Positions 1-64,000 of a DNA stretch of 64,000 nucleotides are shown piece after piece. The stretch is taken from NCBI GenBank assembly GCA_964195315.1, contig CAXMOZ010000015.1:31995-95994 (forward strand). The letters run 5' to 3'. The number at the start of each line of letters is the position of its first letter. The first letter of the stretch is position 1. The notes below the pieces were generated by a model that worked only from the letters and a program-made list of their open reading frames with translations, was not told the origin of the DNA and did not search any database. Source of the DNA: an uncultured Acidimicrobiia bacterium (GTDB lineage Bacteria > Pseudomonadota > Gammaproteobacteria > GCA-001735895). Position numbers and translations under genes: made by a program.

Positions 1-159
1 ATAAGACTGTTATGGAAGAAAACATGACCTTCCATTTTATGACAGGTTTATGGATGGACGACTGGGGTTTCGAAATTACGGAAAGTATTGTCATTGGTGA
101 AAAAGGGCCTGAATGCCTTGCCAATGTGCCTCGAAAATTGTTAATTAAAGATTAAGCCG

Positions 160-1161
160 ATGAAACCTAGCCCTATTTCAGCTACCGTGCCTTTCGATCA
201 GGATGGCATTCATCATGGTTTTCTTCAACTGCCCCATAGTCGAGATGATTCAGCCTGGGGGGCGATAATGATACCCATCTGTGTGGTGCGCAGTGGTGAA
301 GGTCCTACCGCATTATTAACTGGGGCTAACCATGGTGACGAGTACGAAGGTCCCGTTGCTCTGCAAGACCTGGCTTATAGTCTTGATGCAACTAAAATAA
401 CAGGGCGGGTGATAATCGTTCCTGCGTTTAACTATCCAGCCTTTCGTGCCGGCAAGCGCACATCGCCCATCGATGCCGGTAATTTGAATCGCACCTTTCC
501 TGGTAAACCGGATGGCACTATCACTGAAAAAATTGCTGATTATTTCCAACGTAATTTAATTCCCATGGCCGACTATGTACTCGATATTCATGCTGGCGGA
601 AAAACTCTCGACTTCCTGCCTTTTGCTGCGGTACATATCCTCGATGACAAAAAACAACAGGCCGATTGTGTTGCAGCGATGGAAGCATTCAATGCGCCTT
701 ACTCGATGATGATGCTAGAGATCGATAGCGATGGTATGTATGACACTGCGGTCGAAGAGCAAGGTAAGATTTTTGTTTCTACAGAACTAGGTGGTGGAGG
801 ATCATCTACTGCAAGGTCGAACGCGATCGCTAAAAAAGGTGTGCGCAACTTGCTGGTTCATGCCGGCATTCTAAAGGGGGCAGTGGAGACAGCTGAAAGC
901 GCCATGCTGGACATGCCTGATGGTGATTGCTTTGTGTTCAGCGAAAGTGATGGTTTGGTTGAATATATGAAAGACCTGGCAGACCCAGTAGAAAAAGGAG
1001 ATTTGATTGCGAGAGTTTGGCCAGCTGATCGAACAGGTGCAAAGCCATCCGAATATCATGCAAAAAGAAACGGCATATTGACCTCACGTCACTTTCCCGG
1101 ACTAATCCAAATGGGAGATTGTCTCGCGGTAGTAGCGGAAGAAGTTGGTCGGCTAGATTAG
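160..1161 (+). CDS. Succinylglutamate desuccinylase/aspartoacylase (AstE/AspA) family deacylase; DoeB/EutE-like N-acyl-amino-acid deacetylase
   Basis: 333-aa ORF. Family-typical layout: a His/Glu-rich 'GANHGDEYEG' zinc-site-like motif near the N-terminus and a 'DIHAGG' motif mid-protein. Size matches DoeB-type enzymes. Homology judged by eye, not searched. Confidence 0.65.
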   Translation: MKPSPISATVPFDQDGIHHGFLQLPHSRDDSAWGAIMIPICVVRSGEGPTALLTGANHGDEYEGPVALQDLAYSLDATKITGRVIIVPAFNYPAFRAGKRTSPIDAGNLNRTFPGKPDGTITEKIADYFQRNLIPMADYVLDIHAGGKTLDFLPFAAVHILDDKKQQADCVAAMEAFNAPYSMMMLEIDSDGMYDTAVEEQGKIFVSTELGGGGSSTARSNAIAKKGVRNLLVHAGILKGAVETAESAMLDMPDGDCFVFSESDGLVEYMKDLADPVEKGDLIARVWPADRTGAKPSEYHAKRNGILTSRHFPGLIQMGDCLAVVAEEVGRLD

Positions 1162-1494
1162 TAAACAAGATATTTGGTACTTCTAAAATAATAATTCTTT
1201 CGCACACTCAGTTTAGTTTTGGTTAATAGTAGGGTATGGCTGCTGGAATAAATGATCAATGTTATTTTTTCTAATTCGCGTGTTCAAAAGATTTGCTTGT
1301 CGCGAAGTGATATAGCTGCCGACTAACAATTTCCAAATTGTCTGCTCTTACCATTACCGACATCTATAAGGCACGATGGCAGCTTAATTTGTTTGATAAA
1401 GGGGCTTGATGGCATTGCTTCGAGCAATACCGCCTCGTGACAATAGTGTCAACTTGAATCAGATGGTTTTACTTTGAAAGTTAACGGGCAGCAG

Positions 1495-2205
1495 TTAAAA
1501 CGAATAGCTAATCGATGCAAAGGTTTCAGAGTCGACATCGTCAGTATTGGCAGGAACTTTATCGGTGTGTTTGACATTGACGCCTACTTTTAACGACAGT
1601 GTAGAAGTTAAAGTTGATGTGATGACTATTCCGAATTTGGTGATTGTATTTTCATTACCTGATTCAATCGCAAGGTATTGATTAAAATTAGCGTTTTTGC
1701 TTAGCTTCCAGTCGAAAAATTCAGCCACTCGAATGGTGTATTCTTCTTCGTCATTACCTTTTTCTATTGCATTCACTCGATAACCTGGTCCTAATTCAAA
1801 CGTCAGAATATGATCATCGGTATTAATAAATTTATAGCCATAACCGGTCCCTAGAGAAGCTTGGTAATCGAATCCAGAAAAACGATCTTTTTCGTAATTA
1901 CCTAATATAAATAAGAACTCATCTTTGTTTAGCTTATGGTCTGATTGCGCACCTAATTCATACTTTTCCGATATTTTGATCTGATTACTTTCATCGCTAA
2001 AATAACTAGTACTGGCTTTATGATGCCAGTTAACGGATTCTTTGCTTAACGCTAATTTCAAATTGATTGTTTGAGTGTCCGAATTACCTTGTGTATTGAG
2101 GAAACCTAAATCAAATTCACCCTTGACTGGTTCAGCAAAAGTTGGAGGACTGATAAGGCATAACACGCTAAAAATTGAGATTAATTTCATTCCAAATATT
2201 TTCAA
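1495..2205 (-). CDS. DUF481-like outer-membrane beta-barrel protein (secreted)
   Basis: 236-aa ORF with an N-terminal signal peptide (MKLISIFSVLCLISPPTFA). It is Gly/Tyr/Asn-rich with alternating beta-strand-like segments and a C-terminal aromatic residue (…ISYSF), typical of outer-membrane barrels. Confidence 0.5.
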   Translation of the reverse strand: MKIFGMKLISIFSVLCLISPPTFAEPVKGEFDLGFLNTQGNSDTQTINLKLALSKESVNWHHKASTSYFSDESNQIKISEKYELGAQSDHKLNKDEFLFILGNYEKDRFSGFDYQASLGTGYGYKFINTDDHILTFELGPGYRVNAIEKGNDEEEYTIRVAEFFDWKLSKNANFNQYLAIESGNENTITKFGIVITSTLTSTLSLKVGVNVKHTDKVPANTDDVDSETFASISYSF

Positions 2206-2791
2206 GGTAAGGTTAAAACTTTAAAACTAAAAGGGTTGACTGATCTGCCCGCCTAGCTATGACATATAGAGTTATTTTCTAAAATATCGATCAGAAAATA
2301 AACGCGACTAGTTACCAATCGAGCCGACTTTACCCTGAACTATCAGCTGATCATTTTCAGTGTCAGTCACCTAATTCTGGCCGTTTCTCCTGGCCACTCA
2401 GGGTATCATCGACCAGCCGAAAAAGCAGATCCATTTATGGCGTCTAGCGTCTTCTAAACGGGGCTTTATCGAGCTTCAGGTTCTATCAAACATGTTCGAT
2501 CTATGATTGCCTTATCATTCAAAAATGCGGCAGTTAATCGAAGTGACTCTTCGGCTTCTGGAGAACCATCGTAGAACTCAAACACTTGTCACAGCCCATC
2601 CCATACTCGGCATTCTACCATTACCTCAGGCACCTCATTTGACGGTTGAGTCGCAGACACATCGATATCAACATAGTCTGCCTTGGGCTTTCTGCTTTCA
2701 AAAATCAAGAGAGTGAATAATGAGATATCAATATTTCCCTAGCCACTGATAATGGCTATCACAGTTTAAATAGGACCATGCTTTAAAACTG

Positions 2792-3661
2792 TTAGGTCAG
2801 GGTCTTACGCTCTCGATAAAAAGTATAAATACCTGTGCCAACCACAATGAGGCTTCCGGTAATCGTAATGGCATCCGGTACCTCTGCGAACACAAAGAAC
2901 CCCAATAATAGTGCCCAAATTAGTACGGTGTAGCGAAAAGGCGAAACGAACGATATTTCGGAATCGCGCATGGCTGCAATTCCAGCCACGTAGCCAATCA
3001 GGATGAATCCTCCTGCTGCCGCTAGATACAGTATTATTTGTGGTGAAACATCTCGCCACTCCTGGGCCGTACTCGCCACTCCTGCCAAAGCCATGATGCT
3101 AAGGGAGGTAATCAGGGCAACATAAATTGAAGGTGTTGAGCTATTCAACTTGTGAGATAAAAGATCTCTTAGTGTTACAAAAGCCACCGCGCCTAGAGCC
3201 CAGAGCGAATAAACACTGAACCCATCTGTGCCTGGTCTCACGATAACTATGACCCCAATAAAACCTACAATAATCGCCAGATAACGTCGCCAGCCAACTT
3301 TATATCCAAGGAATAGTGATGCTGCCAGAGTCACGCTAAGGGGCAGGGATTGCAGAATAGCAGTGGCGTTTGCCAATGGCATATTAAACAGTGCGGTAAG
3401 AAAGCAAAATGTTGCACTTACCTCAGCAAAGGTGCGCCAGGCAATAATCTTGAATTCACCAGATTCTGGTCTGTGAAATATTACTTTTTTATGCCAGGCC
3501 AATATCCCTAACAATAGCGTTGCGAAAATGCCACGTAAGAATACGGTTTGAAATAGCTCCAGATCCTCAGATACCAGCTTTATCATAGTGTCGTTTAGAA
3601 CAAAACCAGCCATTGAAGCCATCATAAATAATGCTCCGCGCATATTATTGCTATGTTCCAA
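2792..3661 (-). CDS. EamA/DMT-family (drug/metabolite) transporter
   Basis: 289-aa highly hydrophobic ORF with about 10 predicted TM helices and two repeated halves characteristic of EamA transporters. Confidence 0.75.
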   Translation of the reverse strand: MEHSNNMRGALFMMASMAGFVLNDTMIKLVSEDLELFQTVFLRGIFATLLLGILAWHKKVIFHRPESGEFKIIAWRTFAEVSATFCFLTALFNMPLANATAILQSLPLSVTLAASLFLGYKVGWRRYLAIIVGFIGVIVIVRPGTDGFSVYSLWALGAVAFVTLRDLLSHKLNSSTPSIYVALITSLSIMALAGVASTAQEWRDVSPQIILYLAAAGGFILIGYVAGIAAMRDSEISFVSPFRYTVLIWALLLGFFVFAEVPDAITITGSLIVVGTGIYTFYRERKTLT

Positions 3662-4015
3662 TACTATTTCCTCTGGTTTTAATTCGAACTGGCTAACATC
3701 TTGATTGAGGGTATTTCAGAACCAGTAATTTCTACACGGTTGCTTTTATCCACCAGCAAAGAAGTTACATATAGTCTGTGGTAAAAAGCGAATTACTGAT
3801 AGGGTTATTTACCGATAGGTTTGAAACACTGCCATAACTTTTAGAGGCCTTTTCTAATTCAACTCTATAGTCATTTGAGAAGTGACAAGGCGTAGATATC
3901 CACATCTGAGTTGATATTTGGTAATTATCAGTTTGGTCTCGATCCAGCCATTAGCAGTGGATATTTACTGCGTCGATAATTTTCGCCTTACGTTATCTCA
4001 GCAGACAGTAATCAG

Positions 4016-4447
4016 TTAAAGCTGACTATCGAGTAACAAGTTGGTTTCGGTTTGTAAAATACCTTCGATGAGCCGTATCTCCCCCATAATTGAATTTATC
4101 GAGGGCAATGTTTGAGCGCGTATATCGGCGATGATATCCCAATGCCCAGTTGTATGATGAATAGCAATCACTTCCGGATAGCCTCGTAACCGTTTAATGA
4201 CTGCGGGCTCATTTTTAGCCTCGACTGAAATATTCATAAATAACCTGACCGGGTGGCTTTCCGCATCGGGACTGAGTTTTACGGTATAACCTAGAATTAC
4301 ACCCTCTGCTTCCAGTTTATTTATTCGGTTTTGAACAGTGGCGCGTGATACAACAAGATGCCTTGCCAGGTTGACCACAGGCGTTCGTGCATTGGAACGT
4401 AACAGCGCAATTAAGCTGAGATCTTTATCATCTAGTTTTTTAGGCAT
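4016..4447 (-). CDS. Lrp/AsnC-family transcriptional regulator
   Basis: 143-aa ORF with an N-terminal HTH (DLSLIALLRSNARTPVVNLARHLVVSRATVQNRINKLEAEGVI) and a C-terminal RAM/AsnC_trans domain. Divergently transcribed from the OCD-like gene. Confidence 0.85.
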   Translation of the reverse strand: MPKKLDDKDLSLIALLRSNARTPVVNLARHLVVSRATVQNRINKLEAEGVILGYTVKLSPDAESHPVRLFMNISVEAKNEPAVIKRLRGYPEVIAIHHTTGHWDIIADIRAQTLPSINSIMGEIRLIEGILQTETNLLLDSQL

Positions 4448-4598
4448 TCTTATAAACCTGGATTTTAATCACAATGTAAAATTTTAGTTGCATTATGTGC
4501 ATATAAATGACGAATTGATACTCTTTGTTGGCTATTTATTGGCTCGCCACCACTTTAATATTCTACCTATCTGAAAACTCAAACTAAGGACTGAATCA
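4448..4598. promoter_or_regulatory. Divergent promoter/operator region between the AsnC-family regulator and the ornithine-cyclodeaminase-like gene
   Basis: 151-bp AT-rich intergenic region between divergent start codons. This is the typical Lrp/AsnC regulator-target arrangement. No specific -10/-35 boxes were verified. Confidence 0.4.
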
Positions 4599-5648
4599 AT
4601 GACTCTATTTGTAGATGTACCCACTCTGGGAAAGATAGTGAGGAAAGTAGGAACCGAAGAATTCATCAATGGCTTGCTGAACTGTTTAGAGCAAGATTTC
4701 TCACGCTGGGAAGATTTTGATAAGTCTGCACGAACCGCTGCTCACAGCGATACTGGCGTTATAGAGTTAATGCCCGTTGCCGATAAAGAAAGCTACGCCT
4801 TCAAATATGTTAATGGGCATCCATCTAACCCTTTGCAAGACTTTCCGACTGTGATGGCTTTTGGAGCGCTATCGGATGTATCAACCGGCTACCCACGACT
4901 GTTATCAGAACTGACCTTGTCAACCGCACTGCGCACCGCAGCGACGTCTGCTATGGCAGCAAAAGCACTTGCCAGAAAGGATTCTCGTATCATGGGAATG
5001 ATTGGCTGTGGCGCGCAGAGCGAATTTCAAGCGATTGCCTTCCATACCATTGCTGGCATAGACGAGTTACGAATTTTCGATCTTGATAAAGCTGCGATGA
5101 GTAAAGTTGAACAGCATTTAAGTAGGCTTCCAAATCTGAAAGTGATCAAAGCTGAGACGGCAAATGACTGTGTGCGCCGAGTAGATATTGTCACCACGGT
5201 TACCGCAGATAAAACATGGGCGACTATTTTGACAGCGGATATGATTGAGCCTGGAATGCATATCAATGCTGTGGGCGGAGATTGTCCCGGGAAAACTGAA
5301 TTAGATATTAATGTACTTAAATCGGGAAAGATTTTCATAGAGCATGAGCCTCAAAGCCGGGTCGAAGGTGAGATTCAGCAGCTACCTTCGGATCATTTGG
5401 TCTATCCGCTTTGGCGTGTCATTGCGGAATTAGATGTAGGACGCGAATCAGATCAACAAATCACCATATTTGATTCTGTGGGATTCGCCCTTGAGGATTT
5501 TTCAGTATTACGTTATATATTTTCTCTGGCAACTAAATACAATTTTGGAGAAACAATTTCATTGGTTCCAAGACTTGAGAATCCGAAGGATTTATTTGAA
5601 CTGACTCTTCATTCCTTCGATAAATCTAGTGCTCAAAAAGTGGCCTGA
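4599..5648 (+). CDS. Ornithine cyclodeaminase/mu-crystallin family protein (EutC-like)
   Basis: 349-aa ORF with a Rossmann NAD-binding motif (GMIGCGAQSEFQAIAF) and overall OCD/mu-crystallin family architecture. Confidence 0.8.
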   Translation: MTLFVDVPTLGKIVRKVGTEEFINGLLNCLEQDFSRWEDFDKSARTAAHSDTGVIELMPVADKESYAFKYVNGHPSNPLQDFPTVMAFGALSDVSTGYPRLLSELTLSTALRTAATSAMAAKALARKDSRIMGMIGCGAQSEFQAIAFHTIAGIDELRIFDLDKAAMSKVEQHLSRLPNLKVIKAETANDCVRRVDIVTTVTADKTWATILTADMIEPGMHINAVGGDCPGKTELDINVLKSGKIFIEHEPQSRVEGEIQQLPSDHLVYPLWRVIAELDVGRESDQQITIFDSVGFALEDFSVLRYIFSLATKYNFGETISLVPRLENPKDLFELTLHSFDKSSAQKVA

Positions 5649-5827
5649 TAAACGCAATCTAACAGGTGATAAATTTTATTTTTAAATATTGGTGGTTCAG
5701 GAAAATAGGTTCTCAGGGATGAGTTATTCTGGATTTTTGGCGACCGAGTCAAATCTTGACAGTTGATTGAAACATACAAAACTGTTGATTGGGTGCAACT
5801 CCAGCTATTGGCATTTAGTGTCCCTTG

Positions 5828-6397
5828 TTATTTTTCACTTGCCTGCGAGTTGAACCTAGCTTCTGCTTCTTTGAACCGAGTTTTCACCCTATCTATGTCC
5901 CAGGGGAATTCGTTTAAGGTTTCATGATCCCATTCACTTCTGGGTTCAATGGGATGAAAGAAATCACCACCATAGACATGGATAGCGGTTGTCATTTTGC
6001 CGATTGGATTGAGAACAGAGTGAATGATTTCTTTTCCCAGAGTGTCAACATCGCCAACCCCAAGAGATTTTGCGCCTGCGGCCTCAATACTTGTTTCGTT
6101 TCGCTTCCAGAACACATTGTCTTCCCGACCTGAATATATTCCTATCACAGCAAACATATGATGATCGTGAGGCATTAAGTTCATATAAGGTGCCCAGGCA
6201 AAATTAATTATTGTCAGGTTATGCGCTTTGTAGATAGGGGTAATTCCGGCGCGTTCTGGTTCACCTAATTCAGACATGACCTCCGCAGGATTCGAGACGG
6301 CAGATGCCACTACTTCGCGGACCGCAGCCTGCCCATCTTTCACTGCTTCAATACAATCCTCGATGAATCTTTCCTTTTCAAACATTTTTTTCTCCAT
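5828..6397 (-). CDS. Cupin-fold (double-stranded beta-helix) metalloprotein, cysteine-dioxygenase-like
   Basis: 189-aa ORF with a His-containing cupin motif (…MPHDHHMFAVIGIYSG… HVYGGDFF). Assignment by eye only. Confidence 0.4.
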   Translation of the reverse strand: MEKKMFEKERFIEDCIEAVKDGQAAVREVVASAVSNPAEVMSELGEPERAGITPIYKAHNLTIINFAWAPYMNLMPHDHHMFAVIGIYSGREDNVFWKRNETSIEAAGAKSLGVGDVDTLGKEIIHSVLNPIGKMTTAIHVYGGDFFHPIEPRSEWDHETLNEFPWDIDRVKTRFKEAEARFNSQASEK

Positions 6398-6498
6398 AGC
6401 TGTGATGGTTTGGCGTTACCAAACCATCACATCGGGTTCTATACCGGGTAGCAGTTGAATTGAAAATTGATGCCACCGTCTGCTTGAGATGGTTGCTA

Positions 6499-6759
6499 TC
6501 AGTTTGCCTTCTCTTTCAGTTGGGCACGTTCTATTAATAACGAAATAATTTTAATGGAACCCCAAATCATTATTGCAGCAGCGATGATGAGCATTCCATT
6601 GACAACATTTTGATCGTTTAATAACGGATGAAATGCGTTTCCGCTTGAACCAAACTTTCCGTAAAGTCCTAAGCCCACCAATATTGAGGCTGGAAAGTCC
6701 ATAATAGCGATATTCCTAATTTCTTTTTGTATTTCATTGATTCGTTCTACAGAGTTCAT
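6499..6759 (-). CDS. Small hypothetical membrane protein
   Basis: 86-aa ORF with two hydrophobic helices (ILVGLGLYGKF…, MLIIAAAIMIWGSIKIISLL). It sits between the dioxygenase-like and cupin genes on the same strand. Confidence 0.35.
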   Translation of the reverse strand: MNSVERINEIQKEIRNIAIMDFPASILVGLGLYGKFGSSGNAFHPLLNDQNVVNGMLIIAAAIMIWGSIKIISLLIERAQLKEKAN

Positions 6760-6910
6760 AAGTTCATCCTGATTATGTCTTACCTATTACGGTTGACTAT
6801 TTGGTCGGCTCAGATTCCGACATATTCTGTTTATTGTGTCTTTGATGCGGTTCGTGTTTCATCATGTCCTACGTGGTTACGTTAGTTAATCGAGTCGATG
6901 GATGATCAAG

Positions 6911-6944
6911 CTGTAGGCCGGAAAAGCGCAGCGCCTTCCGGCTG
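6911..6944. repeat. REP-like extragenic palindromic element, copy 1 of 3
   Basis: Sequence gtaggccggaaaagcgcagcgccttccggc contains a gccgga…tccggc hairpin. It shares a 'gtagg[gc]cggaaaagcgcagcg' core with the copy at 11706-11770. Confidence 0.6.
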
Positions 6945-7094
6945 ACTCTTAACAACAGCGGCCCCAGTTGATAATCGTGTTATTTTTCAAACACCTGTTT
7001 GGAGTATTAGCACGATGGTCACGCCTGATGGCGCCATAGTCTATCAGACCTACGTTGGTTACAACGCCGACACCAATTCCTACGCTAGCCGATT

Positions 7095-8243
7095 TTATGC
7101 TTTATCGAGACGTTTTTTCAATACCCGTAACCGACTTTGAAATTCTGAACGGTCAATATAACAACCGCGTAAATGTCGGTTTCCTGTGGGTTCAAATGCT
7201 TCTCGGCCATGCAATACGCGACGGTTATCAAATACTGCCATTGTGCCTTCGGTTAGTTTTAGAGCTATACGGTATTTTGGTGAGCGCACTCGGGCCATCA
7301 GTTCACGATAAGCCAAATAGTAGTCATGCATAATATCTTCTGGCAGATCGAAAATACTAGCCAGATGAGCATTGTATTTTAGCTCGATAATATTGCCTTG
7401 ATGATCGAGATTTATGACCGGGTGATGGTGGTAAATGTCGTGTTCGTCATCGTGAAAGCGAAACGGTATTGCATGATTAGCCAGCAATTCAAAATGCTCA
7501 TTATCTTCTAAGCGTAACTCTTCGAGTATTCTCAGGCCATCGGCAAAAAGTGATTCACCACCAGCACTTTCATTGGCGAGGCAGTGTAGGAATTGATAGC
7601 CGGGTGGTGTTTCCTGATTCGATAAATCGGTATGCAGGGGTAGGGCCAAAGCGGTATAGGCCAAATTGGTTGGCTTAGGTTCTGTCTTTACCTCAAACGT
7701 AATGCCAAAATTAGTTTGGCGCTGGTAGTCGATACGGTTAGTGACTTCGTTCAATGCCGTTTTTGTCGAAGGCATATTCTGAACGAGGCTAAGACCATCC
7801 TGATCAAGTTGTTTCATCCAAGCATAAAGTGCTTCATTGTCTTGCATTAAATCGATGTAGTTAACGCTATTGATTTGATCCAGAAAACTATTATCCCAGC
7901 TTCTCGAGGCTGGACGATTTCCAGGTTTCAGGTCGCCTGAATAAGCGTGGTTTCGTAACCATGATCCCGGGAACTCACTGTGATGATGCTGCTCCGACCA
8001 ATCAATCAGTAGCTGATCGTTTTCTATTGATACCTTTAGCGGATGTATGTTGGCGCTAATACTCAGCTGGTCAAACACGCGCTCTTGCGTGTCAGGGTGC
8101 AGGGTCGTCGGACAGTTATCTCGAAGCCAAAGAAAATTAAAGCGAGATTGACTGCCGTCACTCCAAATTAAATCTAGACAATGTTGTTTTTGACTGACGG
8201 ATTGCAATAAAAATATGGGGTTAACGACTGGCAACACGTACAT
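7095..8243 (-). CDS. Gamma-butyrobetaine hydroxylase-like Fe(II)/2-oxoglutarate dioxygenase (TauD/TfdA family with N-terminal DUF971/GBBH-N domain)
   Basis: 382-aa ORF. The N-terminus (LIWSDGSQSRFNFLWLRDNC) resembles the GBBH/TMLH N-terminal domain. The C-terminal part is TauD-like with an HxD…H triad (LPLHTDLSN … RVLHGREAF). Confidence 0.65.
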   Translation of the reverse strand: MYVLPVVNPIFLLQSVSQKQHCLDLIWSDGSQSRFNFLWLRDNCPTTLHPDTQERVFDQLSISANIHPLKVSIENDQLLIDWSEQHHHSEFPGSWLRNHAYSGDLKPGNRPASRSWDNSFLDQINSVNYIDLMQDNEALYAWMKQLDQDGLSLVQNMPSTKTALNEVTNRIDYQRQTNFGITFEVKTEPKPTNLAYTALALPLHTDLSNQETPPGYQFLHCLANESAGGESLFADGLRILEELRLEDNEHFELLANHAIPFRFHDDEHDIYHHHPVINLDHQGNIIELKYNAHLASIFDLPEDIMHDYYLAYRELMARVRSPKYRIALKLTEGTMAVFDNRRVLHGREAFEPTGNRHLRGCYIDRSEFQSRLRVLKKRLDKA

Positions 8244-8329
8244 TACTCCGGATATAAAAGGCGCACTATAATAGAATTAGTAAATAAGTATTAAATGAAT
8301 AATTATGTGCTTTGTAATAAGCTCAGCTA
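8244..8329. promoter_or_regulatory. Divergent LysR/dioxygenase promoter region with a candidate LysR-box (ATTAaatgaaTAAT at 8290-8303)
   Basis: 86-bp AT-rich region between divergent starts. It contains an imperfect dyad matching the T-N11-A LysR-box pattern. Not experimentally supported. Confidence 0.35.
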
Positions 8330-9259
8330 ATGCATAAAACCACCATACAATTGCCGCCACTGAACTGGTTAAAAACCTTTGTCGTCGCAGCCCAATTGCT
8401 GAACTTTACCTCAGCAGCAAAAGATTTAAACATGACGCAATCGGCTGTCAGCCAACAAATAAAATTATTGGAGAGCCACCTGGGGCAGGCACTTTTTCAC
8501 CGCCAGCATAAAAAGCTAACATTAACGAATACCGGAATGGCTTACCTGCCAACAGTCCTGCAAGCGCTAGAGGCAATTCAACGCTCTACTCAGGACCTCT
8601 TCACGCCCTTGAAGTACGGTATTCTCACAATTCAAGTCAATACGGCATTTCTTCTACTCTGGTTAACACCTCGAATAGCAGATTTTATGTGCCTCTATCC
8701 TGATATTACCTTGCGAATAATGAGTATAAACTGGAATACCGATCGACTGGCTATGTCTAATGATTTGATCATCGATCATGGCAGAGGCGCGTGGCGTAAT
8801 AGGGAAGTACATCGTTTATTGACACCAAAACTACGGCCTTTTTGCTCGCCTGAAATAAAACAGAAGTTGCATAATGGAATGGACTTGGGTGATTTTTCGC
8901 TAATAGATATTATTGGCAATCAACAGCAATGGGGGGACTGGCTCAAAGAAACGGGATTGGTCATACCGTCCCGATCGATTAGACACCAGGTTGATACTAT
9001 GGCTACTGCTGCCCAGTTAGCCAGATTAGGCGTTGGAATGTTCTTAAGTTATGACGAACTGTTAGAAGATGATATACGCAACGGGGCACTGATTGCGCCA
9101 TTTGATAGATATATCGATACCGTTGATAGCTATTACCTGACGCATGATAATGATAAACCATTGAGCAAGACAGCTGAACTATTCAAAAACTGGCTGTTGA
9201 GTCTTTTGGGTGGGCAAGACGTTTTAGCGCAGGCCTTAGAGAGTAAAAATTCCGATTAG
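8330..9259 (+). CDS. LysR-family transcriptional regulator
   Basis: 309-aa ORF with an N-terminal HTH (LKTFVVAAQLLNFTSAAKDLNMTQSAVSQQIKLLESHLGQALF) and a LysR substrate-binding domain. Divergent from the dioxygenase-like gene. Confidence 0.85.
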   Translation: MHKTTIQLPPLNWLKTFVVAAQLLNFTSAAKDLNMTQSAVSQQIKLLESHLGQALFHRQHKKLTLTNTGMAYLPTVLQALEAIQRSTQDLFTPLKYGILTIQVNTAFLLLWLTPRIADFMCLYPDITLRIMSINWNTDRLAMSNDLIIDHGRGAWRNREVHRLLTPKLRPFCSPEIKQKLHNGMDLGDFSLIDIIGNQQQWGDWLKETGLVIPSRSIRHQVDTMATAAQLARLGVGMFLSYDELLEDDIRNGALIAPFDRYIDTVDSYYLTHDNDKPLSKTAELFKNWLLSLLGGQDVLAQALESKNSD

Positions 9260-9415
9260 CGAATCTCATTCAATGTTGTAATCATGCTTAAAAAGGGCTG
9301 TTTCTGGTTCAATTTGATTGATATTTAACCCCATTTCATATGATTACTATTTAACATTGAAACACGATACCCTAATGTTCAGATAAATAATTGTTTTCCA
9401 AACCAGGAGGTTCAC

Positions 9416-10804
9416 ATGCGATATCAGGATGGACGCGGCGTTTTTTTTACCGCATCAGGCCAGAAAACAGTCGACCAATTTGAGCCAATATTAAAATGTC
9501 TTCTAGGCAGCTACGGTGACCCGGAAGCTGCGATTAAAACGATACTGGCAGAGGACGACGACTTTGTATTGGGTCATTGCTTTCATGCCTACCTCAATTT
9601 GCTTGCGCTCGAACGTAGCTTAATGCCCGTGGTCGCTGGCATTATCGAACGCCTTGAACCACTTTTCGCCAAAGCTTACGATCATGAAAAAGAACATATA
9701 GCAGCGATCAAGAAGTGGTATTCAGGAGATCTGCATGCAGCTGTCAAACACTGGGAAAATGCACTGTTGCAGAACCCCTGTGATTTGCTGGCAATGCGGC
9801 TGTGTCACGACCTAGCGTTTTTTCTCGGTGATTGTCGCAATCTGCGCGACAGTGTGGGGCGCGTTAGAAAAGAATGGAGTCGAGATATGCCGGGTTATGG
9901 TTATCTGCTCGGAATGCATGCCTTTGGCCTCGAAGAATGTGGTGACTACCAACGTGCTGAAGATACTGGTCGTGAAGCGTTGCAGATCAATCCACGTGAT
10001 AGCTGGGCAGTTCACGCTGTTACCCATGTGATGGAGATGATGGGGCGACAGGCCGATGGCATTGAATGGCTTAACTCACGTCAGGCCGATTGGGCCTATG
10101 ATGGTAATTTCTTTGCGGTGCACAATTGGTGGCATCTGGCGATTTATCATTTAGACATGGCTCGATATGATCAGGTGCTCTCGCTCTATGATGGCCCTAT
10201 TCGCAGCGAAAAGTCTGCCGCGGTGCTCGACTTGGTTGATGCATCATCACTGTTGTGGCGTATTCACCTTCAAGGAGAAGATGCCGGTGTAGGACGCTGG
10301 AATGAATTAGCTGAGGGATGGATGAACTATGCCGATGACGGAATTTATGCCTTCAATGATCTGCATATGATGATGGGGCTGGCTGTCACAGCACGCTTTG
10401 ATGAAGCAGACCATTTGGTTCGGTCACTTCAGCAACAGTCCGAAGCAAGTACAGGTACTAATCGACTGGCACTACAGAGTATTGGTTTACCTGCTTGCAA
10501 GGGATTTCTGGCATTTGCACGGGGGCAATACAGTGAAGCAATCGAACATCTATTGCCGGTTAGGCATCGATCGTTTCATTTTGGTGGCAGTCATGCTCAG
10601 CGAGATATATTGAACTGGACAACGATCGAAGCGATGCTGCGTGCTGGACAGTACAGCCGTGCGCGCACTGCCTTGAACGAACGTCTCGAATTGAAACCGG
10701 GCAGTCCGCAAAGCTGGAACATGGCGGCTCGGGCCTATAGTGGGCTCGGTCTAGTGGGAAAATCTGCCGCAGCACGTGACGAGGCCGACCGACTGCTAGA
10801 CTGA
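9416..10804 (+). CDS. TPR-like helical repeat protein, TTC38-like family (function unknown)
   Basis: 462-aa all-helical ORF of the size and repeat character of TTC38-family proteins. A strong RBS (aggagg) lies 7 nt upstream of the ATG. Confidence 0.45.
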   Translation: MRYQDGRGVFFTASGQKTVDQFEPILKCLLGSYGDPEAAIKTILAEDDDFVLGHCFHAYLNLLALERSLMPVVAGIIERLEPLFAKAYDHEKEHIAAIKKWYSGDLHAAVKHWENALLQNPCDLLAMRLCHDLAFFLGDCRNLRDSVGRVRKEWSRDMPGYGYLLGMHAFGLEECGDYQRAEDTGREALQINPRDSWAVHAVTHVMEMMGRQADGIEWLNSRQADWAYDGNFFAVHNWWHLAIYHLDMARYDQVLSLYDGPIRSEKSAAVLDLVDASSLLWRIHLQGEDAGVGRWNELAEGWMNYADDGIYAFNDLHMMMGLAVTARFDEADHLVRSLQQQSEASTGTNRLALQSIGLPACKGFLAFARGQYSEAIEHLLPVRHRSFHFGGSHAQRDILNWTTIEAMLRAGQYSRARTALNERLELKPGSPQSWNMAARAYSGLGLVGKSAAARDEADRLLD

Positions 10805-11086
10805 AAATAAAATAGGCTAACTCGAGTCTCTAATCGCAGTGTTAATGACAAGGATATTCGCACCCAAGTGATCGAACTTTGAGACACCCAATACTATTTT
10901 GTTATTGAGACGCTAAACGTAAAACCGACAGTTCTTATCAAATACTGAAAGTATGATTTTACTCGTGAAAAAATTTGAATGAGATTTGAATAGCTCTAAG
11001 CTAAACTTGAAGTTCAATACCTTTATTCCGTACAAAAGGAATGATGGTAATTATGTAGCAATTTAAGCTGGAGTCGATTAAAAATT

Positions 11087-11680
11087 ATGCCCTGTTTCTA
11101 TAAAGCCCCATTTCAGGGGGTAGTTCAAAATATTTTCAGCTGTGAAGATAGTGAAGCTTCTATTGTTAGCAACATTATTGATAGAGTTAATTTAAGCTAT
11201 GAAGGAATTCCTGATGACACGCATAGTGGATTAACTCGTGCTGCTTGTACCCGGTTTCCTTATTTGTATAAAAAAGGCGTTGAGATTCGAAATACCCGAC
11301 AGCTCAGCATAATATCATCGGAAGAACTTGCTGAAATTGCTGCAGGGCTAGAACTTGATGTTTTGCCTGCTGGATGGCTAGGTGCCAATATTGAACTGTC
11401 AGGTATTCCTAGTCTGACACTACTACCGCCATCGTCACGTCTAGTTTTCAGTAGTAAAGCAACTATAGTTGTCGATATTGAAAACAGGCCTTGTGTTTAT
11501 CCCGCGAAGATAATCGATAGTTATTATCCTGGAAAGGGTAAGAAGTTTATTAAAACAGCTAAGAACAAACGAGGAATAACTGCTTGGGTTGAGCGAGAAG
11601 GATTGATTGAACCAGGTGACAGTGTCGAGGTGTTCGTTCCTGATCAGCCTAGCCATCCTTTGTTAACAGCATCTGATTGA
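11087..11680 (+). CDS. MOSC-domain protein (YiiM-like)
   Basis: 197-aa ORF whose C-terminal half (…AWVEREGLIEPGDSVEV) resembles the MOSC beta-barrel domain. Confidence 0.5.
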   Translation: MPCFYKAPFQGVVQNIFSCEDSEASIVSNIIDRVNLSYEGIPDDTHSGLTRAACTRFPYLYKKGVEIRNTRQLSIISSEELAEIAAGLELDVLPAGWLGANIELSGIPSLTLLPPSSRLVFSSKATIVVDIENRPCVYPAKIIDSYYPGKGKKFIKTAKNKRGITAWVEREGLIEPGDSVEVFVPDQPSHPLLTASD

Positions 11681-11705
11681 GATTTCTTAGCGGACAAGAT
11701 TTAAC

Positions 11706-11770
11706 CCGTAGGGCGGAAAAGCGCAGCGTTATCCGCCGCATGTATTGACGAATTCATCATCGCCCTACGG
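11706..11770. repeat. REP-like palindromic element, copy 2 of 3
   Basis: Terminal inverted repeats cccgtagggcg … cgccctacgg flank a gaaaagcgcagcg core. The stop codon of the minus-strand alpha/beta-hydrolase gene (rc of cta at 11765-11767) lies inside the right arm. Confidence 0.6.
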
Positions 11771-12670
11771 CTCTCGCTTCTGGTATAGGTAAGACAACAC
11801 CGCCTGAATTACAGCGTCATCTTTTAGTATTCTATTATGCCCAAGACCCACTGTTTTAAGACTAGTGCAACCTTTCCATGTCGCTTCTATTTCTTCGAAT
11901 AATGACGCATCTATTTCTTCATCTTTGTGGTCGTGCACGAGCATGCCTGTCGGTGTTTTATGGTTGAGTAACGCCGCTGGATTTAATGTGCTCCACGGGT
12001 CTTGTTGACCCAGAATATCGTGCATTTTTTCGCCACTCAAATCACGAAACCGAATTGCCAGTGTTGGCCTTAGGTTTAACAATTCACTATAGGACTTGAA
12101 CATTTTCTCTACGTCGAGATGGGGTGCCATCATGACCAAATGTTGCGCCTTTAAACCTCGTTGAAAGGCCTCAGTGGCCGCCATTGCGCCGAGGGAATGG
12201 GCAATGACGACATTAACTTCGCCAACTTGTTGCTGGATCGCTAATAAAGTATTTGTGAATTCAAGCAAGTGGGATTTTCTGCCGTCATTTTGTCCGTGTG
12301 CAGGTGCATCAAATGTGATGACCTGATACCCAGCAGCCACTAGAGCGGGTATGAAGTATCGAAACTGGGTCCCCGATCCACTCCACCCATGCATTAAAAT
12401 AACCAATGGTCCCTTGCCCCAACTATAAACGGGGAGGCTTTTGTCTTTTAATTGAATGGTGATTGATTCATCGGCTTGTTGCCAAAATTCATTCACCCAT
12501 TGCTTTGGCTTTGATTTAAAAACAGTAAACCAGAGTTGGCTAAGCACTCGCGCCGGCCATTCATTGTGTATCCGTGAGAATAGGTTAAGGCCAAAACCAG
12601 CAAGCTGAAAACTAATCGGAACAACTCGTTTAGCTCTGCCAGATGAGCTCATCATGGTCTTCTTATTCAT
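11765..12670 (-). CDS. Alpha/beta-fold hydrolase
   Basis: 301-aa ORF with an oxyanion-hole HG motif (LMHGWSG) and a nucleophile elbow (AHSLGA). Confidence 0.75.
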   Translation of the reverse strand: MNKKTMMSSSGRAKRVVPISFQLAGFGLNLFSRIHNEWPARVLSQLWFTVFKSKPKQWVNEFWQQADESITIQLKDKSLPVYSWGKGPLVILMHGWSGSGTQFRYFIPALVAAGYQVITFDAPAHGQNDGRKSHLLEFTNTLLAIQQQVGEVNVVIAHSLGAMAATEAFQRGLKAQHLVMMAPHLDVEKMFKSYSELLNLRPTLAIRFRDLSGEKMHDILGQQDPWSTLNPAALLNHKTPTGMLVHDHKDEEIDASLFEEIEATWKGCTSLKTVGLGHNRILKDDAVIQAVLSYLYQKREP

Positions 12671-12823
12671 TGGGCTGTTATCCCGGATAGATTACGTGGT
12701 TGATAGATCATGTGTTCAATTTCTTTTGTGTCTTGCTAGATTTCAAGTGATCATTATGACTATTGCGAATCAAGTTAAGTAGTGTCATATTTGACATAAT
12801 ACAAGCCATTTCGGACGCTTCTA

Positions 12824-13828
12824 ATGCGGGCAGCACTTTATTTAATGGATCAATGTATCGGTAGTGGCATACATGGCATTATCGATTCACTGATCGCGGC
12901 AAATTATACTTTGGTCAAGTCGGGGCATCAGCCGATGTTTAGTTGGGACACAGTGTCTATTACGGGTAAACCGGTTGTGCCGACGAATGGATTGAGGATT
13001 CAGCCCGATTACAAGTTGAGTGACTATCTGCAACTGGATACCAGTCCCGACGTGTGGATTTTCCCATCGGTTTTCCAGTCTTCTACTGGCTTTGAAAAGA
13101 TTGAAATAGCACTCGAAGAGGCGCAATCTTTAATGAAGGTGATTCGCAATCACCATGACCAAGGCAAGCTGTTAATTAGCATTTGTAGCGGTTGTTTTTT
13201 ATTGGCAGCTGCTGGACTTATGGTTAATAGCCCCGCCTTAATGCACTGGAAAAGCGAGCATCATTTTAGGCGCCTATTCCCGAAACTAAAAGTTGATACC
13301 CGTCACTCCATCGCTGACTATGGCAATATCATTTGCGCGATCGGTGGCGGTATGGCCTATGAATACCTGGTGATGCATTTGGTTGAACGATTTGCCGGTC
13401 ATCGCACCGCCGTTGATACCGCCAAGTTACTTATGATGCACCTTAAAGCGCCATCGCCGCTGCCTTTTCGTACCAATATCGAAACCAGCTATCACAGCGA
13501 CGAACTGGTCCAACGTGCGCAACGCTACCTCGAACAGAATTTGAATCACGAGGTTGATATCTCCGACCTATCTAAGCAGGTTAACATTAGTGACCGGCAG
13601 CTCAGTCGTCGTTTTAGTAAGGCGCTCGATTGTTCTCCACTACAATATTTACAGCAGGTCCGAATTAATCGAGCCTGTAACTTGCTTGAGTTAACGCAAT
13701 TGCCATCGAGTAAAATTGTGTATGAAATTGGTTATCAGGATGAGAGTAGCTTCCGGCGTTTGTTTAAGAAACAAATGGATATGACAATGGAAGGCTATCG
13801 ACAGCAGTTTGGCGTTACAGAAAGATAA
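12824..13828 (+). CDS. GlxA-type AraC-family transcriptional regulator (DJ-1/PfpI-like N-domain + AraC HTH)
   Basis: 334-aa ORF. It has an N-terminal GATase1/DJ-1-like domain with the conserved Cys (ICSGCFLLAAAG) and two C-terminal AraC HTH motifs (…DESSFRRLFKK…). Confidence 0.8.
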   Translation: MRAALYLMDQCIGSGIHGIIDSLIAANYTLVKSGHQPMFSWDTVSITGKPVVPTNGLRIQPDYKLSDYLQLDTSPDVWIFPSVFQSSTGFEKIEIALEEAQSLMKVIRNHHDQGKLLISICSGCFLLAAAGLMVNSPALMHWKSEHHFRRLFPKLKVDTRHSIADYGNIICAIGGGMAYEYLVMHLVERFAGHRTAVDTAKLLMMHLKAPSPLPFRTNIETSYHSDELVQRAQRYLEQNLNHEVDISDLSKQVNISDRQLSRRFSKALDCSPLQYLQQVRINRACNLLELTQLPSSKIVYEIGYQDESSFRRLFKKQMDMTMEGYRQQFGVTER

Positions 13829-13842
13829 ACTCAGGAACTGGT

Positions 13843-15597
13843 TTAACTAATATAGCCAATACGGAAACCACCCCAGTGCTTACCGTTAATATGAATAGGC
13901 ACTGACAAGTCGTGCATTACTTCGCCAGTGTCGCGTTTGTAGGTTTGCAGTAACAGTTTCTGAGTATGACTGCCGCAGCGAGAACCTGTTTTGTCGGTGA
14001 ACTTTCGTTTTGTCCGGTTTGCGAGCAAGTCTGTATCATGGTTGCCAGTTAAGCGGTGGCAAAATTTATTGTTGTGAGTGGCAACATAAGCCTGGTCGTC
14101 GGTTGCTATGGCATAGGCGACGAAATCATTCGAGGCAAGAATGGGTTCCTGTATGCCGGGTAAGATTTTATCCGAAATTTGATCGTATTTGGTTTCAAAT
14201 TTTGGTGGGTTGGTGTTCTCAATAGTTTTATAGGTTCGATCAAATAAATCGCTCTGGGAAATCTGACCCTGCTTGATCGCATTTTCAAATTCTAGCTGAA
14301 TTTGTTGTGAAGCGTTATCGGCTAGCTGAAATACCTGCTGGTGAATGCCTTCAGATAAAACTGATGCCAGTGTCGAGTTGGTTTCCTCGGCAATATCGGT
14401 AAAACGTTCAGCCTCATCGCTAAGATTCGAAACGTGTGCATTGCTATCTCTTAAACCCGAACCGATGCTTTCAATGGTTTGTGTTATCTGTACTATAAAA
14501 TTATGATTTTCATCAGCCTTACTGGCTATCTGGGTGATTTGCAACTCGACACCATCGACAATGTCTCCAACTAGTTGCAGGCGTTGCTCGACGCTTTGAA
14601 TATGTTCAGCCCCTTCGGTGACTTCGGTGGAAAGCTCGTTAACAACAGAAACCACGGTTTGGGTTTCGGAATGTGTTTTTTCAATGATTTGGCTGACCTG
14701 CGTTGTAGCCTCTGCGGTGCGGGCGGCGAGGCTGCGAACTTCGTCAGCGACTACTGCAAAACCACGTCCCATTTCACCAGCGCGAGCCGCTTCGATAGCG
14801 GCATTGAGTGCGAGTAGATTGGTTTGGCTAGCAATGCTTTCGATAACTTGCGTGACATCTCTAATTTTTTCTGAATTCTCACTTAGGCTTTGAATTTTTT
14901 GCGAAGTTTGATTCGATTTTTCCAATATCGAGGCAATTTTAGCCATTGTTGTTGCCAATAATGACTGTCCCTGTTGGCTATTATCCCTTGCGTCGCGTGC
15001 CTGTGACATAGCCTCGGTCGAGTTTAGTGTGACTTCTGCGCTGTTTTTTGTGATTTGCTGAATTGCATTAGAGATCTGATCTATATCGGTAGTCTGACCA
15101 CCAAGCTTGCTCTGAAGCTCTGACACCGAAAAGGATACCTCTGCAGCAGAAATGGCGTTGGTACCAGAATGCTCTGCCAATTTATGGGTGGCATCGGAAA
15201 TACTCACCAATTGTTGCCATAAATCATCCAGTGACTGGCTATTGTGAATTTGACGGAGTACTTCAAATTCCTCGCCAATTTTTCTTTGCTCTGTTTGATG
15301 AGCTGTAATTCTTCGTAGCAATAAGTCACTCAATAAGTGAACCGATGATGCTCTTGATGTCAGTGTGTAGGCAAGAATAAATAATGCGATAATGGTAATC
15401 GAAATGAGCAATGCAGATGCTAGCAGGCCATGTTGATAACTATAACTTAGGCCCAATTGCACGATTACGGCAACAAGCGTCAATATCAATAATCGTCGGT
15501 CAAAAACGAAATTATGCATTAAGGGGCTTCCTAATATGATTGCGATTGGGGTTAATATTAGTTGCAATCGAAAAAAAATCCCAAATAGATATCTCAA
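13843..15597 (-). CDS. Methyl-accepting chemotaxis protein with an additional C-terminal domain of uncertain type
   Basis: 584-aa ORF with two N-terminal TM helices and a canonical MCP signalling domain (…[38 protein letters not shown]…). An unusual C-terminal extension of about 170 aa follows the signalling domain. Confidence 0.85.
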
Positions 15598-15812
15598 TAT
15601 TATTTATCTATTACTATCCTAAGAATTAGAGTGGGGTTATTTTTTTAAATTATGAGCTCATCGAATGACCCCAAGGCCGAATAAAGTCCTGGGTAGACAG
15701 CGTATTCCTCGGGCAGCTGGGTTGTATCTTGGATAGGCAAACCAGCGAGGCGCTGGCGAGGTTAACTTAGCCTGAATGGCCCGATAATTAGACCGATTCA
15801 GTCAGGTCCAAG

Positions 15813-16187
15813 TTAGGTAGGAACCCGATGTTCGACTAATTCACAGAGTAAGTTAGTGATTAAATCTGAGCTACCGACATGTGCCGTGGTATGAAATGCT
15901 ATCTGTGGATACTTTTCCTGTAACGGTTTGACTTCATTTGGAATGTCTCTCATGACATGGTGACCTGCACAGAGAAAATAAGGCATCAGGCAAACCTCGT
16001 TCGCGCCTTGCTGGATGCAACTTTCTATTGCTTCGGCAATCGATGGGGCCGTTAGTTCTAGAAAGGCAATTTCGACAATTGGATATTTTTTATCCAATGT
16101 TTTAGCGAGTTTATTGGCGAGCTGTTTAGCCTCATCATTTGATGATTGAAGTCGACTACCATGGACGATTAATATGATTGATTTCAT
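15813..16187 (-). CDS. CbiX-like (short sirohydrochlorin chelatase-type) protein
   Basis: 124-aa ORF. The N-terminus (MKSIILIVHGSR) and a downstream His (CAGHHVMRDIP) match the CbiX small-chelatase pattern. Confidence 0.55.
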   Translation of the reverse strand: MKSIILIVHGSRLQSSNDEAKQLANKLAKTLDKKYPIVEIAFLELTAPSIAEAIESCIQQGANEVCLMPYFLCAGHHVMRDIPNEVKPLQEKYPQIAFHTTAHVGSSDLITNLLCELVEHRVPT

Positions 16188-16339
16188 TGCTCTAAGCTTG
16201 TGTCAGTTTGGCAAATAACAAGGGTGGTGGTCTAGGTCATTCTGTTGGGTGTCGAATCGCCAAATAGTCCTCGCTGAAGCCAATTCTAATGCGTTTTTAG
16301 TGGAGATGAAGACAAAACTGGCTATTCTGATGTGACATT

Positions 16340-16376
16340 AAACACCTGAAGATATGACTGTCTCTTCAGGCGTTTA
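16340..16376 (-). terminator. Candidate intrinsic terminator downstream of aspC
   Basis: A roughly 13-bp imperfect stem (aaacacctgaaga / tcttcaggcgttt) with a 10-nt loop, followed on the transcribed (minus) strand by a weak U-rich stretch. Confidence 0.4.
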
Positions 16377-16388
16377 ATATGTTGTGAT

Positions 16389-17579
16389 CTAAACGACGTT
16401 TGCGATAGCCTCGCAAATGGCGTCCATATTACCTTCGGTCATTGCGGCAACATTGAAACGGCCCGAGTTCACTGCGTAGACAGCGCTATCTTCACGCATT
16501 TTAATGATTTGTGCTGTGGTTAAACCGGAGAATGAAAACATACCGTTTTGACGCTCGATAAAGCTAAAGTCCATAGCGACACCTTTTTTCTTCAGTGTTT
16601 CTACAAATAATTTCCGCATAGCATGAACTCGATTACGCATGGCATCGACTTCAGCTTCCCATTCGGCGCGTAATTTTTGATCGGTAAGAATCGTCGTCAC
16701 TATTCCGCCACCATGAGCCGGTGGGTTGGAATAGATCACCCGAATAATACTTTTTAGCTGGCTGAAAGCGGTATTGGCAATCTGTGCTGTTTTTGCAATC
16801 AGGGTAAAAGCACCGGCACGTTCATTGTAAATGCCAAAGTTTTTCGAGAATGAGCTGGCGACTAATAATTCTTCACAGTGCTCAGTGAAAATGCGAAGTC
16901 CTTCGGCATCTTCTTCAATACCACGGGCAAAACCCTGATAAGCAAAATCAAATAAGGGCAGGAGTTTTTTGTCTATACACAAATTGGCAAGTTGAGTCCA
17001 TTGTGCATTATCAGGATCGATGCCAGTTGGATTGTGACAGCAGCCATGAACAAGTAGAACGTCCCCAGCTTTGGCATTTTGAAGATCGGATATTACAGAA
17101 TCGAAATCAATATCTTTAGCATTCTCATCGTAGTAGCCGTAGCGCGCAATTTTTAGTCCTGCTGCTTCAAATACACCGATGTGATTGGCCCAGGTCGGAT
17201 CACTGACCCAAATGGTGACATCACCAAGTTGACGTCTAATAAATTCAGCCGCAATGCGTAAACCACCAGTGCCACCTGGCGCCTGTGCGGTATGAGTGCG
17301 CTTGTCAGCAATAATCTTTGAATCAATACCGAATAGTAATTTTTGAACGGCTAGCGCGTAGTCTGCGGTCCCGGAAATACCGAGGTATGACTTGGTCTTC
17401 TCGTTTTCTAGCAATCTGGCTTCGGCTTTTTTGACGCTAGGTAATACGGGTGTACGGCCGGTAGCATCTTTGTAAACACCAACACCTAAATTAATTTTGT
17501 GGGTACGGGTATCTGCATTAAATTCATCATTGAGGCCTAAAATTGGATCGGCCGCAGCAGCAGAAATTTTCTCGAACAT
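16389..17579 (-). CDS. aspC: Aspartate/aromatic amino acid aminotransferase (class I PLP enzyme)
   Basis: 396-aa ORF collinear with E. coli AspC (MFE…AAPADPILGL…, …SKNFGLYNERVGA…, NPPAHG). Confidence 0.85.
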
Positions 17580-18129
17580 CGTAAGTACCTGGGGTAGAGA
17601 GTTAAAGGGATAAGGTCATGCAGATAGTACGATGAGCGAAATAAGGTGAAAGTTTTGACCGTTAATTCGACAAATGGCATCGATCTATCTACCACGACAA
17701 CAGAGCATAACATTAAATTATTGATCTTTCGTACCCAAATGCCAGGTTTTTTAGGCCAGGTAAACATCATTGCATTTTAGGTCACACTATCTCGATCTGA
17801 GGGATAATGTTGGTGTCTGATATCCCCGTTTTATGTTTAAAAAATCATCTTTATCAACGGTTGAATGGCGTTGTTGTATATTGTAAAGCTAAAGTGGGTA
17901 AGCTCTCAGAAGTGTAGTTTAAACTAATTATTTAAGGTCTATTTGAGGCGCTCATTAATTTTGATTGTAGTTATAATAATTATCACTTTGACAATATTTC
18001 TCCAAAGTCTTAGGCTATCCCTCAGCTTTGGTTAAACCGAATACGATCTAAATAAGATCCTGCTCATATAATAATATCGGCTAACTAAAAACTACATTCG
18101 TTAAAAATCCTGAGGAGAACTAGATAAAG

Positions 18130-19785
18130 ATGAGTAAAAACGAAACCAATAACGGTAAACCGTTACATCCAGCCATTAAGGATTGGGCGAAAGATGCAAA
18201 AGAAGGGAAAATGGAACGGCGTGAGTTTTTAGCTCTGTCGACTGCTTTTGCTGCCACCACTGTGACTAGCTTTGCCTTATTAGGTCTTGCTGCCCCAGGA
18301 GAAGCTCAGGCTGCGAAAAAAGGTGGATCTTTACGGATTCAGATGGAAGTCCGCCGTATTCCCGACCCACGTATTTTTGACTGGTCTCAAATGGCCAACG
18401 TTGCTCGTGGCATGCACGAAAACTTGGTGCGTTACACAGCAAACGCTACGTTTGAGCCCTACCTGTTAAGCAGTTGGGAAGTAAACGATGACGCGACTGT
18501 ATACACGCTAAATGTACGTAAAGGAGTGAAGTGGTCGAATGGAGATGATTTCACATCAAAAGACGTCGCTTTCAATATTAATCGCTGGTGTGACAAGTCT
18601 GCTGAAGGTAATTCGATGGCTGGTCGTATGGCGACATTGATCGATGCCGATTCTGGCAAAGCTGGTTCAGGCGTTATCGAAATCGTTGACAGTCATACGG
18701 TTAAACTTAATCTGCCCAACCCTGATATCTCTATTATTCCAGGTTTTTGTGACTATCCTGCATTATGTGTACACCCTGGTTACGATGGGTCTGATCTTCA
18801 TAATGGTGATCACCCAGGTACAGGCCCTTACATGATCGAGAGGCATGAAGTAGGCGTTCAATCAGTATTGGTTAAACGACCAGGTCATCAATGGTGGGGT
18901 GGTGAAGCCAACCTAGATCGCATTGAGTATCTAGACTATGGAACTGATCCATCGACCTTCTTGGCTGCTTTTGAAGCCGACGAAATTGATATGGTCTATG
19001 AAACTACAGGCGAATATAAAGAGATTTTTGCTAGCTTGGGATTAGCAGAATCCGATGCTGTGACGGCTGCAACTATCGTCATTCGACCCAACCAGAATGC
19101 AGAAGTGAATGGTATGAAGCCATATGCCGATGTACGCGTTCGTCGTGCAATTGCACTCGCTTGTGATAACGCGAAAATTCTTGAGTTAGGTGTTGCCGGT
19201 TTAGGTGTTCCTGCTGAGAACCATCATGTTTGTCCTATTCATCCTGAATACTACAAGCTACCTGCGATTAAACGAGATGCTGCGAAAGCGAAGGCATTGA
19301 TGGCAGAAGCGGGTATGGCTGACTATGAGCATGAATTGCTGTCAATTGATGACGATTGGCGTCGTGCTTCAACCGATGCTGTTGCAGCTCAGATGCGTGA
19401 TGCCGGTATCAAAGTTAAGCGCACGGTATTACCGGGTTCCACTTTCTGGAACGACTGGGCTAAGTATCCGTTCTCATCGACTAACTGGAATATGCGTCCC
19501 TTGGGTGTTCAGGTTCTGGCGTTGGCTTACCGTGGTGGTGAAGCGTGGAATGAATCAGGCTTTAACAATAAAGAATTTGACGATACTCTGACTAAAGCAC
19601 TCTCTATTGCAAACGCAGATGATCGCAGAGTTTTGATGAAACGTCTTGAAGAAATCATGCAAGAACAGGGTGTCACTATACAGCCTTACTGGCGCACGAT
19701 TGGACGTAACTTTAAAGACAATGTGGTTAATGCTGAAATGCATCCAACCTATGAAATCCACGTTGAAAGACTCGGGCTGGCTTAA
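18130..19785 (+). CDS. ABC transporter substrate-binding protein, family 5 (peptide/nickel/opine type), Tat-signal
   Basis: 551-aa ORF with a twin-arginine signal ([33 protein letters not shown]). It has SBP_bac_5 length and composition. An RBS (gaggag) lies upstream. Confidence 0.8.
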
Positions 19786-19810
19786 CCGCCGCTCCACATA
19801 GCAAAAAACA

Positions 19811-19838
19811 TCAGGGGCGTTAAGCCCCTGAATTTTTT
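19811..19838 (+). terminator. Rho-independent terminator after the substrate-binding-protein gene
   Basis: Stem tcaggggc / gcccctga with loop gttaa, followed by tttttt. Confidence 0.75.
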
Positions 19839-19907
19839 GGGTGGTAGCTTCGTAAAACTGATGCTCTCCTTACTGTCTCTACAAAATAAATACAAAGAGG
19901 AATTCCC

Positions 19908-20975
19908 ATGCTGAATTTCATACTTAGGCGACTAGGTTTGATGCTGCTAACAGCATTCTGCCTGACCTTCATCGTATTCTATTTGACCAATCTTGAACCT
20001 AATCTCGAGAAATTGGCGAAAGAACAAAATAATATGCGTATGACCGACCCGCAGGTTTTGTCCTGGCTTCAAAAAAATGGTTACCGTGATCCGTTGCTTT
20101 CGAGATATGGCCAGTGGTTGGGTTTCGTACCTGGCTGGACAGGTGTGGATGAAGATAACGGTAAGCAGACTGGACGTTGTGTTCGCCGTAACGTAGATAA
20201 TACGCCGTCTTATTGTGGCGTTATCCAAGGTGAATGGGGAATGTCTACTGTATTTGGCGAAGATGTTGGCAAAATCATTAGCAAACGCCTCGGTGCAACT
20301 GGTTGGCTAATGTTGTGGGTGATGATTACCATGATCCCCATGGCGTTGATTATTGGCGTACTCGCAGGTATGCGTGAAGGTACCAAGTTAGACCGATCGC
20401 TTTCGACTTTTTCGATTACGACGACAGCAACACCTGAATACGTGTCAGGCGTTCTTTTTATCGTTTTGTTTGCCTCTTCTAAGTACGGGCTATCGCCATT
20501 GTTTCTAGAAAGTGGCACGATTTTGAAAGGCTCGGCTGCGTCTGCAATCAAATCAATTACGATTGAAAATTTTACTTTGCCAGTGATAACCATGGCTTTA
20601 TATGGTCTTGGTTATATCGCTCGAATGACACGAGCATCAATGGCAGAGGTAATGACCGCCCAATACATTCGTACCGCAACGCTAAAGGGTGTTAGCTTCA
20701 AGAATGTGGTTCTAAAACACGCACTTAGAAATGCACTAATAGCACCTTTTACCGTCATCATGTTGCAGTTTCCGTGGTTGCTTACCGGCGTGGTTATTGT
20801 TGAAACCTTGTTTAATTACAAAGGCTTCGGCTGGGTATTGGTACAGGCGGCGAGCAATAATGATATTGAAACCCTGTTGGGTTGTTCGGTCGTAGCCGTG
20901 ATTGTCGTTTTATTAACGCAGCTTATTTCTGATATTGGCTACGTTTATCTCAACCCGCGTATTCGCGTTAAATAG
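19908..20975 (+). CDS. ABC transporter permease (DppB/OppB-like)
   Basis: 355-aa polytopic membrane protein with an N-terminal TM helix and the BPD_transp_1 region. Confidence 0.8.
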   Translation: MLNFILRRLGLMLLTAFCLTFIVFYLTNLEPNLEKLAKEQNNMRMTDPQVLSWLQKNGYRDPLLSRYGQWLGFVPGWTGVDEDNGKQTGRCVRRNVDNTPSYCGVIQGEWGMSTVFGEDVGKIISKRLGATGWLMLWVMITMIPMALIIGVLAGMREGTKLDRSLSTFSITTTATPEYVSGVLFIVLFASSKYGLSPLFLESGTILKGSAASAIKSITIENFTLPVITMALYGLGYIARMTRASMAEVMTAQYIRTATLKGVSFKNVVLKHALRNALIAPFTVIMLQFPWLLTGVVIVETLFNYKGFGWVLVQAASNNDIETLLGCSVVAVIVVLLTQLISDIGYVYLNPRIRVK

Positions 20976-20980
20976 GGGGA

Positions 20981-22141
20981 ATGACAATGGAAAATATGTC
21001 TGGTATCAGCATTATGGCCTCCATTTTGTGGAGCTTCTTGCCTGTTTGGATTGGTATTATTGTCGTCTTTGCAGTTTCAATGAAATATAAGCAAAGCCTC
21101 GGACTCTACGGCAAGTTGTTTAATAGCACGGTCGGTATGATTGGTCTGGGCCTGCTGTTATTTTGGACTTTCACCGCCCTGTTTGCGGATTTGATTACTC
21201 AGTTTGATGCCTACTCACAGTTGTCCGGTATGAAGAATAAACTACCCGGCACACCTGTACCGGGTGAAGAAGGCGCCTACTATTTACTGGGGGGTGACAG
21301 GCTCGCTCGGGATGTGTTTAGTCGTATGGTTTACGGTAGCCAAACTGTTTTGATCATCGCGCCTGCCGCAACGTTATTCGCTTTCATGGTGGGTATTACA
21401 CTAGGGTTGCCGGCTGGTTATTTTACGGGACGACTTGATTCAGTCTTGAGTTTTATCTCTAACTTGGTGTTGGCATTTCCCGTTATCCTTTTATTCTATT
21501 TGCTAGTAACACCCGAAATACGATCTACTGGAATACCAATATATCTAGCAGCTTTGCTATTTATCTTTCCGATTGTATTTTTACTGATCTTATTCAAAAC
21601 GCGCTTCATCGCGCAGCCACAAAAATTGAAGGTTTATGTTTCGATCACACTGGTGTTCGGGTTGTGGGCCTATTCAGGGCTGGCATTTAATGCGGATCCA
21701 TTCGGGGTTTGGTCCATGGATCCCAACCTGCTGAATATCTTCGTATCGGTCGTATTTGTTAACTCGCCAACGGTATTTCGTATTGTGCGTGGTTTAACAC
21801 TTGATATTAAAACACGAGATTACGTAGCCGCCGCGCAAACACGTGGTGAAACACCCTGGTACATCATGTTATGGGAGATTTTGCCGAATGCTCGTGGGCC
21901 GCTTATCGTTGATTTCTGCCTACGGATTGGTTACACCACCATATTACTCGGAACACTCGGTTTCTTCGGACTCGGTGTGAGTCCTGAAAGCCCAGACTGG
22001 GGACTAACGATCAATGAAGGACGTAAGCTAATATCCCTCAACCCTTACCCAGCTATTGCGCCAGCACTGGCTCTAATGTCGCTGGTACTCGGACTTAACC
22101 TGCTGGCTGATGGCCTGCGCGAACAATCGCTAAAAGATTAG
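20981..22141 (+). CDS. ABC transporter permease (DppC/OppC-like)
   Basis: 386-aa polytopic membrane protein. It is tightly linked (6-bp gap) to the upstream permease. Confidence 0.8.
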   Translation: MTMENMSGISIMASILWSFLPVWIGIIVVFAVSMKYKQSLGLYGKLFNSTVGMIGLGLLLFWTFTALFADLITQFDAYSQLSGMKNKLPGTPVPGEEGAYYLLGGDRLARDVFSRMVYGSQTVLIIAPAATLFAFMVGITLGLPAGYFTGRLDSVLSFISNLVLAFPVILLFYLLVTPEIRSTGIPIYLAALLFIFPIVFLLILFKTRFIAQPQKLKVYVSITLVFGLWAYSGLAFNADPFGVWSMDPNLLNIFVSVVFVNSPTVFRIVRGLTLDIKTRDYVAAAQTRGETPWYIMLWEILPNARGPLIVDFCLRIGYTTILLGTLGFFGLGVSPESPDWGLTINEGRKLISLNPYPAIAPALALMSLVLGLNLLADGLREQSLKD

Positions 22142-22151
22142 GAGAGTAGAG

Positions 22152-24266
22152 ATGTCAGAGCAATCCATTTCAGAACAATCCAATTCACAACAGCCGATCC
22201 TGGAAATTGAAAATCTGTCCATATCTTTCTTTACCCAAGCGGGTGAAATCCCAGCCGTAATGGATTTCTCCTGCAGCGTTATGCCGGGAGATTCGATGGG
22301 ACTGGTGGGAGAGTCAGGCTGTGGTAAGTCAACCGTTGCTCTCGCGATTATGCGATATTTAGGTAACAACGGCGATATTGTTAATGGCAGTATTAAGTTT
22401 AAAGGTCGCGATATGGCGACCATGACAAAAGAAGAGATGCGTGGAATTCATGGCTCTGAAATTGCGATGATTTATCAAGAGCCAATGGCCAGTTTGAATC
22501 CTGCGATGAAAATTGCTCGGCAATTAATGGAAGTGCCGTTAATCCATGAAAAAGTCAGCGAAGCGCAAGCAGAAGCTCGATGCCTTGAGATGCTAGAGGC
22601 GGTACGACTACCAGATCCGGCGCGAATCATGAAGTCATATCCGCATCAGCTTTCGGGTGGTCAGCAACAACGTATCGTCATTGCGATGGCGCTTTTATCC
22701 AAACCAGCGTTGTTATTACTCGATGAGCCAACCACCGCACTGGATGTAACGGTCGAGGCGGGCATTGTTGAATTGGTTAAAGATTTAGGTAAAAAATTCG
22801 GTACCTCAATATTATTTATTTCACATAACCTAGGTTTAATTCTGGAAACCTGCAATCGCATTACAGTGATGTACTCAGGAGAAGCGGTAGAAACAGGCAC
22901 TATTCATGACGTTTTTGATCGTATGCGACACCCATATACTCAGGGCTTATTTCGCTCCATTCCCTTGCCCGGAGCCGATAAAAATACGCGGCCATTGATG
23001 TCGATAAATGGTCAGTTGCCACTGCCACATGAACGTCCAAGAGGTTGTAATTTTGGACCCCGCTGCGATTATTTTGAAGATGAAATATGCGACAAGAATC
23101 TGGTGTCGATGCAAACAGTTGAAGGACATGATACGCATAGCTCTCGATGTATGCGTATTACCGATATTGACTGGAAAGCTAAGCCAGTGTTTAAAGGGTC
23201 AAATGAAAAAACAGAACCCGGTGACGTTGTTCTGTCTATAACAAACTTAAAGAAATATTATCAGGTGGCCGCCAACGAAATTTTTGGTGGCATAGAATCA
23301 AGGGTAGTGAAAGCGAATGAAGATATTACGCTGGAAGCTCGTGAATCAGAAACCTTAGCGATTGTCGGTGAATCAGGTTGTGGTAAGTCTACTCTAGCGA
23401 AAGTGTTAATGGGGCTAGAGACAGCTACCGATGGGAAAATTGAGCTAGGCGACATGGTGGTTAGTGATGTTGAAATAGGCGACCGGGATCCAAAAACTGT
23501 CGGCCAGGTTCAAATGGTATTTCAAAATCCATTCGATACTTTGAACCCAAGCCATTCTATTGGTTCACAAATTATCCGTGCCTTAGAGATGTTTAAAGTG
23601 GGTACGGATGATGCTGACCGTAAAGAGCGTATGTTGAAATTGCTCGATCTGGTGAAGCTGCCGCGTGAATTTTCGAGTCGAATGCCAAGACAATTATCGG
23701 GTGGCCAAAAACAACGAATTGGTATCGCGCGAGCATTTGCGGGTGAACCAAAAATCGTTGTTGCTGATGAGCCTGTTTCAGCGCTCGACGTTTCCGTCCA
23801 GGCTGCTGTTACCAAATTATTAATGGATATTCAGCGTCGCTCGGGTACGACCATGTTATTTATTAGCCACGATTTATCGATAGTACGTTATCTGGCTGAC
23901 CGAGTAGTGGTGATGTATTTAGGTCATGTCATGGAGCAAGGCACAACCGATGAAATTTTCTCACCGCCTTATCATCCCTATACTGAAGCCTTATTGTCCG
24001 CAGTGCCGATAGCGGATACATCCGTGGTTAAAAAGCATATTGTTCTAGAAGGAGACATACCATCGGCAATGAACCCACCGCCTGGTTGCCCATTTCAGAC
24101 GCGTTGCCCGCGAAAGCATCAGGTTGAAGGTGATATTTGTGAGCGTGAAGTACCTGCAATGAAAGTACTAGATTCTGGCCATAGTATTAAATGTCACTTA
24201 TCGGATGACGTGTATAGCGGTATGGATGAAATCTTTAAGTTCAATAACGACGCGGCACAGGGTTAA
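22152..24266 (+). CDS. ABC transporter ATP-binding protein with two fused nucleotide-binding domains (DppD/DppF-type)
   Basis: 704-aa ORF with two Walker A motifs (GESGCGKST twice), two ABC signatures (LSGGQQQR, LSGGQKQR) and two Walker B motifs (LLLDEPT, VVADEPV). Oligopeptide-type C-terminal Cys-rich extensions are present. Confidence 0.9.
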   Translation: MSEQSISEQSNSQQPILEIENLSISFFTQAGEIPAVMDFSCSVMPGDSMGLVGESGCGKSTVALAIMRYLGNNGDIVNGSIKFKGRDMATMTKEEMRGIHGSEIAMIYQEPMASLNPAMKIARQLMEVPLIHEKVSEAQAEARCLEMLEAVRLPDPARIMKSYPHQLSGGQQQRIVIAMALLSKPALLLLDEPTTALDVTVEAGIVELVKDLGKKFGTSILFISHNLGLILETCNRITVMYSGEAVETGTIHDVFDRMRHPYTQGLFRSIPLPGADKNTRPLMSINGQLPLPHERPRGCNFGPRCDYFEDEICDKNLVSMQTVEGHDTHSSRCMRITDIDWKAKPVFKGSNEKTEPGDVVLSITNLKKYYQVAANEIFGGIESRVVKANEDITLEARESETLAIVGESGCGKSTLAKVLMGLETATDGKIELGDMVVSDVEIGDRDPKTVGQVQMVFQNPFDTLNPSHSIGSQIIRALEMFKVGTDDADRKERMLKLLDLVKLPREFSSRMPRQLSGGQKQRIGIARAFAGEPKIVVADEPVSALDVSVQAAVTKLLMDIQRRSGTTMLFISHDLSIVRYLADRVVVMYLGHVMEQGTTDEIFSPPYHPYTEALLSAVPIADTSVVKKHIVLEGDIPSAMNPPPGCPFQTRCPRKHQVEGDICEREVPAMKVLDSGHSIKCHLSDDVYSGMDEIFKFNNDAAQG

Positions 24267-24286
24267 GCGCTAGTTTAACTCATGAC

Positions 24287-25567
24287 TTAATTCGAGGCTG
24301 AATCCTCTACAGCCTCGTCGTAACTCAATATTTGGGTGCTTTCTATTGCCGAACCCGATGGATGAACCGCTGTTGCGGTGCTAGGTCCTTGCTGATCGAG
24401 TGGCACGGCACGGCTTACCGTCATTCGGTAAAGTGCGAATAGCCCAGTAAAAGCATGCACAACCGCAATTGCCCAGAACATCGCTTGCTCACCAAAGTGA
24501 TCCATTATACTGGCGACTAAAATCGGCCCGACTACGGCGCCTAACCCACTGGTTAAAACCAAAGCACCACTGGCTGCAATCATTTGATTAGGGTTCAAAT
24601 GGTCATTCGTGTAAGCAATGCAAACCGAGTACAACGGTAGCGCCAAGCCACCAAATAAAGCGACGGCTAGAAGCAACATGTTAGTAGAAAGCTGTGAGGC
24701 AAACACGCATAACACAGCAGCGACAGAAGTTAATAGTGTGGTAATGGTAAGAATAATACGTCTGTCAAAGCGGTCTGAAAGGGCACCAATGGGTGCTTGA
24801 AGAATCACAGTGCCAACCACGGCAGCCGTCATAAAATAAGAAATATATTCGACGTCAAGACCAATGCGTTGACCATAAACGGGGCCGAGTGCAAAAAAAG
24901 CAGCCGTAACCAGGCCGACTGCAAACATACTCACAATGCCAAGGGGAGAGAGGCGATAAAGCGCCAGTAAACTGATATTGACCGACTCTCGGTATTTTGG
25001 TGGAGAACCCGCAGATAACAATAATGGTACAACTGCCACCGATATCAGCACTGATGTTAAAATGAATAACGGATATTCACTTGGACTAGCCAGATTTAAA
25101 AGCAACTGTCCGCCGCCGACGCCGGCATAGGTCACTATCATATAGAGGGACAGTAACTTGCCTCTGTTTTGATTCGTTGCTCTATCGTTCAGCCAGCTTT
25201 CTGCAACAATATAAAGACCTGCAAAGCAAAAGCCACTAAGCAGCCTCAAGGCAATCCAGACGGGTACATCAATAAACAGCGCATGCAGCAAAATCGCCGC
25301 TGAGGCCAGTGCCGACAAAGCCGCAAATACCCGAATATGCCCCACTTGCTGAGTGAGTTTTGGTGTCAGGATTGAGCCTAGCAAAAAGCCGATATAAAAC
25401 GTCGACATGATTAAACCAGTGACTGTCGTCGGAAAACCTTCAAGGTCTGCGCGGATGGCTAAAAGAGTGCCCTGTAATCCATCGCCCAGCATTAAAATAC
25501 CAAAGCCAAGTAATAGCGCCCAACATGAAAATAGAGCGGATCGGAGGGTCGTCGTTTGGTTGGGCAA
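24287..25567 (-). CDS. MFS transporter (YcaD/YfkF-like)
   Basis: 426-aa ORF with about 12 TM helices and 6+6 MFS organisation. Confidence 0.8.
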   Translation of the reverse strand: MPNQTTTLRSALFSCWALLLGFGILMLGDGLQGTLLAIRADLEGFPTTVTGLIMSTFYIGFLLGSILTPKLTQQVGHIRVFAALSALASAAILLHALFIDVPVWIALRLLSGFCFAGLYIVAESWLNDRATNQNRGKLLSLYMIVTYAGVGGGQLLLNLASPSEYPLFILTSVLISVAVVPLLLSAGSPPKYRESVNISLLALYRLSPLGIVSMFAVGLVTAAFFALGPVYGQRIGLDVEYISYFMTAAVVGTVILQAPIGALSDRFDRRIILTITTLLTSVAAVLCVFASQLSTNMLLLAVALFGGLALPLYSVCIAYTNDHLNPNQMIAASGALVLTSGLGAVVGPILVASIMDHFGEQAMFWAIAVVHAFTGLFALYRMTVSRAVPLDQQGPSTATAVHPSGSAIESTQILSYDEAVEDSASN

Positions 25568-26018
25568 AGTTGTAATCCAGTTAAATAGTCATTGTTTATC
25601 AATCAATGCAAATCAATCAATAAAGCTTAGTATAGCGATAAAAACAGATTCAACTATGAATATATGAGTCTCAACATGTGCCTAATAAAGGCGCAATATT
25701 AAGGCAGTGGGGGCAAAATTCGGCATGGCTGGGCCCGGACTTCATATCAGGGTTAACCGAAGATGCGGTTGGCATATCGGCTATTGAAGCATTAGCCTGC
25801 ATTGGTGTTGCCGCTATTCTGGTCGGTGCTGTGTTTATAGCATTGGGTCTCGATCAGCCAGTGAACCTAAGGCCATCAGTCTGGATCTTTTTGATAATAA
25901 TGACGACAGGGTTGAGCATTTTAATGAAAGATTACGTAATGACATGGTCACCCCTGCGAATTCATCGTGAGCCGAACCATCTAAATATGGTGTTCAAATG
26001 GAAATCTGATCAGGGATC

Positions 26019-27197
26019 TTAGCTGCGCGTTTTCAGACGCCAAACAAGTCCAATAGAGAGCAAAACAAAAACAATCGCTAAGCTAACAGGGAGTCCATGT
26101 GGGCCAAATTCAACCATTGCCCAACCGCCCATTACCGAGCCAAATAATGCACCGATGCCCCAGATCACCGAAAATGCTGACATACCATCGATCAGTTCGG
26201 TGCCAGTAAATCGATCACCCAGCGATATAAGTGCAATCGAATATAATCCTAAACCTGCCGCACCCATGATGGCTAATGTTGGCCACATCATTAGTGAGCC
26301 GATTAGGGTAGGGAATACAAGTAGGGTAATTGCTGTCATAAGCGCGCAACACAACAGCAGCTTTTGATGAGAATAGTGATCAGCCAGCCAGCCAATGGGT
26401 AGCTGAAAGAAAACATTCGCTAGCACTAAAACTGTGAGCAAATTGGCCGAATCAGAAAGACTCAATCCGACCTTCATGCCATACACTGAGAACAGTGATA
26501 GTGACGCTGCATCGAAAAGTGAAAAAGCACAGACACAAGCCAATAACATGGGTGCTTTAAATGCAAAGCTGAAAATGCTCGATGAATTTGAATGGTCTGA
26601 CTCGGGTTGTTTTTCAAGCTGAAGAAAAAGCAGTGGAATAACGCCGACAATGACAATAATGGTTCCCAGTATGAAAGGAAGCCAGCCATCAATGCCGATA
26701 ATACTAATGATGAGCGGTCCAATACCGAAACTGGCAGACAGTATCGTACCGTAAAATGCCACAATTTTGCCACGATGTTGATCGCCAGCAAAACCGACAA
26801 TCCAGGCTTCGCTGAGTACAAATAAAACCGATATCGACATGCCCTGGATGAGACGAATCACAAACCAGGCGGAAAGTGTATCAAATTGTTTATAGCAGAG
26901 AATGGTCACTGCGGTAACCAATGCCGCGAAAATAGCTACGTTTCGACCCCCAAACCGTTTAGTAACAATAGGGATGACGGTTGAAAATAATAAAATGCCA
27001 AGCGGCATCATCGCGCCATTCAGACCGATCAGCTCACTCGAAACACCTCGATCCTCAAGAATTAAGGAGAGCAATGGATAAGTTAAACCAAGCGGAAATC
27101 CAAACACCGTAATAGCCGCGCAAGCCGCAATTAAATTGCGCCAGTTGGGTTGCCTATGGGCGGGTTTTTGCAAGCTTGAGACACTGTCCGTAATCAT
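26019..27197 (-). CDS. MFS transporter, paralog of the upstream MFS gene
   Basis: 392-aa ORF with about 12 TM helices. It shows local similarity to 24287-25567 (for example …SEAWIVGFAGDQHRGKIVAFYG… vs …AESWLNDRATNQNRGKLLSLYM…). Confidence 0.8.
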   Translation of the reverse strand: MITDSVSSLQKPAHRQPNWRNLIAACAAITVFGFPLGLTYPLLSLILEDRGVSSELIGLNGAMMPLGILLFSTVIPIVTKRFGGRNVAIFAALVTAVTILCYKQFDTLSAWFVIRLIQGMSISVLFVLSEAWIVGFAGDQHRGKIVAFYGTILSASFGIGPLIISIIGIDGWLPFILGTIIVIVGVIPLLFLQLEKQPESDHSNSSSIFSFAFKAPMLLACVCAFSLFDAASLSLFSVYGMKVGLSLSDSANLLTVLVLANVFFQLPIGWLADHYSHQKLLLCCALMTAITLLVFPTLIGSLMMWPTLAIMGAAGLGLYSIALISLGDRFTGTELIDGMSAFSVIWGIGALFGSVMGGWAMVEFGPHGLPVSLAIVFVLLSIGLVWRLKTRS

Positions 27198-27350
27198 CGG
27201 CGGAGTCTATCTGGGATGTGTTCACTAGGACAGTTCTATTTATAAATCACCGTCTATAACACGCTATAATAATTCTTATGCTGACCCCAACTAACGCGAA
27301 CTTTAAATTCTCGCCACAGTCTGCTTAGCGTCTTAATTTTTTTTCTATTT

Positions 27351-29720
27351 ATGAATAAAACCTTTATCCTAATCTGTGCTCTGTTACTGGCGGTGATAGC
27401 CGCTATCGGCTACCTGATGCATCACTATTCAGTGATGGACTTGGTCGATACATCGGCTATCGCCGAGATGATCGCAGGTCTGGGATGGCTTGCTATACCA
27501 GCTTTCATTACCTTTGGTGCTTTGTTCACATCGGTGGGTTTACCGCGACAATTGGTCGCTTTTATTGGTGGCTATGTCTTTGGTACGGCAGTCGGTGTGG
27601 CGCTTGGCACTGTGGCAGCTGCCCTGGGTGCGATACTGACATTTTATGCGGCGCGCTGCCTGGCTCGCCCATTTGTGCTGCGAAAATACCCAAAAATAGT
27701 TTCAAAAATAGATCATTTCATTGACGATAGATTGTTCCTCAAAATCCTCCTGATTCGTTTTCTACCGTTTGGGACTAATTTAGCGACCAATCTTGCAGCA
27801 GGTGCTGCAGCCACGCCTATTCGACCTTTTGCTTTGGCTTCATTGATTGGCTATATCCCTCAGATGACCATTTTTGCTATAAGTGGGCACGGTGTTCGAG
27901 TGGAGTCTGACACGCAGCTAATATTAGCTGCCTGCCTATTTTTGATATCGATAGTGATTGGAAGTTACCTTTACTATCAACATCATCAAGCAGCGACTGA
28001 GTCGAAACAGAGCAAATTTAAGTGGCGCTTGATTGGTGTCGTAGGCTTGGTGATGTTGTCATTATTATCACTAAGTTATTGGGCCTGGTTCGGCAATCAT
28101 TCTCCGCACCGAGTCTTTATCAATGCCAAGGTATTAACCGTTAATCAAAACAACGACATTGCCGAAGCTGTGTCGATCCGTTACGGAATGATCGAAGCGG
28201 TGGGCAGCAATGAATCGATTCAAGCGCTGATTGATAAAGATACACTGGTGAGTGATTTGGCTGGAAACACATTAATCCCCGGCTTTATTGATGCCCATAG
28301 TCATTTTCCGAGTTCCGGTTTAATGGCCGTTAGTGTTAACTTGAGGTCACCCCCCATTGGTGAGATTGGGTCAATCGAAGATATTCGTCAGGCCTTATTG
28401 GAGAAAATCGAAATAGCCGATACTGATGATTGGATAATCGGCTTCGGATACGATGATTCGTTATTGGTCGAGCAACGCCATCCAACTCGATTAGAGCTTG
28501 ATCAACTGTCGAGCGAGATACCAGTTTACCTTTGGCATAGTTCAGGCCACATGGGCGTTGTTAATAGTGCTGGGTTAGCAAAGCTGGGGTTTGATGAAAA
28601 CTCAGAAGCACCCTCCGCTGGTGTCATAGGTCGAGATGTTCAGAGTGGTCAATTGAACGGTTTGTTACAGGAGGCGGCGGCTCCGCCGTTGGGCAAATTA
28701 GCTGAAGATTTATCGCTACTGGCCTACTATCGAATTCTACAAACAGCCAGCGATGACTATAGTCAATGGGGCATTACCACCGCGAACAGCGGCGCAGTCA
28801 ACACGCCATTATTGAAAGCACTGTCATGGGCCGCTCGTTTGCGCTTGTTACCATTTCGTCTTGTCGTATCACCCAGGCATGATGTTTTAGGTGAAAAAAT
28901 TCTAGCGGGACAATTTTATCCAGCCGACTTCAATAACGACTGGTTTGAGGTGGGCGCTGTGAAACTATTTGCCGATGGTAGCCCGCAGGGTTATACGGCC
29001 TATTTGACCGAACCTTATTTTAAACCGCCACAGGGACAACCTGACTATCGAGGTTTTCCTGCGATAGAGCAAAGCGCGTTGATTGAAACAATCGCCAAGT
29101 ATCGCAATGCAGGCATTCAACTGGCCATTCATGGCAATGGTGATGCGGCAATCGATAATGTCATAGAGGCCATCAGGTTGTCGAGCCAGGTCAATCAGGA
29201 TGATGCACGAACGATTTTAGTTCATGCCCAAATGTCGCGTAAAGATCAACTGGATGACATGCGCGAGTTAGGTATAACGCCGAGCTTCTTCAATTCGCAT
29301 ACCTATTACTGGGGTGATGTTCATAGCAAAAATGCGATGGGGCCAGAGCGAGCAGCACGGATAAGCCCTGCATCTAGTGCGGAAAGCATAGGGCTACGTT
29401 ATAGCTTTCATAGCGACGCGCCAGTGACACCGATCAATCCGTTACAGCTAATTTGGAGTGGAGTTAACCGGCAAACGATAGAAGGTTATGTGCTTGGTGC
29501 TAATGAACGAGTATCAATCATGAGCGCATTACGAGCAGTGACAATCGATGCTGCCTGGCAGATTTTTCAGGAAAGTAACCGTGGTTCGCTCGAGGTGGGT
29601 AAACACGCTGACTTAGTGATTCTCGAAGGTGATTTGCTCAGTGACAAACAAAGAATCCGTCAACGACGAATTCTGGAAACTATCGTCGCTGGAGAAACTT
29701 CATTCAGCTATCAACCGTAG
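27351..29720 (+). CDS. Fusion protein: N-terminal DedA/TVP38 (SNARE-associated) membrane domain + C-terminal amidohydrolase-family (Amidohydro_3-like) metal-dependent hydrolase
   Basis: 789-aa ORF. Residues about 1-230 form a hydrophobic TVP38/DedA-like domain (…FLPFGTNLATNLAAGAAA…). From about residue 300 it carries the amidohydrolase metal-binding motif (PGFIDAHSHF), with distal His/Asp residues (HGNGD…, FHSDAP). Confidence 0.65.
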   Translation: MNKTFILICALLLAVIAAIGYLMHHYSVMDLVDTSAIAEMIAGLGWLAIPAFITFGALFTSVGLPRQLVAFIGGYVFGTAVGVALGTVAAALGAILTFYAARCLARPFVLRKYPKIVSKIDHFIDDRLFLKILLIRFLPFGTNLATNLAAGAAATPIRPFALASLIGYIPQMTIFAISGHGVRVESDTQLILAACLFLISIVIGSYLYYQHHQAATESKQSKFKWRLIGVVGLVMLSLLSLSYWAWFGNHSPHRVFINAKVLTVNQNNDIAEAVSIRYGMIEAVGSNESIQALIDKDTLVSDLAGNTLIPGFIDAHSHFPSSGLMAVSVNLRSPPIGEIGSIEDIRQALLEKIEIADTDDWIIGFGYDDSLLVEQRHPTRLELDQLSSEIPVYLWHSSGHMGVVNSAGLAKLGFDENSEAPSAGVIGRDVQSGQLNGLLQEAAAPPLGKLAEDLSLLAYYRILQTASDDYSQWGITTANSGAVNTPLLKALSWAARLRLLPFRLVVSPRHDVLGEKILAGQFYPADFNNDWFEVGAVKLFADGSPQGYTAYLTEPYFKPPQGQPDYRGFPAIEQSALIETIAKYRNAGIQLAIHGNGDAAIDNVIEAIRLSSQVNQDDARTILVHAQMSRKDQLDDMRELGITPSFFNSHTYYWGDVHSKNAMGPERAARISPASSAESIGLRYSFHSDAPVTPINPLQLIWSGVNRQTIEGYVLGANERVSIMSALRAVTIDAAWQIFQESNRGSLEVGKHADLVILEGDLLSDKQRIRQRRILETIVAGETSFSYQP

Positions 29721-29755
29721 GGCGTTATTAGCGAAGCGTAATACGCCGCATGCGG
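29715..29755. repeat. REP-like palindromic element, copy 3 of 3 (truncated variant)
   Basis: Sequence ccgtagggcgttattagcgaagcgtaatacgccgcatgcgg shares 'ccgtagggcg' and 'gcgt[at]at[ac]cgccgcatg' with copy 2. The TAG stop of the 789-aa gene lies inside it. Confidence 0.5.
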
Positions 29756-29806
29756 ACAAAACAGTAACGCAGGCCAATCGTGGAAAAGCGTATTTTCAGA
29801 TATGCC

Positions 29807-30280
29807 CTAGTTGTTGATGATCGTTTCCCAGGCCTTTTCCGATTCAACTTTGTATTCTTTAAAGTTGCCATCCATCCAGCGGTCACGCCCTCGTGCAGCG
29901 TAGAAGGTGTACAGCTGGTCTTCGAATATTTGCCAGTGAGTGCCGTCGGTCTTTATAAGGCCTTCACCCAGGCTCAGTGCATTGGCACAGTGACCATTGT
30001 AGGCTGGTGAATATTGTTCAGGATTGGCGGCAAATAAATCGCGGTCGGCTTCAGTTGTAAATAGCCAATTCGCACCTTTCCATTCCGCCTTCCAGGTCTT
30101 GCTACCTTTGAAGGCTTTATGCGGATTGTTGGCGACAACGCTATGATAAGCAACCGTGTCGTGGCCACCAATGGCGATATCACCAAAGTAACTTTTACTG
30201 ACAGGCTCGCTGGCATGAACAGAAAACAAAGCTTGCGCAAGAGCCAATAGACTCAACAGTAGTACTCTTTGAAAGGACAT
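29807..30280 (-). CDS. Secreted YHS-domain-like protein
   Basis: 157-aa ORF with a signal peptide (LLLSLLALAQALFSVHA). The GYDTVAY/…YNGHCA… pattern resembles YHS/TRASH-type domains. Confidence 0.45.
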   Translation of the reverse strand: MSFQRVLLLSLLALAQALFSVHASEPVSKSYFGDIAIGGHDTVAYHSVVANNPHKAFKGSKTWKAEWKGANWLFTTEADRDLFAANPEQYSPAYNGHCANALSLGEGLIKTDGTHWQIFEDQLYTFYAARGRDRWMDGNFKEYKVESEKAWETIINN

Positions 30281-30417
30281 TTGTTATCTCCGTAATTTTG
30301 TTCAGTACAAAGATAAGAATCGTATTCGAAGTTTTAGTTCAACCTGGAAATCCAGGCTATAGGTCGCGTTTCGAAAAGAATATTCTTGATCGTGTTATAA
30401 GCTTGTCAGTCATTTAA

Positions 30418-31521
30418 TTGTGTGATTTCAAATTGATTAAAAAAAGCGCTTATCTGAACATTGAACCGAAAGCTTACCACGGCGCAATCGACTTTGAAGA
30501 GATTTCAGCCCTTGGCCTAACACCAGATGAAATTGTCGATTTCAGTGTCAATAGCAACCCTTTTGGCCCTGCTTCGGCCATCGTCGAAGCGCTGCAGTCT
30601 GCCACTATATCGCGTTATCCGGATAAGGCCTGCCTGGGTTTACGTCAGGCATTAGGGCGTCAGTTTAACTTGTCTCTAGATCAAATTATGGTGGGCAATG
30701 GCACGGCCGAATTACTTTGGCTGATCGCTTTTGGCTTTATTGAAAAGACTGACAAAGTGGCAATTTTGGAACCGACATTTGGTGAGTACCGCCGAAACGC
30801 CCGATTAATGGGCGGTGAAGTTTGTCAATGGCGAGCAGTCGTAGAGAATAATTTTGAGTTGGATGAAGTTGCAATCGAACAGCTAATAGTCCAACAACGA
30901 CCCACTATTCTTCACTTGTGCAGCCCCAATAACCCAACCGGTTATCAAGTGTCAACCCAGCTACTAGAGCGATGGTCATTGTTGTCGCCAGAAACGCTAT
31001 TTGTCGTAGACGAGGCATATGCACAATTTCTACCTCAATATGAATCAGCCATGCACACCAGGTTGCCGAATGTTCTAGTATTGCGTTCGATGACAAAAGA
31101 CTACAGCCTGGCTGGTATTCGCCTGGGTTATGTGACCGGCCCAGTTGATTTGATTCGTGTACTTGAACAGCTTGCAATTCCATGGAGCGTGAATGAATTT
31201 GCGCAAATAGCAGGTATCGCAGCAATAGCAGCGCAGTCTGAGTATGAATGCATGTGGCGTGACCTACGCGATGAAGCGACTCGGTTTAAAGCGGGATTGA
31301 GGGCTTTAGGCTACAGTCCTGTTGAGTCACCCATGCACTATTTTTTAATGGAAGTAGGCGATGCTCGACATTTGCGTGAACGGCTATTGTCAGAGGGAAT
31401 TTTGGTGCGCCTTTGCGAGTCTTACTATTTACCAAACTACATTCGACTATCAACGCAGTTGCCTGAACAAAACCAACGCTTACTGGATTTACTAAAGGTC
31501 GAAAAATCATTCCAGGCGTAA
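30418..31521 (+). CDS. Threonine-phosphate decarboxylase-like PLP enzyme (CobD/CobC family, class II aminotransferase fold)
   Basis: 367-aa ORF. By-eye alignment to CobD: DFSVNSNPFGP (vs DFSANINPLG), CSPNNPTG, VLRSMTKDYSLAGIRLGY (PLP-Lys region), IPWSVNEFA. The start codon is uncertain because the track start is a TTG. Confidence 0.65.
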   Translation: MCDFKLIKKSAYLNIEPKAYHGAIDFEEISALGLTPDEIVDFSVNSNPFGPASAIVEALQSATISRYPDKACLGLRQALGRQFNLSLDQIMVGNGTAELLWLIAFGFIEKTDKVAILEPTFGEYRRNARLMGGEVCQWRAVVENNFELDEVAIEQLIVQQRPTILHLCSPNNPTGYQVSTQLLERWSLLSPETLFVVDEAYAQFLPQYESAMHTRLPNVLVLRSMTKDYSLAGIRLGYVTGPVDLIRVLEQLAIPWSVNEFAQIAGIAAIAAQSEYECMWRDLRDEATRFKAGLRALGYSPVESPMHYFLMEVGDARHLRERLLSEGILVRLCESYYLPNYIRLSTQLPEQNQRLLDLLKVEKSFQA

Positions 31522-32436
31522 ATTATCGAGGTAGATGACTCGGGATTGTTTGAGGTTACTTGCAAAAAAATTAATGTTGGCTATGTTTTTGATATCCATT
31601 TGCCGTGTCTTTGGCGCCAGAATGACATCGGAAAGATTGATAGCAATCGAGTTCCAGCCGGGTTGCAGGCGAGTTCTTTGCTGGAAACGGTCATTATATA
31701 AATAGTCACCTTGCTGATGTTGTTGGTCATGAATACGCGTAGTGATCAATAAGGGTGAATTGTCCGGTAGATAAATGCTAAACAGTACACGATCAAAGCC
31801 TTTCCAGTTGTTTGGCAAAAAGTTTAAGGACGCACCTGAATACTTGTCTGTAGTGAGCTCGATGCGAGCAGAATAACCCCCATGAGCAGTAAAGCTTTTA
31901 TCAAGTGTGATATTGCCATTAGAAGACCAGCGATTAAGCTCAAGTTTGCTTTCAAAATCTGCCAGTAGTGGAAAATTTTTTCTTGCCATTTGCTCATCGG
32001 CTAAAGTGACTAGCAGCGGATATAGCTGAATGCAAAGCAGTGCCGTGACGATTACTTTGAATTTAATGTCGAGTAATTGAGTGTTAGCCGATTTTGGACG
32101 ACGAAAAAATGCCAGGGCACTCAAGCCACCGAGTATGTTTCTGAGAATGTCTTGCCAGCCAGCTTGCCTGCCAATGAAAAACTGAATCGACTCGATGAAC
32201 ACACCGGCGACAAAACAAATGCCAACAATCCAGTAAAGTTGGTGAGCTTGTGTTAATTGCTGAAGAAACGATAAGTGCTTTAAAAGTAGAAATATCGCAA
32301 TCCCAAAAAAGGCGATATGACCTAAGTTCCACGCGATTCTAAATGATCGCGTGGGGACAATATCAGAACTGCCGGTAAAAAATAAAACGAATGAAAGAAA
32401 TAAAACTATGCCGAGTAGTAAGCTAGTTTTTCTCAT
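31507..32436 (-). CDS. VanZ-like membrane protein with a C-terminal extracytoplasmic domain of unknown function
   Basis: 309-aa ORF. The N-terminal roughly 150 aa has 4 TM helices typical of VanZ-like proteins. The C-terminal roughly 150 aa is soluble and beta-rich (…GWNSIAINLSD… NINFFASNLKQSRVIYLDNLRLE). Confidence 0.4.
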   Translation of the reverse strand: MRKTSLLLGIVLFLSFVLFFTGSSDIVPTRSFRIAWNLGHIAFFGIAIFLLLKHLSFLQQLTQAHQLYWIVGICFVAGVFIESIQFFIGRQAGWQDILRNILGGLSALAFFRRPKSANTQLLDIKFKVIVTALLCIQLYPLLVTLADEQMARKNFPLLADFESKLELNRWSSNGNITLDKSFTAHGGYSARIELTTDKYSGASLNFLPNNWKGFDRVLFSIYLPDNSPLLITTRIHDQQHQQGDYLYNDRFQQRTRLQPGWNSIAINLSDVILAPKTRQMDIKNIANINFFASNLKQSRVIYLDNLRLE

Positions 32437-32449
32437 TCAGAGTTACTCA

Positions 32450-32866
32450 TTAGCCTTCTAATTCATCGGTATCATACTGACCAGACACCTTACGACGAAT
32501 GTGTGACCACGACATACCGACCGCCAAAACACCGCTGAGAACGAACTCCACGACCCAAACTACGACCGAAGTATCGTCGAGCGCAAGAACACCCCATTCG
32601 ATCAGTAGCCAGATCAAGACAGCAAAAAAAGCTGCCGCGAGCACAGTGCCAATGGCGCCTAGTGACATCCAGGTAGCGCGTAGATACATAACCCAACCGA
32701 TCATCAGTAAAACGCCAGAACCTACTTTATATACCAGGGCAATATCTGAATTTAACCAATGTATCCAGGAATAGGTCGATGGGTTATAAGTGATCATCAC
32801 CAGAAATAAAGCGATAACAAATCTGATTAAGAAGCTGACGAGGGTGAAATTGTTCATATTTCTCAT
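32450..32866 (-). CDS. Hypothetical 4-TM membrane protein
   Basis: 138-aa hydrophobic ORF on the same strand, 13 bp downstream of the VanZ-like gene. Confidence 0.35.
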   Translation of the reverse strand: MRNMNNFTLVSFLIRFVIALFLVMITYNPSTYSWIHWLNSDIALVYKVGSGVLLMIGWVMYLRATWMSLGAIGTVLAAAFFAVLIWLLIEWGVLALDDTSVVVWVVEFVLSGVLAVGMSWSHIRRKVSGQYDTDELEG

Positions 32867-32986
32867 AGATATTGACCATCAATATTAGCCTTGTGAATTG
32901 GGCCCGAAGAGGCGATGTATAAATATAACAGGGAATACCTAGTCCGGAAAGTTGGTATTAGATCATACAGTTTTAAGCCCGTCGCA

Positions 32987-33796
32987 TTAGGTTTGGCACT
33001 TTGGACAGAAATAACTCGAGCGTTGGTTTTGCGTCATTTTTTTTATATTGGTATTGCATGCCATACAAGTACCTTTAATACCATATACCGAGAGTGATTG
33101 TGCAAAATAACCGGGCTTACCATCGACCTGGGTAAAGTCCTGAAGCGTTGTACCACCTTGTAAGATGGCAGCGCTTAAAGTGACCTTGATCTCCTTAACT
33201 AGTTTGTCGAGTCGCTTTTTACTGATGCTACCCGCTTTTCGGAATGGGTTGATGCCTGCTGAGAAGAGCGATTCGCAGGCGTAAATATTACCGACACCGG
33301 TGACATTGTGGCTATCCATAATGACTGACTTAATCGAACTGGTTTTGTTCAGGCATTTGGCTTTCAGGTGTTCGACATCGAAGCCATCGGATAAAGGCTC
33401 TGGCCCTAGGTTCTGAAGAAGGCGATGATGAAGTGGGTTGTCTTTGCAATAGAGTAAGGCGCCAAATCGCCTGGGATCTCGATACTTAAGTGACTGACCA
33501 GAGACTAATTGAATTTCGATATGTTCATGGCTTTGAGGTGGCGTATTAATTGGTTTAATTGCCATGCTGCCTGACATGCCAAGATGCCAAATCAAACTGC
33601 CCTGATCGAGTTGCATCAAAATGTATTTACCGCGTCTCGATACAGTTTGAATCAGACGACCTGCCATGTCGTTAACTTCCGGAGGTATAGGCCATCTAAG
33701 TTGATGATGTCTGACAATAAAGCGCTCGATCGTTTGGCCGCAAACGTGAGGTTCGATACCGCGCATGGTAGTTTCTACTTCGGGTAGTTCAGGCAT
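32987..33796 (-). CDS. mutM: Formamidopyrimidine-DNA glycosylase
   Basis: 269-aa ORF with an N-terminal MPELPEVE (catalytic Pro2/Glu3), an H2TH domain and a C-terminal zinc finger (CMACNTNI…CPKCQ). Confidence 0.9.
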   Translation of the reverse strand: MPELPEVETTMRGIEPHVCGQTIERFIVRHHQLRWPIPPEVNDMAGRLIQTVSRRGKYILMQLDQGSLIWHLGMSGSMAIKPINTPPQSHEHIEIQLVSGQSLKYRDPRRFGALLYCKDNPLHHRLLQNLGPEPLSDGFDVEHLKAKCLNKTSSIKSVIMDSHNVTGVGNIYACESLFSAGINPFRKAGSISKKRLDKLVKEIKVTLSAAILQGGTTLQDFTQVDGKPGYFAQSLSVYGIKGTCMACNTNIKKMTQNQRSSYFCPKCQT

Positions 33797-33954
33797 TGTC
33801 TATTAATCCGCTTTAAGGGCGTCTCTAAAAATAGTGATTTTTTCGTGAGTGCAAGGAAGCACCGCGCACAGAACCGGAGTGTACGTTAGTACATGAGGAT
33901 TTGAGCACGGTGCTGACGCTGTAATCGCGGAAAAGTGCATTTTTAGAGGTGCTC

Positions 33955-34764
33955 TTAATAGTCTTCTCTAAAAACCCAGGACAACACAACACCCGCTAAC
34001 CAGGTTGATGTTTCCGTGACTAAAGGACTGTCTGTGACCACTGAGCTTTTTAAACTATCGTAGCGAATAAAACCACCTAGCCAAAAAGCGCCGATGCGTT
34101 TGCCATAAATGAAGTCACTACGAATGCCGCTGAATCCCCCCCTGGCATTGTAGATTGCTCGGTTGGTAGTGGCAGCGGCTGGGCTTACGGTATAGAAGTA
34201 GTCATGCTTTTTGTTGCTGGCATAAAGCGGACCAGATGCAAAGCGAAGTTTCCAATCATACTTCTTTTTGGCTGGATGGAGCCAGACTAATCGTGGTTCG
34301 AATGCTGCCCCGAGATTCTGTGGACTGTTTTCCAGCGTAAAAGCAAACCTAACCGGAAGTTCAAACCAGACTTGATTTCTCTCACCCTGGAAAATATTGT
34401 AGTCTAGTGAAGGGCCAATTTCCAATGTAGCCTTGAGTCTCTCCATACCCTGACGTTCGGGATTGTCGTCATCAACTGGCAATGTGGCACCACCACTGAT
34501 GGTCAATAGCCATCCATCAGAGTCGAGAAAAATACCCTGTATGCCATTGTCGATCTTTAGCTTATCGCTGCGATAACGGACATATGGCGCAGGCAAAAAA
34601 AATGAACTAGAACGAGAAGAGCCGCGGTAGTCTGGTACGTGTAATGAGACCAATGAAATGCCCAGTTCAAACTTTGGTAGTTTGTGCTCATCAGCATTTG
34701 CGCCGAATGTTGCCAGACCAAGTGTTAGACAGGCAACGACAACGCTAGTTTGTGGAAACATCAT
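33955..34764 (-). CDS. MipA/OmpV-family outer-membrane protein
   Basis: 269-aa ORF with a signal peptide and beta-barrel composition ending …VLSWVFREDY. It has the size and pattern of MltA-interacting protein family members. Confidence 0.6.
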   Translation of the reverse strand: MMFPQTSVVVACLTLGLATFGANADEHKLPKFELGISLVSLHVPDYRGSSRSSSFFLPAPYVRYRSDKLKIDNGIQGIFLDSDGWLLTISGGATLPVDDDNPERQGMERLKATLEIGPSLDYNIFQGERNQVWFELPVRFAFTLENSPQNLGAAFEPRLVWLHPAKKKYDWKLRFASGPLYASNKKHDYFYTVSPAAATTNRAIYNARGGFSGIRSDFIYGKRIGAFWLGGFIRYDSLKSSVVTDSPLVTETSTWLAGVVLSWVFREDY

Positions 34765-35605
34765 TTTGTTTGACCGCTAGTAAGTTGTAATAATGATCTT
34801 TGTTGAAATGATATTGCAATCCAAGGTCGGGGCGCGCGAAGATAATTTCGGGTTTAATCGACATCAGAAAAAATTCAACTTCATTGCCATTATCAAGACC
34901 GGCTATTATTTTTTGAAGCGGTGCTGCTTTTTTCTTAAAACTACGAATTCGTGATGCGGGTAGTGTTTGCCAGTTTCTAATTAAGGAATTGAGTTGATCA
35001 GGGCCGGATGTGTTTTTGCTATCTTGCCATCCGCCAGTATTAGTTTGTGTGATTTCTAATGGACCTAGTTGTAGGCTGGTCAAGGCGAGAGACCGAGGTA
35101 GTAGTCTCTGATCGATTAAGTTATTTATACCGCTGGTAATAAAAGGTAAATGTAAATCTGGCAGTAAAAACACGGTTGAATGGACGAGTAAATATCGTCG
35201 CTCACCAATTTGGTTTGTGGCGCCAAAGTGGATGCGAGTATCGTTTAAACTGAGGATCGCTTTAGGGAACTGAAGCCCTATGGTTGATAGGTCGATTTCA
35301 CTCGATGGCAATTTAGAGTCGGTTTCGCTACTAGCAATGCCGAGTATTCTCTCGATCGTAATATTATTTGCCAACCAATGAATCGGTGACACGATTGCCC
35401 ATTGCCCATTAGCACGGGTCAGGTTGATATTGTCATCGGCGGTCTGGATTGATAATCGGTTGATATCTTGGAGTTTTAGCGACGTGATGCGGCTCTGTGG
35501 GTTGTATCCGGTTTCGACATCGAATCGATTGCCGATATAAGTGAACAGAATAACTAATATGATCAGAGCATAATTGATTAGCCAGCGTTTCGACATTAAT
35601 TTCAT
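34745..35605 (-). CDS. DUF4340-like protein associated with a GldG-type ABC system
   Basis: 286-aa ORF with an N-terminal TM anchor, located immediately downstream of the GldG-like gene as in conserved four-gene clusters. Confidence 0.45.
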   Translation of the reverse strand: MKLMSKRWLINYALIILVILFTYIGNRFDVETGYNPQSRITSLKLQDINRLSIQTADDNINLTRANGQWAIVSPIHWLANNITIERILGIASSETDSKLPSSEIDLSTIGLQFPKAILSLNDTRIHFGATNQIGERRYLLVHSTVFLLPDLHLPFITSGINNLIDQRLLPRSLALTSLQLGPLEITQTNTGGWQDSKNTSGPDQLNSLIRNWQTLPASRIRSFKKKAAPLQKIIAGLDNGNEVEFFLMSIKPEIIFARPDLGLQYHFNKDHYYNLLAVKQNDVSTN

Positions 35606-35626
35606 TCTATTGAAGCCTCTATCAGC

Positions 35627-37006
35627 CTAACGGCTGCGACGTTTTAGCCAGATGCGTAGTCCTAACCCAACCAAAAGTAACGGCAGTATGATCAGAAAAA
35701 CAACGGCAATAATGAGCTGTTGAGTTTGGGATAATTCGAGGCGAGTATCAGGTGCTGAACGAGGGTTAATCGATATAAGATTATCATCATGGCTCAACCA
35801 GTTAAGTAAGTTAAGGCCTAGTTCAAGGTTTGCACCGTTACCAAGGTAATTGTTTGACAGAAAATCAGCATCGCCCACCACCGCAATGCGTTGCTCCGAT
35901 GAACCTGAGCCATTTTCAATAGGCGTCGCCATTGTTGATCGAGAAAGTGTTATTCCAATATTAAGTGGCCCATTTAACTCGTCAGCATTATCACCATTGT
36001 GTATTTCACCTTTTAGCTCACCGGTTTCATTCCAACTAGATTCGTCGCTGAGCAGGAAATTAAGCGGTTGCCATTGTGTTTCATCACCGTGATATTCAAT
36101 CGCCTGTGCCTGTGGATAGAGCGACAGGCTCTCTACATTTTGGGTGATCGGGTGCCGAGGATATTGTGCTACCAGGGCGAAATCAACGCGGTCAAGTCCG
36201 AGTAACTGGCTATTTGGGTCGACAATAATGCCAGGCAAGAATTCAATAGCAAGCGCATCGGCTAAAAGATCGAGTGGGCTTATGACCGTGCCAGGATCTG
36301 CAAGCCAAAGCAGGTTGCCACCTTTCTCGATGTGGTCTTTTATTAAATCAAGTTCTCCAGGCAATAGCGCAATTTGAGGGCTGGCAATAACTAAAACATC
36401 GGTATTCTGCGGAATGCTGCTAACCTCAGTTAGGTTTAAATTTTCGATGGTATAACCTTTACTCGCCAGACGTGCCGCGAATTCACTGAAATCGTGGTTG
36501 GCTTCGCTGTATGGGTTACGCTCACCATGACCCTGTAAAAAAACAACCCAACGCTCACCCTGTCGCAACAGGCGTTGAATACTATTAGTGACACGGGACT
36601 CAGTCGCTAATGAAATCTTCTCGCTGCGGTCCTGATATTCGATAATGATCTCTGCATCTTGTCGGATATCATATTGGCGTAACAATTCGGGGTAAAGGTC
36701 AGGATTTAAGGTTTCAACCTGAATTAACCCTTGCTGATCCTGATAACGTCGAAACAACTGGTTGAGCATGCTGCCCGTTTCATTGCCCGGTGTGGCAAAA
36801 ATAGTTACTTTCAATGGTTGTTGCAATGACTGAACGAGGCGAATACTTTCTGGGGATAGACTGTTACGTGCATTTTGGGTGAGGTCGATAGAGACCGAAT
36901 ACAATTGGCTTAACCACGCCAAAATCCCCATCACTAATAAAAACAAAACCAGAAAAACAGTCGATTGTAGGCGAATTTTATTGCGCGTTGTCTTGTCCAT
37001 AATCAT
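35627..37006 (-). CDS. GldG-like ABC-transporter auxiliary component
   Basis: 459-aa ORF with N- and C-terminal TM anchors and a large periplasmic domain. Its start overlaps the permease stop by 4 nt. Confidence 0.65.
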   Translation of the reverse strand: MIMDKTTRNKIRLQSTVFLVLFLLVMGILAWLSQLYSVSIDLTQNARNSLSPESIRLVQSLQQPLKVTIFATPGNETGSMLNQLFRRYQDQQGLIQVETLNPDLYPELLRQYDIRQDAEIIIEYQDRSEKISLATESRVTNSIQRLLRQGERWVVFLQGHGERNPYSEANHDFSEFAARLASKGYTIENLNLTEVSSIPQNTDVLVIASPQIALLPGELDLIKDHIEKGGNLLWLADPGTVISPLDLLADALAIEFLPGIIVDPNSQLLGLDRVDFALVAQYPRHPITQNVESLSLYPQAQAIEYHGDETQWQPLNFLLSDESSWNETGELKGEIHNGDNADELNGPLNIGITLSRSTMATPIENGSGSSEQRIAVVGDADFLSNNYLGNGANLELGLNLLNWLSHDDNLISINPRSAPDTRLELSQTQQLIIAVVFLIILPLLLVGLGLRIWLKRRSR

Positions 37007-37752
37007 AGCAGGCGCTCTCGATCTAACTGGCGAATCGTGAGCACTAAAAAGAAGCTAATAAATATTAAGTAGTAAGCAACATCGGCAGTATTAAATACAC
37101 CTTCAAGCATGGCTTGATGATGCTGCAATAGCGAAAGGTAGGATATAACGCCCTGGCTGTCAGGCAGAGCTTCACCGATCCAGTCCATGATCCAGAGCAT
37201 GAGCAGAGCGCCAAATGTGCCGACCGCGGCAATGGTCTGGTTTTCAGTCAGGCTTGATAAATAAAGCCCGATCGCCGCGAATGAGCTAAGCAGCAACAGC
37301 ATTGAAATATAAATAGACAAGAGCTTACCAACATCGATTGCAGTGCCAATGAATAATGACAATGGCATCAGCATCAGTAAACTGACCAGGATGAGCACAA
37401 AGAAAAATATTCCGAGAAATTTTCCTAGTACAATTTCGGTCATGCTAACCGGCGATGACACGAGTAAGGTGAGTGTTTTGTTGCGTTTCTCTTCGGCAAA
37501 AGAGCGCATGGTGATGAGCGGCATAATCATCAGCAATATAATCGCAGCCAGCGAGAATAAGGGTGCAATCACAATGTCAGTGACGCCTGGCACATTGTCT
37601 AATTGCGATAACTGAGGTTGCAGCAAAAAGAAATTATCGAGTTGTGCGAGAAACATATAACCCAGCAATACTTGAATTACCGCGAGAATAATCCACGCCA
37701 ATGGTGACAGGAACAGAGTGCTGATTTCGCGTTTGGCAATAGTTAAAATCAT
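37003..37752 (-). CDS. ABC-2 type transporter permease
   Basis: 249-aa ORF with 6 predicted TM helices. Its stop overlaps the start of the gene at 35627-37006, and its start overlaps the stop of the ATPase gene (37749-38711). Confidence 0.75.
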   Translation of the reverse strand: MILTIAKREISTLFLSPLAWIILAVIQVLLGYMFLAQLDNFFLLQPQLSQLDNVPGVTDIVIAPLFSLAAIILLMIMPLITMRSFAEEKRNKTLTLLVSSPVSMTEIVLGKFLGIFFFVLILVSLLMLMPLSLFIGTAIDVGKLLSIYISMLLLLSSFAAIGLYLSSLTENQTIAAVGTFGALLMLWIMDWIGEALPDSQGVISYLSLLQHHQAMLEGVFNTADVAYYLIFISFFLVLTIRQLDRERLL

Positions 37753-38711
37753 ACTTCAGCGTGCTCTGCGTCGACTGGCGTTTCATTTACCTTTTGGTCT
37801 TGGGTAAGCTCTATAAATAGATCTTCTAATGACTGCTGGTCGGGGATTAGCTCGTATAACTCCCATTGCTGCTGCACCGATTGTTGAACAATAGCCTGTG
37901 CTGGCGACTGACCATCAAAGAATAGTTTAAAGCGATTACTGTCGATGGCCTCGACATGAGTGACCTGATTTAACTGTTTGAGATGTTCGATAGGCGGCGG
38001 CTGATTTAACCCAATGCTAATACTCTGAGTCTGGCTCAAATTTAAGGCTTCAATAGATGAATGATAAATCAGTTCACCTTGTTGAATGATTTGAACCCGA
38101 TCACAGGTGGCTTGCACTTCGGACAATATATGGGTGGATAATATAACGCTATGTTCTTGCCCCAGTGTCTTTATCAAGCTGCGAATATCGCGCATTTGAA
38201 TCGGGTCAAGGCCCACCGTAGGTTCATCCAATATTACAACCGGAGGGTTGTGGATAATGGCCTGAGCGATACCAACCCGTTGTTGGTACCCCTTCGATAA
38301 ATTGCCAATCAAACGTTGCCCAACGTCACTCAGCCCACATTGCATTTTTGAGTCATCGATTGCTTTGTTAATGGACTGTTTGTTAATGCAGCGCAATTGA
38401 GCGCAATAGCGAAGATACTCATCGACACTGGCCTCACGATAAACTGGCGGATGCTCCGGCAAATAGCCCATTTGCTGCTTTGCATCACGGGGCGAATCGA
38501 TAATGTCGAACCCATTGATGGTAACCTGGCCTTCTGAAGGCGCCAAATTACCAGTCAGAATTTGCATGGTCGTCGACTTGCCCGCGCCATTAGGCCCGAG
38601 AAAGCCTAATACTTCGCCTGCGTTCAGGTTGAAGCTGAGATTCTTTATCGCCGGGTGGTTTTGGTAATAACGGGACAGGTTTTCAACCTGCACTACAGCT
38701 GGTGATGACAT
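37749..38711 (-). CDS. ABC transporter ATP-binding protein
   Basis: 320-aa ORF with Walker A (GPNGAGKST), ABC signature (LSKGYQQRV) and Walker B (VVILDEPT). Confidence 0.9.
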   Translation of the reverse strand: MSSPAVVQVENLSRYYQNHPAIKNLSFNLNAGEVLGFLGPNGAGKSTTMQILTGNLAPSEGQVTINGFDIIDSPRDAKQQMGYLPEHPPVYREASVDEYLRYCAQLRCINKQSINKAIDDSKMQCGLSDVGQRLIGNLSKGYQQRVGIAQAIIHNPPVVILDEPTVGLDPIQMRDIRSLIKTLGQEHSVILSTHILSEVQATCDRVQIIQQGELIYHSSIEALNLSQTQSISIGLNQPPPIEHLKQLNQVTHVEAIDSNRFKLFFDGQSPAQAIVQQSVQQQWELYELIPDQQSLEDLFIELTQDQKVNETPVDAEHAEV

Positions 38712-39218
38712 ATTTTAGTTGCTTAAATTTAGCTGCCTAATGATACGTATTTATTAGTTTTATTACAGGTATCATAATTATGATGCAGCCAATATTTTAA
38801 ACATTTAATCGGTTTCTTTGCTTCCAGCTTCGAACTTTTATAATTTCTTGTATTTCGGATGATCACAATATCACAGGTCAATGCCGCCAAACTACTTTGC
38901 AGCACATCTTGCACGGTAGCTGGATTCATGACCCTGTTAAGAGAGGCTCATTTTGAGATGCTACTTCACCGAGCTAGTGTTCAACCAGTTGTGATGCAGA
39001 TGTTTTCTTCACTTTGGCATAAACTTTTGCTTTTGCCATTATCTGGTTATCTAATAAGGTTGTCAGATTTGTATTGATTTGCAATATACCAGAGTCATTT
39101 ATACGAAATTTATCAACTAATAGTTATCAATATTTGCAGGAGAAAAGCCATACTTTAGTCAGCTAGCCATCTAATCACTATTTTTCTTTTCTTTTCAAGC
39201 TAGAGGTCGAATTAGGCA

Positions 39219-39244
39219 CAAAAAAACCGGCATGAGCCGGTTTC
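39219..39244 (-). terminator. Rho-independent terminator downstream of rpmG
   Basis: On the minus strand: stem aaaccggc / gccggttt with loop, followed by uuuuuuu (rc of the a-run at 39221-39227). Confidence 0.8.
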
Positions 39245-39272
39245 TTTGAAATTAGAAAAAGAAAAATCAAAT

Positions 39273-39428
39273 TTACTTAATTTTAGCTTCCTTATATTCA
39301 ACATGCTTTCGTACAACTGGGTCATACTTTTTCATGACAAGTTTGTCAGGAGTGTTCTTCTTGTTTTTGTCGGTTGTGTAGAAATGGCCAGTGCCAGCGC
39401 TAGAAACCAGTTTGATTAAATCTCTCAT
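39273..39428 (-). CDS. rpmG: 50S ribosomal protein L33
   Basis: 51-aa [54 protein letters not shown]. The ATG (rc of cat at 39426-39428) sits inside the artefactual 158-aa track ORF. It lies 10 bp downstream of rpmB. Confidence 0.9.
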
Positions 39429-39438
39429 TATATATCTC

Positions 39439-39675
39439 CTAGCACTTCTCGCCGCGCTTTCGCATATCGGCAATAACAGAATCAATACCATTTTTATCAA
39501 TGATACGCATACCCCTTGTACAAAGGCGAAGTTTGACCCAACGGTTCTCTGATTCCACCCAAAACTTATGGCTTTGCAGGTTCGGTAAAAAGCGACGACG
39601 TGTTCTGTTGTTCGCGTGTGATACGTTGTTACCGGAAACAGGTTTTTTACCTGTGACTTGACATACCCGGGACAT
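39439..39675 (-). CDS. rpmB: 50S ribosomal protein L28
   Basis: 78-aa [37 protein letters not shown]… matching L28. Confidence 0.9.
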
Positions 39676-39855
39676 GACTTACTCCGTCTTAAAATAGCGA
39701 CATTGCTTTCGAGGGCGCGAACTCTACCAGAACAGACCTGTCGCTTCAACCCTTAAAGGATTTAAAAAGCTCTGTTTTTCGGTCGGTTGTGGATTCCTTT
39801 TCGCGAGGGGCCAATATAAGATGTGACTCACAATTTTACAAGCTGGATTAAGTGG

Positions 39856-40215
39856 ATGGACATCGTTTTTATACGAGAGTTACAGGTAGAGACAGTGATT
39901 GGTATTTACGACTGGGAACGCAAAGTCAGGCAGATGATTAGCCTTGATGTAGATATGGCGACGGATATCCATAAAGCGGCGACAACCGATAATATTGACG
40001 ATACATTGAGTTATAAAACCGTAGCGAAGCGTTTAATCGAGTTTGTCGAGCAAAGTGACTTCGAACTGGTTGAGGCGCTGGCTGAGAAAATTTGCGCGAT
40101 TATTATTGAAGAGTTCAAGGTGCCCTGGGTCAAGTTAACCTTGAGTAAACCGGGAGCTGTGCAGGGTTCTCTTGCCGTTGGTGTGATTATAGAGCGAGGT
40201 AAAAAGCCAGCATGA
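39856..40215 (+). CDS. folB: Dihydroneopterin aldolase
   Basis: Protein MDIVFIRELQVETVIGIYDWERK… is collinear with E. coli FolB (MDIVFIEQLSVITTIGVYDWEQ…). The start was moved from the track's 39823 to the ATG at 39856. Confidence 0.85.
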   Translation: MDIVFIRELQVETVIGIYDWERKVRQMISLDVDMATDIHKAATTDNIDDTLSYKTVAKRLIEFVEQSDFELVEALAEKICAIIIEEFKVPWVKLTLSKPGAVQGSLAVGVIIERGKKPA

Positions 40216-40700
40216 TCAGCGATGTTTATATTGGTGTCGGCAGTAATGTAGATCCCAGACAGAATATTAGGCGGGCTTTAGAAGCAATGAGCTCTGCCTT
40301 TGGGGGGCTTGAAAAGTCTCCGGTTTATCAGTCGGCTGCGGTTGGTTTTAATGGCGATGACTTTCTTAATCTAGTGGTTAAGTTTGAGACTAGCCTTGAT
40401 GTCGTCGCAGTGGTGGGCCAGCTTCGGGTGATTGAAGATGCGCAGGGTAGGGATCGTAGTCAGCCACGATTTTCGAAACGGCCTATCGATCTGGATATTC
40501 TGTTGTATGGTGATTTAAAAATAAATGAATCGGGTATTCAGATACCACGCGATGAAATTATTGAGTCGGCTTTTGTCCTGAAGCCACTGAGTGATCTATC
40601 TCCATATTTACTCCATCCATTGCAGAAACAGAGTTATCAGGAGCTTTGGCAAGCGATGGCGCCGGATGCGCCACAGCTTGACCTTATACAGATAGATTAG
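40212..40700 (+). CDS. folK: 2-amino-4-hydroxy-6-hydroxymethyldihydropteridine pyrophosphokinase (HPPK)
   Basis: 162-aa ORF with an HPPK N-terminus (VYIGVGSNVDPRQNIRRALEAM) and a 4-nt overlap with folB. Confidence 0.9.
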   Translation: MISDVYIGVGSNVDPRQNIRRALEAMSSAFGGLEKSPVYQSAAVGFNGDDFLNLVVKFETSLDVVAVVGQLRVIEDAQGRDRSQPRFSKRPIDLDILLYGDLKINESGIQIPRDEIIESAFVLKPLSDLSPYLLHPLQKQSYQELWQAMAPDAPQLDLIQID

Positions 40701-40707
40701 AGATGGC

Positions 40708-41760
40708 CTAGAGTATTGATTTAAGTGCGGTAATTAGCGCTCGGCATTCTTTGTCTGTTCCGATCGATATTCGCAGATAATTATCAATCCGTTTAGTTTT
40801 GAAATGGCGTACCAGAATTCCAAGTTTCCTTAATTCGGTATAAAGCGTTTGTGCCAGTGCACTTTGGTGCTCTGCAAGCAGGAAGTTGCTACTTGATGGC
40901 AATACCTTAAAGGCAAGTTCGACGAGTGCTTGGTTGAGCCAGTCTCTGCTCGCAATCACTTGTTCTCGGCATTGTTGAAAATAGGCTTCGTCCTCAATAG
41001 ATGCAATAGCGACGGCGCTCGCAATGCTATCGATCGGGTAGGAGTTGAAAGAGTTCTTGACTCTATTTAGACCCTCGATTAAATCAGCATTACCGAGGGC
41101 GTATCCCAAACGTAATCCAGCCAGGCTGCGTGATTTGGAAAAAGTTTGGATCACTAGCAAGTTAGGGTATTGATTAATTAAACGAATGGCAGATTCCGCG
41201 TCATAGTCGACATAAGCTTCGTCGATTATTACCACAGAATTGGTGTTTTTGAGTATGGTTTCTATTGCATCAAGGCCCAGCGCTATGCCAGTGGGGGCAT
41301 TTGGATTTGGGATGATGACACCGCCATTGGGCTGAGCGTATTGTTCCAGGGTGACGCAAAAATCATCATCTAAAGGGATCGTCTTGTAATCGATTTGATA
41401 TAAACCGCAATAGACGGGATAGAAGCTGTAGCTGATATCTGGAAATAGCAAGGGTTTGGACTGTTTGAAAAAAGCCTGAAAACTATGAGCTAGGACTTCG
41501 TCTGAACCGTTGCCGATAAAAACTTGATTGGTCTTAAGCCCATGATAGGACGCGAGGGAATTTGCCAGATCAGTCGACTCTGGGTCAGGGTAACGGCGTA
41601 GCGTGTCAATAGGAAATGATTCGACCACCTTTAATATAGATGGCGATGGTGGATACGGATTTTCATTCGTATTGAGTTTGATATATTGCATGTCCTGCGG
41701 TTGCTCGCCCGGCACATACGGGTTGAGCTGGTGCACGATGTCAGTCCAGTATTGGCTCAT
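40708..41760 (-). CDS. Histidinol-phosphate aminotransferase-family PLP enzyme (HisC-like)
   Basis: 350-aa ORF with the motifs NTNENPYPP, NPNAPTG and FSKSRSLAGLRLGY (PLP-Lys). It is convergent with folK, with a 7-bp gap. Confidence 0.7.
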   Translation of the reverse strand: MSQYWTDIVHQLNPYVPGEQPQDMQYIKLNTNENPYPPSPSILKVVESFPIDTLRRYPDPESTDLANSLASYHGLKTNQVFIGNGSDEVLAHSFQAFFKQSKPLLFPDISYSFYPVYCGLYQIDYKTIPLDDDFCVTLEQYAQPNGGVIIPNPNAPTGIALGLDAIETILKNTNSVVIIDEAYVDYDAESAIRLINQYPNLLVIQTFSKSRSLAGLRLGYALGNADLIEGLNRVKNSFNSYPIDSIASAVAIASIEDEAYFQQCREQVIASRDWLNQALVELAFKVLPSSSNFLLAEHQSALAQTLYTELRKLGILVRHFKTKRIDNYLRISIGTDKECRALITALKSIL

Positions 41761-41781
41761 AATCTTTAGATATGCCTAGTT

Positions 41782-42618
41782 TTAGTTGGTTAACAGACGG
41801 CCGCCATCAACAGTGATGACTTCGCCCGTAATATAATCATTGTTGATTAAAAATAATACTGTTTGAGTAATATTGTCTGGATTGCCTATTTTTTGTAATG
41901 GAATCTTATCCAGGATTGAATGTTGTTTGTCTTTACTCTGATTGGCTTCTGGCCAAAGTATAGCGCCAGGTGCGATACCGTTAATTCGTACTTCTGGCGC
42001 CATATCTGATGCGAGCGATTTTACTAGCATTTGATTGGCAGCCTTGGCGCTGCAATACAAACTATGATTTTTTAGTGGTATTGTCGCGTAAATATCGAGC
42101 AAATTAATAATACATCCATGGCTTTCTTTAAGGGCAGGGTGGCAAGCCTGTGATAAAAACAATGGTGCTTTCAAATTGCTGCCGAGCAAGTCGATCCAAT
42201 GTTGTTCGGTTATTGACCCTAAAGGTGTCGCATAAAAGCTGGATGCGTTGTTAATCAAAATATCCAGCTGGCCAAAAGCTTGGGACGATTTTTGAGCCAG
42301 CAATTCAATCTCGGTGATGTCCGACAGATCAGCTTGATAGCGTATCGCTGAACCGGGTCGATAGCCATTCAGTTCTGCTTCGAGGGCTTGCGCATTGCGG
42401 CTTGATGAGTGTCTCGTATTGCCATCCGGTTTACCTTGGGAATGGCGATGATGGATGATGAGATTTGCGCCATTTTGATGTAGAGTTCGCGCAATCTGCG
42501 CACCAATGCGGTTGGCTGAGCCAGTCACCAGGGCAGCCTTTCCAGTAAGCAGTTGTTTTTCAGGTGATATTTTTTCAGACAATATTTTTCCAAACCACAG
42601 AATTTTAAGAGAGAACAC
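41782..42618 (-). CDS. Short-chain dehydrogenase/reductase; pteridine/dihydromonapterin reductase-like (FolM-like)
   Basis: Rossmann motif TGSANRIGAQIA, an NNAS motif and a Y-x3-K site (YCSAKAA). Its context beside folB-folK fits a pterin reductase. The true start is probably downstream of the track's first codon. Confidence 0.55.
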   Translation of the reverse strand: MFSLKILWFGKILSEKISPEKQLLTGKAALVTGSANRIGAQIARTLHQNGANLIIHHRHSQGKPDGNTRHSSSRNAQALEAELNGYRPGSAIRYQADLSDITEIELLAQKSSQAFGQLDILINNASSFYATPLGSITEQHWIDLLGSNLKAPLFLSQACHPALKESHGCIINLLDIYATIPLKNHSLYCSAKAANQMLVKSLASDMAPEVRINGIAPGAILWPEANQSKDKQHSILDKIPLQKIGNPDNITQTVLFLINNDYITGEVITVDGGRLLTN

Positions 42619-42625
42619 AAAAGGA

Positions 42626-43891
42626 ATGTCATCATATCATTCTCAAGAACAGACGCTAGCGCAATTGCCAGAACCCAGTGCGCTAGAGATCAAGCACAGC
42701 AGTGAGTTGATCGAGCTGATTGTTAGAGAAATCGAGCAACACGGTGTTATGTCGTTTCATGAATATATGAATCGAGTTTTGTATGAGCCCGGGCTGGGCT
42801 ACTACAGCGCAGGCACGACAAAATTTGGTGCCGCGGGTGACTTCATAACCGCACCTGAAGTGTCGCCTTTGTTCGGGTCTTGCCTGGCTCAACAATGCGA
42901 GTCGATATTCTCACAAGGCTGTTCTCGTCAACTGCTCGAATTTGGTGCGGGTAGTGGACGACTATGCGAACAAATTTTATCGAGTTTAAACGCTCCAGTG
43001 CGTTACAGCATCGTCGAAGTGAGTGCTGATCTAAAAGCTCGTCAGCAGCAATATTTGAGGGATGAATTATCTCCAGCTGTATTCGAAAGTATCGAATGGC
43101 TAGATGCGTTGCCGGAGCAGTTTGATGGCATTATGTTTGGAAATGAAGTGCTGGACGCGATGCCAGTGAATGTGGTTTTAAAAGACGGTCAGTGGCAAGA
43201 GTTGGGCGTCGGGTTTGACGATGGCCGTTTTGTCTGGCGGCCCTATCTGGGCCCAAACGACATGGGCCGAAATGACATTGAGCCAAGTAGCGCGGAGCAT
43301 AATAATGAACAGCAAAGCGAGGCAATCAAAACCATTCAAAAGATTGAGGCGGATCTTATTGCGGCAGGTTTTGGCACTTTGCCAGAGGGTTATTGCACCG
43401 AAATTAACCTTAACTATAAGCCCTGGCTCGAAGCGTTGCAGGCGAGCTGTCATCAGGCAGTTATATTGATGATCGATTATGGTTATGAGCAGTCGCAGTA
43501 TTATCACCCAGAGCGAAGTAGTGGCACACTGACTTGTTACTACCGGCATCGAACCCACCCCGACCCTTTTGTTTACCCTGGCTTGCAGGATATCACTGCC
43601 TTCGTCGACTTCGATGCCTTTGCAGATGCGGCAATTGATGTGGGGTTTACTGTTTGCGGGCTCGCTAGTCAACGTCAGTTTTTACTTCATAATAAATTGC
43701 TCGAAGCCGCCCAGGAAATTAGCCAGAAAGCAAGTGAGGCAGGTGATACTCAGGCACAGATTGAAGTGGCTCAGCAAGTCAAAACATTAACCTTGCCGAG
43801 TGCAATGGGTGAGAGATTTCAAGTCATTGGCCTGCAGAAAAATATAGACATTAAGATTGAAGCCCTGACAGCACAGGCTGGTGCAAGATAA
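42626..43891 (+). CDS. Class I SAM-dependent methyltransferase, MidA/NDUFAF7 (DUF185) family
   Basis: Motifs: …FHEYMNRVLYEPGLGYYSAGTTKFGAAGDFITAPEVSPLFG… and a glycine-rich SAM motif (LLEFGAGSGRL). The start was moved to the ATG at 42626, which is preceded by aagga; the track ORF begins upstream inside the SDR gene. Confidence 0.65.
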   Translation: MSSYHSQEQTLAQLPEPSALEIKHSSELIELIVREIEQHGVMSFHEYMNRVLYEPGLGYYSAGTTKFGAAGDFITAPEVSPLFGSCLAQQCESIFSQGCSRQLLEFGAGSGRLCEQILSSLNAPVRYSIVEVSADLKARQQQYLRDELSPAVFESIEWLDALPEQFDGIMFGNEVLDAMPVNVVLKDGQWQELGVGFDDGRFVWRPYLGPNDMGRNDIEPSSAEHNNEQQSEAIKTIQKIEADLIAAGFGTLPEGYCTEINLNYKPWLEALQASCHQAVILMIDYGYEQSQYYHPERSSGTLTCYYRHRTHPDPFVYPGLQDITAFVDFDAFADAAIDVGFTVCGLASQRQFLLHNKLLEAAQEISQKASEAGDTQAQIEVAQQVKTLTLPSAMGERFQVIGLQKNIDIKIEALTAQAGAR

Positions 43892-44688
43892 TGGATACGA
43901 TTCAAATCATTATACTGGCGATTGTTCAAGGCCTTACCGAGTTTTTACCCGTATCGAGTTCGGCGCATTTAATTTTGGTGCCGATGCTGCTGCAGTGGCC
44001 CGATCAAGGGCTGGTGTTTGATGTCGCGGTGCATGTTGGTTCGCTAATGGCAGTGCTGATTTATTTTCGGATTGAAGTGATTGATATGCTGGTGGCCTGG
44101 ACTCGAAGCCTGTTTGGTGGTGGCTCGACTTCAAATAGTCGGCTAGGTTGGTGGGTGATCCTGGGTACCGTGCCTGCGGTCATTATTGGGTTTTTGTTCA
44201 AAGGTTTTATCGAGTCTGATTTGCGCTCACCCTGGGTGATTGCTATCACCACAATTGTGTTTGCATTGTTGCTTTGGTTTGCCGATACGCGCAAGTCAAA
44301 ACAGCGTAGTGAATATGAATTGAAGCTGCCAGATGTTGTGACGATTGGTCTATTTCAAGCCATCGCTTTGATCCCGGGTACTTCACGCTCTGGCATTACG
44401 ATGACTGCCGGACTGCTGCTGGGTATGACTCGACAGGCGGCAGCGAGATTTTCATTTTTATTGTCGATACCACTTATCCTCGCGAGTGGCGTGTTACAAA
44501 CAGCAGAGTTGGCGCAGTCCGTGCAATCGATTGACTGGTTTGCCTTGAGTTTGGCGATTGTGTTATCGGCGGTCAGTGCGGGTCTGTGTATCCATTTGTT
44601 CTTACGACTGATCGAAAAAGTCGGCATGATGCCTTTTGTGATTTATCGACTATTGCTGGGTATAGTTTTAATCGCCTTATTGGTTTAG
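43891..44688 (+). CDS. uppP: Undecaprenyl-diphosphatase
   Basis: 265-aa ORF: MDTIQIIILAIVQGLTEFLPVSSSAHLIL… with a conserved …PGTSRSG… motif. The upstream stop overlaps its start codon (atga). Confidence 0.9.
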   Translation: MDTIQIIILAIVQGLTEFLPVSSSAHLILVPMLLQWPDQGLVFDVAVHVGSLMAVLIYFRIEVIDMLVAWTRSLFGGGSTSNSRLGWWVILGTVPAVIIGFLFKGFIESDLRSPWVIAITTIVFALLLWFADTRKSKQRSEYELKLPDVVTIGLFQAIALIPGTSRSGITMTAGLLLGMTRQAAARFSFLLSIPLILASGVLQTAELAQSVQSIDWFALSLAIVLSAVSAGLCIHLFLRLIEKVGMMPFVIYRLLLGIVLIALLV

Positions 44689-44719
44689 TTTTTATGATTA
44701 TTTTTTATGACTAACTATT

Positions 44720-45115
44720 ATGATTAAGGATGCCCCTTTCGAATTACATCTTCGGTCACTCTGGTTTGGGCTGGCTTATTCTATGTTGTTAGTGGTGGCT
44801 GCTCTGTCGTTAACACCAGCAGTTCCCAATATTGGTGGCAGTGATAAGTTGGGGCATTTTCTCGCTTATGCGGCGCTATCCATTGCCTTTAGCGTCATCA
44901 TTCGGCAGCGACTATCGTTATGGCGAGTTTTATTTGGGTTGATTGCTTTCGGAATTTTAATGGAATATTTGCAGGGCTTAACTGGATATCGATATGCCGA
45001 CCCTGAGGATGCGCTGGCCAATAGTATTGGTGTCGTGTTTGGCTTGTTGTTCCATTTCTCACCTTTGCGTCGTGTTTTGCTAAAGGTCGATGCCTACCTA
45101 CATCGTTTGCGTTAA
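44720..45115 (+). CDS. VanZ-like small membrane protein
   Basis: 131-aa ORF with 4 TM helices and a VanZ-like …GSDKLGHFLAYAALS… motif. Confidence 0.5.
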   Translation: MIKDAPFELHLRSLWFGLAYSMLLVVAALSLTPAVPNIGGSDKLGHFLAYAALSIAFSVIIRQRLSLWRVLFGLIAFGILMEYLQGLTGYRYADPEDALANSIGVVFGLLFHFSPLRRVLLKVDAYLHRLR

Positions 45116-46345
45116 CTTTTGCATAAGCGTCTGTTTCTCAGATTTAATTAGGTCAAGTCGAAGCTTATTGATTGCTTCACCGAGTGCTTTGCCTTGTAAT
45201 TCGCTTTGGGTGACTATACTGATGTCAGCATGACATAGTTTATCGGCGAGCTCATTAACGAAAGCTGCCTGGGGGTAGGGATTGTTTTCAAAATTGGTTC
45301 GGCCGCGGGCATCAGATAAGCAGGCCTGCACCATTTTTTTGAAGCGCTCGGGCTTTCGAAATACATCTGTTTTAGCAAATAGCTTGAGCAAAGTGGCGGG
45401 TTTTAGCTCTAATGCTCGATGCACATGGGTGTGGTATTCGGTCGTGATCAATGCCAACTCAGTATGGGCTTTGGGTACTTTCCAGCGTTTGCAAAAAGAC
45501 TTCACTAGTTTTACGCCACGTTGTTCATGGCCGTGGTGACTCGGCAGAATATCTGCGGGCGTGATGGCTTTGCCTAAATCGTGCATAAGCACGGCGAACC
45601 GGGTTTCTATATCAAAATTGAGTTGTGCACTTTTTTCTAGCGCCATCATGACGTGAATGCCAGTATCGATTTCAGGATGATATTTGGCTGTTTGTGGCAC
45701 ACCAAAAAGGTCGTCTAGTTCTGGAAACAGAGTGGCGAGAACATCGCACTCACGTAATGTCTCAAAAAACACAGATGGATTGCCTTCACCGAGTGCACGT
45801 GACATTTCTGTCCAAACGCGTTCGGCGACCAGTGTACTCAGCTCACCACTCTGACCCATCTTCCGAATCAGTTGAATGGTTTCCGGCGCCAGTTTAAACC
45901 CAAGGTGGTGGAATCTGGCAGCAAATCGGGCAGCTCTCAAGACCCTTACAGGGTCTTCGACAAAGGCGTATGAGACATGGCGAAGGATGCGTTTTTCAAG
46001 ATCGGCCTGACCTCCATAGGGGTCGATCAAGTGACCGTTTTTATCTTCTGCAATAGCATTGATGGTTAGATCACGACGCGATAAATCCTGCTCGATAGTA
46101 ATCAACGGGTCAGTATCAAATTCGAAGCCATGATAACCCGGGCCAGTTTTTCTTTCGCTACGCGCGAGTGCATACTCCTGTTTTGTTTTAGGGTGCAAAA
46201 AAACAGGGAAGTCTTTACCAACCGATTGATATCCGGCATTTTGCATTTGATCGACAGTTGCGCCAGTTATAACCCAGTCGATGTCGGTGATAGGCAGGTC
46301 GAGTAAACGGTCGCGTACACAGCCGCCTACCCGGTAGATTTTCAT
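45098..46345 (-). CDS. cca: Multifunctional CCA-adding tRNA nucleotidyltransferase / 2',3'-cyclic phosphodiesterase (HD domain)
   Basis: 415-aa ORF: MKIYRVGGCVRDRLLDLPITDIDWV… (pol-beta head) plus an HD motif (…VLMHDLGK…). Confidence 0.9.
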   Translation of the reverse strand: MKIYRVGGCVRDRLLDLPITDIDWVITGATVDQMQNAGYQSVGKDFPVFLHPKTKQEYALARSERKTGPGYHGFEFDTDPLITIEQDLSRRDLTINAIAEDKNGHLIDPYGGQADLEKRILRHVSYAFVEDPVRVLRAARFAARFHHLGFKLAPETIQLIRKMGQSGELSTLVAERVWTEMSRALGEGNPSVFFETLRECDVLATLFPELDDLFGVPQTAKYHPEIDTGIHVMMALEKSAQLNFDIETRFAVLMHDLGKAITPADILPSHHGHEQRGVKLVKSFCKRWKVPKAHTELALITTEYHTHVHRALELKPATLLKLFAKTDVFRKPERFKKMVQACLSDARGRTNFENNPYPQAAFVNELADKLCHADISIVTQSELQGKALGEAINKLRLDLIKSEKQTLMQKLTQTM

Positions 46346-47313
46346 TACTTTGGTTTGATGTCTGCGTTGTGCTTAAACGAATGGTCTTCTCGGAATTCGT
46401 CATAATGCTTTATGCGGCTGAATAAGGCGCCGATGCCTTGAATATATTGCGTTAAACTAGTTGTGCCATGGTCACTGTTATCGCAAACACTCGGTGTTTG
46501 CAGCGAGCGATAATTATCCATGGTGAACAGCTTGCCCGGCAGGTTTTGTAATACCAGGGCTTGTAGTTTTGATAGCCTATTGCCCAGTGGGATGATACGG
46601 CAGGAAATTCCCATCGACTTCGCAATTAACTCTAAAATTTGTTTGAGTGTAAATACTTCTGGGCCGCACATAGGGTAGCGTTTGCCGTAGGTTGCTTTAT
46701 CGTCAATGGCGTCGACTACTTTGGTGACTAAATCGCCAACGTAAATGGGTGCAAATTTACTATTGGGACAAGCCAATGGAAAGAAGCCAACGCAGTATTT
46801 TAAAATGCCAGCAAATTGGTTGATAAACTGATCATTTAGGCCAAACACAACGGATGGTTGGAAGCTGGTGACGTGTAGGTCTTTTTGGCCAAAAGTATGC
46901 AGTAGATTTTCACCTTCACCTTTGCTTCGCAAATAAAGACTGGTACCACGGGCTTGATCAGCACCCAGCGCACTGAGGTGTAATAGACGCTTGATCTTAT
47001 TGTCTGTGCAGGCTGAGACTAATGTCTTCATAAAGTCGACATGTACTTTTCTAAAGTCGCCTTTTTTGCGTTCGTGCAAGATACCAATTAAATTAACAAC
47101 GGTATTTTGATTGTGACATAACCCCTCAAGCTGGGCGGTATCAAACACATTTGATCCTACTACTTGAATGTTTGCATGAACCGATAGTGCTCTGTGTCGA
47201 TGGGGTCGCCGACAAGGGATGGTCACCAGGTAACCTTTATTCGCGAGTGCAAACGCTAACTGTTGGCCAATAAAGCCACTGCCACCTAAAAGTAAAACTC
47301 TGTTGAAATGCAT
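46345..47313 (-). CDS. NAD(P)-binding epimerase/dehydratase-family protein (NDUFA9/SDR-like)
   Basis: 322-aa ORF with an N-terminal Rossmann motif (VLLLGGSGFIGQQL). It overlaps the cca start by 1 nt. Confidence 0.65.
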   Translation of the reverse strand: MHFNRVLLLGGSGFIGQQLAFALANKGYLVTIPCRRPHRHRALSVHANIQVVGSNVFDTAQLEGLCHNQNTVVNLIGILHERKKGDFRKVHVDFMKTLVSACTDNKIKRLLHLSALGADQARGTSLYLRSKGEGENLLHTFGQKDLHVTSFQPSVVFGLNDQFINQFAGILKYCVGFFPLACPNSKFAPIYVGDLVTKVVDAIDDKATYGKRYPMCGPEVFTLKQILELIAKSMGISCRIIPLGNRLSKLQALVLQNLPGKLFTMDNYRSLQTPSVCDNSDHGTTSLTQYIQGIGALFSRIKHYDEFREDHSFKHNADIKPK

Positions 47314-47325
47314 GTCGAATTAGTC

Positions 47326-48633
47326 TCAGCTTTGCTGTGGTTGTGGTTTTTTTTTATTGGTGTTGTTACTTCGTCGGCGCTGTGGCGGACGATTATTGGG
47401 ATTCTTTTTGCCATCCTTAGCGCGCGGTGACGGTTTCGACTTCTTCATTCTAATCGGCGGTAAAGGTGTGGCGACCAGCTCATTGCTGATGGGCATAGTT
47501 GGCAATGAGGTTTTAATATAGTGCTCAATATCCATTAAGTTCATCGCGTAGTCTTCGCAGGCAAAACTTATAGCAGTGCCCGAATTACCGACACGCGCGG
47601 TGCGGCCTATGCGATGAACATAATCTTCACCCTGATCTGGTAGGTCGTAATTGAAAACATGGGTAACATCGGGAATGTGCAGTCCGCGTGATGCCACATC
47701 GGTTGCAATCAGGATTGAATACTCTCCATCATGAAACTTCTTAAGCAGGCTCTCGCGTTTACTTTGTTGTATGTCGCCCGAAATGATAGCGGCTTCCAGA
47801 CCGTTCCCCTGTAGATATTCCCAGATGCGCACTGTCGCGTGTTTAGTGTTGGCAAAAATGATGCTGCGAGCTGGTTTTAGCTGTTTAATTAATCCGATTA
47901 ATAATGGAATTTTCTCTTGATTGGCAGGGTGGTAAACAGTTTGAGCGATTCGCTCAACGGCAGGTGTGTCGGATTGAATTTGTACCAGTTTAGGTTCATT
48001 CATGTGCTCGTAAGCCAGTTCCAGAACCTTATGTGCCATGGTGGCCGAAAATAGCATGTTCAATCGTTTCTCGGGTTCAGACAGGCGGCGCAGCATGAAG
48101 CGAACATCCTGGATAAAACCCATGTCGAACATGCGGTCCGCTTCATCTAATACTAATGCTTCGATTGATTTTAGATTGAAGAGCTTTTGCTTGAAAAAGT
48201 CGATTAGACGACCGGGGGTTCCAATTAATATATCGATGCCGTCATTAAATTGTTGTTTTTGCTGTTCATATGCCTTGCCGCCATAGCAGATCGCAAGCTT
48301 TAGGGGTAAGTCAGCTAGTAACTCATCCGCATCTTTATGAATCTGTATTGCTAGTTCACGAGTGGGGGCCAAAATTAATACGCGAGGCTTTCCTGGTGTG
48401 GCGACCTGGTCGGACGAGAGAACTTTTTGTATGCTGGCGAGTAAGAAGGCCATTGTTTTACCTGTTCCGGTCTGGGCCTGTCCTGACACATCGTGTCCGT
48501 CAAGTAGCAAGGGTAGCGACTCAGCCTGAATGGGCGTGCAGTATTTAAAGTTTAGCTTGTCTAGCGCGGTCAACAGGCGTGCATCCAGTGCTAATGAACT
48601 GAACTCTATGTCAGTTAAATGTTGGTCACTCAT
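47326..48633 (-). CDS. rhlB: ATP-dependent RNA helicase RhlB (DEAD-box)
   Basis: 435-aa ORF with Q-motif, Walker A (AQTGTGKT), DEAD (VLDEAD), SAT and HRIGR motifs. It has a basic Arg/Lys-rich C-terminal tail and the conserved position next to trxA-rho. Confidence 0.85.
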   Translation of the reverse strand: MSDQHLTDIEFSSLALDARLLTALDKLNFKYCTPIQAESLPLLLDGHDVSGQAQTGTGKTMAFLLASIQKVLSSDQVATPGKPRVLILAPTRELAIQIHKDADELLADLPLKLAICYGGKAYEQQKQQFNDGIDILIGTPGRLIDFFKQKLFNLKSIEALVLDEADRMFDMGFIQDVRFMLRRLSEPEKRLNMLFSATMAHKVLELAYEHMNEPKLVQIQSDTPAVERIAQTVYHPANQEKIPLLIGLIKQLKPARSIIFANTKHATVRIWEYLQGNGLEAAIISGDIQQSKRESLLKKFHDGEYSILIATDVASRGLHIPDVTHVFNYDLPDQGEDYVHRIGRTARVGNSGTAISFACEDYAMNLMDIEHYIKTSLPTMPISNELVATPLPPIRMKKSKPSPRAKDGKKNPNNRPPQRRRSNNTNKKKPQPQQS

Positions 48634-48866
48634 GGTTTTGGGGTTTAACCTGAAGAATTACAAACGTCTATAGTAGCAAATTGTAAAATAATCTGCGCTG
48701 TGATTTGAAAAATGACTCAATTACCCATATATATCCTGCTGAGAGCCATTGACTTGTAAAATTCTTATGTATTTTGGAATTAGCAGATGTTGACAGTTAA
48801 AACTGATAATACTAAATTGGCTGCTGAATTACCCTTAATAGATTTGCCCATAGTTTGGAGAAACAC

Positions 48867-49193
48867 GTGAGTGATAAAATTGTTTACCTTTCAGATGAAA
48901 GTTTTGAAGCCGATGTTCTACAAGCAGACGGTCCTGTGCTGGTTGATTACTGGGCTGAATGGTGTGGTCCTTGCAAAATGATTGCGCCAATTCTGGAAGA
49001 AATTGCTACAGAATATGACGGTCGTGTCACGGTTGCCAAACTTAATATTGATGAAAACGCCGATACGCCACCTAAGTATGGCATTCGAGGTATTCCAACA
49101 TTGATGCTGTTTAAAGGTGGTGCTGTTGAAGCCACTAAGGTTGGTGCGTTATCAAAGTCTCAGTTAACTGCATTCATCGATAGTAATATCTAA
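48867..49193 (+). CDS. trxA: Thioredoxin 1
   Basis: [10 protein letters not shown] active site. Collinear with E. coli TrxA from a GTG start ([13 protein letters not shown]…) preceded by ggag. The track ORF starts 12 nt further upstream at a TTG. Confidence 0.9.
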
Positions 49194-49227
49194 AGTAAAG
49201 AACAGAGTATAATAATTACTCCAAATA

Positions 49228-49256
49228 GGGTCGTCATTGTGGACGACCTTATTTTA
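49228..49256 (+). terminator. Rho-independent terminator after trxA
   Basis: Stem gggtcgtc / ggacgacc with loop attgt, followed by ttatttta. Confidence 0.7.
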
Positions 49257-49262
49257 CTGTGC

Positions 49263-49399
49263 TAGTCTTTGCCCAGCATTCGCCACCCTTCTAATCGGCG
49301 ATTTCCAAAAAAAACTCATAATCCGTTATCTTTTCCTGACTTTTTAGTCCAATAACTACGTCTGAATTCCCCTAAAACTTTCCTTGTGCATTCTTTATT
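49263..49399 (+). promoter_or_regulatory. rho leader region (C-rich, G-poor; candidate rut / autoregulatory attenuator)
   Basis: A 137-nt stretch upstream of rho that is visibly C-rich and nearly devoid of G, the composition of Rho-utilisation sites. Rho autoregulation via its leader is established in E. coli. Confidence 0.45.
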
Positions 49400-50656
49400 A
49401 TGAATCTTAGCGACCTTAAGCAAAAAACCGTTCCCGAATTGATCGATATACTCAAAGGCATGGGTGGTGATCATTCTTCACGCATGCGTCGGCAGGATAT
49501 TATCTTTAGTATCTTGAAGGCTCAAGCTAAAAAGGGCGAAGATATTTTCAGTGAAGGTGTATTGGAAATATTACAGGATGGTTTTGGTTTCTTACGATCT
49601 GCCGATAGCTCCTACCTGGCCGGCCCAGATGATATCTATGTTTCGCCGAGTCAGATAAGACGTTTTAACTTACGTACTGGCGACACTATTAGTGGGAAAA
49701 TCAGACCACCGAAAGATAATGAACGTTATTTCGCGCTGCTTAAAGTTGATCAAATCAACTTCGATCTGCCTGAAAATGTCAAACACAAAGTCTTGTTCGA
49801 AAACTTAACACCATTGCATGCCAATAGTCGCCTCACGCTTGAACGAGGCAATGGCAGCACTGAAGATATTACCGCTCGAATTATAGATCTGGTTTCTCCA
49901 ATCGGTAAAGGCCAGCGTGGTTTGGTGGTTTCGCCACCGAAGGCTGGTAAAACATTAATGCTGCAAAATATTGCGCAAAGCATCGCTAGTAATCATCCTG
50001 AGTGTTACCTGATTGTTCTATTGATAGATGAACGCCCTGAGGAGGTCACCGAAATGGAGCGTATGGTTAAAGGCGAAGTGGTTGCTTCTACTTTTGATGA
50101 ACCTGCCAGTCGCCATGTTCAAGTAGCCGAGATGGTGATCGAAAAGGCTAAGCGCCTGGTTGAGCATAAGATTGATGTAGTAATTTTGCTCGATTCTATC
50201 ACTCGTTTGGCACGTGCTTACAATACGACTATTCCATCATCAGGTAAGGTCTTGACCGGTGGTGTTGATGCTCATGCATTACATCGTCCAAAACGTTTTT
50301 TTGGTGCGGCTCGTAATATCGAAGAAGGTGGTAGTTTGACCATTATCGCCACCGCTTTGGTTGAAACTGGCTCGAAGATGGATGAGGTTATCTACGAAGA
50401 ATTTAAAGGTACTGGTAATATGGAGATCCACATGGATCGAAAAATTGCTGAAAAACGAGTATTTCCTGCACTTAATATCAATCGTTCAGGCACGCGCCGT
50501 GAAGAATTATTGCTAGGTCAGGAAGAGCTGCAAAAAGTATGGATATTGCGTAAGTTCTTGCATTCAATGGATGAAATCGATGCGATGGAATTTGTACTGG
50601 GCCGCATGCAAAATAGTAAGACCAATGTAGAGTTTTTTGATCAAATGAAGAAGTAG
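49400..50656 (+). CDS. rho: Transcription termination factor Rho
   Basis: 418-aa ORF: [22 protein letters not shown]…, Walker A (SPPKAGKT) and an RNA-binding N-domain. It has the conserved position after trxA. Confidence 0.95.
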
Positions 50657-50659
50657 ATT

Positions 50660-51211
50660 ATGCCTAAGGTTGATTCGACTATAGTTGACTCAATCAGGAT
50701 TGATTCGACCCGGGTTCATTCGATTGAACCGATTATAGGTCACAATCCGCGCATTATGATACTCGGCAGCATGCCGGGTATCATTTCGATTAATGCCTCG
50801 CAATATTATGCAAACCCTCGCAATTTGTTCTGGACCGTTCTAGCTGATTTATTTGGTATCGATATCGATTGCAGCTACGAATATAGAGTGCAGCAGATGC
50901 TAGAGCTACCTATCATTCTTTGGGATACGTTAAAATCTTGTCATCGCGAAGGTAGTCTCGATTCTAAAATCCTCAATACCAATATCGAAGCCAATGATAT
51001 TGCCGCTTTATTGAAGCAATTCCCAACCCTTCAGGCGATTGCATTTAATGGTGGCGCATCGGAGAAATATTTTGATCGGTTGGTAAAACCTCAGTTAGCG
51101 AATGATCTGGATATTGAATTACTTAAAATGCCTTCGACAAGTCCAGCCAATGCGGGCATGAAGCGAGAGCAAAAACTGGAAAGCTGGCGAAGGCTGTGCC
51201 GATTTATTTAG
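50660..51211 (+). CDS. Hypoxanthine-DNA glycosylase-like protein (UDG superfamily, family-6-like)
   Basis: 183-aa ORF with motifs ILGSMPG…S…YYANPRNLFW resembling DNA-deoxyinosine glycosylases. By-eye assignment only. Confidence 0.5.
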   Translation: MPKVDSTIVDSIRIDSTRVHSIEPIIGHNPRIMILGSMPGIISINASQYYANPRNLFWTVLADLFGIDIDCSYEYRVQQMLELPIILWDTLKSCHREGSLDSKILNTNIEANDIAALLKQFPTLQAIAFNGGASEKYFDRLVKPQLANDLDIELLKMPSTSPANAGMKREQKLESWRRLCRFI

Positions 51212-51632
51212 GCTTAGCGGCCGGTTTTGGGAAACCTTCGAATTTGGGTGATTGTGATACCGCGTCATACCAGTCAGCCCTGTTACCCCAAAATATATTA
51301 TCTTCAGGCCGAATGCCTGGATCTTCGCTCAAGCTTCCAGCTGGTATAATTAATTTTCCACTTTTAGCGCTGGTATAAGGCACCAGAGAGCCGCAATGAC
51401 TGCAGAAACTCTTTGATATAACATTAGGTTCATCTGGGATGAATGAAGTGATTTGATCTTCACCTGATAGCCATTCCAGGCGATCTGGAGTGGTGAATAT
51501 ATTGGAAGCATGTGCGCTACCCGTCGAGCGCTGACATTGGCTGCAATGGCATATATGAAAGGCGCTAAAAGGACCAGTTGCGGTGTATCGTACTTTACCG
51601 CAAAGACAACTGCCTTTTACTTTATTTTCCAT
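51204..51632 (-). CDS. GFA-family protein (glutathione-dependent formaldehyde-activating/CENP-V-like zinc domain)
   Basis: 142-aa ORF with a Cys pattern of two zinc sites (CLCGKV…, CHCSQCQ…, CSHCGS). Confidence 0.7.
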   Translation of the reverse strand: MENKVKGSCLCGKVRYTATGPFSAFHICHCSQCQRSTGSAHASNIFTTPDRLEWLSGEDQITSFIPDEPNVISKSFCSHCGSLVPYTSAKSGKLIIPAGSLSEDPGIRPEDNIFWGNRADWYDAVSQSPKFEGFPKPAAKPK

Positions 51633-51640
51633 TGTTTCAA

Positions 51641-52810
51641 TTACCTCAAGGTTAATTTATTTTGACTCTCGATGAGTCGCCGAATGACTTCATCGAAATA
51701 GCTTTGATCAATATTGGCAAAGGCAAACCGAATAAAGTCATCTTGTTGTTCTCCAAAATAACTGCCGGGCAGGGTGATGATCTCAAAATCCTCAATGAGA
51801 CGTTTGACGACTTCTCGAGATGGCTGTTTAAAAGGGTGTTCGACGTAGGCAAAATAGGCGCCAGCAGAGACGAGTCGATATTTAAGCTCGGGGTGTTGGA
51901 AAGCGGTTTTAATAGCGACGGCTCTTTGTTGTAGTTGTTGTGCTTTTTCGGCTTTCCAATCGTCCAGATTTTGCAGCCCATAGAGAGCGGCTAACTGGCC
52001 GACATGAGGCGCACTAATAGCCGTACAATCCTGTACTTTTTTCATTTGATCAAAGAATGCGGAACCGCCTGCAACAGCACCTGTGCGATATCCGGTGAGG
52101 CTGAATACCTTTGAAAAACTGTATAAATGGATAAAGTTATCACCCCAGTCCGAGTGTTGGAATAACTTATGAGGCGGCTCTGAGCTATCTAGAAAATCGC
52201 GGTAAGTCTCGTCGACTATTAATGCAATATTATGTTGTTTGGCAATTTGATAAAAAGCTTCGATGCATTCCGGCGGATAGATGGCACCGGTTGGATTGTT
52301 AGGTGTTACCAATACAATCGCTCTGGTTTTTGAATTAATTAGTGGTGCTGCGAGGTTATGATCGGGTATCGCTGTTTTTGTGTTAAACGGCAAAAACTGA
52401 GTTTTAACACCTCGGGCAGATAACCACATTTCGTGATTGAAATAACACGGAAGCGCTATGATCACTTCATCCCCTGTGGTGCAAAGTGTGTCGATGGCTG
52501 AGCAAAAGGCCTGATTGCATCCAGCCGTTATCATCAAGTCTTCAGCATTGATATTGGCTTGATAGCGACGATTAATGTTATCGGAAAGTGCCTCGCGTAA
52601 CGGTAAAACTCCACTGATATCAGTGTAAGTTGTACCTTCGCCTTGCTTGATTAACTCGGCGAGATGATCGAGCAATGATTGCGCCGGAAGATGTCCAGGC
52701 ACAGCCTGGCACATATCGATGAGGCGGTCTGATGTCGGATTAGTGACCCATGACCAGGCTTCGGCAATTGGTGCGGATGCGCATTCGATAACATTTGGAT
52801 TGAAGTTCAT
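51641..52810 (-). CDS. PLP-dependent aminotransferase, class I/II (MalY/YbdL/kynurenine-aminotransferase-like)
   Basis: 389-aa ORF with an NPTG motif (VTPNNPTGAIY) and a PLP-Lys region (YSFSKVFSLTGYRTG). Confidence 0.7.
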   Translation of the reverse strand: MNFNPNVIECASAPIAEAWSWVTNPTSDRLIDMCQAVPGHLPAQSLLDHLAELIKQGEGTTYTDISGVLPLREALSDNINRRYQANINAEDLMITAGCNQAFCSAIDTLCTTGDEVIIALPCYFNHEMWLSARGVKTQFLPFNTKTAIPDHNLAAPLINSKTRAIVLVTPNNPTGAIYPPECIEAFYQIAKQHNIALIVDETYRDFLDSSEPPHKLFQHSDWGDNFIHLYSFSKVFSLTGYRTGAVAGGSAFFDQMKKVQDCTAISAPHVGQLAALYGLQNLDDWKAEKAQQLQQRAVAIKTAFQHPELKYRLVSAGAYFAYVEHPFKQPSREVVKRLIEDFEIITLPGSYFGEQQDDFIRFAFANIDQSYFDEVIRRLIESQNKLTLR

Positions 52811-53125
52811 TGTAATTCCACGTGATTTTCGGTTGGATGATATGGAATTATGACTTTAATGGCTAGAGGGCTGTCGGGTTTAGGGTGAATCTAGAGCAGA
52901 AAATTCATTTCGGCCAGCGCTTCTTATTCAGTTCATTGAGTGGAATAACTATACCCAAAGCATTCGCTGCGCTCATGGGGCAGGCCCTCGGCCTCATTCG
53001 ATTAGACAATCTGATTCAAAATGACTTTCCACTCACTATGTTATCTTAAATCCGACAAAATCCTAGTGCTGTTGACCATGCTGTCGTAACATAATGTGAC
53101 CTTTTTCGATTGATTGGAACGCCAA

Positions 53126-53566
53126 ATGAAATATTTGCATACCATGGTGAGAGTTAATGATCTTGACGCGTCTCTGGCATTTTATTGTGATTTGCTGGGG
53201 CTGGTTGAGACCAGTCGAACTGTTTATGAAAAGGATGAATTTACGCTAGTGTTTTTAGCAGCGCCAAATGACGTTGCCCAGGTTGAAGCGGAGCGAGCAC
53301 CATTGCTAGAGCTGACTTACAACTGGGGCGGCGAGGTTTTTCAAGGGGGTAGAAACTTTGGTCATTTAGCCTTTGCAGTGGATGATATTTACGCCTTATG
53401 CCAAAAGATGCTGGATAACAATGTAACCTTAAACGTACCTCCGAGAGATGGCCACATGGCTTTTGTTCGCTCGCCCGATAATATATCGATTGAGTTATTA
53501 CAAAATGGCAATGCTTTGCCAGTGAGCGAGCCTTGGCAATCTATGTCGGTTACTGGGGAATGGTAG
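53126..53566 (+). CDS. gloA: Lactoylglutathione lyase (glyoxalase I, VOC family)
   Basis: MKYLHTMVRVNDLDASLAFYCDLLGL… is collinear with E. coli GloA ([20 protein letters not shown]…). The start was moved to the ATG at 53126; the track begins at an upstream TTG. Confidence 0.75.
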   Translation: MKYLHTMVRVNDLDASLAFYCDLLGLVETSRTVYEKDEFTLVFLAAPNDVAQVEAERAPLLELTYNWGGEVFQGGRNFGHLAFAVDDIYALCQKMLDNNVTLNVPPRDGHMAFVRSPDNISIELLQNGNALPVSEPWQSMSVTGEW

Positions 53567-53746
53567 GCCAGTAGAAAAGCTCGATGTGCCGAGTCGACAT
53601 TGCAGGCTTGAATTTGCCCCCATCTTTCTAACTTGATACATTGATATAATAATCACAGATTAGCTATATAGAACAACAGTTTCAGTTTGATTTGCTTTGG
53701 GCTCGCAAAAACGATTGGTTCTTAATGCAAGCGTGACGGAACAGAT

Positions 53747-53797
53747 CACTGCAACGCAACTATTGCACCATGATGGTGCGATAGTTGCGTTGCAGTG
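53747..53797. promoter_or_regulatory. Large near-perfect palindrome in the glgC upstream region (candidate operator or RNA hairpin)
   Basis: Arms cactgcaacgcaactattgca… / …tgcgatagttgcgttgcagtg: about 20-bp arms with one mismatch and a roughly 7-nt spacer, about 115 bp upstream of the glgC ATG. Confidence 0.5.
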
Positions 53798-53912
53798 CGC
53801 TCTGCAGGATAGTAATTTATCATGTATTAGTAAGATTGCTTTTATGGTGGTTCGGATGCAGTACAGCAGCTCGGGCAGCTATAGTGAATAATATAACGCA
53901 AGGATACCTATT

Positions 53913-55187
53913 ATGAAAACAACCAATCAGAGCCGCTACGTCAGCCGTCTTGCAAGCGAAACCTTAGCACTGGTATTAGCCGGAGGTCGTGGCTCGCGCT
54001 TATACGAACTCACCGACTGGCGAGCAAAACCGGCAGTCCCCTTCGGTGGCAAATTCCGCATCATCGATTTTCCACTTTCAAACTGTATCAACACTGGCAT
54101 TCGCCGCATTGGTGTTTTGACCCAATACAAGGCTCATTCGTTGATTCGTCATCTGGTTCGTGGCTGGAGTCGTTTCGATAGTGAGCTAGACGAATTTGTC
54201 GAAATTTTGCCTGCTTCACAGCGCGCAGGTGGCGAGTGGTATCAAGGCACTGCAGACGCTGTTTTTCAAAATCTCGACATCATGCGTACGCATCGACCCA
54301 AATATGTATTGATCTTGTCGGGAGACCATATCTACAAGATGGATTACGGTGACATGCTTGCCACCCATCATGAAAAAAAATCTGATATGACTATTGCTTG
54401 TCTTGAAGTGCCAATCGAAGAGGCCGCAGGTGCATTTGGTGTGATGACGGTTGACGAGTCTGGTCGTATTATCGAGTTTAATGAGAAACCGGCCCATCCT
54501 GCAGAGATACCTGGTCAGCCGGGATTTTGTCTCGCCTCGATGGGTAACTACTTATTTAATACTGAGTTTCTTTATGAGCAGCTTATTAAAGATGCCGACA
54601 CTTCAAAATCTACTCATGATTTTGGAAAAGACATTATCCCTTCGGTGATCGACAAGTATCAAGTTCATGCCTACCCGTTTCGTGACATGGATACCGGCGA
54701 ACGCGCTTATTGGCGTGACGTTGGAACACTGGATGCTTTCTGGGAGGCGAATATGGAATTGGTCAACGTTACGCCAGAATTAAATCTCTACGATCAACGC
54801 TGGCCGATTCTGACCCATCAAGCTCAAATGCCACCAGCCAAGTTTGTATTTGATCTTGATGAGCGTCGCGGCATGGCAACCGACTCAATGGTATCAGGAG
54901 GCTGCGTGATTTCCGGTGCGACGGTGAAACATTCGTTATTATTTTCCAACGTACGTGTCCACTCTTATGCAGAAATAACCGATAGTGTCATCTTGCCGGA
55001 TGTCGATATAGGCCAAAATGCGAAGATTCACAAAGCCATTATCGATCGAGGTTGCACCATTGAAGAAGGCATGGTGATTGGCCACGATCACGAAGAAGAT
55101 AAAAAACGCGGCTTTCGAGTAACCGAAAAAGGTATCGTATTGGTGACGCCAGATATGTTAAACCAAAACACCCACCTGAGTCGTTAG
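53913..55187 (+). CDS. glgC: Glucose-1-phosphate adenylyltransferase
   Basis: 424-aa ORF: [43 protein letters not shown]…, the canonical ADP-glucose pyrophosphorylase N-terminus. Confidence 0.95.
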
Positions 55188-56842
<1,655 letters not shown>

Positions 56843-56843
<1 letters not shown>

Positions 56844-58399
56844 TGGCCCATATTCTAATGATCTCGGCGGAGAACGGCGCCTTACCTGGCGGCAAGGTAG
56901 GCGGCATCGGCGACGTCGTACGAGAATTGCCTACCGCTTTGGCAAAACGCAATAATACCGTGTCAGTACTGACACCCGGTTATGGCATATTCGGTAATCT
57001 GTCCGGTGCCCAACTACTGCAACAGCTAACCGTGAGATTTGCAGGCCGCACAGAATCACTCGAGCTATATTTTCTGGACGGTATGAGTCGTGATCGCAAG
57101 ATACGTCACTACGCTATCGATCATCCCCTGTTTAGCAGCGCTGGTATTGGAAAAATATATTGTGATGATCCACCGTCAAGGCCATTTGAAAGTGATGCGA
57201 GTAAATTTGCATTATTTTGCACAGCAGTAGCCGAAGCGCTGCGTAATGCCGCATTTGGTGATATCGGCGCCGTGCATCTACACGATTGGCACGCCGCTTT
57301 TTTACTTATTTTGCGTCGTTACGATCCCGTTTATCGCTCGCTGCAAGCACTACGCTGCGTTTACAGCATTCACAATCTGGCGATTCAAGGTATTCGGCCT
57401 TTTGTCGGGCAAGAATCTTCGTTAGACGCCTGGTTTCCAGATCTGGTGTACCCGCGCCAACAACTCGCCGACCCTAGGTGGGCCGACTGCGTTAATCCGA
57501 TGGCGGCCGCGATACGCCTGGCTGATGCGGTGAATACGGTATCACCGAGTTATGCCGAGGAAATTCTGAGTCCTAGTGATGCCAGGCGTGGCTATTACGG
57601 TGGTGAAGGACTGGAACATGACTTACAGCAAGCGAAGGACGAACATCGGTTATTTGGTATTCTTAATGGCTGTGAATATCCGCGCAAGAAAAAACCTGTC
57701 CTGCCTGACTGGTCTGCATTACGGCAGGCTATGCACCAACAAGTTTTAGTCTGGGCGAGCCAGCAACCTTTGGTGGCAAACGCACATTTCATCGCCAATC
57801 AATCGATCGCTCAACTGAAACATGATCGCCCCCCTATGGTGATTACCAGTGTCGGCCGAATAACTGACCAGAAGGTTGGTTTAATGCGTCAAACCACTGC
57901 CTCGGGTCAACCAGCCTTGCATGCCGTATTGGACGCAATGGGCGAAGCAGCAACGTTTTTGATGATCGGAAGTGGCGATACCGACAGCGAACAATTCTTG
58001 ATAGAAACGTCTGCCCGTTATAGCAATTTTGTATTCCTTCGGGGCTATTCGGAGGCGCTTGGCAACGCCTTTTACGAGCAAGGTGACTTATTCTTTATGC
58101 CCAGTTCTTTCGAGCCTTGCGGCATCAGCCAGATGCTCGCTTTGCGCTCTGGACAGCCCTGTTTGGTTCATGCCGTAGGCGGTTTGCGCGATACTATCGA
58201 TGACAATAAAACGGGTTTTGTTTTTACGGGGTCTAACCCAACTGAACAAGCCGACGCACTGGTCGCTACGCTACAACGTGCGTTGACCCTATACCAGACA
58301 AAACCGGCGCAGTGGAAAACTATGCGTAAGTCAGCGGCAGCCGCAAGATTCAAATGGGCCGATAGTATCGACGCCTATTTAGAACAGCTTTATCAATAA
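56843..58399 (+). CDS. glgA: Glycogen synthase (GT5, ADP-glucose-type)
   Basis: 518-aa ORF with an N-terminal K-x-GG motif (GGKVGGIGDV). Its position between pgm and glgB fits; its start overlaps the pgm stop. Confidence 0.85.
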
Positions 58400-58417
58400 T
58401 CACAAACCGATAACATC

Positions 58418-60592
58418 ATGACTACTCAGGCATTTGAAATCGAATCTATCGTGCAAGGACATCACGGAGACCCTTTTAAAATATTGGGGCCGCATAGCGC
58501 GACCAAAAACTGGGTAGTACGAAGCTGGCAGCCACAGGCTGACTCGGTCGAACTACTCGACGTCAACGATAAATTACTCACCAAGATGAAACGGGTGCAT
58601 AAGGGCGGTCTATTCGAAGCCCGCTTGCCTTTGCCTATGGTGGCTTATCGTTTATCGCTTAGCGAAAATGGCCATCGTCATATTATCGACGATCCCTATC
58701 GCTTCGCCTCGCCGCTGGGTGATCTTGATCATCATCTAATGCGAGAGGGCAAACAACGTAATTTATCGAATAAGCTGGGCGCGCATGTGATTCAAATCGA
58801 TGGTGTCAAAGGCGTGCATTTTGCGGTGTGGGCACCCAATGCCAGTCGCCTCAGTGTGATCGGATTATTCAATGGCTGGGATGGCCGTCGACATCCTATG
58901 CGTCTGCACCCGACAGCAGGTGTTTGGGATATATTCATTCCAGGCCTCGCATCGGGTGACTATTATAAATACGAAATTCTCGATGCCAGTGGTGATTTGC
59001 TGCCACTCAAGGCTGATCCATTTGCGCAGCACATGGAATTGGCACCGGGCAATGCATCGATTGTATATGACCATCACCATGACTATGAATGGCAGGATAG
59101 CCAATGGCTAGCCGAAAGGGCTGATAACAATACGCTCGAAAGCCCGATGGCAATCTACGAGGTACATCTCGGTTCATGGCGTCGACAGGCTGAAGACAAT
59201 CAACTACTCAGCTACCGAGAACTTGCTACAAGCCTGGTCGACTATGTTAAAGAAATGGGGTTTACCCATATCGAATTATTACCCATTACCGAATATCCCT
59301 TCGATGGCTCCTGGGGCTATCAGCCAGTGGGTTTGTTCGCGCCTACCGCGCGCTTTGGTGAACCGCAGGATTTTAAGTTTTTTGTCGATAGTTGCCACCA
59401 GAAAGGTATTGGCGTAATCATCGACTGGGTGCCCGCGCATTTTCCGCGAGATGAATTTGGTCTGGGGCAATTCGATGGTAGTCATCTTTACGAACACGCC
59501 GATCCGCGTCAGGGTGCCCATCCTGACTGGGGCACGTTGATATTTAATTTTGGCCGTGCCGAGGTCGTCAACTATTTGATAGCGAATGCTCTATTCTGGG
59601 TCGAGACCTATCATATCGACGCATTGCGGGTCGATGCCGTGGCTTCGATGTTGTATCTGGATTATTCCCGTGAAGACGGTGAATGGCTGCCCAACGAACA
59701 TGGCGGTAACGAAAATCTGGAAGCAGTTTCATTCCTGCGCTTAATGAATGAACAGGTGCATGCAACGGGCGCCATTACGATGGCCGAAGAATCGACCGCC
59801 TGGCCTGGCGTCTCTCATCCGCTCTACAAGGGTGGCCTGGGTTTCAGCTACAAATGGAATATGGGTTGGATGCACGACAGCCTGATCTACTTTGGCGAAG
59901 AGCCGGTACATCGGCGCTATCACCATGACAAAATAACATTTGGACTGCATTACGCTTTCAGTGAAAACTTTATCCTGCCGCTTTCACATGATGAAGTAGT
60001 GCATGGCAAAGGTTCGATGATTGAGCGTATGCCGGGTGATCACTGGCAGTCCTTTGCGAATTTGCGACTATATTACAGCTTTATGTACGCCCATCCAGGC
60101 AAAAAATTATTGTTTATGGGTTGCGAATTCGCCCAAAGGCGCGAATGGAACCATGATATTTCGCTAGACTGGCATCTGCTCGGTGAACCCGCACATGCCG
60201 GTGTTCAGCAGTTAGTCAAAGACTTAAACCATTTCTATCGTGATTGTGAAGCGCTCTACGAAATTGACTTTAGCGCCGAAGGTTTTGAGTGGATCGACTC
60301 CAGCGATAACGAGCAAGGTGTTATTGCGTTTATCCGCCGTGGCCTAAATCGCGAACAGTTCATCATAGCAATATGTAACATGACACCGGTAATACGCGAG
60401 AATTATCGCATCGGTGTGCCGCAAGCTGGGTGTTATCTCGAGCAAATTAATAGCGATGCAAGCACCTATGGTGGCAGCGGAGTTGGTAACCTCGGCAAGG
60501 TGCAGTCAGAGTCAATCGGTGCACATGGTCGAAACCACTCACTTAATTTAATACTACCGCCATTGGCGACTCTAATCCTAACTGTTGAATAA
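58418..60592 (+). CDS. glgB: 1,4-alpha-glucan branching enzyme
   Basis: 724-aa ORF with GH13 catalytic regions (…GVIIDWVPAHF…, …DALRVDAVASMLY…, …AEESTAWPGV…). Confidence 0.95.
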   Translation: MTTQAFEIESIVQGHHGDPFKILGPHSATKNWVVRSWQPQADSVELLDVNDKLLTKMKRVHKGGLFEARLPLPMVAYRLSLSENGHRHIIDDPYRFASPLGDLDHHLMREGKQRNLSNKLGAHVIQIDGVKGVHFAVWAPNASRLSVIGLFNGWDGRRHPMRLHPTAGVWDIFIPGLASGDYYKYEILDASGDLLPLKADPFAQHMELAPGNASIVYDHHHDYEWQDSQWLAERADNNTLESPMAIYEVHLGSWRRQAEDNQLLSYRELATSLVDYVKEMGFTHIELLPITEYPFDGSWGYQPVGLFAPTARFGEPQDFKFFVDSCHQKGIGVIIDWVPAHFPRDEFGLGQFDGSHLYEHADPRQGAHPDWGTLIFNFGRAEVVNYLIANALFWVETYHIDALRVDAVASMLYLDYSREDGEWLPNEHGGNENLEAVSFLRLMNEQVHATGAITMAEESTAWPGVSHPLYKGGLGFSYKWNMGWMHDSLIYFGEEPVHRRYHHDKITFGLHYAFSENFILPLSHDEVVHGKGSMIERMPGDHWQSFANLRLYYSFMYAHPGKKLLFMGCEFAQRREWNHDISLDWHLLGEPAHAGVQQLVKDLNHFYRDCEALYEIDFSAEGFEWIDSSDNEQGVIAFIRRGLNREQFIIAICNMTPVIRENYRIGVPQAGCYLEQINSDASTYGGSGVGNLGKVQSESIGAHGRNHSLNLILPPLATLILTVE

Positions 60593-60622
60593 ACACCGTT
60601 GCCGAACCGAGCTACCCGTAAT

Positions 60623-63109
60623 ATGACGAACAAGCAAAAAAATAAAATCACAGCGCTAGTCCCACCTGGTCATGATAGTGACAGTTTGGTGCGCGATTTT
60701 AGGCATTATTTTAATCACACCCTGGGCCGGGCACACTACCAGAGTTCCCCACACTACGAATTTATAGCACTGGCGATAACCCTGCGAGATCGTCTTATGC
60801 ATGCCAGCAACAATACGCGTCTTCTTTATGAGCAGCAGGATAGCCGTAAGGTTTGTTATCTGTCGATGGAATATCTGCTAGGCCGCAGTATGCGCAATGC
60901 TGTGTCAAACCTCGATCTCGACGAATCACTCGCCGATGCACTCAATCAACTCGGGCTGCTTGAAGAAGATTTGCTTGAACAGGAACATGATGCGGGTCTC
61001 GGGAATGGTGGTCTCGGTCGGCTTGCCGCCTGTTTTCTAGATAGTTGTGCCACCCTTGGTTTACCCGTGCTTGGTTATGGCATCCGTTATCAATACGGCA
61101 TGTTTCGTCAGAATATTATCGATGGTAACCAGGTAGAAGAACCGGATTCATGGTTACGCGGTGGTCATCCCTGGGAAATAGAGCGTGCAGAATACGAGCA
61201 GCCCGTGCATTTTGGGGGGCGAGTCGATCACTATTATGACGATGAAGGTCGTCGTCATGCGCGTTGGGTCGATACTCACGATGTGCTAGCGGTACCCTTC
61301 GACATTCCAGTGCCTGGTTATCACAATGGCACGGTGAATACCTTAAGGCTTTGGTCGGCGGTTGCCACCGATGAATTTAACCTCGAAGAATTTAACGCCG
61401 GCAGTTATACCGAAGCGGTTTCGGCTCGAACCGCCGCCGAAAACATTACCATGGTGTTATATCCGAATGATGCCAGTGAGAACGGTAAAGAATTACGTTT
61501 ACGTCAACAGTATTTTCTTGCCTCGGCTAGTTTGAAAGACATCATGCGTCAGTGGGTGAATCGTCATGGTGAAAATTTCGATAATTTTGCCGACAAACAT
61601 TGCTTCCAGTTGAATGATACGCATCCAAGTATCGCAGTTGCAGAGTTGATGCGACTGCTAATTGACGTGTATGGCCTCGAATGGATTCCGGCTTGGCAAA
61701 TTACTAGTCGTTGTATGGCCTATACCAATCACACGCTATTGCCCGAAGCGTTAGAGCGTTGGCCGGTCAGTCTATTCGGACAGCTAGTACCTAGAGTGCT
61801 AGATATTGTTCGCGAAATAAATAGCCGCTTCATCGCCGAAATCGAAGCAAAATGGCCGGGTGATGTTGCGCGACGTGAACGTATGGCAATCATCGAAGAA
61901 GGCCATGAACCGATGGTGCGCATGGCGCATCTTGCCATTGTTGGCAGTTTTTCGGTGAATGGTGTGGCCGCATTACATTCTGAGCTACTAAAGCAGGGAT
62001 TGTTTAAAGACTTTCATGCACTCTGGCCTAAGCGACTCAATAATAAAACGAATGGCGTCACGCAACGTCGCTGGCTTAAAGCCTGCAACCCTGAACTGGC
62101 GAAACTGATTAGTGCCAACATTGGCACCGACTGGGTTACCGATCTCGAGCAACTGAATCAGCTTGCGCCTCTCGCCAAGGATGCAGAGTTTCGAAAATCC
62201 TGGCATTCGATTAAACAAGCCAATAAATTAAAAGTCGCAGCGCTGGTTAAAAAATCCTGTGGTGTCGAGCTCTACACTGATGGTATTTTCGACGTGCAGG
62301 TCAAGCGAATGCACGAATATAAGCGTCAGCTGCTCAATGTGTTACACGTCATCCATTTATTGCAACGCATTCGCCGAGGCGATACTGACAACTGGACCGT
62401 GCGTAATGTCATCATTGGCGGTAAGGCGGCTCCGGGTTATTACATGGCCAAAACCATTGTTAAATTGATCAACAACGTTTCCGACGTGATTAATTCCGAC
62501 CCACGAACCGAAGGTTTACTGCGTTTGGTTTTTCTACCTAACTACAATGTTAGCAGTATGGAAATTATCTGCCCGGGATGTGACCTGTCTGAGCAAATTT
62601 CAACTGCAGGTAAAGAAGCCTCAGGCACCGGTAACATGAAATTTATGATGAATGGCGCACTCACCATTGGCACGCTGGATGGTGCCAATATTGAAATACG
62701 CGACGCGGTTGGTGCGGATAACTTTTTCCTCTGTGGGCTGGACGCAGAGCAAGTTGAAAAAATGCGTGCTGACTATGACCCTGGATTATTTGTCGAAGCT
62801 GACGAAGATCTGCAGGAAGTCATCGAAGTACTGCAAAGTGGTCAGTTTAACCAGTCTGAACCGGGTATTTTTGATCCAGTGATTAATAGTATTCTAAGCC
62901 CGCAGGATGCCTGGATGACCGCCGCTGACTTTACCAGTTTCGTTGCTGCGCAGCGTCGCGTTGATGCTAGTTTCCAGGATCAAAAAAACTGGATTCAAAT
63001 GAGTATATTAAATACAGCCGCTAGTGGTCGTTTCTCTTCTGATCGTACTATTACGCAATATAACGATGATATCTGGCGACTCGAACCCGTGTCACCGGGT
63101 TCAGACTAG
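60623..63109 (+). CDS. glgP: Glycogen/alpha-glucan phosphorylase
   Basis: Motifs …YLSMEYLLGR…, PLP site EASGTGNMKFMMNGALTIGTLDGANIEI. The start was moved from the track's TTG at 60599 to the ATG at 60623 (MTNKQKNKITAL…), giving about 828 aa. Confidence 0.9.
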   Translation: MTNKQKNKITALVPPGHDSDSLVRDFRHYFNHTLGRAHYQSSPHYEFIALAITLRDRLMHASNNTRLLYEQQDSRKVCYLSMEYLLGRSMRNAVSNLDLDESLADALNQLGLLEEDLLEQEHDAGLGNGGLGRLAACFLDSCATLGLPVLGYGIRYQYGMFRQNIIDGNQVEEPDSWLRGGHPWEIERAEYEQPVHFGGRVDHYYDDEGRRHARWVDTHDVLAVPFDIPVPGYHNGTVNTLRLWSAVATDEFNLEEFNAGSYTEAVSARTAAENITMVLYPNDASENGKELRLRQQYFLASASLKDIMRQWVNRHGENFDNFADKHCFQLNDTHPSIAVAELMRLLIDVYGLEWIPAWQITSRCMAYTNHTLLPEALERWPVSLFGQLVPRVLDIVREINSRFIAEIEAKWPGDVARRERMAIIEEGHEPMVRMAHLAIVGSFSVNGVAALHSELLKQGLFKDFHALWPKRLNNKTNGVTQRRWLKACNPELAKLISANIGTDWVTDLEQLNQLAPLAKDAEFRKSWHSIKQANKLKVAALVKKSCGVELYTDGIFDVQVKRMHEYKRQLLNVLHVIHLLQRIRRGDTDNWTVRNVIIGGKAAPGYYMAKTIVKLINNVSDVINSDPRTEGLLRLVFLPNYNVSSMEIICPGCDLSEQISTAGKEASGTGNMKFMMNGALTIGTLDGANIEIRDAVGADNFFLCGLDAEQVEKMRADYDPGLFVEADEDLQEVIEVLQSGQFNQSEPGIFDPVINSILSPQDAWMTAADFTSFVAAQRRVDASFQDQKNWIQMSILNTAASGRFSSDRTITQYNDDIWRLEPVSPGSD

Positions 63110-63120
63110 CCCCACTAAAC

Positions 63121-64000
63121 ATGCCTGAAGCTAAACTGCGCGGCACTCCGCTACCACTGGGTGCCAATTGGGATGGTCATGGTGTCAACTTCGCACTTTT
63201 TTCTGCGCATGCCGAGAGAGTTGAACTGTGCCTGTTCGATACCGATGGCAAGCAGGAGCTTGAACGCATTAAGCTCGAGTTCAGTGACCAAGTTTGGCAC
63301 GTTTATTTACCAGGCTGTGGCCCAGGTACGGTTTACGGCTATCGCGTTTATGGCACCTATGAACCTCAGCAGGGACAGCGCTTCAATGCCAATAAACTGT
63401 TGCTCGACCCCTATGCCAGACAACTCTGTGGGAAGGTTGATTGGCACCCCGCAGTGTATGGGTTCGGTCTTGATGATGAGCAGCAAGATTTAAGTTTTGA
63501 TAGTCGCAATAGTGCGCCTTATGTACCCAAGGCGGTTGTGGTTAATGAAACATTTGATTGGGGTCAGGATAGTCCGCCTCGGGTTAGCTCTGCCCAAACT
63601 GTGATTTACGAAACTCACGTGCGTGGGTTTACTCAATTGAAAACTGACATTGATGCCAACTTACGTGGTAGCTTTGCGGGACTTGCCAGTGATAGCACTA
63701 TCGCCTATTTACAGTCACTGGGTGTCACCACTATCGAGCTGCAACCGGTTCATGCGTTTATCGATGACCATTTTTTAGTCAAACAGGGTTTTTCAAACTA
63801 CTGGGGTTATAACACCATTGGTTTCTTCGCGGCCGAATCGCGTTATCTGTCAAACGGTGATCGTAATGAGTTTAAAGAAATGGTGCGACGATTGCACGAA
63901 GCCGGTCTCGAAGTCATTCTTGATGTGGTTTACAACCATACCGCCGAGGGTAGTGAATTAGGTCCGACCTTGTGCTTTCGAGGTATCGATAATCAAACTT
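63121..64000 (+). CDS. glgX: Glycogen debranching enzyme (isoamylase-type), 5'-partial, runs off the window end
   Basis: Hand translation from the ATG at 63121: MPEAKLRGTPLPLGANWDGHGVNFALFSAHAERVELCLFD… …LDVVYNHTAEGSELGPTLCFRGIDN. This is the typical GlgX N-terminus and GH13 region. It is absent from the ORF track because it is truncated. Confidence 0.85.
   Translation, partial: MPEAKLRGTPLPLGANWDGHGVNFALFSAHAERVELCLFDTDGKQELERIKLEFSDQVWHVYLPGCGPGTVYGYRVYGTYEPQQGQRFNANKLLLDPYARQLCGKVDWHPAVYGFGLDDEQQDLSFDSRNSAPYVPKAVVVNETFDWGQDSPPRVSSAQTVIYETHVRGFTQLKTDIDANLRGSFAGLASDSTIAYLQSLGVTTIELQPVHAFIDDHFLVKQGFSNYWGYNTIGFFAAESRYLSNGDRNEFKEMVRRLHEAGLEVILDVVYNHTAEGSELGPTLCFRGIDNQT

Follow-up and report, generated by a model that had tools for sequence, protein, structure and literature searches.

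A divergently transcribed LysR–dioxygenase pair in an uncultured Acidimicrobiia bacterium and its relation to the γ-butyrobetaine and trimethylammonioethylphosphonate hydroxylases

Two Fe(II)/2-oxoglutarate (2OG) dioxygenases of solved structure stand close to the enzyme described here: TmpA of Leisingera caerulea, a 2-(trimethylammonio)ethylphosphonate (TMAEP) hydroxylase (6npb), and human γ-butyrobetaine hydroxylase (hBBOX; 4bg1 and 3ms5), whose family is represented by the model TIGR02409 (BBOX). In TmpA, Arg288 together with Asn287 binds the phosphonate, and the same work names N293 as the substrate-binding asparagine of hBBOX, although the literature differs on which Asn this is (PMC9296572). 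In bacteria, the BBOX annotation was treated by Simon et al. (2017) as a carnitine-synthesis trait gained by marine lineages (PMC5437341). For the clade considered here, which spans Leucothrix, Oceanospirillales, Psychrobacter, roseobacters and Kiloniella, the searchable literature holds no experimental data on any member. We describe a locus that probably represents a two-gene unit of marine bacteria, consisting of a GcvA-like LysR regulator and a stand-alone hydroxylase of a trimethylammonium-type osmolyte.

We analyzed 64,000 nt of DNA from an uncultured Acidimicrobiia bacterium (the window, to which all positions refer), with the focus on 5828–9259. The four open reading frames proposed by an earlier, sequence-only reading were all found at the coordinates it gave: a LysR-type transcriptional regulator of 309 aa (8330–9259, plus strand) and, on the minus strand, a dioxygenase of 382 aa (7095–8243), a small hydrophobic protein of 86 aa (6499–6759) and a cupin of 189 aa (5828–6397). 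Two of the starts appear to lie further in. The dioxygenase probably begins at the GTG at 8237, giving 380 aa (compare P0002/L101), and the cupin most likely at the second ATG, 6385, giving 185 aa, as this codon has GGAG 6 nt upstream and the same start is kept in homologs.

Pfam placed GBBH-like_N (PF06155, DUF971) at residues 16–97 of the dioxygenase (47.3 bits, cut-off 22.8) and TauD (PF02668) at residues 126–362 (154 bits), bearing out the two-domain architecture read earlier from the 382-aa protein. The expected HxD...H triad is present as H204, D206 and H345, and R356 is the 2OG-binding arginine; the four align with H202/D204/H347/R360 of hBBOX and H198/D200/H341/R352 of TmpA. All four are invariant among 76 relatives, as are N193 and the aromatic residues F179, F183, Y196 and Y362. 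The latter align with hBBOX Y177/W181/Y194/Y366, the positions that form the aromatic cage in the hBBOX structures. Asparagines N191 and N292 of hBBOX have their counterparts in N193 and N291, the second of the tandem asparagines being Ala292. Residues L207, N209, E211 and H293 are likewise invariant among the relatives but specific to the clade, and A292 is found in 68 of the 76; the clade signature can be written as L207-N209-E211 plus (N/S)291-A292-H293. Of the 3Cys-1His zinc site of BBOX (C38, C40, C43 and H82 in hBBOX), C44 and H87 are all that is left: C40 is replaced by Thr or Ser, C43 is not conserved, and a clade-specific H49 is present.

Among PDB entries, TmpA (6npb) was the best sequence match and closest solved structure (7e-62, ~35% identity), while hBBOX matched at 6e-50. 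The NCBIfam models gave 327.4 bits for BBOX (cut-off 414.75), 320.3 for TmpA (NF049936; cut-off 400) and 221 for TMLD (cut-off 268), leaving the enzyme under all three equivalog cut-offs, those of the γ-butyrobetaine, TMAEP and trimethyllysine dioxygenases. Ten other clade members scored 300–348 bits with the BBOX model, and all 11 tested fall 65–115 bits below its cut-off. At the sequence level, the assignment to the γ-butyrobetaine hydroxylase (GBBH)/TmpA family rather than to the taurine/alkylsulfonate type is supported; neither a foreign N-terminal domain nor a grouping with the taurine or alkylsulfonate enzymes, which the sequence-only reading had held up against its own assignment, was found.

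The regulator carries the HTH_1 and LysR_substrate domains of Pfam. It is nearest to the GcvA subfamily, with 219 bits against a cut-off of 288, and scores below the cut-off for choline-sulfate regulators as well. As proposed earlier, it is divergent from the dioxygenase across a spacer of 86 bp. This arrangement is conserved: at each of 22 loci analyzed in detail (Leucothrix, Marinobacterium, Amphritea, Aliamphritea, Neptunomonas, Neptuniibacter, Marinomonas, Psychromonas and one Psychrobacter), the dioxygenase has a LysR ortholog (43–86% identity) as its divergent neighbor, and the same was seen in 9 further metagenome contigs. More distant, plasmid-borne GBBH-like genes are also divergent from a LysR gene.

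The T-N11-A box noticed earlier in the spacer was found to be part of a conserved dyad, ATTAGC-N3-GCTTAT, with half-sites ATWAGC (8317–8331, minus strand; ATTAGCTGAGCTTAT), which we predict to be the recognition site of the regulator. The pattern ATTA-N7-TTAT occurs in all 22 orthologous LysR–dioxygenase spacers as one dyad in one register, with the consensus CATTAGC-N3-GCTTAT, and within the 64-kb window the dyad has its sole exact match at 8317–8331. It reaches 2 nt into the LysR start codon, and from its center it is ~66 nt downstream to the inferred transcription start of the dioxygenase. A box-anchored comparison of the 22 spacers revealed a second conserved block, AAT...T.GTTTG-like (8288–8304, minus strand; here AATTATTCATTTAATAC), which overlaps a −35 hexamer and, given the usual promoter layout of LysR-type transcriptional regulators (LTTRs), is a candidate activation site. 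The corresponding sigma-70-like promoter candidate (TTAATA, 18 nt, TATAGT; 8265–8294, minus strand) came from a consensus scan in which promoter-like sites were not more numerous than expected by chance, and is put forward by its position alone. The conserved synteny and the conserved operator dyad together strongly back the predicted control of the dioxygenase by LysR, which the sequence-only reading had also assumed.

The two remaining genes encode proteins of their own families. The 86-aa protein, read earlier as a two-helix membrane protein, is a conserved small protein (seven homolog clusters, 48–99% identity; conserved motif VGLGLYGKFG-x3-GNAFHPLLND). Its hydropathy profile has a strong hydrophobic segment and a weak one. 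The genes that precede it elsewhere are of the Beta_elim_lyase, Cupin_2 and Cupin_3 families. The cupin identity of the 189-aa protein was confirmed by PDB profile, AF2 and Foldseek in agreement. It has no Pfam match even at E ≤ 10, CDO_I (PF05995) included. In the PDB its profile matches solely thiol dioxygenases, those of cysteine (CDO), 3-mercaptopropionate and mercaptosuccinate (E = 1.5e-16 to 6xb9), and its AF2 model (pLDDT 97.2) has MDO and CDO as top Foldseek matches (probability 1.0, TM ~0.7 to 6xb9 and 4tlf). H73, H75, H122, H136 and R149 are invariant and Y138 nearly so. By profile and modeled fold, the cupin resembles thiol dioxygenases of the CDO/3-mercaptopropionate dioxygenase type.

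The gaps between the minus-strand genes each hold a hairpin. The first, at 6913–6942 (placed at 6911–6944 by the sequence-only reading), lies within the 335-bp gap 3′ of the dioxygenase and looks REP-like by the E. coli REP consensus. It has a folding energy of −21.5 kcal/mol (z = −1.2) and no T-tract, and no intrinsic terminator was called there; an intergenic copy of 82% identity is found at 11703–11735. On the small-gene side of the same gap, the consensus scan gave a promoter-like site at 6799–6772, again not above chance. With no strong intrinsic terminator 3′ of the dioxygenase, transcription may run on into the small gene and the cupin.

The three minus-strand genes had been proposed as an operon, and one could envisage that LysR governs all three and that their products act jointly on one osmolyte-like substrate. 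We consider this quite unlikely. The genes do share a strand, their order is retained in the same-lineage contigs L100–L103, no canonical terminator separates them, and the structural matches of the cupin include ergothioneine dioxygenase, an enzyme with a betaine-thiol substrate. Against this, the comparison of ~165 loci with dioxygenase relatives placed the small gene and the cupin beside the dioxygenase only within the window's own close lineage: outside it, neither was present among ~160 loci, that is, in 0 of 85 genome-derived and 0 of 79 metagenome loci. Downstream of the ortholog of 88% identity there is a convergent MarC gene instead, the gaps of 335 bp and 101–113 bp are both occupied by hairpins, and the relatives of the cupin (70–80% identical, in beta- and gammaproteobacteria) and of the small protein reside in unrelated neighborhoods. 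By these sequence comparisons, the two genes are lineage-specific neighbors without a conserved link to the LysR–dioxygenase unit. The Doe-like module noted earlier in the window exists insofar as a DoeB equivalog lies at 160–1161, but a conserved link to the dioxygenase was not seen when the dioxygenase loci were compared with the OCD, AsnC and EamA neighbors of the doe genes, which have at most weak, scattered matches there. Another quite unlikely prospect is that the enzyme is a TmpA ortholog hydroxylating TMAEP in phosphonate catabolism. The closeness of 6npb and the 320 bits with the TmpA model speak for it; the score nevertheless lies below the cut-off of 400, His replaces the phosphonate-binding R288 and Ala replaces N287, and no HD-domain (TmpB-like) gene was found among the Pfam-annotated neighbors in the window or at the related loci. 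A plasmid-borne homolog from Pseudomonas aeruginosa, which is accompanied by an HD-domain gene, instead bears the TmpA signature N207, Y209, D211 and R293.

The substrate divides the remaining readings, neither of which we would rate above possible. An ordinary bacterial γ-butyrobetaine hydroxylase, making L-carnitine as an osmoprotectant or as the first step towards carnitine catabolism, would agree with BBOX being the top NCBIfam model for the enzyme and with comparable scores of its relatives, with the retained cage and the match of N193/N291 to N191/N292, with the BCCT transporters found as neighbors, with the name given to relatives in JGI and NCBI MAG records and with the interpretation of that name by Simon et al. 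(2017; PMC5437341). It is less easily reconciled with the shortfall of all 11 clade members, an identity to hBBOX of just 28%, the replacements at N293, A294 and positions 207/209/211, and the half-retained zinc site; a carnitine dehydrogenase was not seen beside any clade member. The other reading, held with similarly tentative confidence, is that the marine clade forms a third functional type in the BBOX/TmpA family, acting on an anionic onium substrate, shorter or of another kind, that is abundant in the sea and is neither γ-butyrobetaine nor TMAEP. Candidates are β-alanine betaine, DMSP, N,N,N-trimethyltaurine, choline-O-sulfate and phosphocholine; if the enzyme hydroxylated the carbon that carries the leaving group in any of the last three, betaine aldehyde would be formed and sulfite, sulfate or phosphate set free. 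Such a specificity is suggested by clade-invariant residues at the anion-binding positions, with H293 at the site of TmpA R288 and A292 at that of N287/N293, by L207, N209 and E211 being unlike both solved relatives, and by the scores under all three cut-offs. Further hints come from the context: BetB (betaine-aldehyde dehydrogenase) adjoins the dioxygenase in L049, as do BetB-like aldehyde dehydrogenases of 53–55% identity in L131 and L139 and, in L113, an aldehyde dehydrogenase, a gene of the TauE/SafE sulfite-exporter family is adjacent in Kiloniella-type loci, and the DMSP lyase DddP is encoded directly 3′ in a Cocleimonas MAG. Choline sulfate and putative taurine betaine have been detected in ocean particulate metabolomes (bioRxiv 10.1101/2024.07.18.604132). 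Each contextual hint is, however, limited to a single lineage or very few, the neighbors at most loci are uninformative, bet genes cluster generically with many quaternary-amine functions, and no biochemical precedent was found in the literature. If true, the third specificity would add a new route to marine osmolyte and sulfur cycling under a dedicated LysR sensor, either by oxidative cleavage of N,N,N-trimethyltaurine or choline-O-sulfate to betaine aldehyde and sulfite or sulfate, or by hydroxylation of DMSP or β-alanine betaine.

Under our preferred reading, the two-gene unit, LysR would be transcribed divergently from a single-gene dioxygenase unit, the latter being considered stand-alone because, of the LysR-linked loci, about half have a convergent gene downstream and the others differ at this place. 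LysR would bind the dyad, and the abutment of this on its own start codon suggests autorepression; binding at the second block over the −35 region would probably give inducer-dependent activation. The substrate is envisaged as a small zwitterion whose head group is trimethylammonium or a comparable onium, in view of the invariant cage, the BetB and BetB-like neighbors and the BCCT transporter genes, the commonest other neighbors, which lie within one to three genes in ~10 loci and whose products may often bring in the substrate in those genomes. In the 64-kb window itself, BLAST with the set of neighbors found neither a BCCT or betaine-aldehyde dehydrogenase gene nor one for carnitine catabolism. 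Extrapolating from BBOX and TmpA, the enzyme would hydroxylate the carbon next but one to the cationic center. The default would be γ-butyrobetaine, giving L-carnitine; the anion-binding residues peculiar to the clade make another substrate about equally likely. The earlier idea, that an osmolyte-like quaternary amine is oxidized in a step not yet characterized, is reasonable, given the invariant cage, the BCCT neighbors and the sub-cut-off scores.

Compared with known thiol dioxygenases (6xb9, 4tlf, CDO and mercaptosuccinate dioxygenase), the neighboring cupin shares the fold, the three-His metal site (H73/H75/H122) and the second-sphere His and Tyr (H136, Y138), and one Arg aligns with the RR pair of MDO; it differs in its identity of ~20%, the lack of a Pfam CDO_I match, an Ala for the Ser of the Ser-His-Tyr triad and an additional C-terminal helix. 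The regulatory half of the unit has the layout of divergent LTTR/target pairs with T-N11-A near −65, in its regulator domains, divergence, dyad ~66 nt upstream and second conserved block spanning the −35 region, whereas the regulator itself falls below the GcvA and choline-sulfate-regulator cut-offs. The dioxygenase has in common with TmpA the GBBH-like_N plus TauD fold, the Fe triad, the 2OG arginine, the aromatic cage and the equivalent of N187, and with BBOX the architecture, the catalytic residues and the equivalents of N191 and N292. Differences from hBBOX include the lower identity and the score under 414.75 bits, and extend to a cage of F/F/Y/Y instead of Y/W/Y/Y. At the anion-binding positions the enzyme departs from both: N287 and R288 of TmpA correspond to A292 and H293, as do N293 and A294 of hBBOX, and positions 207/209/211 are L/N/E in place of N201/Y203/D205 in TmpA and Y/A/H in hBBOX.

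All four genes described in the sequence-only reading were recovered in the ORF list: the LysR regulator at 8330–9259 (+ strand, 309 aa) and, on the – strand, the dioxygenase at 7095–8243 (382 aa), the small protein at 6499–6759 (86 aa) and the cupin at 5828–6397 (189 aa). The mechanical ORF call probably mis-set the start codons of the cupin and the dioxygenase. Because the cupin homologs are 185 aa long and every one starts with MFEKD/ERF, we placed the likely cupin start at the second ATG of the ORF (6385), which has GGAG 6 nt upstream. Close orthologs of the dioxygenase are 380 aa long, and the ortholog of 88% identity has a GTG start 8 nt past a GGAG, equivalent to position 8237 in the window.

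The regulator, which carries the Pfam domains HTH_1 and LysR_substrate, is a recurrent partner of the dioxygenase. The genome scan for the dioxygenase returned 80 loci, the closest (73% identity) in an uncultured Leucothrix MAG, which points to a Leucothrix-like member of the Thiotrichales as the probable origin of the window. An orthologous LysR gene (43–86% identity) lay directly upstream and divergent in 22 loci studied in detail, from Leucothrix, Marinobacterium, Amphritea, Aliamphritea, Neptunomonas, Neptuniibacter, Marinomonas, Psychromonas and one Psychrobacter; nine further pairs were found among 80 metagenome loci. The spacers of all 22 contained ATTA-N7-TTAT in one register (consensus CATTAGC-N3-GCTTAT), with a second conserved block, AAT...T.GTTTG, after the dyad. 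The dyad of the window, ATTAGCTGAGCTTAT (8317–8331), is the sole exact copy in the 64 kb and overlaps the start codon of LysR; it corresponds to the T-N11-A box earlier proposed in the spacer. A consensus scan placed a promoter-like site, TTAATA-18-TATAGT, at 8294–8265, with the dyad ~66 nt upstream of the implied transcription start and the second block overlapping the –35 hexamer. As the counts of promoter and terminator matches did not exceed the shuffle expectation, we used these matches as positional hints only. A recognition site combined with an activation site in such a layout is usual for LTTRs, and we infer that the dyad and the second block are the predicted recognition and activation sites bound by the regulator. 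Synteny and dyad together uphold the claim of LysR control.

The proposal that dioxygenase, small protein and cupin form one operon did not survive comparison. In tblastn searches, the cupin and the small protein were absent from 85 dioxygenase loci (flanks of up to 10 kb searched) and from 79 further metagenome loci; the single metagenome locus with both (L103) was 99.7–100% identical to the window, and the gene order of the window was kept in same-lineage contigs. At the 88% ortholog, LysR and dioxygenase are followed by a convergent MarC gene, with a BCCT and a GlpD-like gene upstream, while at the ortholog of 83% identity the gene for an M24 protein comes next. In the window, the gaps are 335 bp between dioxygenase and small protein and ~113 bp between small protein and the likely cupin start. 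Homologs of the small protein formed seven clusters, a family of ~85 aa with the strictly conserved motif VGLGLYGKFG-x3-GNAFHPLLND, and on gammaproteobacterial contigs their genes directly follow Beta_elim_lyase, Cupin_2 and Cupin_3 genes (L096:5001-5258, L098:5001-5258). Since Cupin_2 and Cupin_3 genes precede these homologs, the small protein adjoins a cupin gene elsewhere too; those cupins are of other families than the one in the window, and the neighbours of the window's cupin family were unrelated genes in all contexts examined. In another contig (L095), a 77-aa ORF precedes the cupin gene; it shows no similarity to the small protein and was rejected as its homolog. An ergothioneine link between cupin and dioxygenase was rejected for lack of conserved co-occurrence. 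The comparative evidence of co-occurrence, ortholog neighbourhoods and contexts elsewhere argues against a functional operon. The outcome for the window is negative, the three-gene arrangement being a lineage-specific juxtaposition; the original observation was largely correct and its interpretation half right, in that LysR control and the uncharacterised GBBH-like oxygenase stand.

Neither the cupin nor the small protein matched Pfam. The PDB matches of a cupin profile built from 30 diverse homologs were all thiol dioxygenases (3-mercaptopropionate dioxygenase 6xb9, 1.5e-16; also CDO and mercaptosuccinate dioxygenase), and the confident AlphaFold model (pLDDT 97.2) matched, at a TM of ~0.7, the same enzymes as well as ergothioneine dioxygenase and plant cysteine oxidase. 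The cupin assignment of the 189-aa protein was thus correct, and 'thiol-dioxygenase-like' is the more precise name. Three metal histidines and a second-sphere His are invariant, a second-sphere Tyr is nearly so, and an invariant Arg aligns with the RR pair of MDO. The family is uncharacterised and stands in its own right: it counts 1456 representatives at E ≤ 1e-3 without a Pfam model, is unusually conserved (70–80% identity across beta- and gammaproteobacteria) and is labelled by JGI as 'predicted metal-dependent enzyme (double-stranded beta helix superfamily)'. The cupin may be a new thiol dioxygenase.

The REP-like hairpin reported downstream of the dioxygenase is present at 6913–6942 in the 335-bp gap, lacks a T-tract and has an unremarkable fold (z = –1.2). 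A second copy, 82% identical to 6908–6940, lies at 11703–11735 between a MOSC gene and an alpha/beta hydrolase gene; the two share the motif GTAGG(C/G)CGGAAAAGCGCAGCG...CCG and presumably resemble enterobacterial REP sequences. A perfect stem-loop of 13–14 bp, TGTGATGGTTTGG-TAACG-CCAAACCATCACA (6401–6432, – strand), occupies the gap between small protein and cupin, 16 nt upstream of the likely cupin start. Its 121-nt region folds at –38 kcal/mol (z = –4.9) without a U-tract, and the stem-loop is confined to the lineage of the window, with no counterpart ahead of other cupin genes; its role may be that of an operator palindrome or of an RNA element. Elsewhere, a 25-nt inverted repeat (53747–53797) with arms 96% complementary and 1 nt apart lies between an ORF ending at 53566 and one starting at 53913. 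Rfam gave no RNA family for the region at E ≤ 1 or for the whole window at the gathering threshold, and ARAGORN found neither tRNA nor tmRNA genes.

The Doe-like module reported next to these genes is a real ectoine-catabolism module, as judged from a DoeB equivalog (N-acetyl-L-2,4-diaminobutanoate deacetylase; 160–1161, + strand; 594 bits vs 402.7), a DoeA ectoine hydrolase equivalog in a same-lineage contig (L099:6638-7756; 757 vs 613), and an AsnC-type regulator (4016–4447) and an ornithine cyclodeaminase (OCD) equivalog (4599–5648) between the doe pair and the cupin. The DoeA gene of that contig adjoins doeB, and the equivalent place is just beyond the left edge of the window. The OCD, AsnC and EamA genes of the module had at most weak, scattered matches in related dioxygenase loci, and from these matches, as distinct from the doe genes themselves, no conserved link between Doe module and dioxygenase was seen elsewhere.

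Clustering of neighbouring genes revealed no constant partner of the dioxygenase besides LysR, and in many loci it sits among housekeeping genes, for instance thymidine kinase. BCCT transporters occurred in ~10 loci, in three directly downstream on the same strand; they pass the generic BCCT model only, scoring under the glycine-betaine, BetT and CaiT models, and the BCCT subtype was dropped as a substrate clue. A betaine-aldehyde dehydrogenase was found in one locus (L049), BetB-like or other aldehyde dehydrogenases in three (L113, L131, L139), and a TauE/SafE-family gene in Kiloniella-type loci. In a Cocleimonas MAG (L022:7188-9748), the next gene on the same strand after a dioxygenase ortholog (58% identity), 96 bp on, is a DddP DMSP-lyase equivalog (874 bits vs 600), which hints, in one lineage only, at a link with sulfonium metabolism. 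None of these BCCT, aldehyde dehydrogenase, TauE/SafE or DddP themes is present in the window, and BLAST of its other ORFs against the neighbour set yielded neither BCCT nor BetB, nor any further betaine-related gene, across the 64 kb. Carnitine catabolism was considered at the 83% ortholog and rejected: its BKACE gene fits the equivalog for 3,5-dioxohexanoate:acetyl-CoA acetone transferase rather than a dehydrocarnitine cleavage enzyme, and the downstream M24 gene fits no equivalog. A search of the searchable literature library found no characterised member of the clade and nothing specific on bacterial marine γ-butyrobetaine metabolism or trimethyltaurine catabolism. Most likely, the dioxygenase would hydroxylate, under LysR control, a small zwitterion of trimethylammonium (or sulfonium) type. 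γ-Butyrobetaine is the default candidate, another onium substrate is about equally likely, and with moderate probability the clade has a substrate specificity that has yet to be described. The conserved LysR partner and operator provide a ready handle for tracing the true substrate.

The clade is widespread in marine alpha- and gammaproteobacteria (>550 tblastn-confirmed relatives per collection scan), and databases usually name it 'γ-butyrobetaine dioxygenase' or 'TauD/TfdA family dioxygenase'. The γ-butyrobetaine name was used as a marine-gained trait in Rhodobacteraceae, and carnitine synthesis was inferred from it to be an adaptation to marine life (Simon et al. 2017; PMC5437341). Pfam confirmed the expected architecture of the 382-aa protein, GBBH-like_N (47 bits) plus TauD (154 bits), and the best solved relatives were TmpA (6npb, 7e-62; ~35% identity), human BBOX (hBBOX; 6e-50; 28% identity) and DfmD (5e-48). 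Against the NCBIfam models, the dioxygenase scored 327 bits for γ-butyrobetaine dioxygenase (cut-off 414.75), 320 for TmpA (400) and 221 for trimethyllysine dioxygenase (268), and ten relatives (46–73% identity) were likewise under the cut-offs.

Across 76 aligned relatives, no variation occurs in the Fe triad H204/D206/H345, in the 2OG arginine R356, in N193 or at the aromatic-cage positions F179/F183/Y196/Y362. H293 is likewise invariant, at the site of the phosphonate-binding R288 in TmpA (residue roles from PMC9296572) and of A294 in hBBOX; A292 (68/76) replaces an Asn found in both enzymes, and the invariant L207/N209/E211 differ from N/Y/D in TmpA and Y/A/H in hBBOX. These clade-own residues fall at positions that bind the anionic end of the substrate in the solved enzymes. 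On pF045_1, a Pseudomonas aeruginosa plasmid from a cystic-fibrosis isolate, a LysR-divergent TmpA-like dioxygenase is paired with an HD-domain (TmpB-like) gene (L186:4917-6642), followed by genes for a choline ABC-binding protein, choline dehydrogenase and aldehyde dehydrogenase; the cluster looks like a TmpAB-type one leading from TMAEP to glycine betaine. As this homolog with its HD-domain gene retains N/Y/D plus Arg, the signature of TmpA, the anion-end positions track function. The 3Cys-1His zinc site of BBOX is half conserved in the N-terminal domain, with C44 and H87 kept and equivalents of hBBOX C40 and C43 missing. H49, adjoining the lost C43 position, is clade-invariant and possibly part of an alternative metal site. 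Judged by sequence, the clade scores under the curated cut-off of each of the three characterised activities, and its predicted substrate pocket bears a signature of its own; the 'γ-butyrobetaine dioxygenase' annotation is therefore unproven. The predicted enzyme truly belongs to the BBOX/TmpA superfamily, yet by scores, pocket residues and zinc site its clade fits none of the characterised enzymes.

Follow-up and report, generated by a model that had tools for sequence, protein, structure and literature searches.

Cargo assignments for DedA proteins have in earlier work begun from a DedA gene adjacent or fused to a known lipid-pathway enzyme. To our knowledge, the only cargoes assigned to bacterial DedA/VTT proteins are undecaprenyl phosphate and phosphatidylethanolamine, with none assigned for COG0398, the DedA branch closest to human TMEM41B and VMP1. 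Among described systems, the adjacency or fusion of DedA and PAP2 genes (UptA-type undecaprenyl-phosphate recycling) has been read as successive steps on one lipid (bioRxiv 10.1101/2022.02.03.479048). Other reported DedA fusions involve LPG synthase, CDP-alcohol phosphatidyltransferase, and phospholipase D (PMC10193950, Fig. 5), as well as pyridine-nucleotide disulfide oxidoreductase, rhodanese, and PAP2 (PMC10127716); the COG0398/YdjX type is thought not to flip undecaprenyl phosphate (PMC10127716). On the enzyme side, metal-dependent bile salt hydrolases (PMC13081902) and the epsilon-lysine acylase SmELA (PMC10699109), both from PF07969, cleave amphipathic N-acyl amides.

Here we analyse a gene, within a 64-kb stretch of DNA (the whole of which we call the window), whose product carries a polytopic VTT/DedA domain, a short K/R-rich linker, one transmembrane (TM) helix, and a full amidohydrolase, in that order (Table 1). 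An initial annotation had proposed a single-polypeptide fusion, and one open reading frame indeed contains both Pfam domains above cut-off. Its statement that the two families are normally separate proteins is correct, and its statement that no characterised example exists agrees with the literature we searched, in which no paper pairs DedA/VTT with an amidohydrolase; relative to that literature, an amidohydrolase is a new DedA partner. The gene is divergent, as was also noted, from a pair of minus-strand MFS genes (24287-25567 and 26019-27197).

Table 1. Positions of the fused gene, its parts, and the adjoining hairpin in the window.
Feature	Residues	Position	Strand	Content or basis
Complete fused gene	1-789	27351..29720	+	ATG start, 789 codons and TAG stop; one uninterrupted ORF
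VTT/DedA membrane region	1-208	27351..27974	+	PF09335 match, hydropathy and charge map, predicted helices
Linker, predicted cytoplasmic, YQHHQAATESKQSKFKWR	209-226	27975..28028	+	Codon-level comparison with split relatives
AAA at the place of the ancestral VTT-gene TAA stop	K222	28014..28016	+	Codon comparison with split relatives
TTT at the place of the ancestral amidohydrolase start codon	F223	28017..28019	+	Codon comparison
Extra TM helix	227-247	28029..28091	+	Hydropathy peak 227-245; predicted helix 226-247
Amidohydro_3/YtcJ-type metal hydrolase domain	248-789	28092..29717	+	PF07969; predicted to face the periplasm
Metal-ligand codons	H316, H318, K538	28296-28298, 28302-28304, 28962-28964	+	Alignment
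Metal-ligand codons	H594, H625, D689	29130-29132, 29223-29225, 29415-29417	+	Alignment
Single imperfect hairpin between convergent genes		29721..29747	.	Directly after the stop codon; one copy in window

As in DedA-PAP2 systems, some genomes encode the DedA-superfamily protein next to a putatively periplasm-facing membrane enzyme and others encode the two as one fusion, the pattern of PAP2-DedA-type Rosetta-stone modules. Unlike in that system, the place of an integral PAP2 phosphatase is taken by a large metal amidohydrolase of the soluble (beta/alpha)8 type, anchored by a single helix. As with the reported DedA fusions, the Rosetta-stone joining of a DedA domain and an enzyme offers a clue to the lipid handled, but this example differs from those listed in PMC10193950 and PMC10127716 in its Amidohydro_3 partner and in being very young, confined to one uncultured clade, and reversible.

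Since close relatives carry two genes, and the fused and split states differ by a single base, a sequencing or assembly frameshift, or a chimeric contig falsely joining two genes, has to be considered. A check for a frameshift or artefact at about residues 220-300 had been suggested; the junction there keeps its frame in L005/L006, L007, L009, L089, L090/L091, and L092 as well as in the window. Independent assemblies (JGI, ENA, NCBI, and Logan) supply at least eight distinct fused sequences with 80-100% identity, so that the fused frame is intact across independent datasets and assemblers despite many substitutions, and the identical protein is seen on 10 contigs and in assemblies from all four sources. 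Furthermore, the old start codon of the hydrolase gene has decayed to TTT or TTA, and such decay is to be expected only of a real fusion that has had time to gather changes. Purifying selection acts on both halves of the fused gene: between fused genes, dN/dS is 0.12-0.19 in the VTT part and 0.08-0.15 in the hydrolase part. Recurrence in independent assemblies, the decayed start codon, and purifying selection together rule out such an artefact for practical purposes, and we regard the ORF as very probably a genuine gene derived from a conserved gene pair. The predicted model of the fused protein has a pLDDT of 87 and a pTM of 0.72.

The N-terminal assignment to a DedA/TVP38-type domain holds up in profile search: PF09335 (VTT_dom) matches residues 64-180 (27540-27890) over 122 of its 123 profile positions, and the score of 63.0 bits exceeds the cut-off of 33.9. 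The hallmark of VTT proteins is a pair of re-entrant hairpins that turn at conserved Pro/Gly, with a TM helix after each hairpin and further TM helices on the flanks (Okawa et al., bioRxiv 10.1101/2020.12.18.423352). In the fused protein as predicted, an N-terminal TM helix is followed by re-entrant loop 1 (turning at G63-L-P65, with a tip, FTSVGLPRQLVAF, that contains no D or E), a TM helix, and K/R-rich extramembrane helices (99-127), and then by re-entrant loop 2 (turning at L138-P-F-G), a TM helix, and a C-terminal TM helix. The predicted helices reproduce the DedA hallmark, with helix pairs at 45-61/66-77 and 128-137/143-152 broken at 62-65 and 138-142, a long helix after each pair (79-112 and 157-179), and flanking helices at 3-25 and 186-216. 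A solved VTT/DedA relative was found neither by sequence nor by fold search with the full model. The protein and its relatives carry the JGI name YdjX (TVP38/TMEM64 family), and we provisionally assign the domain to the YdjX/TVP38 (COG0398) type, unlike the UptA type of the DedA-PAP2 systems.

The C-terminal domain matches PF07969 (Amidohydro_3) over residues 300-783, from position 2 to position 470 of the 472-position profile, and its 316.9 bits lie far above the cut-off of 29.7. JGI names it predicted amidohydrolase YtcJ, in agreement with the Amidohydro_3-type hydrolase proposed earlier. The PGFIDAHSHF motif given in the initial annotation is present, with all metal ligands in place: the set of HxH, a bridging Lys, two His, and Asp is complete, aligns with the residues of 3ICJ, and is invariant in 14 relatives. 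Judged by these residues, the domain appears to be a complete binuclear-metal amidohydrolase of the YtcJ/Amidohydro_3 type. Foldseek places it closest to 3IGH (E = 1e-30, TM-score 0.81) and 3ICJ (E = 1e-29, TM-score 0.80; both target-normalised), and the (beta/alpha)8 barrel and composite beta domain of solved YtcJ-like structures are found in the model. These two closest solved structures are uncharacterised Pyrococcus proteins, which share the fold and metal-ligand set with the hydrolase but only 24-25% identity. Scoring NCBIfam equivalogs (guanine or adenine deaminase, imidazolonepropionase, dihydroorotase, prolidase, and others) gave none above cut-off, the best reaching 45.9 bits against 233-703 with matches to short terminal stretches. 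The characterised PF07969 members introduced above, which belong to the same family, are exported. Unlike these proteins, the hydrolases of the window's clade combine an N-terminal anchor of non-cleaved appearance with a VTT partner.

Between the two domains, the extra TM segment that had been proposed is present in both hydropathy and helix prediction. It is homologous to the N-terminus (MKxRW and a hydrophobic stretch) of unfused hydrolase relatives, and such an N-terminal anchor occurs in 99 of 99 hydrolase relatives checked. By this homology, the extra helix is the hydrolase's own ancestral N-terminal signal anchor. Fused or not, the hydrolase would thus be tethered to the membrane, and the tethering did not originate in the joining of the two genes, contrary to the initial annotation, which had predicted a tethered enzyme from the covalent joining.

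Both ends of the VTT domain are predicted to be cytoplasmic, and the termini of TMEM41B are cytosolic by experiment (bioRxiv 10.1101/2020.12.18.423352). With both ends on that side, the extra helix would carry the chain outward and leave the hydrolase on the periplasmic face, a location that we consider likely from the charge distribution and the N-terminal anchor. Some members of the hydrolase family carry signal peptides or SLH domains, which we count toward an exported location. The active domain would lie within about 10 residues of the membrane, and unfused relatives would reach the same periplasmic position through their own N-terminal anchor. A signal-peptidase cut after the extra helix (between SLS and YW) may occur.

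Comparison at codon level with split relatives accounts for the linker, which consists of the 3′ end of the VTT gene, the codon that used to be its stop, and what was once the start region of the hydrolase gene. In L094, L095, L093, and L002, TAA stands at the position of K222 with GTG or ATG directly after it in the same frame, and AAA stands there in all fused loci examined at codon level (the window, L005, L007, and L090). At the old start position, split relatives have ATG or GTG; among the fused loci, the window has TTT there, L007 has TTA, and L005 and L090 have GTG. In our census of about 20 loci, to which a metagenome scan contributed 4, the genes are fused in the window, L005-L007, L009, and L089-L092 and are split but adjacent in L001-L004, L008, L010-L018, L020, L026, L094, and L095. 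All fused genes, together with L001/L008, fall into one clade of the VTT tree with 100% bootstrap. In the hydrolase tree, the window and L007 group with split L093-L095 (97% bootstrap), which conflicts with a simple single-origin history; the overall topology of the two trees agrees.

These comparisons indicate that the fusion is a recent, one-lineage loss of a stop codon inside a conserved two-gene operon rather than an old or widespread architecture. On the most parsimonious path suggested by the sequences, the stop and start codons of the VTT and hydrolase genes would initially have overlapped (ATGA), the two genes would then have become abutting and in frame (TAA-ATG/GTG), and a TAA to AAA change would have abolished the stop and fused them. 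The unused start codon would later have decayed (TTT in the window), and one sub-lineage (L001/L008) would have re-split through a +1/+4 nt insertion. A -1 frameshift as the cause of the fusion is ruled out, as L093-L095 and L002 show the in-frame TAA-ATG/GTG ancestor. The frameshifted L001 and L008 are likewise not the pre-fusion state but secondary re-splits. The locus therewith provides a clear small example of gene fusion via stop-codon loss followed by re-splitting by frameshift.

We also looked for independent VTT-Amidohydro_3 fusions. None occurs among the best 120 VTT-only matches, though the known fused proteins P0001-P0007 are also not listed there, and none occurs in the best 150 of 1.84 billion representatives, where an unfused protein stands for the 50% cluster to which the window's protein belongs. 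The long N-terminal extensions of P0361, P0329, and P0364 were considered as VTT domains and ruled out on examination.

The linker itself is under relaxed selection, with a dN/dS of 0.12-1.0, and its residues 217-224 have the lowest confidence in the predicted model. Because the fusion reverted in L001/L008 and the linker is almost neutral in some comparisons, the covalent linkage itself is probably not strongly selected. We would expect the fusion to fix a 1:1 stoichiometry and proximity of the two domains, adding no new activity.

The case for a functional relationship comes from the gene pair. In relatives with 50-82% identity, VTT and hydrolase are separate but adjacent genes, usually with an ATGA stop/start overlap; in the closest split relatives, they share one frame with just a TAA between them. 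The pair occurs in the window's uncultured clade, Neptunomonas, Amphritea, Granulosicoccaceae, and a Bugula-associated bacterium. It is the only conserved element, the flanking genes differing in every genus. By this gene arrangement, the pair is translationally coupled, and it is conserved across several gammaproteobacterial lineages, and it is this conservation and coupling, rather than the fusion alone, that points to functional coupling. The same pattern bears on the alternative that the two genes merely share an operon, that stop loss was tolerated through compatible topologies, and that the VTT protein serves general membrane homeostasis unrelated to the hydrolase substrate. An accident of this kind would need one substitution in the TAA-ATG arrangement, and it would fit the reversion in L001/L008, the linker dN/dS of up to about 1, and the finding that most hydrolase orthologues have no adjacent VTT gene. 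It sits poorly, however, with overlapping-codon adjacency kept from 83% to about 50% hydrolase identity in several families while every other neighbour changes, with the agreement of the VTT and hydrolase trees in overall shape, and with published cases of DedA adjacency and fusion, which have been interpreted as functional pathway links. We consider it unlikely.

In about 65 of 80 hydrolase orthologue loci, there is no VTT gene within 4 kb, from which it follows that the hydrolase can work without an adjacent VTT partner. These VTT-less orthologues lie beside a TonB-dependent receptor (upstream in 3 of the 80 genome loci) or in apparent operons with acyl-CoA dehydrogenases. A pair of acyl-CoA dehydrogenase genes is upstream in 50 of the 80 loci, mostly from one family (Halieaceae), and this context may reflect inherited synteny.

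By analogy with the DedA-enzyme systems and the PF07969 enzymes above, the hydrolase and VTT protein of the conserved module might act sequentially on one amphipathic molecule, a proposal on which we are evenly divided. At the outer leaflet, the hydrolase would cut an amide or a related bond, and transfer of the substrate or lipid product between leaflets would fall to the VTT domain; a lipid-linked or amphipathic amide is a plausible substrate class that fits the context. For the complete account, from a real fused gene through its topology to sequential action on one amphipathic molecule, our judgement inclines slightly in favour. The narrower proposal of a dedicated two-step system, in which an anchored periplasmic hydrolase cleaves a specific amphipathic amide and a COG0398 DedA protein carries either the amide, before or after that step, or the resulting lipid product through the inner membrane, is put forward as a tentative possibility.

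As to direction, we lean towards a retrograde, catabolic order, in which an exogenous N-acyl-type amide would be cleaved in the periplasm and the lipid product flipped inward. This order is preferred because VTT-less orthologues adjoin a TonB-dependent receptor or acyl-CoA dehydrogenases, and because known PAP2-DedA pairs work in enzyme-then-flip order; even so, our confidence in it is low.

The nearest VTT homologues outside the pair are also compatible with the opposite direction. Two of them (L097 and L098; 38-43% identity) occupy the flippase position in overlapping GT2-VTT-PMT_2 operons, which fit an outward flippase at least as well, and a third follows a GT2 gene and adjoins a PAP2 phosphatase gene. 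The VTT protein would then export an endogenous lipid-linked head group (N-acylated, N-formylated, or N-acetylated; for example a polyprenyl-phosphate aminosugar or an aminolipid), which the anchored hydrolase would deacylate at the outer leaflet, as a periplasmic counterpart of ArnD-type deformylation or three-component glycosylation. The predicted proximity of the active domain to the membrane is compatible with this, and PetA has been proposed to move PE outward (PMC10193950). In three-component glycosylation systems (GT2, flippase, and GT-C; PMC11127046) that include a VTT protein, as in L097 and L098, the VTT gene is translationally coupled to that of a periplasm-facing enzyme with a lipid-linked substrate, much as it is coupled to the gene of a putatively periplasmic enzyme in the pair. 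Unlike in those systems, no glycosyltransferase accompanies the window gene, and the periplasmic partner is a hydrolase rather than a transferase. Indeed, no GT2, GT-C, or other lipid-carrier gene lies beside the VTT-amidohydrolase pair in the loci examined, orthologous hydrolases are linked instead to uptake and beta-oxidation-type genes, and the VTT protein in GT2-VTT-PMT_2 operons could equally recycle the carrier, as proposed for UptA. Export followed by deacylation is therefore an improbable reading in our estimate.

A different role for the VTT protein would be to aid biogenesis or energising of the hydrolase (membrane insertion, export, or maintenance of the PMF) rather than to transport its substrate. 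Translational coupling of the gene pair would suit such a helper, and E. coli DedA double mutants are reported, in work cited as reference 33 of PMC10193950, to export periplasmic amidases inefficiently. That effect concerns Tat-exported cell-wall amidases of an unrelated family, however, whereas the hydrolase here has no twin-arginine motif and most of its orthologue loci provide no dedicated adjacent VTT partner, making this role very unlikely.

If the dedicated two-step system exists, knowing what the hydrolase acts on would provide the bacterial YdjX/TVP38 branch with its first defined lipid cargo and would point to a new way in which marine gammaproteobacteria process or scavenge N-acyl lipids. 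The conserved coupled operon and the natural fusion tie a putative COG0398 protein to an enzyme of soluble type, which lends itself to purification and screening. Cultured, genetically approachable bacteria (Neptunomonas japonica, N. qingdaonensis, and Amphritea) carry the pair too, which makes the idea directly testable.

Downstream of the fused gene, synteny (YHS-like, aminotransferase, VanZ-like, DUF6524, Fpg, and MipA genes) is limited to the window's clade and gives no functional lead. The adjoining hairpin has no further copies in the 64-kb window with up to 3 mismatches, and its 13-nt arm finds 3 matches there at 2 mismatches against 1.06 expected by chance. Its fold is no better than that of shuffled sequence (z = -1.3, with 20 of 200 shuffles as good), no T-run follows it, and a terminator scan did not report it. 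The lack of repeat copies in the window and the fold score speak against a REP element, within which the initial annotation had placed the end of the gene; the stop codon (29718-29720) instead ends just before the hairpin.

The gene at 27351-29720 encodes a single polypeptide in which a DedA/TVP38 membrane domain and an amidohydrolase, each belonging to its family by profile, flank an additional hydrophobic helix (see table). Together, the uninterrupted reading frame, two Pfam matches above cut-off and the inter-domain helix show that the core description in the initial annotation is correct. The binuclear-metal ligands of the hydrolase (H316, H318, K538, H594, H625 and D689) are complete and are invariant in its relatives.

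Features of the fused gene, its downstream block and compared loci
Feature	Location	Strand	Details
Fused gene	window 27351-29720	+	single uninterrupted ORF, 789 aa, start ATG
VTT domain PF09335 (DedA/TVP38/TMEM41 family)	residues 64-180		Pfam, 63 bits (cut-off 33.9)
Further hydrophobic helix between both domains	hydropathy peak 227-245; predicted helix 226-247		
Amidohydro_3 PF07969, full-length	residues 300-783		Pfam, 317 bits (cut-off 29.7)
157-aa protein, weak YHS-domain match	within window 29807-32436		convergent; 3′ end about 90 nt from fused gene's stop
Class I/II aminotransferase	window 30418-31521		downstream block
309-aa protein, VanZ-like N-terminal region	window 31507-32436		downstream block
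TonB-dependent receptor loci	L025 1218-5704; L048 1329-5608; L062 1522-5650		gaps about 130-280 nt
GT2-VTT-PMT_2 and related layouts	L097 2689-5794; L098 2725-5900; L099 2528-4813		

Among 5.8 billion proteins searched, the same fusion forms seven clusters of 789-794 aa with 80-100% identity; their sequences come from JGI, ENA, NCBI and Logan assemblies. A frameshift or sequencing artefact had been considered at about residues 220-300; the junction is in frame in the DNA of all fused loci recovered (L005/L006, L007, L009, L089, L090/L091 and L092). Compared with one another, the fused genes give dN/dS values of 0.12-0.19 in the VTT part and 0.08-0.15 in the hydrolase part, with the 18-residue linker under looser selection than either half (0.12-1.0). 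We rejected an artefact on the basis of this recurrence in separate assemblies, the intact junction frame, the low dN/dS and the retained ligands. The fusion is real and correctly described, and its origin is ordinary and well resolved.

The next hydrolase relatives (74-82% identity) are only 552-578 aa long, and every one whose upstream DNA is available is immediately preceded, in the same orientation, by a separate VTT gene (216-231 aa; loci L001-L004, L008, L094 and L095). Scanning one genome per GTDB species gave 80 loci, 12 of which carry a VTT gene directly upstream of the hydrolase, including those of Amphritea, three Neptunomonas species, a Bugula-associated "Chromatiales" bacterium, two Granulosicoccaceae and MAG L011. 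In almost all 12, the VTT stop and hydrolase start codons overlap (ATGA, or ATGAGTAA), the usual mark of translational coupling. MAGs labelled Polaribacter sp., Myxococcales and Enterobacteriaceae also carry this gammaproteobacterial-type locus (L010, JBLHID010000075.1; also L029, L054 and L035). The VTT gene and junction of L010 are identical to those of L001, and the odd taxon labels are probably binning errors in public MAGs. In the fused homologue L092 (702-2944), the reading frame of the amidohydrolase part shifts near 2603-2627, because this copy is a pseudogene or the metagenome contig was misassembled.

Codon-level comparison places the origin of the fusion at a stop codon. In the split loci L002 and L093-L095, both ORFs lie in one frame, with only TAA between them and ATG or GTG directly after it. 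The fused genes align exactly with this junction, with AAA at the old stop position, and the old hydrolase start codon reads TTT in the window gene, TTA in L007 and GTG in L005 and L090. In the split loci L001 and L008, the hydrolase frame still encodes the fused-type linker VTESKKNKM, and an insertion of 4 or 1 nt a few codons upstream leads the VTT frame into a TGA (L001, 2026-2088; L008, 1715-1775). Retention of the linker together with these insertions identifies both loci as secondary re-splits of a fused ancestor. They represent a small natural case in which a fused gene has become two again.

In neighbour-joining trees of about 20 loci, the VTT halves of all fused genes, together with L001 and L008, form one clade (100% bootstrap), and the hydrolase halves of the window gene and L007 group with the split L093-L095 (97% bootstrap). 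This conflict inside the close clade (window gene, L007, L093-L095, L005 and L009) suggests either that recombination took place close to the junction or that the stop codon was lost twice independently. The likely history is one TAA-to-AAA change and later recombination, with two independent fusions as the alternative.

The initial annotation had attributed membrane tethering of the hydrolase to the fusion. The extra TM segment is indeed present by hydropathy and helix prediction; the attribution of tethering to the fusion does not hold. In 99 of 99 hydrolase relatives whose first strand motif can be recognised, a short K/R-containing start is followed by an uncharged stretch (mostly 15-30 residues, 10-14 in four) and, only about 7-15 residues later, by the HRVFIN strand. 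By comparison with these sequences, the "extra" helix is the ancestral N-terminal anchor of the hydrolase, and tethering predates the fusion.

Charge and hydropathy mark the N-terminal MNK and the K/R-rich segments 99-127 and 219-226 as cytoplasmic, and the predicted helices match the published DedA plan (flanking TM, re-entrant loop 1, TM, extramembrane region, re-entrant loop 2, TM, flanking TM). Both termini of TMEM41B are cytosolic by experiment (bioRxiv 10.1101/2020.12.18.423352). From these three lines we infer that the extra helix runs from inside to outside, which would place the hydrolase on the periplasmic face, near the membrane, the orientation at issue in the initial annotation. 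Signal peptides or SLH cell-surface domains in other family members are compatible with an extracytoplasmic location. A signal-peptidase cut after the extra helix, between SLS and YW, is possible. The distant family member P0329 (704 aa) begins with about 175 aa of membrane region, in which residues 25-128 weakly resemble bestrophin (E = 0.002, below cut-off), and may be another, unrelated membrane-domain fusion. SLH domains are present in P0385, and P0346 has an alpha/beta hydrolase domain at its C-terminus.

No NCBIfam equivalog matched the window protein at its cut-off and no functional family was assigned; the closest solved structures, 3ICJ and 3IGH, belong to two Pyrococcus hydrolases that are themselves uncharacterised. 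Nothing in the neighbourhood but the VTT-hydrolase pair is conserved, as flanking genes (ZnuA, GGDEF/EAL, luciferase-like, KARI, homocysteine methyltransferase, Thg1 and rhomboid) change with every genus. This isolated conservation, together with the shared overall shape of the VTT and hydrolase trees, argues for a functional unit. Amphipathic N-acyl amides are cleaved by two kinds of enzyme among the characterised PF07969 members: an N-epsilon-acyl-lysine acylase (PMC10699109) and metal-dependent bile salt hydrolases, which are secreted (PMC13081902). Two acyl-CoA-dehydrogenase-like genes, of about 411 and 375 aa, immediately precede the hydrolase in 50 of the 80 genome loci, most of them from Halieaceae (Halioglobus/Haliea; for example L042 1471-5617 and L085 1596-5683, within L021-L088). 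The middle domain of the second gene product is weak, a trait shared with heteromeric ACADs. By estimate, the hydrolase mostly begins between a few and about 100 nt further on, so the set looks like an operon, though this context may be synteny inherited within one family. In three Cellvibrionaceae loci (Pseudomaricurvus and its relatives), the gene immediately before the hydrolase runs in the same direction and encodes a TonB-dependent receptor, a hint that the substrate is imported.

Our best reading is a two-step scheme: at the outer leaflet, the hydrolase would cleave an amide bond in an amphipathic molecule that partitions into the membrane, and the VTT protein would shift the substrate or lipid product between leaflets. 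Some genomes have a DedA gene beside a PAP2 lipid phosphatase gene and others have the two fused, an arrangement interpreted as both proteins acting in turn on a single lipid (bioRxiv 10.1101/2022.02.03.479048). Because of this precedent and the acyl-CoA dehydrogenase and TonB neighbours of VTT-less orthologues, we lean towards inward flipping of the product, for catabolism or scavenging; a VTT protein that moves lipid outward is a viable alternative.

The nearest VTT homologues outside the pair (38-43% identity) lie in overlapping GT2-VTT-PMT_2 operons, PMT_2 being an ArnT-like GT-C. A third homologue of this type, from Pseudodesulfovibrio, follows GT2 and an 85-aa ORF, with a convergent PAP2 gene alongside. 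Gene order here points to a YdjX-type VTT protein in the flippase (or carrier-recycler) position of a putative three-component lipid-linked glycosylation system, a role for which we found no description in the literature examined. Separately, a 44%-identical VTT homologue (L096 3501-5364) adjoins an Amidohydro_2 (PF04909) gene; given the different amidohydrolase family and convergent strand, this adjacency is probably coincidental.

Other DedA fusions involve lipid-processing enzymes (PMC10193950) and oxidoreductase or rhodanese domains (PMC10127716). Neither source, nor other literature found, mentions an amidohydrolase partner, in agreement with the initial annotation, which knew of no characterised example. 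As a whole, the module resembles these DedA-enzyme Rosetta-stone cases, but differs in the class of partner enzyme, in its YdjX/TVP38-type DedA branch, which has no assigned bacterial cargo, and in that its fusion is very young and reversible. We found no independent VTT-amidohydrolase fusion among the best 120 VTT-only matches or the best 150 of 1.84 billion representatives, both weak negatives. The VTT-half search omitted the fused P0001-P0007 despite their exact or near-identical VTT sequence, and its negatives on multi-domain relatives therefore need caution. More than the fusion itself, the value lies in the conserved, translationally coupled pair that it reveals, an experimentally tractable handle on COG0398 DedA function.

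In the window, the fused gene diverges from two upstream MFS transporter genes on the minus strand, as initially annotated. The REP-like element in which it was said to end is instead a single imperfect hairpin (29721-29747) that starts after the stop codon, has no further copy in the window and forms a fold no more stable than shuffled versions do. Downstream, a three-protein block (29807-32436) keeps its gene order across the window's clade (L005, L007, L094 and L095), with no evident tie to the fused gene. Within the spacer of about 450 nt between the MFS genes (25568-26018), the only ORF starts with GTG, encodes 114 aa and lies on the opposite strand (25678-26022).

Follow-up and report, generated by a model that had tools for sequence, protein, structure and literature searches.

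The closest described counterpart of the gene analysed here is CobD of S. enterica (STM0644; 1lc5; EC 4.1.1.81). Its gene also lies away from the main cob operon: cobD is STM0644 and the cobS of that operon is STM2017 (PMC8305020), and therefore the archetypal cobD is likewise unlinked from the main cob operon. The cobD genes of the Chloroflexota cob operons (P0023, P0028, P0031/L007) have cbiB, cobC and cobQ as overlapping or directly adjoining partners. L-Serine-O-phosphate decarboxylase of the SMUL_1544 type is a PLP decarboxylase from the same superfamily that supplies the cobamide linker. The histidinol-phosphate aminotransferases (HisC, TIGR01141; E. coli 1fg3, plant 8bj1) share both the superfamily and the fold, as well as the PLP-binding residues and two phosphate-binding arginines.

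The locus described here lies in a 64-kb window, by which we mean the whole stretch of DNA that was analysed, on a gammaproteobacterial chromosome. Here a solo cobD-type gene is found between unrelated genes and has no adjoining cobC. All four ORFs of the initial annotation, the 367-aa PLP enzyme and its three neighbours, are present (Table 1). Our proposed explanation, which we consider probable, is that the 367-aa protein is a functional CobD/CobC-type decarboxylase of the cobamide pathway, of Chloroflexota type, which was horizontally acquired and kept stand-alone, and that its neighbours are unrelated to it. We place it with CobD because of the best-scoring family model, the tree, the relatives in cob operons, the signature residues, the separate hisC and the dN/dS value.

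Table 1. Features of the 64-kb window discussed in the text, in order of position.
Feature	Positions	Strand	Details
Small CbiX-like chelatase	15813-16187	-	sole cob-type match in the window; 14 kb upstream of cobD
YHS-like secreted protein	29807-30280	-	157 aa; NF041384 96.5 bits (cut-off 70)
Divergent intergenic region, YHS gene/cobD	30281-30417		137 bp
cobD-type L-threonine-O-3-phosphate decarboxylase gene	30418-31521	+	367 aa; TTG start
VanZ-like 5-TM protein with C-terminal CBM11-like beta-sandwich	31507-32436	-	309 aa; Pfam VanZ
DUF6524 4-TM protein	32450-32866	-	138 aa; PF20134, E 2e-44
Bona fide hisC (histidinol-phosphate aminotransferase)	40708-41760	-	TIGR01141 304.3 bits (cut-off 276.55)

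The 367-aa protein is a fold-type I PLP enzyme and matches PF00155 (E 1e-46). Its top NCBIfam model is CobD (TIGR01140), with 252.2 bits against a cut-off of 290.55, and the second is HisC (TIGR01141), with 230.9 bits against a cut-off of 276.55, so that both scores lie below their cut-offs. The best PDB match is S. enterica CobD (1lc5; E 2e-46, 33% identity), which has the same fold and length, and residues 21-360 align with its residues 8-354. The likeness to CobD along the length of the enzyme, which had been noticed by eye, is thus borne out by the alignment. The PLP lysine K227 corresponds to K216 of the S. enterica enzyme and D198, N172 and R235 to D185, N157 and R224, whilst H21 of the His-Gly pair, R331 and R343 are equivalent to H8, R323 and R337. 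The CobD signature is present (N-terminal H-G, D-F-S-x-N-x-N-P, S-x-T-K-x-Y), and its D-F-S-x-N-x-N-P motif is common to both proteins. In the alignment, 62 of the 66 columns that are conserved in the cob-operon-type group and different in HisC are retained, including H21, G22, D41-F42-S43, N172, S224, T226, K227, R331 and R343. The roles of these residues, for example that of the imidazole-binding Asp of HisC, are presumably those described in the 1lc5 and HisC structure papers.

One alternative is that the protein is a diverged aminotransferase of the HisC family which acts on another substrate (e.g., an aromatic or other phospho-amino compound) and is not a decarboxylase. The HisC model scores just 21 bits less than the CobD model with both below their cut-offs, the databases label the relatives histidinol-phosphate aminotransferase, and the Tyr of D-E-A-[YF] is kept as in aminotransferases, where S. 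enterica CobD has Phe. Against this, the identity to the HisC proteins is 24–32%, Ala97 stands in place of the Asp of the HisC motif G-x-D-E and Ser46 in place of the Glu of N-E-N-P, and the CobD-type N-terminal H-G is present. In an NJ tree, whose scope was four non-CobD references and 20 gammaproteobacterial HisC sequences, the gammaproteobacterial clade, the Chloroflexota-type group and S. enterica CobD were split from the HisC/ArAT references and the gammaproteobacterial HisC in 200/200 bootstraps; a grouping with HisC, which the initial annotation had named as a refutation, was not seen. A true hisC is encoded 9 kb from cobD, and its relatives form a continuous series in which the named ones are Gamma-/Proteobacteria; the exceptions are two with flavobacterial labels, which seem to be mis-binned. 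This gene shows that the housekeeping HisC is a protein other than the 367-aa one. With the closest relatives lying in cob operons beside cbiB (see below), we regard the aminotransferase reading as very unlikely. Judged from its sequence, the protein is a CobD-type L-threonine-O-3-phosphate decarboxylase and not a HisC.

In the NJ tree the gammaproteobacterial clade is nested within the Chloroflexota-type group. The sister and next relatives of the 367-aa protein (P0023, P0028, P0031/L007), which are 54–59% identical to it, come from Chloroflexota, match the same NCBIfam profile, share nearly all conserved positions and are encoded inside cob operons, where cobD directly follows cbiB or precedes cobC-cobQ. 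The sister P0023 (59% identity) lies in an operon cbiB-cobD-cobC-cobQ with overlapping ORFs, P0028 (55%) in a cluster cobO-cbiA-cbiB-cobD-cobQ and L007 (54%) in cobD-cobC-cobQ. More distant members are found in the clusters cbiMNQO-cobD...cbiA-cobQ-cbiB-cobO (P0114, 47%) and cobD-cobQ-cbiB (Geobacter L008, 34%). Altogether, five of the six relatives outside the gammaproteobacterial clade whose context was examined are located in a cob cluster. The operon-embedded relatives score 242–280 bits with the CobD model and about 15–27 bits less with the HisC model, a pattern that matches the window protein. As they too fall below the TIGR01140 cut-off, this cut-off excludes the whole subfamily. The identity to S. 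enterica CobD is 33% for the window protein and 34–36% for the operon-embedded relatives, with no sign of accelerated change.

Based on these relationships, the gene was most likely acquired horizontally from a Chloroflexota-like donor. An ancestor of the gammaproteobacterial lineage may have taken up a Chloroflexota-type cobD, which after the transfer would have been kept as a stand-alone, single-gene transcription unit. The GC and GC3 of cobD do not differ from those of its neighbours; a recent transfer is rejected on these grounds, and if there was one it must be old. An intact copy of the gene is present in ~20 related gammaproteobacterial sequences and its median dN/dS is 0.11 (21 pairs), similar to that of housekeeping neighbours, which rules out a decaying pseudogene.

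The value of the case lies mostly in correction. The cobD protein is a further member of an already known family, whose subfamily is annotated as histidinol-phosphate aminotransferase in the databases and falls just below the curated CobD cut-off. Shelton et al. left cobD out of their criteria because most of the verified producers lack a gene annotated as such (PMC6461909). Owing to the HisC-type annotation and the score below the cut-off, surveys of B12 producers record too few cobD genes. The case would also illustrate how a single late cobamide gene moves from a Chloroflexota-like source into a gammaproteobacterial lineage. A new biological question would be raised only if whole genomes show a lineage entirely without cobamide genes.

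In the proposed role, the 367-aa enzyme would convert L-threonine-O-3-phosphate to (R)-1-amino-2-propanol O-2-phosphate, a linker that CbiB would attach to adenosylcobyric acid. In the organism, this linker might be used in cobamide synthesis or in the salvage of late corrinoid intermediates. Another option within the cobamide pathway is a decarboxylase that prefers L-serine-O-phosphate and yields ethanolamine phosphate, the reaction that SMUL_1544 carries out in norcobamide synthesis. The similarity of the window protein to 6oux, a 'threonine phosphate decarboxylase-like enzyme' that we take to be SMUL_1544, is remote and partial (E 4e-17, residues 63-310) in comparison with 1lc5 (E 2e-46), and members of the subfamily occur widely in ordinary cob operons. 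Such a substrate would have a precedent in Sulfurospirillum, cited in a passage of PMC6461909, and the alignment does not reveal substrate choice; still, we find this preference highly improbable. A preference for the threonine or the serine phosphate cannot be read from the 367-aa sequence itself.

Other cob genes were searched for in the window with Pfam and NCBIfam on 47 ORFs and by tblastn with CbiB, CobQ, CobO, CbiA and CobC references. By tblastn, cbiB, cobQ, cobO and cbiA were not found within the 64 kb. The flanks (~17 kb; left L052, right L135), which are other metagenome contigs carrying identical edge proteins and were examined by Pfam gene tables only, list no cob families. That no other cob genes are nearby, as the initial annotation had it, holds for the window and these flank tables with the exception of the CbiX-like chelatase. 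The entire window gave no Rfam match of any kind at gathering level, and hence no cobalamin riboswitch, and a permissive scan of 29600-33100 gave two matches, both at chance level. The lack of cbiB, cobQ, cobO and cbiA in the window, the lack of a riboswitch and the score below the TIGR01140 cut-off count against the proposed explanation. We assume that the source organism has a cobamide pathway; it most likely carries elsewhere in its genome a cob cluster without its own cobD, of which the 367-aa gene is the displaced member.

A different explanation, raised in the initial annotation, takes its clue from the adjacent envelope proteins: together with them, the solo CobD homolog would provide aminopropanol-phosphate or ethanolamine-phosphate that goes into something other than a cobamide, for example the decoration of a lipid or glycan head-group. 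The lack of cob genes in the window and flank tables and of a B12 riboswitch would fit this, and so would a cobD that was seemingly acquired horizontally without cob partners, a VanZ-like neighbour that bears a periplasmic CBM-like domain, and PMT_2/ArnT-like glycosyltransferases, which adjoin distant homologs of this neighbour in 10 of 76 loci. From the latter, the VanZ-like protein itself probably acts on the envelope. Yet cobD is not co-transcribed with its neighbours: based on the strand layout it is monocistronic and shares no transcription unit with them, as the YHS gene is divergent and the VanZ-like gene convergent, with 3' ends that overlap by 15 bp. Scans for promoters and terminators gave nothing that exceeds the shuffle expectation, and the same is true of promoter-like sites in the divergent intergenic region. 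The YHS gene is missing between VTT and cobD in four close relatives (L003, L004, L006 and L047) and present in three (L002, L042 and L131); YHS and the amidohydrolase are an indel among close relatives. Among 78 distant homologs of the VanZ-CBM-like gene, none of the 37 loci that extend 1.2 kb or more downstream has an adjoining CobD-like gene. In a sister lineage neither gene occurs at this position, and the linkage is therefore seen in one clade only. VanZ, DUF6524 and YHS are absent beside cobD in all six relatives examined outside the gammaproteobacterial clade. The CobD-type signature is, moreover, almost wholly retained, with no accelerated change, and we know of no aminopropanol-phosphate decoration of the envelope. 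Hence neither the envelope context as a clue to function nor the suggested co-variation of the neighbours with cobD held up, and we consider this explanation unlikely. Its more specific form, a horizontally acquired solo CobD long retained in a gammaproteobacterial lineage without a cobamide pathway to supply these phosphates for a non-cobamide molecule (e.g., an envelope or head-group modification), seems quite unlikely to us. In the explanation that we prefer, the position of cobD beside YHS, the VanZ-CBM-like gene and DUF6524 is a lineage-specific accident of synteny and not a functional module.

The neighbours themselves are much as they were first described. The secreted YHS-like protein has a signal-like N-terminal sequence by eye. 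The VanZ-like protein passes the Pfam threshold marginally (PF04892, 30.5 bits against a gathering value of 30.1; NF037970, 22.1 against 20) and no Pfam family matches its C-terminal 150 aa. The AF2 model (pLDDT 92) places five TM helices ahead of a beta-sandwich that spans residues 157-308, the extra beta-rich domain of about 150 aa that had been noticed, which resembles CBM11 (Foldseek 6r31/1v0a, E 2e-8) and, by positive-inside reasoning, would be periplasmic. The 4-TM neighbour, which has no NCBIfam match, is the DUF6524 protein; its gene shares the strand of the VanZ-like gene and precedes it by 13 bp, and four hydrophobic segments can be seen in the protein by eye.

The four ORFs of the initial annotation were all recovered with exactly the same coordinates (see table), and its description of the 367-aa PLP enzyme as a CobD homolog was borne out and sharpened. 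Among the NCBIfam models, CobD (TIGR01140, 252.2 bits) ranks above HisC (TIGR01141, 230.9 bits) while the protein reaches neither cut-off (290.55 and 276.55, respectively), and, among solved structures, S. enterica CobD (1lc5) matches best, its residues 8-354 aligning with 21-360 of the protein at E 2e-46, ahead of a plant HisC (E 3e-39). A separate gene in the window passes the HisC equivalog model with 304.3 bits; thus the 367-aa protein is not the housekeeping HisC. A neighbor-joining tree was built from an alignment of 138 sequences, which combined 19 members of the own clade and 95 distant hits with 20 HisC proteins from Gammaproteobacteria, three HisC/ArAT structures and S. enterica CobD. 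The own clade, the distant hits and S. enterica CobD were split from all HisC/ArAT sequences in 200 of 200 bootstraps, so the protein groups with CobD and not with HisC.

Features discussed in the text and their positions in the window
Feature	Position	Strand	Remarks
CbiX/CfbA-like class II chelatase, 124 aa	15813-16187	-	Sole exception to the absence of cob genes; below all cut-offs
VTT/DedA-like and Amidohydro_3 domains in one 789-aa ORF	27351-29720	+	
YHS-like protein gene	29807-30280	-	Above the cut-off of NF041384 ('YHS domain-containing (seleno)protein'), 96.5 vs 70 bits
367-aa class I/II aminotransferase-fold protein gene (cobD-type)	30418-31521	+	TTG start; PF00155, E 1e-46
309-aa VanZ-like protein gene	31507-32436	-	VanZ match marginal, 30.5 vs 30.1 bits
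138-aa DUF6524 protein gene	32450-32866	-	Clear DUF6524 match, E 2e-44
folB-folK, hisC and pteridine reductase genes	39823-42618		
hisC	40708-41760	-	
Canonical short VanZ protein, 131 aa	44720-45115	+	PF04892, 33 bits

The signature residues point the same way. The distant-hit group has 121 columns that are at least 85% conserved, 111 of which are found in the window's clade; 66 of the 121 differ from HisC, and the clade keeps 62 of these. The kept CobD-type positions (S. enterica numbering in brackets) include H21-G22 (His8-Gly9), N172 (N157), K227 (K216) and R331/R343 (R323/R337), as well as D41-F42-S43, S224, T226 and W256. The Asp of the HisC G-x-D-E motif, which we take to be the imidazole-binding Asp85 of E. 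coli, is Ala97 here and Thr86 in S. enterica CobD, and the Glu of the N-E-N-P motif is Ser46. The sequence comparisons support the assignment of the protein as a new, CobD-type member of a known enzyme family.

The homologs fall into two groups: a tight clade drawn from metagenomes and MAGs of uncultured Gammaproteobacteria, at 66-100% identity, and, beyond an identity gap, a second group with at most 59% identity, whose names, where given, are Chloroflexota, Anaerolineales or Caldilineaceae. The gammaproteobacterial clade is nested within this second group, with P0023 as its sister and the next clade out including P0031 (locus L007). Several of these relatives lie among cob genes. P0023 (59%) comes after two TP_methylase genes, chelatase subunits and cbiB and before a His_Phos_1 (CobC-type) phosphatase and cobQ, with overlapping start and stop codons; L007 (54%) is followed by a CobC-type phosphatase and cobQ; and the orders are cobO-cbiA-cbiB-[cobD-type gene]-cobQ in P0028 (55%), cbiM-N-Q-O-[cobD-type gene]...cbiA-cobQ-cbiB-cobO in P0114 (47%) and [cobD-type gene]-cobQ-cbiB in Geobacter (L008, 34%). 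P0069 (49%) stands outside a cob cluster, with a cbiG fusion 8 kb away, and some family members may have other partners. At its locus (L041, 8876-11131), the P0069 gene and the 3' end of a FemAB-like/Acetyltransf_6 gene overlap.

All ten relatives scored, in operons or not, resemble the window protein in giving 242-280 bits for CobD and ~15-27 bits less for HisC (NCBIfam), which indicates that the curated cut-off misses the whole subfamily. The simplest reading of the sequence data is that the gammaproteobacterial lineage acquired a Chloroflexota-type cobD by horizontal transfer. The gene equals its neighbors in GC and GC3 and the clade diverges down to 66% identity, so the transfer would be old. 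In contrast, the window's hisC has a continuous series of relatives, the named ones mostly Gamma- or Proteobacteria; two flavobacterial labels look like mis-binning. This hisC lies outside any his operon, with folB-folK on one side and a pteridine reductase gene on the other, an arrangement kept in sister lineages (L048, L050). In MAG records, contigs of the gamma lineage (L002; P0007, P0133, P0134) also go under Urechidicola, Chitinophagales, Flavobacteriales or Polaribacter. L002 is gammaproteobacterial in synteny despite its label, and the source assemblies thus seem to be mis-binned. The apparent cross-phylum acquisition and the systematic mis-annotation as HisC are mildly interesting.

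By analogy with CobD, the enzyme would convert L-threonine-O-3-phosphate to (R)-1-amino-2-propanol O-2-phosphate by PLP-dependent decarboxylation, and CbiB would then join this product to adenosylcobyric acid, forming adenosylcobinamide phosphate (pathway reviewed in PMC7242693). In this organism the step may belong to de novo cobamide synthesis or to the mere completion of late intermediates obtained by salvage. The statement that no other cob/cbi genes are nearby holds: no cob/cbi families were found among the scanned window ORFs, CbiB, CobQ, CobO, CbiA and CobC-type references had no tblastn match within the 64 kb, no cobalamin riboswitch was found, and the Pfam gene tables of the flanks, taken from other metagenome contigs with identical edge proteins (10 kb left, L052; ~7 kb right, L135), contain no cob families. 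The examined sequence is, by estimate, roughly 2% of a typical genome. The one exception is the small chelatase, whose best NCBIfam matches are sirohydrochlorin nickelo-/cobalto-chelatase models (70-71 bits) and which adjoins an aromatic amino acid transaminase gene. The chelatase is conserved in L006 and L047, and may point to an early-cobalt-insertion corrin pathway or, equally, to siroheme synthesis. Isolation of a cobD-type gene is not unusual in itself, since S. enterica cobD (STM0644) adjoins cobC (STM0643) apart from cobS of the main operon (STM2017; PMC8305020) and cbiB stands alone in the pfs-btuF operon of Vibrionales (PMC11837498). We regard a non-cobamide use of the enzyme, in a lineage without cob genes, as very improbable.

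The suggestion that the enzyme serves an envelope product together with its neighbors was not supported. The cobD-type gene is a single-gene unit, divergent from the YHS gene across a 137-bp spacer and convergent with the VanZ-like gene, their 3' ends overlapping by 15 bp. The order VTT > cobD < VanZ < DUF6524 < fpg < mipA is kept within the clade, which carries little information because the clade genomes are syntenic throughout. In a sister lineage, whose hisC is 69% identical, hisC...ABC...mipA-fpg is retained and followed by an FMN dehydrogenase, with no DUF6524, long VanZ or cobD at the corresponding site; at this site, the DUF6524, long-VanZ, cobD and VTT segment after fpg is specific to the window's clade. 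Among 80 VanZ-like loci retrieved, 78 were distant (33-44% identity): none of the 37 with at least 1.2 kb past the 3' end has an adjacent CobD-like gene, and no DUF6524 was detectable in the 57 that extend 600 nt or more upstream. The YHS gene is missing in four relatives. Hence, the proposed co-variation of these neighbors with the cobD-type gene was not seen. Selection on the gene (median dN/dS 0.11, range 0.10-0.22; pairwise NG86, seven clade members) is similar to that on MFS (0.10), MipA (0.09) and DUF6524 (0.08), the VanZ-like gene being higher (0.23). Synteny with sister-lineage locus L048 (17567-19542 against window 31507-33796) ends right after fpg. Immediately upstream of cobD, the VTT/amidohydrolase/YHS segment is a fusion and indel hotspot. 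In L042 (1830-4190), the VTT/DedA-like part (222 aa) and the Amidohydro_3 part (563 aa) are adjoining but separate genes, and L003, L004, L006 and L047 have the VTT gene alone, without amidohydrolase or YHS.

The extra extracytoplasmic beta-rich domain ascribed to the VanZ-like protein is seen in its AF2 model (46-sequence alignment, pLDDT 92, pTM 0.82) as a beta-sandwich at residues 157-308, following five TM helices; by the positive-inside rule it is probably periplasmic. This domain has no Pfam model. Foldseek matched CBM11 (6r31, 1v0a; E 2-3e-8, TM 0.64-0.66 on target), CBM-like domains of GH50 agarases and a complex I assembly-intermediate entry (7zkq). The same ~300-aa architecture occurs in 61 homolog clusters, some of them from Marinobacter and Desulfobulbaceae, and the family is present in many sediment metagenomes; the sole recurrent real neighbor at distant loci is a PMT_2/ArnT-like glycosyltransferase (10 of 76). 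Two Marinobacter records name the VanZ-CBM11-like protein 'succinyl-CoA synthetase subunit beta', an apparent misannotation. The second, short VanZ gene of the window lies between uppP/bacA and a CCA-adding enzyme gene, an arrangement kept in sister lineages (L048, L051).

Follow-up and report, generated by a model that had tools for sequence, protein, structure and literature searches.

Upstream of glgC, the first gene of a glgC-pgm-glgA-glgB-glgP-glgX operon (glgC at 53913–55187, plus strand), lies a near-perfect inverted repeat of 51 bp (53747–53797), which is real, single-copy where searched and orthologous across three lineages. Positions refer to the window, by which we mean the whole stretch of DNA analysed, 64 kb in length. 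The best explanation, to which we give a probability of roughly 0.42, is that the palindrome is an NtrC-type dyad abutting the glgC promoter, and that it would have been made near-perfect by quasipalindrome template-switch correction.

According to this explanation the palindrome would be a DNA-level regulatory element of the glgC promoter that owes its symmetry to mutation and not to function. A dimeric regulator, for which NtrC is the best match, would bind the 17-bp centre (53764–53780); the site would end 9 bp upstream of the furthest-upstream candidate −35, with the −35 region at 53785–53795 and the −10 region at 53808–53818. Transcription would start near 53820–53826, placing the regulator at about −45 to −61, from where, once bound, it would modulate the binding of RNA polymerase and so tie glycogen synthesis to nitrogen status. 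The right arm would be conserved as promoter DNA, while the left arm would have been turned into the exact complement of the right by a replication template switch, taking an ancestral imperfect repeat to arms of 25 bp. We infer the NtrC identity, the direction of regulation, the transcription start and the template-switch origin.

The palindrome and its locus

The two arms are 25 nt long (left arm 53747–53771, CACTGCAACGCAACTATTGCACCAT; right arm 53773–53797, ATGGTGCGATAGTTGCGTTGCAGTG), are 96% complementary and flank a single central nucleotide, G53772. Their sole mismatch sets T53764 opposite G53780; it would be a G·U wobble in RNA from the plus strand and an A·C mismatch in RNA from the minus strand, and it coincides with the outermost pair of the 17-bp NtrC-like box described below. 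Past an internal loop the stem is extended by four further pairs, specific to the window, between CAGA (53742–53745) and TCTG (53801–53804). Folding predictions for the hairpin give −47.2 kcal/mol (z = −10.6) for RNA and −29.3 kcal/mol (z = −9.2) for DNA.

An initial annotation of this DNA had described a dyad with arms of about 20 bp, some 115 bp upstream of glgC in a 346-bp leader, and had called it extremely unlikely by chance. Its location is confirmed, as are both distances: 115 bp separate the end of the palindrome from the ATG at 53913, and the intergenic gap (53567–53912) measures 346 bp. The description of a long, near-perfect dyad also stands, although its length was understated, the arms being 25 nt. 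With regard to chance, no arm match at up to three mismatches occurred in 100 dinucleotide-preserving shuffles, nor was there another in the 64 kb, and a rough expectation for 25-nt arms with at most one mismatch in 64 kb is about 5e-8. Comparable inverted repeats are absent from the rest of the window, in which 53747–53797 is the only one of such quality.

The 5′ neighbour of the intergenic gap is a glyoxalase-family gene (53126–53566, plus strand). Within the operon, a phosphoglucomutase gene (55194–56843) stands between glgC and glgA, a layout unlike the glgBXCAP of E. coli; a relative whose GlgC is 85% identical (L101) has a 66-aa ORF in its place. GlgC is also encoded on eleven further metagenome contigs from different samples, being identical in ten and different by one amino acid in one. 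All ten of those contigs that cover the intergenic region are 100% identical across it, so that the palindrome itself has no variant among these contigs, which belong to the same population. The closest species in the genome collection has a GlgC that is just 83% identical.

Relatives whose Rho is identical and whose genes run in the same order as far as the glyoxalase gene lack the glg operon, and carry at its spot either nrdBA (L111–L120) or a Gly_transporter gene (L121–L125); their homology to the window ends at about 53618, just past the glyoxalase terminator hairpin. Because these close relatives with the same flanks carry other genes there, the palindrome, the glg cluster and the region upstream of it are, on comparison of gene order, accessory DNA at a variable spot. 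The glyoxalase terminator in relatives is a clean stem followed by a T-run (GCCAGATA...TA(T/C)CTGGC, then TTGATTTT or TTAAATT). In the window (53577–53617) it is degraded, and read-through toward glgC is therefore conceivable; a terminator scan near the end of the glyoxalase gene called a terminator-like site on the minus strand, at 53593–53580. Directly upstream of the palindrome lies a segment of about 76 nt (53660–53735) that is found only in the window lineage, is absent from the sister lineages and has no similarity in the rest of the window or in the fetched loci. A 64-aa ORF that runs across the palindrome (53697–53891) starts inside this window-specific segment and is without a family match, and was rejected as a candidate gene. 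The far end of the window (160–13828) holds genes for catabolism of ectoine and compatible solutes (doeB, ornithine cyclodeaminase and a gamma-butyrobetaine-dioxygenase-like gene) along with GcvA/LysR- and GbdR/AraC-type regulators, and is followed by an oligopeptide ABC transporter at 18130–24266.

Conservation, core and promoters in three lineages

The same intergenic region is found in two sister lineages, one with 94% GlgC identity (L091–093, L095–096 and L127) and one with 92% (L094). The three lineages are approximately equidistant, with an identity at four-fold degenerate sites of 0.58–0.70, and from these sites we took the neutral level to be about 0.62 for pairs and about 0.45 for all three lineages together. 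Measured against this, three-lineage identity is 0.36, approximately neutral, in the outer left arm (53747–53757), 0.71 in the inner left arm, 0.79 in the inner right arm and 0.82 in the outer right arm, and it reaches 1.00 (19/19) in a 19-mer beyond the palindrome (53808–53826, GATAGTAATTTATCATGTA). The right arm is thus conserved as sequence in all three lineages, while the outer left arm is lineage-specific and reads CAGCCGAATT in a sister lineage. The parts of the dyad that are invariant across lineages are GCACCA and GGTGCGATA.

The symmetry of the dyad varies between lineages. In the 94% lineage a perfect 14-bp inner stem sits within a dyad that is imperfect as a whole, and in L094 a stem of 8 bp is followed by an internal loop and further pairs, with two internal mismatches and a decayed stem between the core and the outer arm. 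Six of the window's ten outer pairs are formed in the relatives, where a block GCCG lies unpaired opposite GCAG. Within the 94% species, the 290-bp intergenic region contains three SNPs, one of which (T/C) disrupts a pair of the stem immediately beyond the 17-bp box and segregates 3:3 among six contigs; stem perfection is therefore under no strong selection in that sister species. The three SNPs occur in at least four different combinations in the six contigs, which points to recombination within that population.

In relatives at 83–88% GlgC identity the upstream regions cannot be aligned with the window, and have conserved blocks of their own and weak TGCAC-N7-GGGCA boxes. Four of them at 85–88% (L097, L098, L099 and L101) have in common a TGCAC-N7-G(G/T)GCA box, represented in L097 by TGCACAACAATGGGGCA about 300 bp upstream of glgC (L097:600), and a strongly conserved upstream block GTATCTTTTTT..TTAACCTAGTACCATT.

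The core dyad of the palindrome, TGCACCATGATGGTGCG (53764–53780), agrees with the NtrC box TGCACCAnnnTGGTGCA at 13 of the 14 positions that are specified (16 of 17 positions overall), the consensus being that of enteric and other Gammaproteobacteria, which may differ from this organism's own motif. The box has been published both in this form (PMC8743547) and as TGCACC(A/T)4TGGTGCA (PMC4987338). The core is the only match with at most one mismatch in the 64 kb, and none of 100 shuffles contained one. In L094 the corresponding box, TGCACCAAAATGGTGCG, also scores 13/14 and has an A/T centre like the consensus; that of L091 in the 94% lineage, CGCACCATAGCGGTGCG, is degenerate (11/14). The core shares with NtrC (GlnG) sites its dyad of 17 bp, its half-sites and its 3-nt centre; all eight of the most-conserved positions (GCAnnAnnnTnnTGC) are present in both the window and L094, and the operon downstream is a metabolic one, whose product builds up when nitrogen is limiting. 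Unlike such sites, the core is a single one that abuts a sigma-70-like −35 and has no conserved sigma-54 promoter downstream, and its symmetry runs 17 bp past the box on each side (4–5 more with CAGA/TCTG), none of which NtrC needs.

NtrC normally activates sigma-54 promoters from 70–150 bp upstream, mostly through at least two sites, and to our knowledge glgC is no established NtrC target. The NtrC half-site resembles the sigma-54 −24 element, and the match is for this reason partly confounded. Several results count against the best explanation: canonical action of NtrC needs a sigma-54 promoter and usually two sites, neither of which is present, there being no further NtrC box at up to three mismatches in the intergenic region; and upstream of glgC in 80 other proteobacterial loci the core motif shows no enrichment. 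Nor are NtrC boxes enriched upstream of glg genes in Shewanella and Alteromonas, the hits in the latter falling inside coding sequence. In addition, the perfect 14-bp stem of the 94% lineage extends past a box that is itself degenerate, so that the symmetry may be constrained by something besides an NtrC dimer. The 64 kb of the window contain neither ntrC nor rpoN.

Published work nevertheless leaves room for such a site. The periphery of the NtrC regulon is large and specific to each taxon (PMC5343134), ‘starch and sucrose metabolism’ is over-represented among the targets predicted from the NtrC motif in Shewanella (PMC2532739), and in S. oneidensis the glg genes co-vary with nitrogen-starvation genes (PMC3424579). 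We regard the core as probably a site for a dimeric regulator of NtrC type, as its sequence suggests, and nitrogen control of glycogen synthesis here as plausible. With the box adjoining a sigma-70 −35, repression would be the more natural sign, and the effect may go in either direction. The proposal that the dyad is a high-affinity site for a dimeric regulator is accordingly retained in part: the core qualifies as a regulator site, being a 13/14 NtrC box that abuts a conserved −35, whereas high affinity does not follow from length when conservation in the sister lineages is limited to the right arm and the inner part. With the outer left arm neutral and a stem-breaking SNP segregating, mutation accounts better than regulator binding for the length of the dyad. 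The motif YGCRNYGCR (the PhaR/AniA core) has three matches in the arms and the conserved block TTGCAGTGCG (53749–53758 and 53786–53799). It has been described for alphaproteobacterial carbon-storage regulators (PMC12542648) and for PHB regulators of alpha- and betaproteobacteria, and the matches may be due to chance as the motif is low in information.

Sigma-70 promoters were sought with a position-weighted scan of the three aligned intergenic regions, positions being based on the consensus. Only two −35/−10 pairs occupy alignment columns that all three lineages share, and these are candidate sigma-70 promoters on the plus strand: TTGCGT (53785–90), a 17-nt spacer and GATAGT (53808–13); and TTGCAG (53790–95), a 17-nt spacer and TAATTT (53813–18). 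Both have the −35 inside the right arm (53773–53797) and the −10 inside the invariant 19-mer, which would also hold the likely start region, and we attribute the conservation of right arm and 19-mer to these candidate elements. Within the 19-mer there is also a dyad, GATA-N6-TATC, possibly a second regulator site over the −10 and start region. A higher-scoring candidate lies upstream of the palindrome in the window only (TTGCCC at 53614, a 17-nt spacer and TGnTACATT at 53637, spanning 53614–53642); no promoter candidate 5′ of the palindrome is conserved in the sister lineages. From the conserved promoters, situated in and after the right arm, the palindrome would stay untranscribed.

Arm length and competing readings

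Compared with the sister lineages, the left arm of the window differs by six substitutions within 8 nt of its outer part, and each of the six creates a pair with the right arm. An unconstrained 25-nt arm would, at the neutral rate observed, be expected to hold about five mismatches, and there is one. In quasipalindrome correction, a nascent strand copies one arm of a repeat from the other, and the repeat grows more perfect (PMC7202029); template switching of this kind has been put forward as what keeps inverted repeats perfect across Proteobacteria (PMC5941160). The changes in the window have the marks of this process, in that they are clustered in one arm, are all templated by the other and adjoin an older stem. 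Their polarity is unrooted, as in the intergenic region the two sister lineages fall together. Change in either direction needs an active process, whether templated correction or selection on pairing, and the latter looks weak in the sister species, to judge by their variation. The extreme length of the arms is thus most likely due to template-switch correction of an older imperfect repeat, as the comparison of lineages suggests. The locus resembles the quasipalindrome hotspots of the Ripley model, known from thyA and lacZ reporters in E. coli, in that clustered one-arm changes perfect an imperfect repeat and are all templated by the other arm, starting from a pre-existing stem. It differs in that the events at those hotspots were observed as mutations, while here they are deduced from three natural lineages and are unrooted.

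If template switching accounts for the arms, the extended palindrome could be functionless altogether, a neutral by-product of repeated switching, with regulation coming only from the promoter block and the 19-mer. We consider this unlikely, although a good deal speaks for it: the outer left arm is unconstrained in relatives, a SNP that breaks the stem segregates in the sister species, template switching is held to make and maintain perfect inverted repeats in Proteobacteria (PMC5941160, PMC7202029), and the −35 region alone accounts for the conservation of the right arm. It does not explain why GCACCA, the inner left half-site, shows no change in any of three lineages that are elsewhere at the neutral level, nor the match to a known regulator consensus, which is unlikely by chance, nor the retention of a significant hairpin or dyad in all three lineages.

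We rank the DNA-level reading, an NtrC-type dyad at the promoter, first and take an RNA hairpin to be its main rival. The palindrome would then act within a long glgC leader, as a site for RNase III or other processing, or as an element of stability or translation, in a transcript starting upstream at TTGCCC-17-TGnTACATT (53614–53642) or reading through from the glyoxalase gene. The degraded glyoxalase terminator and the high score of that upstream sigma-70 candidate, both in the window, would provide for such a transcript, although upstream candidates are not conserved in the sister lineages. The plus-strand RNA folds better than shuffles in all lineages, with values, besides that of the window, of −26.5 kcal/mol in L091 (z −4.2), −21.8 in L095 (z −2.8) and −22.5 in L094 (z −3.0), and the minus-strand fold of L094 is weak (−13.9, z −1.9). 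The window's mismatch and three positions in L094 are G·U on the plus strand; the strand preference is, however, inconsistent, as the window and L094 favour the plus strand and L095 the minus strand, and a plus-strand C·A mismatch occurs in L095, L093 and L127, in addition to the two internal mismatches of L094. Two pairs are changed on both sides with pairing kept, yet this covariation is not significant, for 66 of 500 shuffles do as well and there are only four distinct sequences, and in the core both arms keep their sequence and do not covary. No family in Rfam matches: a scan of 53000–54500 returned only generic microRNA hairpin models, which scored 25–31 bits where the thresholds lie at 80–140. 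Considering both sides, we find a functional RNA hairpin doubtful, on a par with the neutral by-product.

One form of this reading, in which the hairpin is an intrinsic terminator or attenuator, is ruled out, as the stem is without a U-tract on either strand (being followed by CGCTCTGCAGG on the plus strand and GATCTGTTCC on the minus strand) and the terminator scan made no call. A hairpin acting in the 5′ UTR, as had been suggested, may exist all the same, though with the conserved promoters the palindrome would not be part of the transcript. A further suggestion, that glgC is under CsrA control as in E. coli, drew on an AAGGA at the Shine-Dalgarno. The element is present (53900–53904, 8 nt before the ATG), but the remark is weak because AAGGA is not conserved in the sister lineages, both of which have GAGGTCA. 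The E. coli glgC leader, a CsrA-bound 5′ UTR with multiple promoters, is similar in being a long non-coding region with several promoter-like sites and in having GGA at the Shine-Dalgarno, a feature found here in the window and absent from its sister lineages. It is dissimilar in showing no sequence similarity, and the operon downstream is glgC-pgm-glgA-glgB-glgP-glgX here and glgBXCAP there.

A more elaborate version of the regulatory reading, which we hold to be improbable, would make the locus an accessory glycogen operon, found in some lineages only of this marine gammaproteobacterial group, with its own nitrogen switch, in which an NtrC-type regulator acts directly on the sigma-70 promoter and the palindrome forms a second layer. 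This second layer may consist in occlusion of the −35 by a cruciform or hairpin, or in cleavage of read-through transcripts by RNase III.

Less credible still, and very unlikely in our estimation, is that the right arm is a sigma-54 promoter (TGGTGCG-N4-TTGCG, 53774–53789, with GG-N10-GC), either transcribed or ‘repressive’ towards sigma-70, of which the palindrome would be a mirrored copy. The consensus TGGCACG-N4-TTGCW is matched at 9/12 with both invariant dinucleotides present, and in E. coli RpoN holoenzyme with NtrC is reported to compete or interfere with RpoD holoenzyme (PMC8743547). Against this, the 64 kb contain 23 sites scoring at least 9/12, which is the chance level; the −12 GC is missing in both sister lineages (TTGA and TTGG); and GG-N10-GC occurs nowhere in the intergenic region of the 94% lineage. 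More generally, no conserved sigma-54 promoter was found, the candidates in the window scoring 7–9/12, at chance level, and L091 and L095 having none.

There remains the concern, raised in the initial annotation, that the dyad might be a REP-type repeat occurring widely in the genome. A REP-type repeat has many copies per genome, for the most part at gene 3′ ends. Here the arm proved to have no second copy in the window, and searches of viral contigs, of plasmids and phages, and of 1.1 Mb of related loci, 15 of them from glg-less sister lineages, likewise turned up none. A search of 241 million metagenome records, a collection without the source organism, gave eight hits, none palindromic and all in unrelated contexts. 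The element is thus locus-specific as far as these sequence sets go. It shares with REP/BIME-type palindromes an intergenic location, a mixed GC content and the ability to form a stable hairpin, and differs from them in being single-copy where searched, 5′ and regulatory in position, orthologous and partly conserved. That a REP, MITE or other mobile palindromic repeat landed by chance upstream of glgC is the least probable reading of all and scarcely to be entertained, for although the glg cluster and its upstream region occupy a variable spot and a lineage-specific segment of 76 nt adjoins the palindrome, no other copy was found in any of these sets and the element lies at an orthologous position with conserved flanks in three lineages, which disfavours a dispersed repeat.

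Implications for glycogen storage and repeat evolution

As a kind of element the palindrome is ordinary and known, and its shape is unusual; neither the evolution of the repeat nor the possible nitrogen link changes current understanding. For the evolution of repeats, the locus would offer a clear case from nature of an imperfect inverted repeat that has been driven near-perfect, with the sister lineages keeping the imperfect state. Should the accessory operon indeed possess a nitrogen switch that acts directly on its sigma-70 promoter, a gammaproteobacterium would here have its carbon storage controlled by NtrC independently of sigma-54. A link between nitrogen and glycogen has long been implied by physiology and has rarely been mapped to a promoter. 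If the core of the palindrome is a working NtrC-type site, glycogen storage in this abundant, uncultured marine gammaproteobacterium would be tied directly to nitrogen status at the level of transcription.
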